A stretch of 59,950 nucleotides of DNA, filler included, from Sphacelaria rigidula (taxonomy: Eukaryota), in NCBI GenBank assembly GCA_964200075.2. It is 5 parts of 5 records of this genome, joined end to end, with 100 filler letters (N's around TTAATTAATTAA, not from the genome) between each part and the next. Parts side by side here need not be neighbours in the genome. Positions count along the whole stretch, not along the records: positions 24,023 to 35,932 come from CAXNAA020004347.1; 4 more parts are not named here. One strand, 5' to 3'. Below, one piece after another: positions 1 through 59,950 of this stretch. Made by a program: the position numbers and the translations under genes. The notes beneath the pieces were generated by a model. The model was not told where the DNA came from. It did no database searches and saw nothing but the letters and a program-made list of their open reading frames with translations. The number at the start of each line of letters is the position of its first letter. The stretch's first letter is position 1.

Positions 1-1185
1 TCCCTGCAAGAGAGAAATGCCACTTCAACCCCATATTTTGTATGAACGTCATTTCCTAGGATACACTGTTACGGGGTGTTTGAGAAACCGATTCGGGCGA
101 AAATCAGAAAAATATTTCCAGGCCCCTTACCGGCCCAAGTTCGGTACTTGTGTTTTGAGATTTCATGTGGGATCTCGCTAGGCCAAATGAACAAAAACAA
201 GGAAGACAGGTTGTTTTATTTTTCTTCACTTGTTCAGGACGGTCAAGTACAGGAAAGACTATATTTTCATGAGAACGCCCATCTCCTGAAAAAAAATTGG
301 AGGCCCACTTTTTCTTCAGCATGCCTTCGTGCGATTCTCCCTACTGTTTCAAATCACAGCTCCAAGAATTGAGCGAATAAACCCAGATGAGGTCCAAGAG
401 CAATGTTCACATCTCCTCACAAATTCCCTGTAAAGACGGAAAAAAACGAAAAATGATGGGAAAACGAAAAGCGATGAAGAAAAAAAGTACGTTTTTTTAT
501 TATGCACTAGCGATTCTCTATACGAAATTTCAAATCACGACCTCTCAAAAACTGGGACGCGATAAGAGTATCCAGATAAGCGCAATTAGTGCCTCTGCTT
601 GTAATATATTGAATTTAATATGAAACCTTATGCGCGCCATATCTCGAGATAGATGACGAGTCAGGCAAAGGTGAGGGTGTCGATCGTTTTCCCGTGCTCC
701 AGGGAATGTCAACACTAAGAATCGTCATCATCATCCGCTGTATATATCGTTCGGGGTTTCAAGTAGTAGACTCTGTATGAACGATATCCCTGTGCGGTAT
801 GGAATTACTCGATATAGGGTTTAATCAACGCGAAAAAATTGGCCCAGAATTTTGAGCAGATAGGCACCCCCCCCTTGATCAGACGATTGAATACAATATG
901 CGGATTACGGCCCAACTCGCTTGTCTCGATGAGATATTGCTTTGAGAGCTTAAGTCTGAGTCTAGGCCGGCCCAGCTCGTAGCACATTTTTCTTCGATCG
1001 AAAAAAAGGGGAGGTGGAATTGATTTGAGCCAAATTTGCCCATTTTTCTGGAGTTGGTTCCGAGCGAAATTTCAAGGCTCCGACCGAAAAAGACTGGAAT
1101 TATTCGTGAAGCGGTACATGATCGCTTGTGTACAGTACAGACAGGCTGTGCTGTCTGCTCTGTTTGCATGCAGTGTGTCTGTCTT

Positions 1186-1187
<2 letters not shown>

Positions 1188-1259
<72 letters not shown>
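1188..1259 (+). repeat. (TG)n microsatellite
   Basis: Uninterrupted GT/TG run. It explains the VCVCVC/THTHTH ORFs in the track. Confidence 0.97.
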
Positions 1260-1260
<1 letters not shown>

Positions 1261-2649
1261 CGTGTGTGTGTTCGTGTTTTGTAGAGTAGGGTGTGAAAGA
1301 CAAGTAGGCGATGTGCAGCACAGACAGCGCAGGACTGTCTATTCTCTCTGCTTACAACGCGACGTCGAATGAACTTGGACAACGTGCAGCTTTGTACTGC
1401 TTGCACTGCTGTCCATAAGCGTGTAAGCATGTCGGTTGCCCACTCTACCACGCAGTTCCGTCACTGATCCCTACCACGAAAGAAGATGCCCAAGTTTGCC
1501 AACAAAAGATGAACAAAGCATATCCAACTTATTCGGTGTATCCATCCCTGTGCTTAACTCGTGCTCTATGCTGCAAGGTTGTGGCTGTAGCCGAGAAGGA
1601 GTTGAATTGGTTCTGTGAACGGGTGGTTTCTGGCCTGGCGGTCTGCAAGATAAGAGGCAAGTGTCTCTTCGTGCCTTTCGACCGCGGGTATTCGACCGAA
1701 AAAGCTCACGAGTAGTTTTTTTCTTGTATTTTTCTCCTTCTCCGAGAGCCATCGATTATTAAAAACCGTTGACGCCAACTTGGAATAGAAATGCGGTGGA
1801 CCCATCAGCTATCAGATCGTAAATTTTCTTTTCCACCGCACTTTCTCGATTGAAAAAAAGCGCAAAGACACGCCCATACGCCAACCTTTCTTCATCATGC
1901 TCTTGTGATTCTCCATACATTCATTTCGATGTACAACGCTAAGAATCGAGCTCCTGCAATGCTCGAATCCGTGGCTAGCCTGGCTCAGCTCGTAGTACTG
2001 TGCTGTACTCGATAGACCAGAGATACTTTCTAAACAGTTGAGAGTTGGGACTACGAATATAAAAAGTATGGTTGTCAGCCGGACTAGTGTCCCAACGACC
2101 ACTGCCGAAACCCGTATTTTGGGATCATACAGGTATAACGTTGACCAGCGGCCACCCGCGTTCCCGTATGCATGAAACGTTGGAAACAATGATGCATGCA
2201 ATCCAGGATGGGCACAGTGTATAGGCAGTGGGACATGCTGTCACCACAGTGTGCCGACGATACCATGAACCTTACATAATTATGTGGATATTACCATAGG
2301 TAGCATCCATACTCGTACAGACACACAGTAGTCTAATGCCGTTACGACGGTGCAATTTGAAATTTTAACATGCGAGTGTAGGAGAGATCCCCCGAAGCCT
2401 CCACGGCATGGCATATGGTGGAAGTCGTGAAAAGTTGAAAAATTATCTCTGCCAAAGTTTCGGTGCATTGTTTGGCGTTGTGCCCGGTATTCGAAAATCC
2501 AGCACCTCGGGCGAGCCCAATGATGAGCGATGCAGCAATTAGTTTTCACCACAATACACAACACATGATCATGCTTCCTCCAACCCTTATCTATCGCTGG
2601 GGATGAGCAGCAGCAGCGACAACAGCAGAGTTACAACAACAGACAGTAC

Positions 2650-3400
2650 AGGGTCAGAAGTCAGAACAATAGACCATTAGCCACCACGTCCATCCCCACG
2701 CGGCCGGCCTCTTGTCGTGCCGAAACGGTCCCCTGAACTTGTGATCCGGTGGTGAAACATACCTCAGGCCGGTTGTGAGCATACTGTGGAATCTCGATAT
2801 AACTGGAGGAGGACCTGCAGCCGTTGCTCCTGCCGCCTCGGTTGGTGGTACCTGTGCGCTCTCGGCCGCTACCCCATACGGTGCGGTTGTACAGCGCAGA
2901 AGTAGTCCTGCTGCTACTGCCTGAATGAAACGATGGAGATATGTATAGCACCTCATGGCACCGACCGCTGACGCCGTACACGCGCGAGCAGAATACGGCG
3001 GCGCAAGAACACGACCTTTCGTTATCATGGCTGGTGGCGGCCGTGAAATGTCTGATATATCAGAGGTTGGTGTTATCCGCTGCGGCTGTTGTTCTTGCCC
3101 TATACTCTTCTGCCCCTGCTGCAACGTCATACTTGCTACCGCGTGTTGTGCAAGCTGCCGGAAGGTCGCACCGTGCTGACTATCCGTATGTGGGTGTATC
3201 TGCGTGCCTCGTCTTCACCAAACCGTTACAGTACCGCGTGTGCTGTATAACTGTGCATGCACGGTCGTAGACACCGAGTTCGAAGGGGACCCACGGTACG
3301 CCAGCACTTATGGCCAGGTTCCTGGTGCCAATGTTGGCGGTCCCCACACGACCCTTTCCGCGCAACGAGAGCCCAGTGGTGCGATTGTAGGATTTGGATT
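2650..3400 (-). mobile_element. Highly decayed RTE-like LINE, apurinic endonuclease region
   Basis: Minus-strand pieces NIGTRNLA..ELGVYDR..GLVKTRH..QQGQKSIG..RPPPAMI..VPPTE fall in the order expected for an RTE endonuclease N-terminus (NVRTxA..EVLGVY..GLQETRR..KGQGGVG..RPPEFI..YAPTE). Many stops and frameshifts. Confidence 0.35.
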
Positions 3401-4192
3401 GTGAGAGGACGGGTCCAATACAGTAGGGTAGAATAACGGTTATACTGTACAGACAGTGTAATGAAATGAGCCTATTTTAAAGTCATGTTTGTACCGATCA
3501 GTATAAATTCGGGAATGACGTCGGCTAATTGGCAACAAGTGAGAAGGGGCTTCATACCTCACAACTTCAACAGCCAATCCCCAGATGTGTGATATTGTGA
3601 TAATTGCGTTCAAAATTCAAACAGTTCACACACGCATGCACCCGAAATATCTTGTCAATACAAAAGCATAGACAGCCCGCTGTCCGCAGATAATACCCGG
3701 TCAGTTCTAAAATACGCCTCTTCCTGGATGGAACCGAGTCATTGTTGTTACTTATTCACCATGTACGTTACGCAACGTTCGCGCGGCTCTGATCTACGCA
3801 TATTTGAACGTGCGGTGCAAGTAGCACGAGGGGTATTTTGGGTCAATATTTGCACGCTCCACGCTTTGGTGAGGCTTTCGATATTTGTGCAAGGAAGAAG
3901 GTGTTGATAATACGCAGATCAGAACAAAAAAATGAATGAATGTCCTTGGTACAGGCGTTGGGCAACCGCAGGAGAAGGAATAAGATGATGACCCGATTGT
4001 GATACGTGTAATATATACTCGCATAGAGAGAGTATTTGCTTGCAGTTTTTCTACGACGTGCTGACCCCAAGAAAAGTGAACCACTGCATTAAATACACGA
4101 TAACATGTTTCTCTCAAGCTGCCCCCCTCTGACCACCTGCGATGTTATGCACTCCCAATGGAGGTATCTCAAACTCAAGGTTCCCGACATAT

Positions 4193-4293
4193 TTAAGCCT
4201 TGGACCTGCTTGGACGGCAAAAATAGAGTACATCAGCTGTTGAACCGGCATCAATTTTACTTGAAAAAAGTTTGATATTATCGAGATGGACTA
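4193..4293 (+). mobile_element. Degenerate piggyBac-type MITE
   Basis: Starts TTAA-GCCTT and carries the family core TGAACCGGCATCAATTTTACTTGAAAAAAG (from 4241). Confidence 0.55.
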
Positions 4294-4315
4294 TTATACC
4301 CTTGCGGTCCAAGCA

Positions 4316-4711
4316 TGTGTGTGTGTGTGTGGGTGGGTGGGTGTGGGTGTGGGTGTGTGTTGTCGCCCCATCTATTGTGGACCCCGTTCTACACCATTCA
4401 TTCAGTATAGTATGTGGGCCCACCAGCCGGCATCATCACGCAGGAAAAAGGCCAACACAGGAGTATGTTTCTTCTTGGTTTTGTTTTAGTACTCCACCTC
4501 CCTTCTGCGGTGCTTGCCTTACATTTTTTTATCGCGAGAGGGGTTCAGAGGTCCCTTTCCCTCCTCGACCGTGAAGCCGAATTTTGTTCACCAGTGATAT
4601 AGTCGTTCTCCACTGTGTTGTTGGGCATGTCCAGACCGCTCCGAGATTCGAACCCACGACTCAACCGTCCAAAGGTTTCGAGGCTACCAACTGAGCGACC
4701 GCTGGGCGACC
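4316..4711 (-). mobile_element. tRNA-derived SINE, type 1
   Basis: Minus strand has an A-box-like CGCTCAGTTGG and B-box GGTTCGAATC. Body is colinear with 49294-49647 and 20102-20317. Ends GGCGACAA plus a (CA)-rich tail. Confidence 0.8.
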
Positions 4712-6124
4712 GGCGACCAAGGGTAGGAACTACAACCCTCGGTTATTTTGAAATATATACTGGGAATCTCGAGTTTGAGATAATTTTGTGTACCAGTGAT
4801 ATAGTCGTTCTCCACTGTGTTGTTGGGCATGTCCAGACCGCTCCGAGATTCGAACCCACGACTCAACCGTCCAAAGGTTTCGAGGCTACCAACAGTGCGA
4901 CCGCGGGGCGATCGGCAACCAAGGAAAGGAACTGCAACCCTCGGTTATTTTGAAATATATACCGGGAATCTCGAGTTTGAGATACCATCAATGCTGGAAG
5001 TATCTCAAACTCGAGGTTCCTGGTGTATTCAACAGTCAATTATGCCGGGAACCTCGAGTTTGAGATACCCCTAAATTTCCGGAAGGCCTTTCAAATCAGC
5101 AAAACGGGATTTGTCCATATTTTCAGTCCAATGTGACAGCGAAAAATGAAAAAATTATAAAGAAAAGAATGGCCTGATGAATGAAACGGTCGATAAAACG
5201 GAAGAGCAGGAGGTACGGGCGCCAACTGGACGTGGATCGACTATTGTCTCTCATCGGAAGAGAAAGATCGCAAACGAGTTGTGGACTATAGACAAGGTAA
5301 GCCGGCGATATCTGTTGCATGCAACGGTCTCTTTCGCCTCCACCACGTACATGCGCCTATACGGCATAGGGTTGAGACGACAAAAAGACTGTTCACATCG
5401 CAACGGTTACATAAGAAGAACAAGAACAATCAGCCCAACAGTACAGCTAGAGCAGTGGAGTCGCCAAAACATCAGCTCTATGATATATCTGAGAAATGCA
5501 TCTATCTCTCGAGAACGCAGCACCGGAATGGGACGTCGGCTGAAACCGATTATCGATATCGACAACAGCAGTGGTATTTACCGGCTCCGGGACTTTGTCG
5601 TCAGTATATCTATATCTCCTTATGTAGACCTGTCGAGCGATTCGCGTTTCATCCCCAACAGCTACGTAGTCGCTCCCTACAAGTCATGGCAAAAAGAATT
5701 TCGTTGGGTTAGCTGCCTGTGCTTGTGTCGCGACCGGGTGATACTCTTGTCTGTATCTGTTCTACTCGTCTCAGCACTACCGGACTGATCGCGTGGAGAT
5801 CCAGCTCTTGCTCGCACGTGTTCTGCTCTCACGTAGCAGTACTACGGGACGGTTCGCATGGAGAACCAGCTGGTTGCATTCATTCGACCATGATCTAATC
5901 CTTCCCCGTGCGTTATACCTCCCTCCACCCAGCCCTACCCTACCGTCACCCACCCCTACCCTAAACTACCACCACCCACCCACCCACATCCCTCCTGCCC
6001 ACGACACGCGTTGCATTTGGAGTAAGATACGAACAAGATCTCGAAGCTCCTCCCAGATTCAACAACAGACAGGAGAAGGCAAAGCGCGAATTCATCGAAA
6101 CAAGTTGTCGACCAAGCAGCAGGG

Positions 6125-6348
6125 ATGGCGACAAGCCAAAGCAAAAGTCGCTCGAATGATCTCTCACGAGCCATTTCCATGACGGACGCAGCACCCATGC
6201 TGTCGTCGACGCCGAGGGGTCCGCCCGGAAGCGCGTTCCAGGATGGAGACACTGCTTTCGATCAGACGGGGGGAGGGGCGGGGACGGTAGTAGCAGCTGC
6301 AGCTGCCGCCACCACCGCATCTAGAACAGCGGGTGGAGGCTCGTTACG
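6125..6348 (+). CDS. Putative first coding exon of an unidentified gene (MATSQSKSRS...AGGGSLR)
   Basis: ATG at 6125, 74 GC-rich codons with Ala/Gly runs, ending at a consensus donor CG|GTACGT (phase 2). No downstream exon or homology recognised. Confidence 0.35.
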
Positions 6349-6473
6349 GTACGTCTTCGTATCATGGTTTACAGGATGTAGATCTTTCCCTTGTTCCGGT
6401 TGGGAATTCGGATTTTGGCCTTTGAAGCCTCGGGCTCTTCTCCATCGTTCGTCGCCTCACCAGTACTCTGTAA

Positions 6474-6562
6474 CCCTTTGACAACGATCTTGCTGAATCG
6501 GCATCAATTTCACTTGAAAGAAGTATGCATGATCCAGATGAACTACCCTCGCGGTTTCGGGC
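6474..6562 (+). mobile_element. piggyBac-type MITE
   Basis: GTAA-CCCTTTG...GGGC-TTAA with core TGAATCGGCAT at 6494. Shares its right TTAA with the next element. Confidence 0.65.
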
Positions 6563-6566
6563 TTAA

Positions 6567-7621
6567 CCCTTTTGGAACCCTCCCCTCCCTTCCCCGAGCC
6601 AGACGCCTCATTATGAGAAGCCCTGACAAAGCAGAAAAAATGCAAACAGAAAAGACCGACGGCAACTATTTTTTCTGTTGAAGACCAAAGAGGATTCCAG
6701 ACGCCCACGTCATGGATGTACCGAAAATGAAACCCCGGAGCGGTCGGGTTGGGTTTGCCCAATGATTTCACGCGACGGGCAAAGTGTGTCCAATTGTGTG
6801 CATCGNNNNNNNNNNATCGACGAAACTCTCGCAAAACAGTACAAACTCCTATACATGTGATTTTTATCTGTAGAATCTGTGAAACACCTCAATTCGAGTT
6901 CGGTGCACGAATACATATGCAATTCACGTTCAGCCGGAAGACGTGGCTGAGGAGCAGGGCGAGGAAGCTGCCAGGCGTTTCGCTGTAAAAGCTGCAAGAG
7001 CGGTTGGGGCAGCCCATTTCCCCCCGGCGCACACCGCCCCCCCAGCTCGCTTACCAAACGTCAACACAGTAACCGCGGCAAGTGAAAAAGCTGCAAGGCA
7101 CGCAGGATCATGTAGGAGACATCGGGCGGACGTGATTACAAGCGTCCAGACAGGCGATATACTAGCAAACGATCGACAACCGACCGGGGCAGCCTTTCGC
7201 AACCAGCCTAACCCGACTACAACTACAGTCAGTAACGACACTTCATTACAGTCTAGTTAGTAGAGCTGAATAACGATGTTGCGGACTTCCATGCCAGAAG
7301 ATAAAAGGTATGCAATATCATTTCATGAAACCCCAACGCCACCCACGAGGACAGACGGTCCAAAGGCGATAGCGCCAGCCGGAGTAGTACACCTCACGCA
7401 GCACAAACTACGGCTGTGCAACGTTCAGATATGACCAACCCCCAGTATAGAGGTGGTGTGGTGGACGCGTACAGCACAAAGCGCAGGATGAGATATGCCG
7501 CAAGATCATAGCCTACAAAGTGACAGCCTATATCGGATATGCCAAAGTAACGCCCCCCGCCTACGCTGCACCAGGAGTATGTATAACGGCGGGGTACATG
7601 ACATCCTCGTCGCCGTTATGG
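6567..7621 (+). mobile_element. Non-autonomous element with a piggyBac-type left end, copy 1
   Basis: Begins TTAA-CCCTTTTGGAACC. Colinear over ~1 kb with the reverse complement of 36033-37268. Right end not located. Confidence 0.7.
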
Positions 7622-10600
7622 AACGATCAAACCGCAGATTGGTGCCGTATAAACGCGTACGGCAGAGTACAGTAGCGTGCACGGCATGAGTTTACCCTTG
7701 ACATAGCTGAAAATGTCATCATCACACGCAGTACAGAGGAGTAGGTGAACACATCCCCACAGGGCCTGAGGAAATAGAAAATAAAAAAACACATTAAAAC
7801 TCATAAAACGCGATAAGAGCAAAACAGGGATAAATAATAAAGAAGACAGAGAATACATATGGCTAACCCCAGAAGATCCGATGCCGCAGTACTGCTAGCT
7901 AATGAAAAACACAATGAGAAAGTAATTCTCAATTCTTGGTTAAAAATCTTCACGTTAAGTGTCCTAGTTTCTGCTGTAAGCTTTGTTCACTGCTTGCAGC
8001 TGCAGAATCTACGATGTACCATGCCATTTTACAGCAAAAAAAATGAAAATACGCTCGATGGTATTCCGTGGCGCCCACGTAGAACAATGTGTTCGTGATA
8101 TTGACAGCCTAGGATACGATGGGGAGTGAGAAGCGGTCATTTAATTAATGAAATAATATCTCTTCCGAAATGCTCCTCCAGGCCTTGCACGAGGCCCGGT
8201 ACGCTTTCTGTCGTGGTTTGCCACTAGTATTTGATATCTCTGAGTAGGATATCGACGTATAGATTAAATAGGCATGCGGCAGTGTTACAGGCAAAGAAAA
8301 GCTCACATAACATGAAAAGTCGGTCAAGTTAGAGCGACGAATAAAACTCACTGTCAATCGACGCCACACGAAAATATTGTCGTACTTCTAACGACGAACA
8401 TATGATGCCCTCAAAAACACCAGCACGTCCGCGAAGATATTGTTGATGATCAATGCAAACACGATACACTTCTGCACAACTCTTCATAGACAGTAATCGT
8501 CATCCTCAACTCTCCACTGCAATAATACTCCATCCTCCATAGCTGCGATGATGAGTCATCCTTCATGGAATCGAAATAAAGAAAACATTTCGGTACAATA
8601 TTCGATTCGATATTTCTGTACGGTATATCGAAAGTTTTGGTTCGGTATGCAACACGAGTCGCAAAACAGTACTGACTGTTCCGATGAGACGCTACTGTAC
8701 TGTACTATGAGAAAAAAAACTGTTGGACGTAAGTTATCCACCGGAATGACGTGTCGCTGGTCAAAACCTCGGAAACTGGTTCGTTTTATGGGCGGTAAAA
8801 CTCTGCGATTTCGGATGAACTACGATAAAGTGCTCAACAGCAGGCGATGCGAAGTGTTTTCCGCAGGAGAGTCCGAACTGGCGCAAGCCGCCGTTTACGA
8901 AGATTTTCAGCTCGTTTCCGCATCCTGCCCACGTGTGATGTTGACGTTACTGTTTGAAGTTTTTGTAAGGACACCTTGTTCCCCTATAGATAGACCACAA
9001 GTGGGACACCTCGACGCAGCGTGCAGCTGTATTCGACCAATCTGGTCACGATCATTCATTCCACTGAAGAAAAGGTAGAGAAATCGAGGTGTAGTATTTT
9101 CCGCCTGCCTGCCCCCTCTTGAGTTTCCAGTACACCATGGCTTCATACTCTGTGTAGTGTTGTGGGGCACTGAGCAGAGACATTAGCAGCGTGCGGTAGA
9201 CTGTGTCTAGAGGCGAGCGATGGCACGCGGACTGTTTGTTCCCGCTGTATCCAGCCATCGATGATGAAAAACGTTTCGCATGATGTTTGGAAGAGTAGCC
9301 GCACCAGCTGCAGCAGCACTATTAATTATTATAATAGTATGAAGACAATGAAAAAAACAAGTGCGCAAGACCAAAACACACTCAAGGTATGCCAGCCTTG
9401 CCCCCGCCTACACCGTGTTAAGTGAGAGCGATAGTACGCGGACTGTTTCATACTGTTGTATTCAGCCGCTGATGAAAAAAGTTGGCATGATTTATATATG
9501 GTGGGGTAGAAGCAGCAGCACAAGCAGTAAAACACTGAAGAAAAAAGTTGGTATGATGTATAAACAGTAGGGTAAACGCAGTACAAGCAGTAAAACAACA
9601 GGGGGTACGGGTTACGGGGGTACTGTACGTCGAGACGATGTGACGAACACGCAAGATCAACACACACGCAAGGTGCGCCAGCCCTGCCCCGAAAGTACCC
9701 AGACTGTTGCGAAAGCATGGATAGGAGGACAGCATGTATGTTGATTGCAGATGTCGCAACGGTGACGGTTGTCCAGCGAAGAGATACATACTGACTCTGC
9801 ATGCGCTTGACCGCCGGCTCAAAACCGAGCAGGGTTTCTCGCGGGAATATTTTTTTAATATACTTGGAAGTATGGCCAACATCCACATGTCGATGAAAAA
9901 AGGCGTCTTGTCTAATGAAAAGGCAGCTGTTCTGAACCCCCAAATGTGGCATGGTCCATCTGGGTCCATAGAGGGAGGTTCGCGGTCAAAGGGTTAGTCA
10001 ACACTTGGTCTGTCTCGTGACTCTTCGAAGAACTTTGTCGGGAAAAATACTTTTTTTTTTACAACGCCAATCCTGAACCCCAAACCCAAACCAAGGCATA
10101 CCGAGAAACCTCGGGCAAGGGGAAGACGGAGGAAGGGTGCCCTAGGCAAAGTGTGCGTTGCCAGATTTCGCCGATTTGGACAAAAATGCATTCTGCGCAC
10201 GCTAGGAGCACTCGGGACTGTTAGCCATGCTTAAGATCCGAAGGTCGGTGTCCACAGTAAAATCAAGTCAAAATATTCCGCGAAAGTTCCATGCGACTAC
10301 GCGGTAAAATCTACTGGCCACAGTCATGAGCGATGACCGTGCCATGTGCCACCACCGTGCGTCTTATGGCTTGTATGAACGTTGTACTAGCCGTGGCCTG
10401 TGCAGGCGCGCTGCTGTGAGAGTTTTGGCAGCGGACAGACGATGCCCCGAAACTCCAACCTGCGTGCTAAACCATATGCATGCACGGCTACACTTGCCAT
10501 ACTCCGAAAAAAAAGTTGACATTTGTGTCTGATCAAGCGCTCGAGGGCCATAAGAAAACCTATTACGCGAAAAAAAGTCAGTACGAGAACATCCGAGGGC

Positions 10601-11179
10601 ACTGTGAGGACGTATTCTCGGAACAGAAGGCCTTCGGCGCCTTTGGAACGCCGAGCCTCGTTTCGGTACAATATTTTCGACTGAGTTTCAAATTATATGC
10701 AATTGTCTGTACGGGATGTAATTTACTGTGTGTCCGTCATTGCTTCCCGTACGTCCAATCACAACATACACCGAAATGTTTAAGGATGATGTTACACTAG
10801 AACGCCATTGCTTTCTTAACATCACTATGTGTAACTCGATGCAGTACACCAATACACAGCCATTGCTTCGACGTGGAAACCATCCTGAATTATACTCTAG
10901 ATAATGCAACCCTATAATATAGTAGTCGTGAGGCCGAGAAGCTCCAAAATCCAAAACGTCAAAATAGCATATCAGATCTTGCTCTTGCGTATACGTCATG
11001 ACTTCCTGGCAGAGTCATTGTTGTGCTGCTTTGACGTCTGCGCATATGCAAATATTAGCGTGCAGGTCGCCAACGATTCCAGTACCAAATCCATAATAAA
11101 TAACTTCAAATGTTGAACAAACGAAACAACAGTCGTGCTCCACAGCAGCTCACAAGAGGGCAGTAACACCGAACACATA

Positions 11180-11850
11180 TATGTCTAAGATTACGTGTGA
11201 ACGCTCCCGTGCAAGCGGGACAGTTATAGACTTGCTCTTAAAACAGTCCACTTCACGAACCCATTCAGCTCTACGTCACCCTGCGACATTTTTTTTTTCG
11301 AAAGCTTGATGAGATAGTACAATGTTTTTCCATCACCGTTCACCTTCGACCCAAGCTGTCAGTGCCTAAAAGTATGCGCTTAACCCTTAGACCGTGAGGT
11401 TAGTCTTCTGTTGAATCGGCATCAGTTTCAAGTGAAGAAAAGTATGCATGATCCAGAAAGACTAATCTCGGGGTCTAAGGGTTATTGGGCGATACGCGGA
11501 ACTCTGACGATGGATCTGACACTTCGATTCTGAAAAACGGAAATTTGATTCTGAAAAAAGGAAATTTCAACTTTACATGCATACAGGATGGACACAGGAG
11601 ACACTAGAACGCAAGAAGAGCGTCTCTGTTTCCCTCGAGCTAGAGTTTTGTTTCGACCATGTCGCTGTATGTGTCTAATATGTGTGACTGTGTAGCGCAG
11701 AACACATAATAACGTAAGGTTGATCAGGTGGTGCAATGATTTTCCATCACCGTTCACCTGTTTGTTGTTGCCTGTTTGTAGACTTGCGCACGGCGCTTTT
11801 TCGTCGGCCTTTCTGTGTTCCTTAGATTCGGTTTCTCGGGGTTAGACTCA
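11180..11850. repeat. Dispersed complex repeat, same family as 45170-46800
   Basis: Shared blocks include CACCGTTCACCTTCGACCCAAGCTGTCAGTGCC, GGATCTGACAC and TTGATCAGGTGGTGCAA. A related piece at ~10070-10240 matches ~46055-46240. Confidence 0.8.
11384..11481 (+). mobile_element. 98-bp piggyBac-type MITE
   Basis: TTAA | CCCTTAGACCGTGAGGTTAGTCTTCTG ... CAGAAAGACTAATCTCGGGGTCTAAGGG | TTAT, giving ~27-bp terminal inverted repeats (TIRs). Absent from the two paralogous host repeats at ~45537 and ~46449. Confidence 0.85.
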
Positions 11851-11912
11851 CTTTTATGGCAAGCACGAATCTTGATTTTTTCAAAATCGGGGAACGCATT
11901 TTGTGGACACGG

Positions 11913-12012
11913 NNNNNNNNNNNNNNNNNNNNNNNNNNNNNNNNNNNNNNNNNNNNTTAATTAATTAANNNNNNNNNNNNNNNNNNNNNNNNNNNNNNNN
12001 NNNNNNNNNNNN
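11913..12012. other. Artificial contig spacer
   Basis: 44 N + TTAATTAATTAA (stops in all six frames) + 44 N. Confidence 0.98.
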
Positions 12013-12033
12013 CCCTCCCCCCCCCTACCCCTG

Positions 12034-12389
12034 CACACGCGGCAATCTGGCTATACCCCCAGAATTCCTCCAGGTCGGTCAACTTTTCGAGCCTCCAGAG
12101 GGATTAAACCCCTCCGGAGGGGTGCGCGACCCTCCAGAGGATTTTTTTTGGTTTCCTCCAGAGGGATTAAATACCTCCGGAGACTTGTTTTTGCCTCTGG
12201 AGGGCCGCGCATTTCTTCAAAGGCATGTTGTTACCCCCAAATTCTTCCCGAGGGGTGCGTAACCTCCCAGGTCGGTAGGGTTTGGTTTTTCCCCAGAGGG
12301 ATTGGAGGCCTCCAGAGGCTCGCAATTCCTCTGGAGGGCCGCGCATTCGTCCGGAGGCAATTTGGGGGGTAGCCATACGACCGCGTGTG
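12034..12389. mobile_element. CAC-ended MITE (CMC/CACTA-Mirage-like)
   Basis: TIRs CACACGCGG...CCGCGTGTG flanked by TG on both sides, with many internal CCTCC(A/G)GAGG motifs. An inverted homolog lies at 54163-54494. Confidence 0.75.
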
Positions 12390-13629
12390 TGTTGTTTTTC
12401 ATATGGGGTCCCATTACATAGTTATGGTATTATATCGATGTCAAAAATCTGAAATCGTGCCGCCCCGTACCCGGGTTTCGATGAGTATATACCGTGTACC
12501 TTCTTATTTTCCAGCGGTAGATATGCGAAAGCGCAGAAAAACCGGGGTGGTATTGAAAAATCCCCGCGTCAAAGTCTTTCTACGATACCCCCCCCCCCCC
12601 TGAAACCAAACATCAGGCACTGCATGACCGTTTTCTTCGTAACACTTTTTGCGCTGGTTTTGGGGGGAGGGGGGGGGGGCGTACTCATTCGACCAAGGCA
12701 ATCAACAAACCGCAGTAGTACGCCCCTTCTCCCAAAAAAACAGCAAAAGCGTCGCGGAGAAAACGGTCATACAGCGCCTGATGTTTGGTTCCAGGTAGCA
12801 TGAACCGCCTCATATGGGCGACATTGGCGGAAACGAATAACCCAAGCGTGGAAATTCCCAGCTGCTGCTCGTTTTGCTCGGCTTTATTCGCTTCGATTTT
12901 TTTGCTCTTGTATATATATTTTTTTTTGAATCGATCGAATTTCTTTCTCCGCTTTTGTTCCTAGGAATGATCGTGACGGTAGAGTAGCAATTTTCTCCCC
13001 AACCCGGCTCCCCAAATCAGAAATTAGTTCATGAATGAAAAATCGTTGGCTGATCTTGGTATTTAAAATCGTACTCGGGTATTGACGGGGCTCAGTCCCA
13101 AGGAGATGGCCTAGCGTGCTCAGCATCTATTTTGACTCAAATCAGCGCCGATTTGAGCTCGCTGCCAACACACTTTGCCTCGGACACTGTATGTACTCCC
13201 CTCGCCCATGGGTTCTCGGTCTGCCCTGGATTGAGGACAGGGTGGACATCATGTGGAATTACAAAATGGCTCGACAAAAAAAGCGGCAGTGTATGCCCAA
13301 CTACGAATTTGGAGCTTGGGGTTATGGAATTGGGCAGAACCCACCTCGGGTTTGGGATGAGCTTTCTCCAGTTGGGGAGAAACTCGCTCGGGTTGGGGCG
13401 AAGCTCCCTTGATATCACGATACCAGTACTACTGTAGTAGTTATTATTATTAGTTTCCGCGCCGTTATGGCGCTGCTGGGATGACACTGCGTGTGTGTGG
13501 TGAGACGTGGAGTATAGGACGTGGACCTGACACCGTGTGTTCTACAAAACTGCCGTTTTGCCCTTTTCGCAGGTGAAATAATGAGGGGGTACAGTGGCCG
13601 GAAGGTTTCCGAAAATACCCCCATCGTAA

Positions 13630-13848
13630 CCCTTCAGCCGCAACCTGATGAATCGGCATAATTTTGACTCGAGAAAAGAACTGAAGATCTGATTACCCAC
13701 CCTGACGATCGAGGGTTAACGCTGAAAGACTTTCGACCGCCGGGGTAAGTCACCTACTGTGGATCGGTATTCTTTCTGCTTGAAAAAATGACTGTATATA
13801 TATGGGAAGATCGAGATTATTCACTCTGTCTGGAGGTCAGAAGGTTTA
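13630..13848 (+). mobile_element. Two adjacent degenerate piggyBac-type MITEs
   Basis: GTAA-CCCTTCAG...GAGGG-TTAA with core TGAATCGGCAT at 13649, followed by a more decayed copy ending AAGGTTTAA. Another decayed copy lies at ~14407-14511. Confidence 0.6.
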
Positions 13849-15427
13849 AAACGACTCCTAGATGCGAGCGTCACCTACCTGTTGTTGTTTCTCGTGTGTC
13901 AGGTTGGTATCTTGGCATCACGTAACAGTAGGGTTGAACTTTTACATCCATATCAACAACAACAACGGTGAAATGCCATGAAAGATCACCCAGGATTAAT
14001 GACAAAGCGCGAGTGAGTAAAGCGGCCTCCTCTGTATCGTCGTGCTCACTGGTTAATGTTGCTGGTGGTCGTGCCGTACCGCACATCGTCACGACCACGA
14101 TGCGACGTGGAAAAGGCAGACATGTATAACTGCGCGAAGACCAAGGCGGAGCTTGTAACAACCAAGCACGTGCGTACATGAATGCATGCACGCGTGGGCG
14201 GGATCGGGGGGGGCGGATGGTGAACGGCGGTTATTATTTTTCGTGAGGACATAAGGGGTAGGAATTGTCCTAAACGATCGAGAGGGCAATCAAACGAACG
14301 GGTGCGCGGATGAGGGGGGGGAGGCGTGTACTCATGATCATGCATGGATGGGGGGGGGGTGATAATGATGCCGACTTAACAGATTGCCTGCCCTGGCGTC
14401 AAAGAGTTAACCATTCCATCGCCAGGGTAGTTGGTCATTTGTTGGATTTGCATCAATTTCGTTGAAAATGACCGCAAAACCCGGATCGTCCACCCTCGCG
14501 GTCGAAGGGTAATTTGCTTTACTCCGTCGTTTTTCATACATGACAATACTTGAGTGTTCTCGTAATCTACGATTTCACTCCAGACGCGCTGTATGTTGTC
14601 GCTCAAAATAATGATACCGCTAGATAGCTCTCGAGTCGGAGGCGCTGCGGATCGTACGCACTGCATGTGTGATTGATTTCCGCTTGGCAATTGTACAGCA
14701 AGGGTAACTGTTGAATCGTCAACAACATACTACCTGAATTCTCATCTATATGGTTCAACATGCGTGTCACCGCCGAGAAAGCTGTCGTTCACTACTTTGC
14801 TTCTGGGAGAAGGGGGCGGGTACCCGACGAGAATGATCGACGAAAAGATCCGACAATCGCCAACTGCATGATATTCTGCATTCTGCACACAGGGGTGGCA
14901 GAAATGCCGCGGCTATTGAAGTCGGGGTACTTAACCACTCACTGTACTGGAACTAAGTGTTGGTTCGAAAGTCCCGTAACTCGGTCAAGCACTAGGGCTA
15001 AATCCACCTATACCGGTGTGTGTTTTTTCTCACTCCTTAGCAGCGGATACTTCGAAGAGTCTTCCTGGAAGAGTATGCCAACACTGCTGCTTGCTTAGCC
15101 CGACGAAGCGACTGGGCACGCTCACTCAAGACAACACGGTAGAGTAGGCAAATACGAACTTCTTGCGAGAGAAACGCATGGTTTCATTTTCGGTGTGCTA
15201 CACAGCCACGAACCCCACGTGATTTGAAGGGCATCGCAAACCTGCGCTGCATGGATGGATGCGCAAACGCTAATTCACTCCCTCCGCCGTCGTCTGTTGT
15301 CGCCGATGGTTGACTCGGATTACTGTCGTGTAACTGTCGTGCAACGTACGACCGTCGGGAGCACAACATGACTATCGCACCGACAGACCGATCGGCGGTC
15401 GAGACAACACTACGTAGCGATAATTAC

Positions 15428-18400
15428 CAAATACTGTCAACCTGCAGTTTCATCCCCCAGTGTAGTTTACAGTCAAATAGCCGCATGATACTCGCTTTCG
15501 AAAGCATTTCAAAAACTACGCCGATTAGATGCGCGATGTTGCCGTGGTATTTCGTCGGCGATGAGGGTTCAAAGTCGGGATACTGTAACTGCGATGCACC
15601 CTATACGCTTGCAGCACAAACTGGCAATGACACGGACGGGCAGCCATATTGGATGCACACCCCGAACAGAGCAAACACTTAGCTTGCGGGATGGTCATTT
15701 GTTCACCACCCAGAATTGGGGCCCGGTGACCTGTTATTTGGGCCGAAACGGGATCGAATTTCCAGCGGAAAGGCAGCAAAGAATGGACTGCTGCGCTGGT
15801 TTTTTAACACCCGCCCGTAGCTATTGTACGAAGTAGCTTTTCTTCCTTGATTTTCGTTGTCTCTTGTCTTGTCTTGGTCACTTGGGCGGTGAAGAAACCT
15901 AGAACCAATACGGTATTTGGGGACGAAGCGGGGGAAACATCTGCACATGGCACGTGCAGTTACAGTGCTGAGATGAATGAGAGGGGTGCGTGGGAGGGGA
16001 AATGTGTCTCCTTTTTCAGCAGTCGCTGTTAGATGCAAGACCAACACACGTATACTACAGGTAACTCCCACGCACGGTAAGTGCGGGAGATTGCCGTCAA
16101 CACAGTTCAGAATGTTGGAGGGCATCTCTGCTGTCTGACAGTCCCGTGACGAAGTTTCATTAAGTGTGGAGGCGTTCGTGTTTTGCTTTTAGTGCGCATA
16201 CCCTTGAGTTTGGTCAACTACTGTAGCGCAACATTATGCCCTCATCAATTCACGTGCGAAAGGGATGTACCTGGGCTCCACTTTGCGCGCCAGAAATGCT
16301 GCTCGTGTGGTTGGAAGCAATGCATTACTGAATAACGGAAATGTAGCGGGAGGCTAGATGCTGATATAGTGGGTACTCGTAAATAGGGGGCGGTTGGTTG
16401 AAGTTGTTCTGTAAGTGCACTTGCTACTGTTGTTGTGCTGCACACCCGGTCGATATTGGGTGTGCACGAAATCCTTCAATAGTCAGTCGAGCAAATCCGG
16501 AAAGGGCGGATTAGCAACACTCGTATGTAACGGTAGCTCGTGCACGACGACACGGGCGGCGTGCATATTCGCTTCCACATCATCGCCGCAACAGCGAAAG
16601 TTTGTGGGAGTTTGACACCCTCTCACCTTTATCCTCGTCGTCGTCGTCCACGACAGTTAGGGACAGGTGCTACCGCTGATCTGAGGGTCACCTAGCGGGT
16701 GCTAGAACGTTCTTCATTTTCCTTGACGACCTGCGGAACACGTCATCGATCGTTCTCTCAATGCGATCACTGGTGATGCCGGTCTCGATCAAGCAGAGGA
16801 ACTTTTATTGGACTATTCCAGCCGTCGTACGAAAACACCCATCCACGTCATCTGGGAGGATTTTTATCACTTGTCTATACTATAGCCATCGTGCCACTGT
16901 TGACCACGAGCCCAGCCCAACCCACCCCACACCCCTAAACCCTGCTGTCAAACCCTATCCCTAACGGAAAATAGATCGTGATCCCTTGTCCGTCCTAGAG
17001 ATGATTGCAGTACCAAGGTAGGCCATATACTGACGAAACGGTTCAGCCGTCGCTATACATATTGCAGCGTGGAATCAACAACTCTGTTGATCAAGGCATC
17101 CCCCAGCCTACAACATAGCCTGAAATGTGCCACGTGTTTGATATTACTGTTGTTGTATCACAGAGCTGGATATAAGGTGAAGGGCATACACACGACTGGC
17201 ACAATGGCGAGGCTCATCGTTGTAGCAAACCACAGACTTGCCCTAGATTCCATGATGTGCTGTATCACATAGTTATTGCTGCGTATCCCTGCATACGGTG
17301 ATGGAGGAGGGACAGCTGTAATACTGTTCGGTTCAGCTAGCTGCTGTTCAGCTTGTTTCAGCATGATGAGTGATGAGGCAAAATGACCCAGTTCGCCTCA
17401 AAGAAATGCTACTGCATGTTTGCCTCTGGGGGAACTACCGCACGGACAGCTGTACTCTATCCACAACCCAAAGTTTCACAGGCAAAAATATACGTACGTG
17501 CATCATCACTTATTGCGGGAGTGCCCGAATCGCTCCCAACTCACTCTAAATCAAGAGCGCGGCGTTTGGATTTTGACTCTTGCTGATGGGAACTTCCGAA
17601 AATCCCAGATCTACCGCATCCATTTTTGGTCTCTTGTTCGATTTCAAATATTTAAAAAGTATCACCAACCAACGTTGCTGGGAGGACAAATGGCGATGCG
17701 GCAACTCGACCTCGCCCAGTTCTCAAGCATTTGAGCTTCCGTGATTCAAGCATTACTGTACTACGTGGATTATTTTGCTGCAAAGAGGACATGACACCAG
17801 CTCCTACACGAAACTGTTTCACAGTTGACAAACATCCGATTTCCTCCGACACTCTACTGTTGTCACACACGTCCCACTATTTTTCGTTACATGTGATGGA
17901 AGACTGCCCGTATCTTGGTCTTCCTCAGACGACCAGGACACCACGCACCTGTTTTGTTCCCCCAGTGCTCCACCAGATGCCTGGTAGCAAATAGCGAAGG
18001 TCCCTCGGGATGAGCAGGTGCATAAGATGACTTCTGATCCTGAGGAAATCGGTGTGTTGGATTGAGGATCGTAATTATACGAGAAACAGTCGGCAGTGTT
18101 GTAGGCACTGGGACGGCTCATCCGAAAGCAGCACAGGTCACGATTCGCAAAAAACGGTGTACTATTTCCTACTTCACTTTGGTTAACACCGGTTACATGT
18201 GGTCATCCCCGAGTCTTGCCAATTTACAGTCCAACGCTGGTGGCTGGCTGCTCGAGCGCCCTACGCCAACAGGCTTATATATGAAAGCTATGAGTCATGA
18301 TCGTGTGTGTGCCGCCACTACTGCTGTTATTTCTGCGTGAAATGTTCTGTAGATCTACAGCGAGAGCGTGCTGTTGTTGTTTTCATCCCAGCCGCCGCCG

Positions 18401-19624
18401 AGGCTCACGTCCACATGGTGACAAAAGATACAGTGTAGTACACGATACGGTTTACTTGATGAAACGACAGTGGATAGGGCTCACGTACACTGTCCTGTGC
18501 AAGTATGGCACCAGAGGAAAACGCACCGACAAGCAAGGGCGTGCTGCAAGTACTGTACGTCGGTAATAGCCGATCGGTGATGGCATTCTGCTCTACATTA
18601 TGTAGCTGGTGTCTCCAGTCTCTGCACAAACGAGGTCATCTGTCCTCGCGGATTGTGCGGTGGAACTGGAAGCTGTAAAATTTCAAACGCAACACAGATC
18701 TCCATAAGACTTGATCGTGCTTAGCGTTTGACATGGTGAAGGCCATAACCTATTCCAAGCAGGGTGCCGAGTTGCTCGCCATTGGGAAGTGCATACAGGC
18801 ACGCCCTAACAATTTTCGTAGTGGCTTGTGTTCTCGCACCAGTCTACAGGTTTCACGACTCCACCATCCCTACCAGCAACAACATTTATCTGCCGTATCG
18901 ACAAAATGACGACGAATGAATGAAAGGCAGCGAGAGGCGCCGAGTTTCGCTCAGGCAGGTACCTCATGGTATCGAACGCCATCACAAAGGAGGGGCGGCG
19001 GCAACAAAACAAATCCCTCAATTGATTTCGACGGAGAGAAAGTGAAGCTGGCCCTCATATCACAATTAACAGTATGCATACCAGAAAATTTTCGGCTGTG
19101 CTATTTACGTGTATATGTAGCGTGGCGAAAGCACAGGGCAAGAACATTCGGTCAACAACAGGTTGCAGGCATTTTCATCGGGGCTCACTTTCATACGCCA
19201 TGCAAATAAAGGTGCACGCCCTTGCTCCTGAATATGCCAGAGCTCGATCGTGTCATAGCAGCCCTTTGCCAAGCCTTCAGCCCTCGCGCAGTGAACTGCA
19301 ACTTGGTGCCACTTACTCTTGTTCCCTTTGCTCTGTAGCTTGAATAAATCCGTAAACGTTGGAGTGTTAATATCTACGATGCGCCCCCCACCGTCACGAT
19401 CGCCAGTTGTCTCGATTTTTGATGGATAGCTATTGTCGACGTCTCAGAATTGTGAAATAGGGAGCTTGCCGAGGAAGTGGGGGGTGGGAGAGCGTCGGAT
19501 ATGTGTAGGGGCAGTATTCCCAGCGCACGGTGAGTGGTAAATAGATTTGTGGAAGCGAAAATAGTGATCCCGTAACTGAAGTGTTAGTTACGTGTGTGTT
19601 TCGGGTGGCAAAGAGGCGTGGGGG

Positions 19625-19656
<32 letters not shown>

Positions 19657-21268
19657 GGGGGCGGGGTGAATATATTATCCAACGGCGGTGAATGAAAAAA
19701 CGTGCGGGTAGAAAATCGCACCAATACAAAAAATCTTCCCGGGCTTACCACAAGCCATAACCGGAGAAAATAGAGTATCATAACAAGAGCGTTGGCTGTG
19801 GTACGCCCAGACACCACGATTATACTATTCCGAAACAATCAAGTTTCGCTCACCAGGATGGACGGCCGAGATCATCTCAGAACACTTCATACATGTCGGC
19901 GACATACTCTCCGTTCAGCACGTGTGCTGAATTCGGCATTTTTTCCACGCCGCTTGACGCTGATGTTGGGTCGAGAAACAGCGCCGTCAGTGGTAAAGTC
20001 ATTCCATCGGAGTGCTCTCTCCCATCGAGCCTGTCCGTAAATGACAAACTTGAAATTTGTAACACCTAAAGCCTTGGCAGTCTTTTTCTTGCCATATACT
20101 TGACGGTCGACGAGGGAAAGGAACTGCTGAACCCCTCTCGCGATAAAAAAATGAAGGCAAGCACCGCAGAAGGAAGGTGAAGAACAAAAACAAACAAAAA
20201 AAGAAAAAAATCCTGTGCTGGCCTTCCTCCTATGTGACCCCGGCTGGTGCGCCCCAATATACCGAAAGGTGTAGACCAGCGTCAAGGATAGATGGGCTGA
20301 CAACACACAGCACACATAGTACTATCTATTGCCCAGCATTTATTTTAGAAACATCGCAAGGTTTGCGTCAAAACGCCGTCCTCACCCACTTCTTCAGTTG
20401 ATCGGTAGCTGTACACACATTCGTACGCGCATGTCATGAACGAAAGTGTAGCATACAGGGCTGATGCAAAAGTAAGTAAAGCTTGTCGTGTGCAGCACAG
20501 AGAGGAAGACCGAAAAGGCAAGTCCCCAAAACAACTGGCCCGGCAAAAAAACGTGATCACTCGAGTGAAGTGTCGAATTTTCCTGTGTGGACTGCGCCAT
20601 TTCTTCTGCAGACACTCACATCTCTTCATGTCGATTACTGAAATATTCTTTTTGCGGGGGCATACGGTGGAGCGGGGGATCGGCCGTGCGGTCGGTGCCA
20701 GGAAAATGCCAAGAGCATGAAAAAGAAGGAAATGGAATGTGGAAAACATGTGTCCCTCATCGGCCGTGCTGTTGCCTTGCTAAGCTGCGCCGTCCAGATC
20801 GACCGTCATCACGATGATGGAGAGTCCATGGTCGATGTAGGCATTGCTAAGGGTAAAAAATACGTGGCCGGTGTACTGGATAAACAGAGGAAGCCTTCGT
20901 GGGAAAGCAAGTGGGGGCGTTGTTGCCGTAATTCCCCTCGTCACTGAAAATTCACGCTCGCTTTAAATTGGCGTAGCAATTTCATCACGTTGCGCGGGCC
21001 AGCCGCCGCCCATCACGGTGAGACGCGTGGACGTTCATGCCCGCAACGTTCGTGTTGGGTGAAAAACGCAACGAGCAAACAGGGGTCCAGCGTGTAGGTA
21101 TACTTACCAATGAAATGATGGAGCTATGCGCAATGAACAGCAAGTTCGCACTCAACATCATCCCAAGGACGTCACGGAGAGACTGTACGAGTAGCGGCCT
21201 TCTGTGTACAAAGCAAGGTTGGATCCAGGTCCAAGCCTTCTTCCATCATCTTGCTCGCCATTCACGGA
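15428..21268 (-). pseudogene. Possible decayed multi-exon membrane-protein gene (DUF3533/SNG1-like)
   Basis: Exon-like blocks with good splice sites at 21268-21108, from 20875, 20030-19854 and 18672-18527, plus coding-like segments at ~17364-17158 and ~15560-15428. The first two join in frame as ...LLFIAHSSIISL|YTGHVFFTLSNAYIDHGLSIVVMTVDLDG. In-frame stops occur in most blocks. Confidence 0.3.
20102..20317 (+). mobile_element. 5'-truncated SINE, type 1
   Basis: Matches the 3' half of 49294-49647 (GCAGAAGGAAGGTGA...TGTGACCCCGGCTGGTG...GACAACACAC). Confidence 0.8.
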
Positions 21269-23463
21269 CTGCAGTATATCTAGATGTAATGGAGTTAGTG
21301 TCCGATCGATAGTTCAGCCCGATTTCATCGCACCTAACCCGAAAAGTTGAGCCTGAGCTCCTTGCCTAACGTGTTTCCTACCGCCCGACCCCTACGATGT
21401 GAGTGATGACCGATGATGACGGTAAGCGATAACTGGGGGGAGGAGGGGGCGCGTTGGTATACTGTTTTAAACACCAATTTTAATGCAGTGGAGTAGAGGG
21501 CGAGGTGGGACGGACGATCAATAATAGCAAAACGCCCATCGCCATGGGAAACTGTAACAGATGGATAGTCACCTTATATTTTTTCTCTGCTCAAGATGGC
21601 AGCACTCGTGGGCATGCTTCCAACAAAATGCAACAGGAAGGGATGGCCCTCTGTCTCTCTGTGCGCATGTCTTTTCCACGCGAACATAAATACAAGAACG
21701 ACAAATATACGTCGTATAGATGGCCCGAGGGATATACATATCGAGGCGCATGTTGCAACGTCCGGTGTGTTGATGGAATCGCCATGCGCATACAAGTTGT
21801 TGGGTTCATCGCGCGCACATCGGACAAGACAACCTCACGACAGCGCCGTGGTGCGCTGTCGACACCTGTCCGACCCCACCCGAAGGACGGGCGTTGCAAT
21901 ATCTGCCGGGAGGTGCCCGTTTGGCCATCTGTGCAACCAACCACCGTCTTGGTGCCTACGAAAATACCCACCACCTGCACAGTTAAGAGTACGCTGAAAC
22001 GCTCGCTATGAGAACCAGCAGATGGTACACGTTGAGCGGGGTAGAACAGTAACTGTCTGTGTCCTGGTACGGGGCGAAGTGCGACTGATAGAACACGTAT
22101 GTGAACGAAATGTACATGAACATGAGTGCCATCCCGAGCCTCTCTGCAGCCGAGCCCGCCATCTCAGCAGACAGCACACGATGTACAGCACGGGGTGAAA
22201 GCCACCGTGCTACTATCGTGTCGCGCTTTGTTCCAGGCGCAGCGGCGCAGCACTTGTGTCGGGCATACGCGCACGCAACAACTCAAACAGCAGCGAATCC
22301 AAACCGCTGCACGGTTCAGTCACCTCACATCATACGTACGGAGATCGACTCGGGGGAAGAAAAAGCCCGTAAAACTTCGAATTTTTTCTCGGTCTCTAAT
22401 GGTCTGGAAATATGGAGAGGGCTACCAACCATCGCGTGGCATCATGTGGGGGATAATGAAACCACCGCATAGAACATAGAGCGTGCATGCTAAGGTTCAA
22501 AAGTTCAACATGTCAAGGAGGGGCGCGAGTGCAGAGAACAAAAAAATGTAACCGTTCAGGAAAAGTATCCGAGCGGTTCGTTGCTGCGCGACTTTCGGCA
22601 TAGATAGGGGGTGCTCGTCAGAGCAACGGCCTAACTAGTGCGCGCGCCCTCGGGCGAAGAGCACGAATTCGTGTCTCAAGGCCAGCAGTAGAAAGAGGCA
22701 TTGAGGCTGAAAACATACAGGTAAAAGCCCGCGGGCGGGGAAAAGTCACCGCCAAAACCATCGTGACGCGGCGGGGAAGGAACTGTGCTTTGCAGTACAG
22801 TCCACGTTGAACCCTCACGAAGAAGGCCAAACCCATGATGGGTCGTCACAACGATGCATCCATCCGCAGATGAGGAAGACAAGAGGCACACAAGATTCGA
22901 AACAGAATGAAGATGGTATTAACTTTTCGGGTACCAACGACCAGACGCCGCCGTCAGCACATCTGTGCGTCTAAATGCTAGGCAAAGCTAGCTGCCGTCA
23001 AGTGCGTCGACACACATGAAGGCACACACCACCCGCATACCCCGTCCCAGTCTCCAAGCAACGAAACGAACACAAAAGATAAAACGAAAAAAACACGCGA
23101 GACAAATAACGATTATTACTATCGAACACTCAATGTAGCACCTATTTGAAGCCATGCTGTAACATATCATACGAAAGTACTTCAGCATGCCGCTGTTATG
23201 CCCCCGTAGTGGCGAGATGCTACTACATGTTTCGACATCGTCAATCCAGGCACAAACAAATGAACACCCCACGACGCATCGGCGCAGAAAACAGCGACAA
23301 CTGTTTTCTGTCCTGTCATGTTTTTTCTACTGCCCTTCTCTACGTTCTACAGCGCTAGTGAATGCACCACAAACACAAAGACCATATCTCCTCTTTTACA
23401 GGATAGTCAAGGGTACGAGAGAAACGCAAATAAATAGCGAGCAGATCACCGTCTTGTACGAGT

Positions 23464-23497
<34 letters not shown>

Positions 23498-23699
23498 ACC
23501 CCCCCCCCCCCCAACACCCAAACAACAAACCCCCCCCCACNNNNNNNNNNAAAGACAAAAGCGAAAAAAAAACAAAAAAAAAAAAAGAAGACCATCCCCT
23601 TTTTTAACAATTCCCCCCCCCCCCCCCCCCTCGACCTCCCTCTCAACTGTACATAGCAAAAAGCACAAAATCAACACCACACGATGCAAGTACCAGGTA

Positions 23700-23868
23700 C
23701 CCCCCGCGCGCGACAAGTGTGATCGCTTCGCGCTTGGTGATTGATTGCGAGCCTGGTCCGGCGAAATACCGGCGTGTTCCGTTCCGGCTTTGTAGGGATG
23801 CGAGGTCAATGGCCATATAGCTACGGTATGCAAGATCATGAGTACACCCCCCCCCCCCCCCCCCCCCC
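23700..23868 (+). mobile_element. Retroelement 3' end abutting poly-C
   Basis: Ends AGGGATGCGAGGTCAATGGCC...ATGAGTACA followed by a C22 run, similar to 49040-49097. An internal part recurs at ~35442-35490. Confidence 0.55.
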
Positions 23869-23922
23869 AAAAAAATAAAAAAAAAAAAAAAAACAACAAC
23901 ACACAAACCACCACACAAACAA

Positions 23923-24022
23923 NNNNNNNNNNNNNNNNNNNNNNNNNNNNNNNNNNNNNNNNNNNNTTAATTAATTAANNNNNNNNNNNNNNNNNNNNNN
24001 NNNNNNNNNNNNNNNNNNNNNN
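23923..24022. other. Artificial contig spacer
   Basis: 44 N + TTAATTAATTAA + 44 N. Confidence 0.98.
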
Positions 24023-24454
24023 ATTCACTGATTGACCGCTTTTCACTCTCAATCGTATCATCTACTCTCAATCTCACGAAAACACTGTTCATAGCGTAAA
24101 CGTAACGTGAACGTGATTTTTTTCCCGTCATGAACGTAACGTAAAATTTTGTTGACATAACATGCGTAACGTAACGTGAACGTTGAATTGCCCGAACGTT
24201 CAAAACCCGTGATACGAAACGTTCTTTTTCTTTTCTCGTGATGAACGTAACGTTAAATTGTTTTTACGTGATGAACGTAACGTTAAATTGTTTTTACGTG
24301 ATGAAAGTAACGTTAAATTACTTTCACGTGATGAACGTAACGCTAAATTTCGAATGAAACGTGTACGTAACATTTTTTTCACGTGACATACGTTACGTAA
24401 CGTGAACGTTAATTTTTCTTACGTATGAACGTGACGTGAGCGTGTATATCCCTG
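24023..24454. mobile_element. Terminus of a probable hAT-type DNA transposon with subterminal repeats
   Basis: Dense AACGT(A/G)ACGT motifs and a 30-bp tandem (~3.8 copies, 24237-24349). Ends ...TATATCCCTG, which is CAGGG on the other strand. The other end is cut off by the contig edge. Confidence 0.55.
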
Positions 24455-24676
24455 AGAATAATAGATTGCCGTGTGTCCAGGGTGCTTCTAATTTCATTTC
24501 ATTTCGGTGTTTGTGACGTTGCGGTCTTGGATTGCGGCGGTTAAACCGGAGCGGTCTCGGCTGGGCCCTTGTTAGAATTGGATTTAAAATGAAGGTTTGC
24601 CGCACGCATGCGGGGTATGATGACGTGTGGTTGAATGGACGCGTAAAGTTATACTGAAGCATCAATCGTGTTCGTG

Positions 24677-24792
24677 TTATTGCTGTCGCCCTACATTCGC
24701 AAGGGCCCGCAGTAAGCCGGCGCTGAGACCCGAGCTGATTCCCGGCAAATTCCCGCTTGGTCGCCCCGCGCTAGTCCCAGCCACCGCCATTC
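24677..24792 (-). CDS. infC: IF3 gene terminal coding exon
   Basis: aaaccag|GA ATG...CAA TAA encodes GMAVAGTSAGRPSGNLPGISSGLSAGLLRALANVGRQQ*. Confidence 0.55.
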
Positions 24793-27700
24793 CTGGTTTC
24801 AAGTACACGTACAGGACTTGCTTCCTGGTATGGCTTTGACTATAAGTTGCGAACTGCTGTTTCTCGGGCAGACAGCGTCAAGCGTCAAGCACCTGCACAC
24901 TGGGCCGAGGGGCCCCATATCAGGAAATGACGGCACCACCACCCCCCGGGTTATCCAAACCTCATTCTGGGGCCGTAGGAGGGGAGGGGGCGGGCGGGCA
25001 GGTACTCTTTTTGAGGAGGGGGGTACCCCCCTGATCGATGGATAATGGCGATATTAGTTGCTGTGTGTGCGCGCATCGGTCTCAGAAAACAGATGAATGT
25101 ACGGTACATAAAACATGCTGCTTGCTGCTGTATTCGACACTGCGTACACTGCGTACCAACCGCAGCGTGACGCCTTCGGCGGTACTACCTGCTCACTGCA
25201 CAGCGGCAGGGTGCAGGGTGACAAAGCACACCGCAAGACGTGACATCCTTAGCCTATTCGAGTCGCAAAAAAGTGGTTAGTCAAAACTTTATCCCGGAGC
25301 AGAAACCAAATTTACTTCGTGGAATTGGAATAAAATGTCATCCTACAAAAGGGGGAATGTGCCAAAAGCATCCGTCGAGGATTTTCATCACTTCACGATA
25401 CCCTGTGCGTCGCCAGAGGTGGATCGTACCGGGAGTGATATTTTTCCTCGAATACGGATATACGCACTTCGACAGAAAAATCATCGCAACCGTCACGTGA
25501 CCCATGAGTCCCCGCATTAGTTTTAGTGGGGCAATATGTCATAAAGAGGGCAAATGATGCTCTCAGTGTTGAGGCACAGGATTGGTTTGTATGAACCCAA
25601 CATGGCGTAGGTCAGCATTGATCATTCGGGGACGATAGATAGGCTGTATAGTATGCGACCATATATCCATCATACCAACATTAGATCGCTTCGCAGTAAT
25701 CCTTCCAAACCCTCCCTTCCGTGAGCTGAAGAAATGGCACCGAGGCGTCACAGTGACGTGTCCCGTCGAGTTCCGGCAAAAGTCATCACCCCTGTATATA
25801 TCCAACGCTCAGGCCACCTCAAGGATTGCACCGTGCTAATTCCTCAAGTCCCGGAAAATTTCCACCTACTCCTGACTGGATCTGTTCGGATCATTGCATT
25901 CTTGCTCTTTCGATGCAAACCCCTCCGAGTCATTGACCCTAGCGTTGCCTTGAGCTCCATCTTCACCCTTCCCATGCTGATGCCTATTTCGCTCATCTGC
26001 CCAATCCCTGTCCCCAAATAGTGCGGCGAATCTTCTCGACTCTCCTTCCTCCATGGCTGCGCTACCTGCAACACCAGCCCCCTTTACTTCTCCTTCCCCG
26101 AATACTCTGCGATCATTCGTCGAAGAGGCCTCATCACGTCCCCCGCTTCTGGCTTCTCGCATGTCCAACTCATTCGGCATGTCTCCCCGGGCACCAAAGC
26201 GGCGCGAAAAACTCAAAGAACCATCTGTTGAAACATCTGTCAAGTGCGACCTACCCACGCCACTGAAGCGCTCTGCGAAGCTTGGTGCACTACCATCGTC
26301 TTCAGGAATGCTCGATTTCGCGGCACCAGCCCCTGCATCATCGGTGCTTTCCGTGAAACTCCTGGCTGCTGTGGTCGTACCGGTACCACTTCCCGCCTTA
26401 CTCGGGGGAAATGCGTCGCCGCTTTCCCTGCCGCCACTTGTAAAGCTCTGCGCGAAACCGCTACCGCTGCTGCTCCCACCCTCCCTCGGCGGTGGCGGCG
26501 ACAGTTCTTCCGATAGCTGATCTCCACGAGCTGCGATATTACTACTCCATGCGCGGCGACTTTTACCCCTTGTATCCACTTCTGAATCCGGGTGCGGCAC
26601 GACGTGGCTTGTATCACTCATGTTGTGGCTGAAGGGATCGCCCAGGTGCTTCTTCAGTGCAGCCCCGTCCAAGAAAGTCTTGGCAAAATTCCGCGTTATT
26701 TCGCTGGTTATTTCCGGCTCCACCTCTTCGTCATGCTCGCCTTCGTCCACATCGTTATGCCCGTCATCGGCGGCCGATTTCTTACGATCGCGACCCCTAT
26801 CCTCTGTGGTGGAAAACCATGCACTTACCCCAGTATCATGGATATCCTTCTTGTTACCTCCAGCGTGAAAATTCGTTGACAGGTCGTCCTCGAACCTGTC
26901 CGCAAAACCCGTCGCGCGCCGGTCACCGTTTACACTTTTCACTACTGTGGCACCCTGCTTGCGACCACCGAACCAGGCAGCGTCGGCTTGTAACTCCACA
27001 ACGGTCTCATCTCGTTCTTGATGCCCCCCCACCCCACCCCCTCCAGCGTCTATCCCACTCCTCGTTCGATCTCCTTTTAATCGGCCGGCCGCTGCTCCAT
27101 CAGCATCTTTTCCCGAGCGTCTTGAGCCGTTGAAGCCTCTTCTCTCTCTCCCTCGTCCTCCACCCGCGAAGTCCGAATGTCCTCTCCCAGCTCCGTTTCC
27201 GTTGCTATTCTGTCTAAAACCTCGTTCCTCCATGACCTCCCACTTTCTCCGTCGCCGGCCACCGCCGCCCCCTTCCTCGTCATCGTCGCTTGCGCTCCAG
27301 TCCGGGTCATCTCCATCTTGTCCCCCACCGCCACCTTTCTTTCGGATCTTGCCCTTCCCTTTACCCTTCACTCCATCGAACACGTCGGATTCTCCTTCAA
27401 AGAACGCGTCCAGCTCTGTCTTGTGTGCTCTTCTCCTCTTGCCTCTGCGTTCATCGTGGTAGTCTTGCACTGCGCTCGCATCCATACCATCAAAAGCGCC
27501 AGCCTCCCTCATGTGCAGCAAATCCGCTTCCGTTTCCGCATCAAACACGTCGAGGCCCCTCCCATGATCTCTTTCCCCCTCCCCCATCTCAACATCATCC
27601 CGTCGCTTGCCTTCATTTTCAGACCCCAACCCCAACTCGTCCTCCACAGCAACAGCACCTTCAGCCTTGAGTCTGGCGCACACCGCGGCGACGTTAGCCA

Positions 27701-30700
27701 AGCCAATTTCACGGGCTTCACGCCTCCTTTGTTGGCCGACGGATTCCGCCTTTTGAAGCTCTGATGCGTCCTGTTCCATGTCTCGCTTTTCAGCGAAATC
27801 ACCATCGAGCGAATTGCTAGATTCCTTTGTGCATTGTTCATCACCAGCCACGGACTGTTGGTCTGAGGTGACAATGGCGGAGTCGTCGCCAGATTTTGCC
27901 ATGGGATCCATCCCTGACGGCTCGGTTCCAGTGCTCGTGGCCACTTCTTCGTCCGAGACAGTGAGGTCGGAATCACCGCTTGACTCGTTGTCGGATTCTT
28001 CACCGGGTTTGTCGACAGCTTCTATGCCCGACTTGTCTGCTCGAGCGGTCGCGGAGTCTACGTTGCTTGTCTCATTTTCAAGTTTGTTTTGTCTTGCACT
28101 CTTGGAGACCTTCTTGTAAGTGCAAACGATTTCTCGTTTGGCCATCCTGTTGCCGCTTTCAGAGTACGTCAGGTTCACCTTGTGCATTATACAGTATGCA
28201 GCGGTCAGAGGGGAGGAGAGTGTGCGGGGGGGGGGGATGCAGCGAAGGTGAAGGCAACTAAAAAGCACGTTCGACTTTCTTGGGGTGTCGACGCCTATTC
28301 GCGGTTTGTCGGATGGCTACTTCGTGCATTCAAAGACAGTACAAGCAAGGTTTGCCAAGAAGCACCAAATCAACAAGCTAGTCATGTTTGAACGGCAGTG
28401 AGTCAGGGCAGAGCTGAGCATACCGTCAAAATCGGCTGCTTCAGGCGGTCACGCGCAGCTATCCAGCTGAGGAATCCCCCGAGTCCGTGTTGCGGAACGC
28501 GCGTCCCTGTACTTACACTCTATTGTATCATGTTTTCATGTTGCTCTTCTGGAAACTTCTCACAAAAAACGCAAGTGGGTGTTGCCAAACGTTCTGAGCG
28601 TGTTACTCCCGAGGCGAGAACAGCGGTGGACGTCTCACTCCGCGATATTCTTATTCCATTTTTTGCTCTTTATTTATTTATTTGTCGCACTTTGAACCCC
28701 TCCCCTTCCTCGGGATGAGTCCGTGGTTTCAAGGGATCAACCCGTCTCTCCCCGGTACGTGCCTTTCATTTTGGTCTCGCGGGTTGGATCAGCACTCCCG
28801 CACCGCGTCAACTTACGTCAAACAAACAGTCGACTACTCTGTTTCCTCACGTTCTCACGCTTTCCACGGTGGAAATCATACATTACGAGGAAAAAATCCA
28901 ACGCGTCGGGAATCGAACCCCGTTCTCTCCACCCTAATGGCGACAGTCGGACCATTACACCACCGGGGCGCGGTGGCAAATATATCGTTCGAACACTGCA
29001 GCCGAAACCCTGTGCGAGATGTGATGAAATGCAGGGTAATCTTGGTTGAAATATTGGCCACGACAGGTCACTTGTTAGAGTAGAGATAAAAAATTTTGAC
29101 CCGTGATTTCCGAGGAACTCGCCGACACAGGATTTGATCCCCGTCCGTGCATTGATTTTCACAAACGTCCCTCGAACTCTCCACTCACGAAAACAATTAG
29201 GCGGATCATATTTCGGCGAAAAATATGATACCTTGGGTCCCGAACCCCGGGTCGGCGAGTTTTTCGCAAAATAGGTGTTGAGATTTCAGGCCCAACCCGA
29301 GAAAGTGTGTTTTGCGTGGCGATTTTGACTAGTACCGGGGCTCTTGGCCAACCCAGCTTGAAGGTACTGTAGTTCCTATATGAGCAACAACGAGAGCGAT
29401 TATAGTCGTGCGCAAAAAGCCCACTAATCAACAAAGTGATTGCTGACGGCTGGCACATGTTCGTCTTTCGTTAAACTCCCACCAACGCGAGCGCAACCAA
29501 CCATGGCACATGTGTGACACATGTCTATATCAACATGCAGTAACTTACCACTGCGGGATCCAGCTTTTCAATAAGCTTCGCCTCTAGCTCGTCTAAGCAG
29601 TTCAAATTTCGCCGGAGGATCCTCATGTTTGCCTCCAAAGAAACCTGTCAAGATCAATAAATCAAAGAACAGACGCTCACATAGTTAGGTGGTGGGAAAT
29701 ATGAACAGCCCTCATCTGCTACCACGAGGACGTGGACGTTCCGCATGGGCCAATTCTTAGTTTTTCTTTCTTCTTGTTTATAATCATCAATATTTTATTT
29801 GTCGCACTTTGAACCCCTCCCCTTCCTCAGGAAGAGTCCATGGTCTACTCCTACTCCTACTCCTACTCCTACTAGTTTCAAGGGCTCAACCCATCTCTCC
29901 CCGGCACACGTCCTGTATTTTGGTCTCGCGGATTGGATCATGACTATCATCACTCCCGCACCGCGTCAACTCACGTCAAACAAACTCAGTCGACTGCTTT
30001 GTTTACTCACGTTCTCACGCTTCCCACGGTGAAAATTAGATACCACGAAGAAAAACCACAACGCATCGGGAATGGAACCCTCGTTCTCTCCACACTAATG
30101 CTGACAGTCGGACCATTTTAATTTACACCACCGGGACGCGGCGGCAACCAAAAATACAGCAAACGCTGCCGCTATTCCCAAAATGAGATGAAGATGGCAA
30201 TCGTACATACGCCCGCTGACTAAATGGCGCTTGGTCATACCCGCGGTCTATTCGAAGACAAAACCGCGCTACCACGCATGTCAGCGAAGTGAAAAACGAA
30301 GACTCATATTTTGTCGGTTGTTGCACTTCGGCAGCGTCCGCTTTCATACGTTGTGAACTACTTGGGTATCATCCAAACCCTTGGGTGATGACTATCCTAC
30401 CTCGATTTCACGGGAAAACTGCGTCAGTTACGTGGACCGAACATTTGTATTGGTGACATCGTCGATATCTTCAACGGCTGTGTCGGGGGTCCGTAGTCTA
30501 AATATTGATACGGAAGGATTGCGAACGTTTCAATCGCCCGCTGTTGTCTACAGTCCGTCACCCGCGACGTGGTCGCTGCTACAGCTCACCTTGACGACAT
30601 CTCCCCTCTCGAGGTAGGCTATCAGGTCGTTGACCTTGCGTTCGAAGTCATGTGGAGCGATCATGCCCTGGCAAAGAACGAGAAAGCGGAAAGAAGTTGA

Positions 30701-33700
30701 CCGAGTGTGCATGGACCATGTGAAAGAACACACTGAACTATTGAAGGGGAGACATTAAGGTGGTTTGATTGATTATGGTGTGCTTCTATGGGCTATGGTT
30801 TGACGAACTTCAGCAGCAGTAGTTCAACGATTTGATGAACCAGCGACAAGCTGGGGAACAACCATGTGCAGCTACATTTCAGGAATTACAAGCTGACTTT
30901 TTGACACGAAATATATATTACTAACACGCGGGGGAAAATAGTAGTCGAAGCAACAACAACAAACAGAAAATCAAAGCGAATTGATATTTCAGTAAAAGAA
31001 ATGACATCGTAACTCCATGAAAAAACAAATGTGCTTGTTGCCGTGTGGAACTTTCAACTTGCTTGCAGAAGATCCTTGCAAACATTTCGGCTCAAAACTC
31101 CTCACATCCATCTGTGCCTGTGCTTGCAACTTGTTGTGTGACATCACTGCACCCTGGTGGTCCAAGCGATACGGGGGACTCCAGTTACGGAGGTGACGAG
31201 TTAGAATCCCGACAGATACTTCATACAGGCGGGTTCCCGCTTATCAACATGAAACAACTCATCCGCAAAACTTCACGCCGTTTTTAGGAGTTGAACCCTG
31301 AATTTATGCACAATTTTGTTATGGGTCACTACGCAACTTCCGAAGGACGAGGTTTTCATACTTTTGACTTTCGGGAAACTTGGATTTCGTCGGACCTCCG
31401 AAAAACGGTGAAAAAAATCAACAAGCAAAAAAATCTCGTCCATCGAAAGTTGCATTTTGATCCATAGCACGATTGTGCCAAGTTTCACACCTCGGATAGA
31501 TCATCATCTGTGTCACCCGGGTGATACAGGTATAGTGTGAACACGTTTGTGTACACGATTTGGATGACCCAGTGCAACTAGTTATGACACGGTTCCCGTA
31601 TTGCAGGTGTCATCGATCACGAGGGAGGCATCTTGTACGAGTCATGAGGGTACCACAGGTTGTTATCGACATTTTGAGTACGCCTTATTCGGACTAAGCA
31701 GGTGTGTTAGAGGAGGAGTACACAAATCACTTGAAGAAAAAAAAACTAGTACAAGGAACTCGAGTCATACAGATCATCGCCATCAAGCGGACTTGTACGA
31801 ATCACACCTGAAAGACCAGGTTGCTCTAATCACTCGCAGATCGTAAAGGTCATATGGCTGTTCGTCGGGCGGGCTTGCGGGAGCCACGCGTGCTCCATGA
31901 ACGCCGGCAATGTACACTTCGATTACTTTTTCCCGGAAAATTTCATCAGACGCTGGCCGAACAGCCTCATGGTGTATCAATGGAGCAAATAAATTTAGCT
32001 ACCCTTGCTTTTTCAGTCGCACACGAGTGCGCACTCTGAACGAAAAAATACGAAAGCAGTCGTCCATTCTGCCGCTGGCACAACTTCATGAAGGAGTTGA
32101 GTCACTGGGGCATCAAATCATGTTCCATGTGCCCGGGTTGCAACAATCAATCGACGGTATTGTATACATGCACCATGTACCAGGGTCGAATAGGTTATGT
32201 GAGGAATATTAAACACTATGTATTGTACACTGGATTCAGATTCCACAGGTGAGAGGTAGCTTTTGGTATACATGAGATTCAAATCACACGGGTCGACGAG
32301 CAGCTGCTGCGTTTGAAGGAGCCAAGTTATAGAGATGACACCCTGTGATGTTGTATAGATGGCACAGTTCTGCAGATCAGTTCTACATGAACATGTGTGT
32401 GTGTGAAGGGAGTCGTACAGCTCGTCGCTCGGCAAATATGTACCGGTAAAACGGGTCCTACAAATCTCCATCGGACAAGCGTACACGGGTGACGGCACAC
32501 CTTGGACAGATCACGATCTGTGCCTTAAACCAGCCAACTCAGACCTGTCACGATCTGATGCGACCGAGGTGTGCGAAGTTTCAAGCTTCAACTGTTGAAA
32601 ACGGCGTGAAGTGTAGCATGGTTGTGCGATGACGTCAGCTTCAAACGTTCAAACTCCTGAGTACATGGTTCAAGTATGAAAAAGTTTGTTGGGGGTGAAA
32701 AGCCATGTGGGGTTTTCGAATTCCTCGACCAAACTCTGTACATCTGTTCCTGGGGCTTCCCCGGGACCTTTCGTTTGATTTCCTTTGAGCCATTCTGTAC
32801 CGCCTTCCGAGGGTCTTCATACTGGGACCCCCGAAAGGAGGTAGAGAACGGAGAAACTTTGAAATATAGCCAAGACCACAATTCTTCCATTTGGAACATC
32901 AATACCTACGAAATTGCCAAGTTTCAGGGTGGTCTGGCCGTCACAACAATTTGAAGCACGTGGCGGTTGGCTGAATTTGGCTTGATTCGTATTTTCGATT
33001 TCAGAAATTTGAAGGGCGCTAATTGGTCGGGGTAAGTTTTCGCCCTTGGCGCCACTACCATGTTCTAAAATACGAATCCAGCTATGCCACGCTCTTCAGC
33101 TATCCATGACGGTCAGTATGATATCACGTATGCGACTATTGGGTAGGTATTGGGAAAGGTATTTGCTGATGACACAGTATCTGGTGACGTAGCGTGAACC
33201 CGCCTGTACTTCGGAGTATATCATAGAATCCGTTGTATAGTAAAGGTAATATATTTTGTAGCACATTTTATTTTTATTTTTATGGTGTTGTCCTTTGCGG
33301 CAGAGCGTGCACCAGCAAGTTGGTCTGCTGTTCACAGCAAAATACTGACATCGGGCTGATTCGGGAAACTGGAAAAGTGGTTTTCAGCGCGCGGTGGGTG
33401 TGTCTGCTCGCTGGCCTAGCCTGTAACCATGACCCAAATCCTGCCCGGGTGACAATGGGTATTTGTCCTTCGTCGATCAACATGGCGGCATGGCGGCATC
33501 CAAACTCGCCACCTTCGGCAGCTTGGGAATATGCATATCCTTCGAAATCTACAGCAGAAGCAGTAGCAACCACAATGACACCAGTGAACTATAATAACGA
33601 TGCTACGTCGTCCGAGTTGTGGTAACCTTCGACCGCCGAAGCTCCGTAGCTCGCAAGATTTGTTCTGTACCTTCAGTTGCACGCCCTTGGTCTGCTGCTT

Positions 33701-33801
33701 TTTGGAGTTTTTAACTTTGGCCTTCTCGTTCTTCTTCTTGCGGTACTGCTCGGCTCCGTAATCCATGATCTGGCACACCGGCGGTGTTACGTTCCCGTTC
33801 A
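24677..33801 (-). CDS. infC: Organellar-type translation initiation factor IF3 with a long C-terminal extension (5'-partial, six exons, ~926 aa visible)
   Basis: Exons 33801-33671, 30667-30590, 29644-29549, 28178-25870, 25725-25676 and 24792-24677 are all GT-AG bounded and phase-compatible. IF3 signatures are PPVCQIMDYGAEQY and KGVQLK|GMIAPHDFERKVNDLIAYLERGDVVK|V. Confidence 0.85.
25676..25725 (-). CDS. infC: IF3 gene 50-nt exon
   Basis: tttcttcag|C TCA...GTT G|gtatga. Phase 2 in and phase 1 out, bridging both neighbours exactly; encodes SRKGGFGRITAKRSNV. Confidence 0.6.
25870..28178 (-). CDS. infC: IF3 gene large exon: end of C-domain plus low-complexity tail
   Basis: 2309-nt stop-free frame inside the 800-aa track ORF. 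Acceptor acaag|GTG is in phase 0 but is a weak AAG site. Donor is GA|gtaggt. Confidence 0.85.
28669..28977 (-). mobile_element. tRNA-derived SINE, type 2 (in IF3 intron)
   Basis: A-box TGGTGTAATGG, B-box GGTTCGATTCC, ends AAAGTGCGACAA(ATAA)n. Paralog at 29792-30145. Confidence 0.8.
29549..29644 (-). CDS. infC: IF3 exon: C-domain second helix
   Basis: ttgacag|GTT...GTG|gtaagt, 32 codons, VSLEANMRILRRNLNCLDELEAKLIEKLDPAV. Confidence 0.8.
29792..30145 (-). mobile_element. tRNA-derived SINE, type 2 (in IF3 intron)
   Basis: Colinear with 28669-28977, with an internal (CTCCTA)n expansion at ~29845-29872. Confidence 0.8.
30590..30667 (-). CDS. infC: IF3 exon: C-domain
   Basis: tttgccag|GGC...AAG|gtgagc encodes GMIAPHDFERKVNDLIAYLERGDVVK, matching I-x2-HD-x3-K...L-x2-G-x2-VK. 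Confidence 0.9.
32585..32957. mobile_element. Possible TIR element (MITE)
   Basis: Imperfect inverted repeat GCTTCAACTGTTGAAAACGGC / GCCGTCACAACAATTTGAAGC. No clear TSD and single copy in the window. Confidence 0.3.
33671..33801 (-). CDS. infC: IF3 exon: end of N-domain and Lys-rich linker
   Basis: tgcag|TG AAC...CTG AAG|gtacag encodes (V)NGNVTPPVCQIMDYGAEQYRKKKNEKAKVKNSKKQQTKGVQLK. Confidence 0.9.
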
Positions 33802-35876
33802 CTGCATTTCAAAACGACGATACGGGGACATGGTCAGCATTCACGCGTGTAAAGGAGTATAACATGGGGGCAGCACAGCGGATCCCTTGGAACATCCCGC
33901 GAATCGGGATCCAGTGTTCTGTATATGACTATGAACTCACTTGCTCCACTTCAAATGCGTGCGTGTAGTGGAGAGTTTCGGGGGGAGGGAGAGGCGGAGG
34001 GATGAACCTAGGATGAGAAGTATTAATAGGCTTACGGCATCCTAAAACCCGTGTTGAAAGCCTCATGTAAAAGGATCGCAAACAGTGAGGTCGTCAGGAA
34101 GCGAACATGACGGAGCTAAGATCATCGCGGGAACATGCACCTGTGCTTGTAGAGAACAATCGAGAACAATCGAGAAAAAGCTACGCACATTTTCGGCATG
34201 GCAAGAATGGTTGATTTCATGTCCTGCACCTCCTGCCTGTGTCCTCTCTAAGGGAAGTTCCGCCAAAAAATACAGCTACTAGCTGAGCGGACCTATGGAG
34301 GCACCGCGATCCAGGATCATTCTTGCACCACGATCCAGAGCCGCACTACGGACTTGGGAGTCAAAGTACTGTTTTACTGCTGGCTATACTACACCGTCAC
34401 GTATATGTCACATGACCGCAAAATTGCGTTTGACGCCTCCAGATACAAACTATGGGAAAACGAGCTACATATAATAGTCTTGTACGATGCTGCCGGAGTT
34501 TCCAAAGCTGCCCCACGTCCCCGCGGCGGGATTCAGCGCGTCAGGTACATCACATGGTGCTCCGATTCATGGATTATAGTGCCCTGGTGGCCAAGAGACA
34601 TGCACCGAGCCAACGACTAATGTTTTGCGGTGCGATTTCACTCGGCAGGCGCACCGTCTGTACGTGGTGAGTTTACGAGTGAAAGATACCCACAATGATG
34701 TACACACGCGCCCCGACACGTGGCAAGAAGTGGACAGCAGAACTATCGCAAGGATGAACTTGCGAAGTTGAAGCCACGGCGGTAAATCTTTGGCCTGTAC
34801 AAGCCCCACTGCCCCAGAGGGAAGGTCATGGTGTTCAAAGTTGCCTGAGGGCACTGGGCTCGAAGGTCGCTTTTCCTTCTGCTGCTGTACTGTGCCGTGC
34901 CGCGCTGTGCACTACATGTCGAGGTCAGCTTCTTGCCGTCATTCAGACGTGTACAGTGCCTCGAACCTGAGCACATACGGAGCGCAGATCTCCTACCAGG
35001 ATGACTCGAGGTGTTGGAACCGCAGCGGTGAGCTTGTTTGACTGATCAAACCCTGGTGGCAATAGAGGGCCTCGTGGTATTCGCAGTGGACAGGGGGCAC
35101 TGAGCTCGTTACTGAACTCTTGATCCCTTTCCTGTACTTACTGTACAGTTGTACCGTGGGAGGCGCGGGTAGTTCCGTTTCATCAAGCTAGGTCTAACCA
35201 TCAAGTTGTGATTTGTGAGGCCATCCACCGGTAGCGGCATTTTCACCCCATCTCTCCTGCACACAAACATTTCACCTACCGTTCAAATAGGGAAGCTTGT
35301 CATACCCCATACCCGAAACTTAGCCCTATATTTTATCCATACGTTATATTGTCTTCTCCTGAAATTTCTCATGATCTACCGCATGTATTCATCAGGGCTA
35401 AACATCAACCTAACGGTAACCCCTCACCCCACCCCCGAGAAAGCCTGGTCCGGCGAAAACACGGCGTGCTCCGTCCCGGTTTTGTAGGGGCGGACCCCCC
35501 ATGGGTTTGGCGTGGCTTGCCAATGACGCTGTAAAACACGCCACTCACTGCGTAAGCTAGGCATCCAGGTTACCGATTGTTTTGCACGCTTGCGTTTTTT
35601 TGCGGTAATCATGATGGTGGTCGAGCTAGATCACATTGTGCGGAGTGGGAGAACCTTGGCGCAAAATGGATAATCATACTACGTAGTGTTCAAATGGTGA
35701 GACACCCATAAGGCAGTGTATAGGCTGTCTTTCTCTGGAAGTGTCGATACCAGAAAATGAAGCAACTCATTGGAGGCTGTCATCCAAATGCAAGATAATC
35801 AATACGCTTCGGGCCGAGCAGTCTTCGCACGATGCAGCTCACCCGTCATGCGACTCGCCGAACACACCACGGCGCT

Positions 35877-35877
<1 letters not shown>

Positions 35878-35913
<36 letters not shown>

Positions 35914-35932
35914 CTTCACATTAAAAGCCGTT
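35878..35932 (-). repeat. Retroposon 3' end with (CAA)n tail
   Basis: Minus strand reads AATGTGAAGACAACAACAAC... The same end occurs at 53483-53560 (-) and 56795-56848 (+). Confidence 0.7.
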
Positions 35933-36032
35933 NNNNNNNNNNNNNNNNNNNNNNNNNNNNNNNNNNNNNNNNNNNNTTAATTAATTAANNNNNNNNNNNN
36001 NNNNNNNNNNNNNNNNNNNNNNNNNNNNNNNN
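35933..36032. other. Artificial contig spacer
   Basis: 44 N + TTAATTAATTAA + 44 N. Confidence 0.98.
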
Positions 36033-37268
36033 CCATACCGGCGACGAGAATGTCACGCCCCCCGCCGTTACATCCTCCTCGTGCAGCGTAGGCGGGGGCC
36101 GTTACTTTGGCATATCCGATGCAGGCTGTCACTTCGTAGGCTGTGATCTTACGGCATATCTCATCCTGCACTTTGTGCTGTACGTTCCCACGACACCACT
36201 TTTATACCGGGGATTGGTCATGTCTGAACGTTGCGCAGCCATACTTTGTGCGGCGTGAGGTGTATTACTTCGGCTGGCGCTATTGCCTTTGGACCGTCTG
36301 TCCTCGTGGGTGTGTTGGGGTTTCATGGAATTATATTGCGTACCTCCTGTCTGCTGGTGGGAGACCGTTACATTGTTATTCAGTTATATTGGACTGTAGT
36401 GAAGTGTAGTTACTGACTGTAGTTGTAGCTGGGTTAGGCTGGTAGCGAAAGGCTGTCCCGGTCGTTTGTCAACCGTTTTGCTAATATATCGCCTGTCTGG
36501 AAGCTTGCAATAACATCCGCCTGGTGTCTCTTAAATAATCGTGCGTGCCTCGCAGTGTTTTCACTTGCCGCGGTTACTGTGTGGACGTTTGGTAAGAGAG
36601 CGCGGGGGGGGCGGTGTGTGGCGGGAGCAATGGGCTGTCCCAATCACTCTTACAGTCTTTTCAGCGAAATGTCTGGCAGCGTCCTGGCCGTGCTTCTCAG
36701 CCACCTCTTCCAGCTGAACGTGAATTGCATATGTGTCGCTCTTTAGTGGTTGCACATGGGGCGACGGGATTTTCATGTGCTCCACCATATATATATTGCT
36801 GTCGCCGGCCGTGTAGTGTGCGTTTCTACGCTCGCCAAGTCTTGATGATGCAGCCCACCGAAACGGCGCACTGATCTAGTTTCAAGTATAATAGTGCACG
36901 ACTCTAGGTTCAAGTATACTAACGTGATGTATTGGTGCACCGACCTCGAATTGAGGTTATTCACAAATTCTACTGATAAAAATCACATGTACCGGAGTTT
37001 GTACCGTTTCGCGAGAGTTTCGTCTATGCACACAAATTGACACACTTCGCCCGTCGCGTGATGTCATTGGACAAACTCAACTGGACCGTTCCGGGATTTC
37101 ATATTTGGTACATCCATGACGTGTGCGTCTGGAGTCTTGTTTAGTCGTCCACAGTGAAAATGGTTGCCGTCGGTCTTTTCTGTTTTCNNNNNNNNNNTTC
37201 TTTCTTTGTCAGGGCTTCTCATAATGAGGCGTCTGGCCCAGGGACGGGAGGGAAGGGTTCCCAAAGGG
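36033..37268 (-). mobile_element. Non-autonomous element with a piggyBac-type end, copy 2
   Basis: Reverse-complement homolog of 6567-7621, starting TTGA-CCCTTTGGGAACC. Has ~200 extra nt (~36735-36930) relative to copy 1. Confidence 0.7.
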
Positions 37269-37599
37269 TCAAGACTGCGCGTACATTTAGCATCAATTGA
37301 GTGCTGCGAGGGTAAGAAAGGGGTGGCCAATCAAAAATGAAGTCTGCGCTATTTGGCATCATGATCGGGCCTCGGAACCGAACAACAAGCAGAAAGTTTC
37401 AAGAAATGGCATTGCGCGCCCGGTTACCAGGCGCCGCACGTGCTCTTCTCCTTCGTTGTTTGACTTGTGACTCAAGCGTGAATTACGAAGCAAAGCAAGC
37501 ACGTGATTTAGATTAATTCATTTCCCGTGATACAACTGCGTGGCACGAGAGAGGAAATGATAGAGATTCATGATGAACAATTTGGGTGCTCGCTGGGTT

Positions 37600-37880
37600 G
37601 TCACCCCTTGGTATTGTTAGAAACAACGCTAACACGTGTTTTAAGCCCAAACAGCACACGCGGCGCCGTAGCTCCGTAGTCCACTGCATTTGATACTTCG
37701 TATAGCGAACGCATTTCCCTCTTGCGCTACACTTAACCCGGGTGGTTGCACGGGAGAGTGGGTAGGCACGATGCATGCACCATCTGCGCCTTGCCGCAAC
37801 CACGACAAGATCTGTAACGGCCGAATCAGTTCTGCCGCCAGAGCCTCACCCTATCAAACAGATCCAGCACACCACACATG
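37600..37880 (-). pseudogene. Decayed RING-CH (MARCH-type) finger remnant
   Basis: Minus strand gives CWICL (37869-37855), then after a frameshift SCRGCGKAQMVHASCL, then KCVRYTKYQM and a short hydrophobic stretch. Stops and frameshifts present. Confidence 0.35.
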
Positions 37881-39239
37881 GTGCCAGCGAAGGCTGCATA
37901 GCACTCAGCTGGCTTCACCATCACGGCAGCGCTGCCAACCAGTTCACGATGTGCGTGCCCTTGCTGAGCTCCTTCCGTGTCATTCTCGTTCCGTGTGGCA
38001 CTGACTTAGAAATGGAGAAAAACGCCAAAACGTGTTCGTGATCTTTAGCAACAATGACGTTTGTCTCGTTTTTCTGCCTCCTCTCGGCCACCTTAGGTGT
38101 AACCCATGATGTCGTGAAGCTCTGAATCTCTTCGCAGACACCACAGTCAGGTAACCATCGCAGCATGAGCCCTCAACTGTCTTTTCCTCTCTTCCTGAGT
38201 CTCCAATTTGACCTATCGCGACCCCAAATCGACATGACCATGAGAGCGCTTGTTACATTGTTGCTGAGAAAGCTTTAGCCTCAATGCTGCCTCCGTGAAG
38301 ATGGACTGAACCAGTTCGTGGTGGCGGGAACTCGCCGTTGCTTCTTGTTGTCGCTGCCGCTGCGCTGCCTCACGCGGGCCGTCATCAACCTCGTCCCAAG
38401 AACCGATACTCGGAACGGCGCGAGGAATAGCGCACGCAGGTCTGCGATTGAGGCAAGGGGGCCACCAAGGATGAAACACGACTGTTAAAAAGTGCATGCG
38501 AAGCAATTGTGTACAGAGGCGGGACAACGACATGTTCTTCACGATCGGGAATACGTTGAATAAATGGTTGCTGCCGAAGGTAACTGTTTAGCTTCTCCAG
38601 CTGATGGCTGCTCTCGTACTCCTGATGCTAAAGGTACCACCAATCTAGGTGCGTTTTCTCATTTTCTAGAACCTGGGCAAGGAGTGCCCGCGATCGAGCG
38701 ATTAGGCCGATGGTGAGCGCGGAATGCACCGTGGTCGATGGGCCGGAGGACAGGTAATGCTTTGCCCTTGTTCCCGGCGAAGTGGGTTTATATCATGGAT
38801 TATTTGTCTCCACTTGCGCTCATGTACACGAGTGTCATTCGCGCCCCACTATTTTAACTGGGGAAAGCACTCCACTTTCGAGAGGCACGGTTGAACATCG
38901 CTCAGGGAACATACCAAAACAGCCGGAGGATTCCTCAGAACCGTGTAAAATTTCCGAGGCCCGTGAGACTGACTTTCAGCCGTGGTCACATGATAGACCT
39001 TCCCACGATAAAACAAATGGAAACACTGGCTGAAGAAAAGTGAAGAAGACAGAGAAAGTCGAACAGAGTGGGCTCGGAAAATATATTTATATAGAACATA
39101 GATGACCGACCACTGCAACATGACTTCGGTGGAAAACGCCTTACTCATAAATCACACCCATACTCCATCCTAATAAGCAAGAAGCCTTGGAACAGCTCAT
39201 CAATTTTGACATCATCACTATGTTGCGTATGAACCTCCT

Positions 39240-40500
39240 ACACATGAACCCTACGGGAATAAGGCACCAAGCCGCTATTTGAATACAACGGGAGGAGAGA
39301 ACACAGAGAGAGATAGAGATTGGAAAGTAAGAGAAAACAGAGAACGCGACGACAGAAACGATTAAACCCACGGGGCGCAGTGCAGTGGAGCAGGTATAAA
39401 TAGACATGCCAAGGAACGCCGCAAGACCACCAACCAAGAACAAAATCAACAACCGATAGGACAGGGTAAATCAGCTTCCGTGTTAGCCCCATTTCTCGCA
39501 TTCATCCCTGGTCGGATGGAAAGCGTGTCATTCTCTCAGGTCATTTCCATCTTGGATTCCTTGCGAGCTGATGCTGTTGCTGTCGACGCAGCAGCCCCTC
39601 GTTTGTGGCGGCGGTCCGATTCTTATCTTTCTTCGCGCCACCACGTGTCCTTCAACTCTTCCACTCCTTCCTCGACTCCAAGATGCCGTTGGCCCATGTT
39701 TTCCAACGCAGTGACCCATTCGTATGCGTCAACCTCTACACAGTAGACGATTCATTTTCGTCGCGCTCATTCGCGTGGACGACCCCTAGTACACGTAGAT
39801 TCGCCTGGAGGTTTTCTCCGCAGTGTATGGGGGGGCAGCCAGCCTCCTTGGGCCCTTGTGCGACTAACCGTCCGTGCATGATGCGTGGGGGGAGGCGTGT
39901 TTCGTCCTGCCGGACGAGGGCTCCCGCGAACAAAATGTTGACGCTCGCGGATTGTCGTCTCGATACGTTTGCAGTTGATCATCTCGAGAACAACTCTGGA
40001 CGAAAGAGAAATGTAGCCCGTCCTGTCTTTCCTGCGGAATCCAACTACTAGTGGCAAAAGCTTGTGATGGGCAGTGCGCAGACTGTTGAAGTCCTCGGAA
40101 CGTGGCGTTCATGCGGTGCTGCTGTACAACGGAGCTTTCACCACCTACGCTTTAAGCAGCCGGACTTTCGAAGATAGCTGGGCGTTGATTCGATTCGGTC
40201 GTAGTATTAGAAACTATACTTTCGGAGACGTGCCCGCGCCGCGCTGATGCGGTGGTTGGCTCGATGGACATTTTCGCATCGTCGCCGACAGCACCACGAT
40301 GGTAGACAAACTTGGCCATCTGCTGATGTGCAGGGCGGTATCTTTTGAGCTGGATACCACCGGCACATGGACTCTGTCTTGCTCTCCGATGCCGTCAATC
40401 CGAACTCCTGGCAGGTCACCACGACGTGGAATCAAGCTGATAGTTCGCCACCACCCCGCTGTACCCGTGGGCGTGTGTGCATTTTTCCCTACGGCATAAT
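39240..40500 (-). mobile_element. RTE-clade LINE remnant, 3' part
   Basis: CQEFGLTASESKTESM, RISAARARLRKYS, FRRKDRTGY...RIETTIRERQ, FAGALVRQDETRLPPRIMHGRL, followed by a pyrimidine-rich 3' UTR. Frameshifted. Confidence 0.8.
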
Positions 40501-41644
40501 TTCCAGCGAATTTCGTGCGCTTTTCAAGTGCACAAGTATTATTTTCCAGTAGCTTGCGCGCAGAAATTGCTGGAAACCATCTTCGCTACTCAATAATAGT
40601 AACATCCCCCGAAGCTCAGAGATGGCGCCCCAGTCTGCGAGGACATTGCCGTACCGTGAATACTCGGCATTGTTCGACTGATGTATCCTGGTTCTGGGGG
40701 CAGCGGGATGGTGACGTACACAGTAAACACGCGAGACGGACCATGATTCGTCTGGAACAGCCAAAATGAGGATTTCTCAGCACGTTGGTCACCAAAAAGA
40801 ACTGACCGCGGGTCAAAGAAAACCAAGTGGATCTGCCCGCCCGTCGCCCCAGCGCTGCATGGAATTGAACTGGAAACAGCCCAACAATTTGCATGCATGC
40901 ATGAATAATATTACCTATAATACGCCATTGATCAGGCGTATCATGATCCTTCCGACGACTGTTCTTAGACAACTACAGTAGGGTAGTGTAGAGAAAAATG
41001 AAATGGAAATGCACACACCAATTTCTTGTGAGCGCATGAAAGATCTTGTGTGCTCCAGCAGCTGCTTTGTACGGGGCTACATCGCTGGGCAACAGAGCGA
41101 ACAATTCGGAGGTCGAATAATCAAACCGTGATTCGTCCCACATCTCAACTTCCGCACGAGTCCATCTCATCATTCGCACGCCAAGTGTGATTCGACATGT
41201 TTTGGGCTCGTGACTCGTGCGACACAACACGAAACGTACATCATGCCGTGTGTCACGCGGCACGCCGGCGGTGAGATATTTTTTCCATCTGTGATTCAAG
41301 TGGCAAAAACCATGCGTACGTTCTCCCACCCTGTGACTCATGCGGCGCACATCATGGGTTAATGTATTCCCACCGTTCATCAGCCATGAATTGTACGCAC
41401 GTGCTTCGCACCCGGCATTCGTGAACCAGGATCCTTCACACGTCGGCGCATATTCCGCAGCGCCGTTCACGAGGCACGACCCCTTGATTAATTTCCGCAC
41501 CCTCAAATCATGCGACACGAGTTTTGCGCAATGCGACAAACCTAACCTGCGGGCACACGAGTCATGCTCGTATAATTTAGATTCGCCAGTCTGCTGGAAA
41601 CGGGCATGTGCGACGATTCGGGACGAAGAGATGAATGATGAGTT

Positions 41645-42045
41645 TCCCTTTTGACCGCTGAAGGAAGGCCATCTGATGAATCCGCATCGTTTTCACTCAA
41701 AAACTAAGTCTCAAGACCCAGATGACCCACACTGGCGGTCACGTGTCAACCCTTTAATCGCGAGGGTGGGTCATGATCTATATCATTATAACTATTTGTT
41801 GTTATTGTCATTATAATCATCATCATTATTATGTCCGCATATCAACCCTTTTGGACCCGGACTCCCCGGAACTTTTGGTTTGCACGCAAGGGCCTTCATG
41901 TGAATCGGCGTCATTATCAGTCGTGAGAAGGTCCGGTCCCCAAAAGGTATACCCTGGACGACAAGAATGGGTCACCTGTTGAATCGGCATCAACTTCACT
42001 TGAAAAAGGTATGCGTGGTCCAGATGAACCATCCTCGCGGTCTAA
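41645..42045 (+). mobile_element. Cluster of piggyBac-type MITEs
   Basis: At least three units (~41646-41746, 41846-41947, 41952-42045) with cores TGAATCCGCAT, TGAATCGGCGT and TGAATCGGCAT. 41846-41947 has TIRs CCCTTTTGGACCCGGAC / GTCCGGTCCCAAAAGG. Confidence 0.7.
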
Positions 42046-42399
42046 TGCATGAGCCGATATCTCGAACCCGTGGTCGCGGACGTGGTCTCGTGCTTTCAAT
42101 ACCGTCCCTGGTATTTCTTAAAAAAACACTTGTTTCTTGTGAAGCTCCAAAAGAAAAACGCCAATAAGACGGTATAAAGGAGACAAATGAAAGATGTCAA
42201 GAGAACAGGAGAGGCATGGCCTCCCTCCGAGTTGATCGGGATGGGGTGAAAAAAAACTGATCAGATCTGCCGATTAACTATACAGACAAGAAAAGACAAG
42301 ACAAGATAAAAGGGATTAGAGTGGCTACCAAGAAAGTTACAGACCAACAACCTCAGAGATCCCCATGGACAAATACCAAAGCTGTTCCAGAGACGACAG

Positions 42400-45130
42400 A
42401 TGCACCAGCGAGTTTACTACACGACGGTCTCCTCGTTACGTTTCGGTGATCCCCGATAGGCCCTGAGGTAACTCTGGCGGTAACGCAGCAAACATTTCCG
42501 TAGCATGGCGTGCTTTGGTCCAGGCTGAAATGCACATCTTAGTCCTCTTCTCTACAATTCGGTAGCATTTGGAAACATCTTGGGCGACCTGTGTGCACGA
42601 TGTTGTGTTTATTCCGGAATCGGAGCAGAATTCCGTGAAACCGTGCTGTATGCGTTTTGCTGGTCGGCCTGCTCTCGTCTTCTCTCCGACAATTACTCCA
42701 CGCATGATGATGTTGGGGAGGCGCTTCTCGTGCATATGCACGACGTGGCCAGCGTGTAGGAGTATACACTTCATCACAGTAGCCCCGATTCACTCGCAGC
42801 CAGTTCTTCCGAGAACTTCGCGGAATGGCAGCATGTGGTAGTCGAGAGCGCTTAGTGGCCAGAGCGACGTACGGATTGTCGTACACCGCTCAGCTGTACA
42901 AGTGGAAGCAAGTTCACACCTGGTCAATGCGGCTACGGATCTCAGGAATGATATCATCGATACTGCTGATTTTGCCGTTGAGATTGACGAAAGACTCGAC
43001 TTGCTTTCATCCTGGTCCACCGCCTCTACCTCGACCACATTCGCCCTCATGCTCGAGGAACGCATGTGCATGGTTTCCGTCTTGTTTTCCGCCGCGCCGA
43101 GACCGAACGCCGCTCAGACTTCGACGACGGTCGTCACCATCTTTGCCAGGCGTAGTTGAGATCGCGAGACGACGCCAGCATCGTCGGTGTACAGCATGAC
43201 CCAAGGCATTTCGTCAAGTTCGTCTTTGGTATTCCCGCCCGTTCCAGCGATGTGGAAAGAAGGCGAACGTCACCGTTAGCACCACCGCGAAGAATATGCT
43301 GAACAAACCGAGGAAAATGGCAGCCTTGGCGAAAGCCCTGGTTTACGTTGAACCTCTCAGATGTCTCGCCGCTGTCAAGGCGTACGGATGCCCGCACGCC
43401 ATCGTGGAACTGGCGGATAGTGGATGTCACCTTGGCGAAGATGCCATATCGTGCTAGCACCTTCCATAGCGGTCAACTGAGCCGTACGCCTTTTGGTGGG
43501 TCGATGAAGCACATGTACAGGAGAAGATTCTTCTCTGTAGCCAGTTTTTGGAGTCTGCACACGATGTATATCAGGTCGACTGTCGACCGACCGGGTCGGA
43601 TGCCGTATTGAGCTGAGCGGATTCCCTCCCAATCACAGTAGGCGCTGAGGTGAATCGCGCCTATCTTGAGAAACACCTTGACCGGGTGGGACCCCAACGA
43701 AGTACCGTGGTAGTTGCCGCATTCGTGCGGGTCCTATTTCTTGAACAGCACCTTGATGATGGTGTTTACCTACTCCTGGAGTACTATTTCCTGAAACCAC
43801 CCTGTGAACACGACGTTGCAAAGGCATTTCACGATGGCAGAGTCCTTGGTGCGGCCGAACTTCAACGGTTTGCTACAGATGTTGTCCGGCCCAATGGCCT
43901 TGCCGTTCACGACCGTGTCCGCTGCTTGTTTCACTTTTTCCGTGAAGGGCTCGACCACGAGCGGCGCGTGCTCCGGCATCTGTTCGATGACATCTATGAC
44001 AAAGTGGTCGACAGTAGGCGAGGTTGCTTTCGGGAGCTTTGCAAACCACTCCTTCCAACGTTGTTTGCCTGTCCCACGACAACTCGACGGTCGTGCTCCT
44101 GACGTACGTTGAACCACACACCCTTTCCCCTAGCAATTCCAAGGCCTTGATATATTGGTATAGCCTTGCTTGGTCCTTCTCGCGGGCAAGCTCTACTATC
44201 CTGACGGTGCACTCGTGAATGAAGTTCTGCAGTTCAGCGTCCGTCATTCGCTTGAATGCCTCGTCTGTAATCTTGAGCGCTTTGCTCAAGGAAGGGCCTT
44301 AGGGATTGGCGCACCGTTTCTCTCGTACACGTTTCCTCATATTTCACACCTCTTGGGGGCGATCCCACGCCCGTGGCGACTAGCTGAAACCTTTAGATGG
44401 GGGGTTCTTACCGTCGGAGTGTGTCCGCGGCCGTCTGTCGCAGAGCGTTCGGCGAAGGTCGATGTTATGCCGGTGACTCCCAGGACTACGGTGGAGATGG
44501 CGTTCGCGGGCTTGGCGACAATGCCCTGCGAAACAATCGCTCTCCAACGTCCGTCGGATGCGAGGAGCTTCCGGTCGAAGCACACTCCGCTGTCCCCACT
44601 TCTCGGTTTTGATCAGCGGTTGAGTGGTCTGTCCGACGAGACGGATGATGGCTGAAACCAGTCGATGGTCCGATCCCATCTTGGGGTGCATAGTGACGTT
44701 TCGGGCGAGTGTGTGGCCTTGCTGACGTACCAGGATGTCGTCCAGGGGCAAGCGGTGCCCGGCCTTCGGCCCCTCATATGTATATGCGGCCGAGTTTTTC
44801 CCGCTAGTTGGCACGCGAAAAAAATGCGTGTTGGTCATTGCCATTATATGTTCCTCCGTGTATTTCAGCAAAGTTCTACATGTGTATCATATCGGGTGTC
44901 TCTGTCATATTCTCCCAATACACGAACGTCATCCAGGTCTCCTCCTTCGCTCTTTCCGGTTCGGGCGTTCACATCCACCGTGGTATGAGGTGCTCGTCGG
45001 CGGGCAGTGCAACGATGGAACTACTACGTGTCTTCCAGAATTTGGCCTTTTCAGCGGTGAGTGCTGTCTCGGTGTGAACATCCCCCATGATGGGCCATAC
45101 TCACTTTTCGAGGGAGATGATACTGGTTCA
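42400..45130 (-). mobile_element. RTE-clade LINE remnant (AP endonuclease + reverse transcriptase), non-functional
   Basis: Endonuclease motifs DVNARTG and GSDHRLV. RT motifs GIRPGRSTVDLIY...LYMCFID, IRQFHDG...GFRQGC and MLYTDD. C-terminal RLPNIIMRG...GRP. Many frameshifts. Confidence 0.92.
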
Positions 45131-45169
45131 ACGAATGACCTACCCCAACAGGTAAAGGGTTAAGGCGCG

Positions 45170-46800
45170 AGAGTTGAAGTGAATCGTGCTCAGAGTAAGT
45201 GCTCGGTTGTTCGCACGAGAACGCGGATACGTTCTCGCTTCCCACCAGTAATTCATACTTCCTCTGTCCCATCAGTAAAGTCCGTTATAATCACACCGGC
45301 CCTCATCCGTGTCCAATGCCGTAGGCGATATAGATGTCTCACTAAGATTACGAGTGAACGCTCCCGTGCAAGCGGGACAACTAGACCTACTCTTAGAACA
45401 GTGCGCTTCATAAACCCCTTCAGCTCGACGTCACCCTGCGCATTTTTCATTTTCGAAAGCTTGATTAGATAGTGCAATATTTTTCCCGTCACCGTTCACC
45501 TTCGACCCAAGCAGTCAGTGCCTGGAAGTAAGCGCGTAACAGGCAATATGCGGAACCCTGATGGTGGATCTGACACCTTCATTCCGAAAAAAGGAAATTT
45601 GATTATGGAAATCGAAATATTCAACTTTGCACGCATACACCCTAAATACAGGAGATGCCAGAACGCAAGAAGAGCGTCTCTGTTTCCTTCGGGCTGGAGT
45701 TTTATTTCGAACATGTTGCCATCAATGTCTAATGTGTGTGACTGTATAGCGCAAGACACATAATAACGTGAGGTTGATCAGGTAGTGCAACGTCTTCTCC
45801 ACATTGCCGCGGTTCGGTGTCATCGTTCACCTGGTTGTTGTTGCCTGTTTGCAGGCTTCCCGCACGGCGCTTTTTTCGTCGGCCTTTCTGTGTGCCTTAG
45901 ATCCGATTTCCCGGGATTCGGGGTTCGGTGGATATATAACAGCCGATTTGCCGCGGTCTGGTGAATTATCGAGCCGAATTCATTGTCTCTTTCCTGGGGG
46001 AAGGGAGACCTGAGGAAATGTATGTAAACACTGATCGGTACTATGGAGATGCTGCCAACCCCAACGCTAACCCCGACCAAGGCATACCGAGAACCCTCGG
46101 GCAAGGGGGGTGCAAGGTGTTCCGTAGGCAAGGTGTGCGTTGCCAGAGCTCAAAACGACGCCTTTCAGCCTATTTTGTCCCAGACCACGTTCTGAGCGAG
46201 CTGGGTCTACTGCTCACCATTGCTCACCTGCCCCAGACCATGACCTCTCACTCTCTAAGAACTTCCTTCAGTGTGAACTCAAGTAAAATCGAGTGCCAAC
46301 CACTATTAACATCAATTTCGTAAGGTCTACTGCCTGGGGTTCGGGGTTCGGTGAATTTAACGGCCGATTTGCTTCATCACCGTTCACCTTCGACGAGAGG
46401 GCGAGGTTCGATCTTCGACCCAAGCTGTCAGTGCCTGAAAGTATGCGCGTAATATGCAATACGCGGAGCCCTGATGGTGGATCTGACACCTTTATTCCGA
46501 AAAACGGAAATTTAATTATGAAAAACAGAATTTTAAACTTTACATGCATTTCCGATAAATACAGGAGTCACCAGAACGCAAGAAGAGGCTCTCTGTTTCC
46601 TTCGGGCTAGAGTTTTCTTTCGACCATGTCGCTGTAGATGTCTGGTAATATGTGTGACTGTATTGCGCGAAACATATATTAACTTGAGGTTGATCAGGTG
46701 GTGCAATGTTTTCATCACCCTTCACCTATTTGTTGTTGCCTGTTTGTGGACTTCCGCACAGCGCTTTTTTGTCGACCTTTCTGTGTTTCGTAAATGCCAT
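45170..46800. repeat. Complex repeat with two ~480-bp direct-repeat units
   Basis: ~45490-45960 and ~46320-46800 are diverged direct copies, and both match 11180-11850. Confidence 0.8.
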
Positions 46801-47941
46801 TTTTCCATGGACGTCCTCGGTTGAGCTTTTTTCGTGCATTGTCGTTGTACAGAGAGAGGTTGATGCGCAAATTTCGAGGGATATTTCACCTTGCATTTTG
46901 TACACAAAAAACAATGCTTCTTCGTAAGCAAGATACATACTGGGGGTGCGACACAAGTTGTTTCGCGGAGGTTTCCTGGTGTGCCTCTACTTTCAACAAC
47001 GCTGTCGTGAACTCGAGGGTAGAGCGCTGATTGAGAGCGGCTCTGATCATTCGCTTCAACTTGGCGAATTTTCATTCCGTGTGTGCGTTTCTTTGCCTCC
47101 ATTACTGGCCTGTGCTTACAGCTACACCTCGAGATCCTACTCAAGGTATCAAGGGCCTCACCAGCAAGCCACTGTGGGATGCATATCGGGCCTCCTGGAG
47201 GAACATTTCGGAACTGAAACGATGGATCAACGCACTGACTTTTTTCACTCTCAATCGTACCCTCTCAATATCAATATCACGGAAACGTGGTTCGCGTCTT
47301 TCTTTTCCTGCTGGCGCAGCAGCCAGCGTGCGCAAATGGCCGATAAACGTTCAGTCGGCTCGGAAATGGCCATATTTCGCCCATTTCCGATAACACAGAG
47401 AAGAACCCTGAAAACCCGAAACACGGCAAAAATCGCGAAAAAAAGTATGTCTGGCTCTCCTTCTTCGGTTCGTCGCTGGCATACGATAGCTACTCCTAGT
47501 CCGAAGCCACTCGTTTACATTGCAGCCTTCAATTACTACAAAACAAGCCAAATTTGTCGAAATTCGACCGACAATGTACAGATTGGCGACATTTGGTCGA
47601 AATTTGGCCGAGTTTGACCCTACGAATCCAAGGCTGTAGGTCGATTATTTTGTTGCTGTTTTTCCGGTGGCCATCCCCACAACTATATATTTTCAATGAA
47701 CCTAACCATAAGATGGTAAGAACCTCCGTTGGCGAGATACAGCCTATCCCCCATGACGAACTTTACTTGTGGGACAGAGGAAATAGGGCATGGATCGAAC
47801 GTACATCTTCTTCACCTGCCACTAATACGGCATGGATCAGACTTAGAGTCATCCTACGATAGGGGGGGGGGGGGTATTGTGGGCCATTTGTTGCTCGAAA
47901 TTTCGAGTCCCATCGTCGTTAAGAGCAGCCACGGGTGTTCG

Positions 47942-48041
47942 NNNNNNNNNNNNNNNNNNNNNNNNNNNNNNNNNNNNNNNNNNNNTTAATTAATTAANNN
48001 NNNNNNNNNNNNNNNNNNNNNNNNNNNNNNNNNNNNNNNNN
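47942..48041. other. Artificial contig spacer
   Basis: 44 N + TTAATTAATTAA + 44 N. Confidence 0.98.
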
Positions 48042-48288
48042 TTTTTTTTTTTTTTTTTTTTTTTTTTTTGTGCTGTTTTTTTTTTTTTTTTTTTTTGGGG
48101 GGGGGAGGGGGGTTGTCGGCTGTCGACGAAACCATGCAATGATCATAACTCTCTTTGCTTTACCATGTTGTCTTTCCCTTGCCCAAAAAATAAAATTCAA
48201 CAAACCAACCATCAACCAACCATCCATGCAACCATCCATTAAATCCCAACCAACCAATTAAGTAATTCATTAAATTATTAACTATTAA

Positions 48289-48372
48289 CCCTTAGGGACC
48301 CCACTGACGATTTTTGTTTTTGTGAATCGGCATAATTTTCAGTCATTTTCAAGTCAGTGGGGTCCCTACGGG
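48289..48372 (+). mobile_element. 84-bp piggyBac-type MITE
   Basis: TTAA on both sides (48285-48288, 48373-48376), 19/20 TIR CCCTTAGGGACCCCACTGAC, core TGAATCGGCAT at 48323. Confidence 0.88.
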
Positions 48373-48826
48373 TTAATGTACTTCGCATATTGGTCTCATC
48401 GTATTACCCCCTTTCCGGAACCTTTCTGATTCGGATGTTAGAGGCCGTTGTACAATAACATCAAATTCGAAGAAATATCATGATTCACAACAAAAGTAAG
48501 CGGGCATGTTCGCCCAAGATGAGTACCTATCTCCCACAGAGTGCTCCAGTATCCGACCATATATCGAGGTTGGTGAAATTCTACTGCAGAGTCATGCTAC
48601 GATAGGGCAGGGAGAGGATTTGGGGCCATTTTTCCCACGAAATTCCACATCAATTTTTTGTTGGAAACAGGGACGGTTCTTCGAACGCGATCTTGATATT
48701 TAGTCATACTGCTTGAGACCATCTTCACCCGTATACAAGCGCATCGCGAGTGTGTTAGGTCGTCTTGACACACCCATGAGCCTTCCTTGTCATGGAATCA
48801 ACCCCCCCCCCCCTCCCCACTCCCAC

Positions 48827-49097
48827 GAAGGTGGCATGAAATCGTTTGACCCATTAGACAGTAGCGAAGAAACGATGGCAATACGGAGATGGAGAGTACG
48901 AGTAGCCACGAACGGCGAAACAGGACGGGGATAAGACGTATAGAAGGTTTTTGTGTATTGTATGGAAGAAACGTAATGAGCGCCAAAATGTTGGAGGTGT
49001 CCCTAGCAGGAGTAGGAACGGTGCCCCATCTGGAAAGGGATGCGTGGTGAATGGCCAAACGACTGAGGCAAGAAACAAATGAGTACCCCCCCCCCCC
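48827..49097 (+). mobile_element. 5'-truncated non-LTR retroelement 3' end between C-rich tracts
   Basis: Reads ...AKQDGDKTYRRFLCIVWKKRNERQNVGGVPSRSRNGAPSGKGCVVNGQTTEARNK* then GTA and a C12 run. Paralog at ~53682-53870. Confidence 0.65.
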
Positions 49098-49293
49098 TTA
49101 CCATAAAATCACTCAGTACGCGAATATGTTTACCCCAGATAAGTATGGATCCTCAACAGAGTGCTCGAGTACCCGACGGCTTGTCGAGGTTGATGAAATT
49201 TTACTACACAGGGAAGATTTTTCGAACAGTATATGCCCCCAACAGGGTGTTTCGAACAGTATACACAGTATATATAATGTCTGGCACACAACC

Positions 49294-49647
49294 GGTCGCC
49301 CGGGTGGCTCAGTTGGTAACCTCCAAACCTTCTGACGGTTGGGTCGTGGGTTCAATTCTCGGAGCGATCTGGACTTTTTCTCACACCATGCCCAACAGTG
49401 GAGAGCGGCTATGTCGTGAGTACACAAAATTCGACAGAACGGTCGACAATGGAAAGAGATTGCTGAACCTCTCTCGCGATAGAAAAAGGCAAGCGCCGCA
49501 GAAGGAAGGTGAGGTACCAAAAACAAATAAAAAAGAAAAAGCTCCTGTGTTGACCTTCCTCCTGTGTGACCCCGGCTGGTGCGCCCACATATACCGAAAG
49601 GTGTAGACTGGCGTCTAGAATAGATGGGACGACAACACAACACACAC
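49294..49647 (+). mobile_element. tRNA-derived SINE, type 1 (full length)
   Basis: A-box TGGCTCAGTTGG, B-box GGTTCAATTC, no cloverleaf. Ends GACGACAACACAACACAC. Confidence 0.85.
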
Positions 49648-50049
49648 TGAACCTCCGTGCAAATGAGCAACCCCCTTCTCGCCGCCGGATAAAAAGCAAC
49701 GACAAAAAACGGTCAACCTGGTACTCCATTACAAGAACGGAAACAGACACAAAAAGGCAGAGGCTTACCGCTGAATACAGGAGTGCACTCTAAACACCCC
49801 AGCTAGAGCGCACCGAGTAGAGATACGAGATGTTTCGCAAAGACACACCCTAGTATTGTACAATAATGCCACAACGATATAAACAGAGCTGCATCGCACG
49901 CTTTCAGCCGCTGGGGGTTCAAAAGATTCATTGGGCTATTACCGCAAAAGCATCCGTCTACCAAAAACCAAGCCAAAAGCGCTTGCATTGACTGGCGTAA
50001 TGAAATGAAATCTCAAAAATGCCCGCTAGAACTCCGCAGCCAAAGCCAC

Positions 50050-50349
50050 TCGGGTCGGTGGTCTATCGGGGGTACCGACGGCTTGCAAGAGCGGGGGTTG
50101 GCAGGTTCGAATCCCGACATCTACAATCTCCCTGAGAATAATGTCGTTTCTGTCGCTGAAGGTGTCCTACAGTAGCAAAAAAAAATCGGCGAAAGTTCAC
50201 AGAGTACGGAAGTGGTCATCATCCAATCCCCGATGTACGAAAAAATGCCATGCGAATTACAAATGACAAGAGGGAGATGAGATGATTCCTCCGGAGACTA
50301 CGGACTCACCCCGAGGAAGGGCAGGGGTTTGATGTGCGACAAAAAAAAA
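50050..50349 (+). mobile_element. tRNA-derived SINE, type 3
   Basis: A-box TGGTCTATCGG, CTTGCAA anticodon-loop-like remnant, B-box GGTTCGAATCC. The 3' end GGACTCACCCCGAGGAAGGG...GTGCGAC(A)n is shared with type 2. Confidence 0.7.
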
Positions 50350-50659
50350 TGAAGGAGTCAACGTCGTTCTCAGCAATAGCGCAGCATTTTCGCCGAGGGA
50401 TATGAGCCGAATACAGAGTGTGCGACCCCCGGCTGATATTCCGAAAATCCATCACCCGAGATGAGTAATCAGGGGGGAGGGCGGGGGATAACGCGACACA
50501 CTCCGTGCCTCGATAAAGTACTGGAGGCACTGTGCTTGCCCCCATACCGTCAGTATTGGTATGGTACCAATAATAGCCGAAAATGGATCACCCGGGGACG
50601 TTATTGAGGGGGTGGTATACAACGCGCGGGTGGTATCATCGTATCTTGAGATATCTTAC

Positions 50660-50747
50660 CGGCAACCGTAGTTCCCGCCTGCGCCAGCAGCACGGCGCCG
50701 TAGGCAAGCGAAGCGCTGTCCGGCTTGGAGCCCAAGGACATCCCCGT
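50660..50747 (-). CDS. Hsp70-family exon (88 nt)
   Basis: ttcgaacag|ACG...GCC G|gtaaga encodes TGMSLGSKPDSASLAYGAVLLAQAGTTVA. Confidence 0.75.
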
Positions 50748-52204
50748 CTGTTCGAATACACGCAGCAAGGGGGATAATTTTCACACGGTGCAGGGGCTAG
50801 GTTTTAGTTCCGTGTGCCCGCATAAAGTTTAGCTTAATTTCGGATTTTTGAGTCTAAATAGGCCTGTTTAGCGCAAAGCTTATAATCGGCTAAATACGCT
50901 CGAAACGAGCTTAACTTGCTTAAGACGCGCATAAACACGCATAAGACGCGCATAAAGTTGCGATATTGTTTAGCTCGCAAGTGCTCCATGTGGCGTAACT
51001 CGTCACCAGACAGGCCGACAGGCGTCAGGCTTCAGGCTCCGACACTCAATACTTGAAATTTCCATGGTCATGTTTCGCGTTCCTATTTTCTTGCGGGTCC
51101 GATGAGCAGACTGCTTCACTTTACATTCAATACACATGGTACTGTGTTGCTTTCAAAAATATAACAAGATACTGAATGAATTATACACTTGTACCTTGTA
51201 CTTTGTACAGCAGACAGCAGAAGTAACAGCAGCAGCAACAGAGAGAAGTGTTAACGAGTGATCGCAGCGTTTGTAACTCACGAGGTCATGGCGGGCCTAC
51301 TGTCCGAGAAGGACGACTTTTTGGTCGCGGCCTCAGGCGCGCACTCGGAGTACGGTTTGCTGTCGTTTTGAGATAACAACAAGAACAGGCTTCCCAGTTG
51401 GTATCTCGTGGCGATAGATATGGTACTTATCCAGCCATCGTCCGCGTCTATGGAGCGAGTGCTTTCGATTTTGAGGGGATGCTTGAACTCCCGGCAGGAG
51501 AAAGCGTTGACCGGCTCGAATCCGCAGTTATGATGAAGTACAATCGGCACCGGTCGTTCGACAAGATATATAATTTCGACTGACGGTAGATGATGCGGGG
51601 GGGGGGGGGGAACCGGTACCTTTTTATTTTCCCGGGGGGGGCCCCAAGGGCGCCAAACCCCGTGTCTTGAGGCCACAACGCCNNNNNNNNNNGGTCGTGC
51701 GCTAAGTTATATAATTTCGACTGACGGTAGATGATGCGGGGGGGGGGGGTAGCTGGTACCTTGTATCTTGCCAGGCGAGAGCCCAAAGGCTGCAATACCC
51801 TGTGTCTAGAGGCTACAACGCCGTACTGCTGTATCAAGTATCGTACGTGTGTTGGCGTTTGTTGTTTCCGTACGTGGGTTGCGGTGTAGGTGTGCAAGTT
51901 GTGGTCTCCGAACTCAATAACTGAAGAAAAGCTTCATTTTTTTATTATGAAGAATCAACAAAAATTCGAATGCATAATCAACAAAACTTCGAATGCCCAA
52001 CTTGCCGTCTTGTCCTCATGCTAGAAGGCGCGCCTAGTGAGGGGATACTGCCACAACGCCACAACAAGGACAGGGATAAGACGCATAAAGCGCGCCTAAT
52101 TTGCGCTAAAAAAGCTTTAAAAAAAAATGGAGCTAAGTTTCAAGAAAAAACGTGCATACGGAACTAAAGCCTAGCAGGGGCGGTGTTCATCGATGACCAT
52201 ACGA

Positions 52205-52269
<65 letters not shown>

Positions 52270-55200
52270 AACGCAAACGGAGATATGGGTAATAAATACA
52301 GAGGGAGAGGGAAAGGGAGGGGAAGACAGAGAAGGAGGGGGAGGGGGGAGGGGGGAGAGAGAAAGAGGGAGCCCTCCACGCTTGCGCTTGTCGTCAGGGG
52401 GGGAACACGCTCCCTGCGTGTTCAGTGGACACCATTATTTTTTCCGTTATTTTGAGTTTTCTCCGGAGAGTCTTCCGTTTTCAATTAATTTGTTTTCACG
52501 TTGGGTAGGTCCATCTTATCTATTTATGCAGCTGGAGTCGTGGCTGGTCAGAAACAAATCGCCTCTCGAATGTCATCATCCAAGACCACCAGAGAAAAAA
52601 AAAAAAACTGGGATACATAGAGTACGTGTACGAGCTAAACGTCTCAGTGTTTCGCGTGCCCCGAAATTCCTGAAATGCGCTGTTTTTATTTTTTCGCCAA
52701 TGGATCCCACAAATACCCCGAGGTGCTTAGTACCGAAAAGTATTCCAACATAATTCTTGGTGGGCTCCGTCCCGGGCCTCAATACTGAAACCAACTTACC
52801 GTCTCCTATATTCAGTTCACTTATGTTCCAAAATATCTGCGAGTCTCGGAAATAGTTGCAGATATGAGATATCAGCGGGATTATATGAGAAATTCCTGCT
52901 GAATATATATGGAACCTGATGAATTCATACCGACAAATGGGCACGGATATACTGCAATGTAGTAACTGTTCTGGTGCTAGTCCAGAGAACGTTACCCCCA
53001 AGAAATGGATATCAATAACTAGCACTATACATAATACGTGGTATTGCACTAGTTCTCGGGCAAAGGTAACCGATCATTTACAGCGAAATGCGTATCTGTA
53101 CGATGGTACCCAAGATTGCTTTTGGTGTACTGCACTATACAATACGTTAGACCACGCTTTTACCCAGTGTCCGGAGCAAGCCGATGTGCTACAATATACA
53201 GTATACACAATTATACGAGCGTCTTAGTCTACTACGTCAATCTGTTCGAATTTTTCTGTTCCTTCTTTTGCTTCAGCGAGTGTATCAGTTGTGCCTTGTC
53301 TTGGGTACGTCTATCATGTCACCACGGCTGGATCCCTGGGGGGTCAGTTAACGTGCGATAATAAATCAAATCAATCCATCAAATCGAATCAATCGCGGGT
53401 ATCGACACTGTCCGAATAAATGACCACCACGATTTATTTTGGTCGTGGAATTTGTTTCACACCCGACAGGTGAAATGTATATCGTTGTTGTTGTTGTTGT
53501 TGTTGTTGTTGTCTTCACATTGAAAAAACCGTTCCGATATCTGCGCGGTACATTCGTACTGGGCATCTAATGCGAACGCCTTCCGTGGTCACAGGCTAGC
53601 TACCTATAACAAGGTTTGAGGAAATCAAACAAAGCCAAAAAAACAAAATAGACCCAAGTTATGCATACCCGCTATACGTTTCGGCAAAACAGGAAGCGGA
53701 TCATATACAATAAGTAACATGATTTCGGGTACTGTACGGAACAACGCAACGAGCGCCCAAAAATTGGAGGCGTCTCTTTCAGTTGTTGGAGCGATGGTCC
53801 GTCTTGAGAGGGATGCGTGATCAATGGCCGAGTGACTATTGTAAGGCAAGCAACAAATGAGTACGACCCCTCCTTCACACGTCTCGGAATATATTGCCCG
53901 GACTAGGCTTCTACTTATTATGCTAGCATAATTTGTGGCATAATTCCACCTTGATAGCATAAATAGCATAGCGTTTCAGCAAATAGCATAATCGAGCATA
54001 ATTTTTCACTGCAAGAGTGGGAAGAGGGTCTAAATGCTGGCCTGTTCTGATATTTTGGGCGAAAAACTCTGCTATCATTGACCACGGCTCTGAAATACGT
54101 GTATGCTCTGGAACTAGTCATTCAGACTGCCAGTCTGATCGATCGCAGGTCTGGAAAACGTCCACACGCGGCCATTTGGCTACCCCCCAAAATGCCTCCG
54201 GAGATATGCGCGGCCCCCCAGGAGCAAAACAAGCCTCCGGAGGCCTTCGATCCCTCTGGAGGAACCCAAACACTACCGGCCTGGAGAGCCGCGCACCCCT
54301 CCGGAGGAATTTGGGGATATGCGCAGCCCTCCAGAGGCAAAAACAAGCCTCCGGAGGCGTTTAAACCTCCTGGAGGAAACCAAAAATCTCCTCTGGAGGG
54401 CCGCGCACCCCTCCGGAGGCGTTCATTTCCTCTGGAGGCTCGAAAAGTTGACCGACCTGGAGGAATTTTGGGAGTAGCCGAATGGCCGCGTGTGTTTTCA
54501 TGACAGCACACAACGCAAAACAGAAACACGTACAATGTACTGCACAGTCTGTAGTACACAGCGCACGGAGTACAGCGCACAGCACGCAGCACAGCAGCAC
54601 AGCAGTACAGCAGCAGATCTTGGCTTCCCATTTTTTTATTGTATTTTGGTTTTGTACTTTCTCTGCCTACTTGATTCTTCTTATCTACTCCAGTATTTTT
54701 ACCAATTTCTACCCCTTTGCGTGTTTCCTTTTTTGCCCCTTGTTTCCTGGGTTGTACCCATCTTGCGACCTCGGCTGGATTCGAAGCGGCATCGGTTCAT
54801 GCGAGACAATCAGTCTAATAATCATTCATCAAATAAATGTCGGCTTCTCGTTTGTCGTTGTCGTCCTTGGACACGAGTTCCTCGACGTGGGACAGGCGAC
54901 GAATGAAGACATCATGCGATTTCGTGACTTGTCATTTTGAGTGTGGTGACGGGCTGCGTACAACGTACACTCATTGTTCCAGATTGTGATGGATATTCGA
55001 ATCAGCAGATTGCATGCCATATGTCTTGTCTATACGGCAGGTGGGGGGCGGCATATAGCACAAGATCTGGTACAGAGAGTGCGCGACGATATGCAATGAT
55101 GCACCGTGCACGACAACCGGAAAATACGGCATTCAATCGTACTGATGCAGGTATAGGTAGTACTTCGTATACATGAAGCATGTATACACAGTAGCAAGCC

Positions 55201-57518
55201 CTTTTTCGTGTAGATGCTTTGTTTGCTTTCCTTTACGGGCTGCTTGATTCAAGCGTACAGGTGGTATGCTTCTTCCACTCTCTGACCACGGGTTCGAGAG
55301 ATCGAGCTAATGTGACGAAGATAGTAACAGGAATAACTATCAGTGATCGGTGGGTCTGTATCCGGTCGAAAATAGGATCCTTAGTGGATATTACGAGCAT
55401 AATCGAGCATAAATTCCACGTTGCGAGCATAAATCGAGCATAATTATTTTGAAAATGCGAGCATAAATCGAGCATAAATTCTACTTTACGAGCATAACTT
55501 TTGGTGAGATTGATAGCATAAAATATCACCTTACTAGCATAGTGACTAAAAGCCTAGCCCGGACAACGCACGTACCCCCCCTGTGCGTTCCGAACCAATT
55601 TGATCGATCGATCGATTTATTGATTGATTGATTGATTGATTGTCGCACTTTAAATAACACCCCAGGGATCCAGCCGTGGTGACATGATCGACGTACCCAA
55701 GAAAAAACAGAACCGAAACACTCGCTGAAGAAAAAGAAGGAACAGAAGAGTTGGAACAGAACGACACAGTAGGCTAAGATAAAATAAAATAAAATAATAA
55801 AAAAATAGTAAAAAGTCAACAAAACAAAGCACAGCAAGAAATGGCCGATCTAAAACAAACACAAAAAAAGAAGGTTGTTCGGGCAGTATGCCTACCCGCT
55901 GTGTGCTCCAATGTATGTTCGGTCAATACCACCCACCTCTCGTGCATTACCAGACATATGTACACATTGGTTGCCCAACACATGGTTCGCAAGACGCACA
56001 CAATTTATTTTGCGGGAGCATGAAAGTATCGTCATATTTCAACGTATTCGTTCCATATTTACGTCTTAGTCTACCACAGCATGTCGTTCTGTTCGACTTT
56101 TTTTCTGTTCCTTCTTTTCTCTTCAGTGAGTGTTTCAATTTTGGTCAGTCTCGGGTACGTCCATCATGTCATCACGGCTGGATTCCTGGGGGGTCAGTTA
56201 AAGTGCGATGATCAATCAAATCAATCAATCAATCAGTCATATATTCATCGAAATCGTATTGATCAGTGTAGAGTCTCGAGAGTTTTGTCGCAGGTCAAGG
56301 AGAATCTCAACACCAACACCAGAGCGCTGTTTCCGCCCCCGCGTGTTAGTTGTCGTCCTCTGCTTCCGCCAACTTCTCGCCTACAGCAAGAAGCAGGTCG
56401 CCCTTACTATTCTCAGTGTCCGCTTCGTTTAGCTTTGTTGTCGTTGCATCTTTCCATCCGAAAAAAAATAAGAACAAAGGTGGCACCGACTGTAGGACAT
56501 GCATACATGCGCGCCTACGTGCAACACAAACACAGACCGCTAGAAAAGTTTAAAAAAAACAGAAAAGCGCTGGAAGCAAGCATGTGGTTTGCCGATACGC
56601 TGAGTTCTGTTTTCCCCATATTATTCGATTTATTGAGGTACATGGTTTTATTCGTTTATATTTTGTGTTTGTTTGCATCGCACCTGTGTGAATTTTCCTG
56701 GGTACAATTTTTATTTTTTGGTTTCATTTCACCCTATTTTGGGGGAAGTTAGCCTATGACTACGGAAGGCGTCCGCATCAGATGCCCAGTAAAGAGTACT
56801 GCACAGATATCGAAACGGTTTCAATGTGAAGACAACAATAACAACAAGACATGAATTGCCGCGGACCAACTGATTCGCTACATATTCAGTTTTTTTCACA
56901 AGGAAGACACGCGTAAAACAAGTACGCGGAAACTCTCGCCAGAGCAAGCTCGACAGAAAAGGGGTAACAAACAAAAGGAAATAAGGCGATGATAGGCGGG
57001 GCAAACGAGCACAGACACCAGGCTGAAAACCAACACCGGTCCCGAGAACATTCCTGACAGGTCCCCGCCAGGACTTCAGGTAAGGAGGCCGTACACAAGG
57101 CAGGGCTGTTGAAGCAGGTTACGACTCAGCCATCCGGAGAGCGCACCATCAGGCCCTACCTAGCTGCCAAGCGTCGACTGTGCGAAATTACACGATCGGG
57201 AGCACCCGCTGAGGGAAACTCGAGAGAGGAGAAAGGTAGATGAAAAGGGAAAGGAGAGCTGAAAAAATAGTGTCCGTGGAATAGATAAAATCGATACGTA
57301 TGAGGTCTCACCTCCTCCCTGACGGCAGCCTGCACCAAGGGCATCCTGCACCCGCCCCCCGAGGCCTGAGCTCCGGCGAGCGATCCAGGCTCCGTGGCGT
57401 TTGCTTCTGCGAGACATCCTCGGACCATGCCCTTCACGTGGCCAATTTCTTCCGCACACAGCGAAGATAGGTCGTCTCTAGTCATGGACAGGGGCACGTC
57501 CAGTCCGTCCACCAGGTT
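50660..57518 (-). CDS. Divergent Hsp70/Hsp110-family gene, two internal exons (end of nucleotide-binding domain)
   Basis: Exons 57518-57312 and 50747-50660 join in phase 0: NLVDGLDVPLSMTRDDLSSLC...SGGGCRMPLVQAAVREE|TGMSLGSKPDSASLAYGAVLLAQ. This matches the Hsp70 GGxxRxP and D-x-A-x-A-x-GA motifs. Confidence 0.8.
50798..52173 (+). mobile_element. Internally deleted hAT transposon
   Basis: Perfect 8-bp TSD GCAGGGGC (50790-50797, 52174-52181). TIRs TAGGTTTTAGTTCCGTGTGC / GCATACGGAACTAAAGCCTA. Carries a transposase C-terminal remnant. Confidence 0.92.
51282..51583 (+). pseudogene. hAT transposase C-terminal dimerisation-domain remnant
   Basis: LLSF*DNNKNRLPSWYLVAIDMVLIQPSSASMERVLSILRGCLNSRQE, frameshift, DRLESAVMMKYN. 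Matches hAT PxSSAxxERxFS. Confidence 0.8.
52208..52268 (+). repeat. (CA)n microsatellite
   Basis: Uninterrupted AC run. Confidence 0.95.
53228..53392 (+). mobile_element. Retroposon 3' fragment with (ATCA)n tail
   Basis: CATGTCACCACGGCTGGATCCCTGGGG...GTGCGA plus an AATC-rich tail. Further copies at ~54700-54837, 55610-55775 (-), 56082-56235, 57586-57650 (-) and 59290-59487. Confidence 0.75.
53904..55556. mobile_element. Non-autonomous hAT transposon with nested insertions
   Basis: Perfect 8-bp TSD GCCCGGAC (53896-53903, 55557-55564). TIRs TAGGCTTCTACTTATTATGCTAG / CTAGCATAGTGACTAAAAGCCTA. AGCATAA subterminal repeats at both ends. Confidence 0.9.
54163..54494. mobile_element. CAC-ended MITE nested in hAT
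   Basis: TIRs CACACGCGGCCATTTGGCTAC / GTAGCCGAATGGCCGCGTGTG. Inverted homolog of 12034-12389. Confidence 0.8.
55610..55775 (-). mobile_element. Retroposon 3' fragment with (ATCA)n tail
   Basis: Minus strand ...ACCACGGCTGGATCCCTGGGG...AAAGTGCGACAATCAATCAATC. Confidence 0.75.
56082..56235 (+). mobile_element. Retroposon 3' fragment with (ATCA)n tail
   Basis: Colinear with 53228-53392. Confidence 0.75.
57312..57518 (-). CDS. Hsp70-family exon (69 codons)
   Basis: caatcag|AAC...GAG|gtgaga. Contains DGLDVPLSMTRDDL and GGGCRMPLVQ. Confidence 0.85.
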
Positions 57519-59703
57519 CTGATTGATGAAGTACCACCGTGATAATGAAAAGCGAGAAATACAGGCGGAATCACAACATCTCATCAGTCATTGATTGATT
57601 GATTGATTGTCGCACATGACCTGATTCCGTAGGGATCCGTGGTGGTCACGAGATAAAAGGTAGCGTTCCCGGGGTGAATACGAGTACGAGCTGGGTCAGC
57701 CGACGGTGATTTTTTTTTATGAAGAATGGCGATGCGGTTGGTATTTCGGAGGGTTAGGCGCTGAAATTTTGACACGACATCTGTATCATCAACCCGCGCA
57801 ACCCTATTGGGGGCGCGGAGAGGGGAAACAAAAAAGGAGGAAGTTAGAGCGAGTTGAAGTTTCAGCAAAATTAGGTGCTATGACTATTTGAAAAAATGAT
57901 AAAAACGGCTGTACCCCCTACAATGTTGTGGGCACTCGCGTCCAGGACATCCTGATACAGTTTCGGCCAAAAATATCCCAAATTGGGCGCCGCATCGTAC
58001 TTTTCGTGTGACACGGCCGCGCCTGTTTGATCCAAGTGATACAGGAGACTCCAGTTATGGAGGTCATGAATTCGACTCCCAACATATTCTTTTTTTCGTC
58101 CGTCGCTAAGGTGATATACTATATATTATGGGGGTACATTTTTCTTCATTTTATATCCTTCATGCAGCGGCGTGTTACCAGGTTGGTCTGCAGTTCACAG
58201 CGGTAAGCTCAAGTCGGGCTAATTTGGGAAACTTGAGAAGTTTTGGTGTGGAAAGCGAATGCGAAATTTACTGTTGGCCTAGCTCGTATACAAAGCGGAA
58301 ACACGCGGTGAAGGAAACTTGAAAGAAACGGAACGAACGTAAACTGAACGGACATAAATACATATACATAAATATATTCTTAAACCTTCATGACTCGAAT
58401 TGAAATAAAAAATAAAAACATACGGCGAAAATTTCAACACCTGGCTTTTGCTGGGCTGCCTTTCAACTTCTGAGTCATCGCTGTTATACTATAATATCGG
58501 CCCGTCATTTTGAGCGTTGATTCTCTTGTATGCGTAGTCCTCACCGCCCCCGGCCTTCGGCAAAAGAGTTTTGCGTTTCATGTAGGCTTCATGTAAACAG
58601 GGCCAAGTAAGATATTCCAAGGGTCAGACGAAGCATAGCTGGTTCGAATCGCCCAGTCTCTACCATTTCCGACGGGTTGATCACTGGAAAGAGAGAAGAA
58701 CGTTGACCGCGGGCCAGAATAATCCTCACGCAGATTTTGCGCTATTCCACATGTCTGGGGGTGCGCGTACCCTAACGTGGAGCGCAACGATGAAAATGAA
58801 GCACAAGGGTTGGTTGATTCGTACGGTACGAATCAGTTACACTAAAATCAAGTAGTATCCAGACGAACCAATAGTCCATCCGACCATTGAAATATTGGTG
58901 AACATGGTAAATGGTGTGCTGTGCTGTAATCAGCCGGCTGGCGGGTACGGTCATGGCGTGTGGGGTCTGTCTCTCTGTTGTGGTACAGTGCAGCGAAGGA
59001 TCATAGTACACGATGGTGCAAAGTGAAGCAGCTACAATATACCATTCCGTGGCGAACAGCGTGTTTGCGTGTAATGTCGTGCACAATAGTGCATGAACAC
59101 AATCGGTGCTGCTTTACCTCACAGTCTTTTTCTTCAGCAGGTCGGGGGTGCTACATCTGTCTCGGTGTCATTTCTTCGTCCCTTTATTCCTTCCTTCCTT
59201 CCTTCCCTCCTTTTCCCCTCTTCTTCTTTCTTCCTCCTTGTTGTTTTTGCGTATGTGTGTGTGGGAATGTGCGTTTTTGTTTCTATTTTTGTTCTGCTTC
59301 TCTTGCTTCACTTTACTCTGTTCTCTCTGTCTTCCCTTTTCTCTTTTACTCGAGCTTGTTTCAGCGAGTCCTTGCCGTTATTTATGCACCTTGGAAACGC
59401 TGCGTCCATCGTGTGACCACGACTGAATGATGACTCCTGGTGTAGAGTGATCATTCAATGTGCGCCTCTCAATCAATCAATCAATCAGTGAATAGTATTT
59501 GTACACAATAGTGTATATTTATGTGATGCAGCGCTGTACATCATCACTGTGGACAATTTGAGAGTGGTCGAAACAGACTTGCGAGAGCCTTCACCTGGAG
59601 CGCTTGAGAAGTCTGTGAAGTTCGTTAGCATGGAAATTGATGATGGCGTTCAGTCATATAAATGTGACCACGGAATCTCGAGAGATCGGACTAAAGTGCG
59701 GAA

Positions 59704-59950
59704 ATAACAATAATAACAATAACAATAACAATAACAATAACAATAACAATAACAATAACAATAACAATAACAATAACAATAACAATAACAATGACAATGA
59801 CAATGACAATGACAATGACAATGACAATAACAATAACAATAACAATAACAATAACAATAACAATAACAATAACAATAACAATAACAATAACAATAACAAT
59901 AACAATAACAATAACAATAACAATAACAATAACAATAACAATAACAATAA
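59704..59950 (+). repeat. (AACAAT)n hexanucleotide microsatellite
   Basis: About 41 units running to the contig end, with an internal block of GACAAT variants at ~59793-59828. Confidence 0.97.

Follow-up and report, generated by a model that had tools for sequence, protein, structure and literature searches.

A nuclear brown-algal gene joins a predicted initiation factor 3 core to a very long, mostly disordered tail on one mRNA

A nuclear, intron-containing gene of the brown alga Sphacelaria rigidula carries the core of translation initiation factor 3 (IF3) and a very long C-terminal tail on one mRNA. The gene lies on the minus strand of a 59,950-nt stretch of DNA (the window), which consists of five contigs separated by N44-TTAATTAATTAA-N44 spacers, the contig of the gene being 24023-35932. 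As a sequence-only reading of this DNA had proposed, three small exons with IF3 sequence (exons A to C) join in frame to a 2.3-kb exon (exon D; 770 codons, 28178-25869). The visible predicted product has 871 aa, of which ~125 belong to IF3 and ~747 to the tail. The parts of the gene are as follows, where X1, X3 and X6 denote RNA-like sequencing runs, X5 a DNA run, and P0002 the public protein model of the locus.

33671..33801, minus strand: exon A, 131 nt; end of the IF3 N-domain, Lys-rich interdomain linker and start of the C-domain
30668..33670, minus strand: intron, 3003 nt, GT..AG; missing from RNA-like contigs and retained in X5
30590..30667, minus strand: exon B, 78 nt; IF3 C-domain, placed by a Pfam IF3_C match and contig joints
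29645..30589, minus strand: intron, 945 nt; includes one copy of a dispersed repeat
29549..29644, minus strand: exon C, 96 nt; IF3 C-domain, within the IF3_C, TIGR00168 and PDB IF3 alignments of P0002
28179..29548, minus strand: intron, 1370 nt; includes the other copy of this repeat
25869..28178, minus strand: exon D, coding part, 770 stop-free codons; last strand of IF3_C (~aa 1-24), then the tail
28107..28178, minus strand: end of the IF3 C-domain within exon D, aa 1-24; the TIGR00168 alignment reaches P0002 residue 108 (exon D aa 18), IF3_C residue 107 and PDB chains residue 106
25866..25868, minus strand: TAG stop codon, kept within the transcript contigs
25206..25865, minus strand: 3' UTR, ~600-660 nt; contigs end at 25267 (X1), 25248 (X3) and 25206 (X6)

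The fusion is directly visible in assembled transcripts. The 29549/28178 junction, which links the IF3 exons to the tail exon, was seen in one contig each of X1, X3 and X6, as were the junctions 30590/29644 and 33671/30667, and all of them are absent from X5, which is colinear with the genome (0/3 joints). One contig each in X1 and X6 spans all four exons, with intron ends reading CT..AC, that is, GT..AG on the minus strand; run X3 shows the same three joints, the exon B piece not being among its listed contig pieces. The joint placed at 30666/33670 (cut +1) was found in contigs of all three runs. These runs come from two studies (P1 and P2), their RNA nature being taken solely from their spliced contigs, and some intron bins have a depth of 0 in them versus ~30 in X5. 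The stretch itself is present in 8/8 listed sequencing runs. Exon A is flanked by an acceptor (...TGCAG) and a donor (GTACAG), and its first two bases finish a codon begun off the contig. The upstream exons had been expected beyond the contig edge and, consistent with this, the X1 and X6 transcript contigs hold 494 extra nucleotides that are not on 33802-35932. Inspection by eye of the minus strand of 33700-46000, where positions above 35932 belong to a different contig, revealed no IF3_N-like ORF of at least 30 aa. Separately, we noted a dispersed repeat of ~330 nt with two copies (~29768-30130 and ~28651-28975), each of them intronic; no tRNA and no Rfam family was found on the contig 24023-35932.

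Exon D runs unbroken through the X1, X3 and X6 contigs, which show 0 other letters and 0 gaps in it. Two further small exons had been envisaged downstream of it, extending to 24677, but the contigs of these three runs read straight through the TAG at 25868-25866, with no joint before they end at 25267, 25248 and 25206. Thus, the tail comprises ~747 aa and the 3' end of the gene lies near 25206; the earlier expectation of a very long tail was borne out, whereas its estimated length of ~800 aa was too high. Over these 2.3 kb, the remaining five frames have 10-58 stops and none stays open for more than 212 codons, compared with 770 in the coding frame, which excludes a chance ORF. In a second copy (P0004), the frame is likewise intact, with 9/770 residues altered and no indel.

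The locus is represented in the public databases by CAM9415700.1, an "unnamed protein product, partial" of Sphacelaria rigidula with the same three splice junctions and 100% identity across the aligned part of exon A. This model of 283 aa begins with a Met inside exon A and ends after exon D aa 193, so that the full tail is missing from it, and a separate annotated product of 114 aa spans exon D aa 257-370. The gene structure described here corrects this fragmentary public gene model.

Profile comparisons identify the protein encoded by exons A to C and the beginning of exon D as a divergent bacterial-type IF3. The IF3 assignment, initially made by inspection, was upheld by Pfam: exon A matches positions 45-69 of 70 of IF3_N (PF05198) with 30.1 bits, exceeding the cutoff (26.9), the first 44 positions of the domain lying off the contig. 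The Lys-rich stretch of exon A aligns with the interdomain linker of solved IF3 chains. Exon B matches positions 12-35 of 86 of Pfam IF3_C (E 0.006), and residues 25-107 of P0002 match positions 2-79 of 86 of the same family (PF00707; E 3.3e-6, 27.4 bits, against a gathering score of 34.8); PF00707 is also assigned in the precomputed domain table. Against TIGR00168 (infC), P0002 aligns over positions 60-162 of 170 with E 3.6e-12 and 46.4 bits (cutoff 60), a score lowered because the query is missing the N-terminal third. Among solved IF3 chains in the PDB, the best match has E 1.6e-6, and the alignment runs to P0002 residue 106, 16 residues into exon D. The IF3_C match stops ~18-24 residues into this exon, and, because IF3 homology thereby crosses the last junction, core and tail cannot be produced independently of each other.

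The core is divergent: in the alignment with E. coli IF3, most of the Arg-rich stretch that follows the first C-domain strand is substituted, and, given this replacement and the sub-cutoff IF3_C and TIGR00168 scores, IF3 activity is a prediction. Membership in the mitochondrial mIF3 family is not supported, since P0002 scores 14 bits against Pfam mIF3 (PF14877), with E 0.041, below the cutoff of 33.8. A scan of prokaryote genome contigs with P0002 yielded 600 pattern matches, with 0 confirmed, and a scan of metagenome contigs with alignment A2 yielded 141, again with 0 confirmed.

The tail had been characterized beforehand as acidic, rich in Gly, Arg and Lys, disordered and joined to the core by in-frame splicing, and the contigs, the sequence and AlphaFold2 (AF2) agree with this description; the three tail peptides quoted at that point were all located in the ORF. 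In the AF2 model of the 770 exon D residues, the mean pLDDT is 37.7, and 692/770 residues fall below 50. The net charge of the tail is negative. Several distinct segments can nevertheless be delineated, numbered here by exon D residues.

27729..28031, minus strand: acidic Ser-rich tail segment, aa 50-150; 27 acidic versus 6 basic residues in aa 51-150; pLDDT <50
27660..27749, minus strand: conserved helix block 1, aa 144-173; AF2 helix 147-172, with 10-residue blocks of mean pLDDT 60-77
27393..27539, minus strand: conserved helix block 2/3, aa 214-262; AF2 draws helices 214-225 and 234-261; mean pLDDT of the 10-residue blocks is at most 75
27054..27392, minus strand: KG repeat, Gly runs, acidic patch, Arg run and RG/RGG-like stretch, aa 263-375, read from the sequence
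26013..26906, minus strand: C-terminal half, aa 425-722; F-[A/S]-x-x-F occurs six times

The six F-[A/S]-x-x-F motifs exceed what the composition of the tail would generate, as none of 20,000 shuffled tails reached six and the maximum was 3; AF2 places short low-confidence helices at 3/6 of them. Searches for look-alikes of the tail in Pfam and NCBIfam found none, and neither did a search of the ESM Atlas with the model of tail aa 135-355, where the best score (0.86) was at chance level. At the DNA level, the tail contains no notable tandem repeat, only one weak 23-nt array.

Among 1.84 billion representatives, the only outside homologue, P0001, comes from another organism. This protein begins with the same end of IF3_C, with 9/12 residues identical (75%), and helix block 1 and helix block 2/3 are conserved in it at comparable levels (21/30 residues, 70%, and 28/49 residues, 57%, respectively). 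Downstream of these, aa 263-313 show 21/47 identical residues, and identity over most of the tail is 24-45%, in an alignment broken by many gaps. Constraint on the tail, which orthologs had been expected to reveal or disprove, is confined to the two helical blocks, ~80 residues together; with a single outside homologue, low identity and many gaps, much of the tail is possibly weakly constrained. Searches for longer relatives of P0002 gave 5147 candidates, none at E <=0.001, and those for longer relatives of exon A gave 2 candidates, with 1 match that is the annotation of the locus itself.

To our knowledge, every IF3 homologue characterized in eukaryotes works in a mitochondrion or a plastid, and we predict that this protein probably functions as an organellar (plastid or mitochondrial) IF3 as well. 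The explanation that we favor overall, with somewhat better than even confidence, is an organellar IF3 with a tail that acts in cis for regulation and tethering. Under this proposal, the IF3 core would act on the small ribosomal subunit of the plastid or the mitochondrion, as in the eukaryotes studied so far. The tail would serve as a regulatory and tethering extension of the same polypeptide: its acidic part might damp binding of the small subunit by the basic linker and the C-domain, as seen with the Euglena chloroplast factor (IF3chl), and the conserved helices and short Phe motifs might dock a partner protein or RNA. This combination of autoinhibition and tethering is drawn by analogy with Euglena and is a tentative proposal for the mechanism. 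A scaffolding or granule role of the tail, also raised at the outset, is speculation.

IF3 is among the most uniform translation factors, with ~180 residues, and the known exceptions are instructive. According to the available text of PMC2241858, Euglena gracilis IF3chl carries a C-terminal extension slightly more than 60 residues in length and an N-terminal one of over 100, and these extensions cut 30S binding ~100-fold. The two proteins resemble each other in combining a bacterial-type core with a long terminal extension, and the Euglena factor is nuclear-encoded, organellar and regulated in this manner; they differ in the length of the C-terminal extension, slightly above 60 residues in Euglena and ~747 here, where a regulatory effect is inferred. 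In the same text, mammalian IF3mt consists of an IF3 homology core between short extensions that modulate ribosome interactions (PMC2241858); it differs from the present protein in the shortness of these extensions, and the PF14877 match here is below the cutoff. Myxococcus xanthus IF3 (Dsg) is described there as having a C-terminal extension of over 60 residues that is required for development, not for viability (PMC2241858). It is similar in that an IF3 of otherwise usual make-up is extended at its C-terminus, but it is bacterial, whereas the brown-algal gene is eukaryotic and intron-containing and its tail includes two helices that are conserved and a Phe motif that is repeated. Thus, so far as this source describes the Euglena chloroplast, Myxococcus and human mitochondrial factors, the claim that the algal tail is far longer than their extensions holds (PMC2241858). 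Literature searches returned no long or disordered IF3 extension for chloroplasts or brown algae, and those on plastid-encoded infC in brown algae returned red-algal papers only.

Several other explanations have to be weighed against the favored one. The fusion itself could be an artefact, with the 2.3-kb ORF representing a gene of its own or the usual mRNA ending in another short exon. The fragmentary public annotation, in which P0002 ends at aa 193 and the 114-aa product covers aa 257-370, would fit a separate gene, and 110 further joints beyond those listed make minor isoforms possible. However, exons A to C and the entire exon D occur on the same contig in two studies, exon D encodes the last IF3_C strand, and this arrangement recurs in P0001, from a different organism. 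An alternative short terminal exon, which had been named beforehand as the observation that would overturn the fusion, does not appear among the joints listed, and the IF3_C homology itself enters exon D. We therefore regard an artefactual fusion as very improbable. A more serious contender, if still unlikely in our estimation, is that the core alone matters and the tail is neutral, tolerated low-complexity ballast, specific to the lineage and originating from reading past an ancestral stop. The predominance of very low pLDDT (692/770 residues below 50), the single outside homologue among 1.84 billion representatives, the lack of look-alikes in Pfam, NCBIfam and the Atlas, and the 24-45% identity with many gaps beyond the two helix blocks are all compatible with such an origin. 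Conversely, the helix blocks, 70% and 57% identical to P0001, approach the 75% of the adjoining IF3_C end, the six Phe motifs were matched by 0/20,000 shuffles, a tandem-repeat origin is not evident at the DNA level beyond the one weak 23-nt array, and the 770-codon frame has stayed open in two copies.

The cellular compartment is a distinct question. Nuclear or nucleolar proteins, more typically than organellar ones, have acidic Ser-rich runs, K/R clusters and RGG-like stretches, and such features in the tail weaken the organellar reading. The protein might not be, or not only be, organellar, with a nucleolar-looking tail lending the IF3 fold a nuclear or cytosolic role. This would be in line with the composition and motifs of the tail and with the lack of a presequence on the visible part, the N-terminus being off the contig. 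It is countered by the uniformly mitochondrial or plastid location of characterized eukaryotic IF3s and by the 494 nt of additional upstream transcript, which provide room for the missing 44 IF3_N positions and a presequence, and we consider it improbable. An organellar IF3 with a cis-acting tail can also be developed into a bolder form, which we view as a long shot: IF3 would be anchored to a fixed organellar structure (membrane complex, translation zone or RNA granule) through the conserved helices and the six F-[A/S]-x-x-F motifs, and the acidic segment would hold the core off until docking had taken place. In a still bolder variant, the IF3 fold would have been co-opted for work in the nucleus or nucleolus. 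If IF3 were anchored in this manner, organellar initiation in this brown-algal lineage would be spatially controlled by IF3 itself.

With its ~747 residues, encoded by the exon in which the C-domain ends, the tail stands out as an extreme among IF3 extensions. The known extensions comprise tens of residues (just over 100 at the N-terminus in Euglena), yet in Euglena they change binding ~100-fold, as far as the available text of PMC2241858 describes them. The brown-algal gene may provide a natural system to explore how disordered extensions tune or localize organellar initiation in a little-known secondary-plastid lineage; equally, the tail may be largely dispensable low-complexity sequence. 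The fused mRNA is expressed, and a tail with the two conserved helices is common to at least one other organism.

The third piece of the window (24023-35932, 11,910 bases) carries an IF3 gene of the brown alga Sphacelaria rigidula (Sphacelariales). The gene produces one mRNA in which an IF3 core is fused to a mostly disordered tail with a pair of conserved helices and several copies of a Phe motif. Every donor of its exons begins with GT and every acceptor ends with AG, and the joined exons read in a single frame for 871 residues, the only stop being at the end.

Exons of the IF3 gene
33801-33671, minus strand: exon A, 131 nt
30667-30590, minus strand: exon B, 78 nt
29644-29549, minus strand: exon C, 96 nt
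28178 onward, minus strand: exon D, 770 codons to 25869, then TAG at 25868-25866

The big exon was present in eight public sequencing runs, none recorded as RNA, and four of these were compared with the contig: X1 and X3 (study P1) and X6 (study P2), with ~80 million letters each, and X5, with 756 million letters. X1, X3 and X6 each yielded one spliced contig (3712, 3266 and 3772 nt, respectively) containing the joints 28176->29547, 29642->30588 and 30666->33670, which, once letters shared at the cuts are allowed for, are the junctions 28178/29549, 29644/30590 and 30667/33671; all three have CT..AC ends, that is, GT..AG on the minus strand. The exon B piece was absent from the aligned pieces listed for X3, though the X3 joints flanking it were seen. 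X5 was colinear with the genome, with depth 0 at all three joints, and several intron bins covered at a depth of ~30 in X5 fell to 0 in X1 and X6. Joints and depths together suggest that X1, X3 and X6 are transcriptomes and that X5 is genomic DNA; X1 and X6, being nearly equal in size, may not be fully independent. The 29549/28178 junction, on which the IF3-tail fusion proposed in the sequence-only reading depends, is present in these contigs, in support of the fusion.

The X1, X3 and X6 contigs continue from 28176 without gap or mismatch past the TAG, to 25267, 25248 and 25206, respectively, so that the mRNA retains the stop codon, followed by a 3' UTR of ~600-660 nt. Two further small 3' exons, previously drawn down to 24677, find no support among the joints listed; minor isoforms may exist among 110 weaker joints beyond that list. 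At the other end, the X1 and X6 contigs carry 494 extra nt past 33801 that have no placement on 33802-35932 and therefore require at least one more exon off the contig, in agreement with the earlier expectation that the N-terminal exons lie beyond its edge. This length leaves room for the missing 44 positions of the IF3_N profile and, in addition, for a presequence or 5' UTR of ~120 codons.

Exon A alone matches positions 45-69 of 70 of Pfam IF3_N (30.1 bits, above the gathering score of 26.9). Public data already include the locus, though merely in the form of a 283-aa partial product in which the full tail does not show: CAM9415700.1 (P0002), 'unnamed protein product, partial [Sphacelaria rigidula]', which is 100% identical to the aligning part of exon A (74% of the query) and uses the gene's three splice junctions. 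P0002 matched IF3_C (positions 2-79 of 86, E 3.3e-6, 27.4 bits, below the cutoff of 34.8), TIGR00168 infC (positions 60-162 of 170, E 3.6e-12, 46.4 bits, below the cutoff of 60) and the sequences of six solved IF3 chains (best E 1.6e-6). There was no match to mIF3, the mitochondrial family in Pfam (E 0.041). Judged by these profiles, the core is divergent, with both full-domain scores under the curated cutoffs, and when it is aligned with E. coli IF3, most of the Arg-rich stretch that follows the first strand of the C-domain proves to be replaced. The IF3 matches stop at P0002 residues 106-108, that is, 16-18 residues into exon D, so the last part of the C-domain shares an exon with the tail, and exon choice cannot separate the two. 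In the public records, exon D (25869-28178) is split: P0002 stops at aa 193, and P0003, a 114-aa fragment from the same contig, covers aa 257-370 (numbered from the start of exon D), whereas in the transcript contigs it is unbroken.

The 770 residues of exon D are rich in Gly (13.9%), Asp (10.4%), Ser (10.1%), Ala (10.0%), Glu (9.6%) and Arg (9.1%), with 154 acidic versus 109 basic residues overall and 27 versus 6 at aa 51-150, within an acidic segment (aa 50-150). The tail had no Pfam or NCBIfam match and no ESM Atlas look-alikes better than chance, and its DNA is not made of tandem repeats, a single 23-nt array being the sole find. AlphaFold2, run on a three-sequence alignment, gave a mean pLDDT of 37.7, with 692 of the 770 residues below 50; no islands other than helices 147-172 and 214-261 exceeded 60. 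The C-terminal half contains the motif F-[A/S]-x-x-F six times, at aa 425-722, a count never reached in 20,000 shuffles of the tail (maximum three).

P0001 (645 aa, E 8e-11) was the one relative to emerge when 5.8 billion proteins were searched by word index. HMMER, run in full against 1.84 billion representatives, returned three proteins, P0001, P0002 and P0003, with P0001 the sole outside relative among them. P0001, whose C-terminus probably reads into an intron, begins with the same IF3_C end, showing that the fusion is present in a second organism, and its conserved blocks coincide with the AlphaFold helices.

Identity of exon D segments to P0001
aa 12-23: IF3_C end, 9/12
aa 144-173: helix block 1, 21/30
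aa 214-262: helix block 2/3, 28/49
aa 263-313: KG/acidic/Arg segment, 21/47
remaining segments: 24-30%, with many gaps

P0004, the 773-aa product of a 3378-nt contig, is the exon D ORF preceded by three intron-coded residues; it differs at 9 of 770 residues and is free of indels, a divergence too small for a selection test. Metagenome and prokaryote contig scans returned no relative, and other brown-algal proteomes gave no match; in those algae the tail is lacking, has diverged past recognition or is omitted from the gene models.

Known eukaryotic IF3 homologues work on organellar small subunits, and the core described here would presumably do the same, with the tail acting in cis. By analogy with Euglena chloroplast IF3, the acidic segment could shield the basic linker and C-domain, and a partner could dock on the conserved helices, the Phe motifs and a stretch resembling RGG. 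It is very unlikely that the 2.3-kb ORF is a separate gene or that an alternative terminal exon is used, given that the spliced contigs join exons A-D and that the domain boundary falls inside exon D. A largely neutral low-complexity extension, doubtful but the strongest competitor, would fit the weak conservation seen in most tail segments; the helix blocks and Phe motifs count against it. A non-organellar role for the IF3-tail protein, suggested by a composition that we take to be nucleolar-like, appears improbable.

For the proposed mode of action, the closest precedent is the Euglena chloroplast IF3, a core with extensions. According to PMC2241858, these comprise >100 N-terminal and just over 60 C-terminal residues and lower 30S binding ~100-fold, and human IF3mt and Myxococcus Dsg have functional extensions as well. 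The accessible portions of the literature on IF3 extensions yielded no description of a tail this large; IF3 with a regulatory extension is a known kind. IF3 is otherwise so uniform that a tail of this size, hard-wired to the core, stands out. Lineage-specific disordered extensions are common in eukaryotes, which tempers the weight of a long IF3 tail known from sequence and transcripts.

Two neighbouring introns of the gene each contain one copy of a dispersed repeat of ~330 nt (28651-28975 and 29768-30130); the copies share their orientation and are 81-83% alike. The word depth of this repeat is very high in DNA and RNA-like runs (up to ~188,000 in X5 and ~10,000 in X1). Part of it looks tRNA-like by eye, ARAGORN and Rfam made no call, and it may be a SINE-like element. 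At one contig end, a tandem array with a 30-nt unit rich in ACGTAACG (24117-24377), very deep in all runs, is a high-copy satellite or repeat that probably explains the assembly break there. The opposite end (35139-35932) is also high-copy (X5 depth 215,000-673,000), with a (CAA)n-like run near 35932 translating as poly-Gln or poly-Thr.

The Phaeoexplorer preprint includes S. rigidula among the analysed genomes. The 59,950-base window comprises five pieces of 11,909-11,912 bases and four spacers (44 N, TTAATTAATTAA, 44 N) at 11913-12012, 23923-24022, 35933-36032 and 47942-48041. The pieces are separate contigs, probably neighbours in a length-sorted assembly; genomic linkage cannot be assumed between features that lie on different pieces. 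On a different contig, broken minus-strand ORFs at ~42400-44300 contain motifs that, by eye, we take to be reverse-transcriptase-like, suggesting a decayed LINE-type retroelement. On another, long C/G-rich simple sequence (~23400-23900), whose two strands translate as poly-Pro and poly-Gly, is broken by a 10-N gap at 23541-23550.
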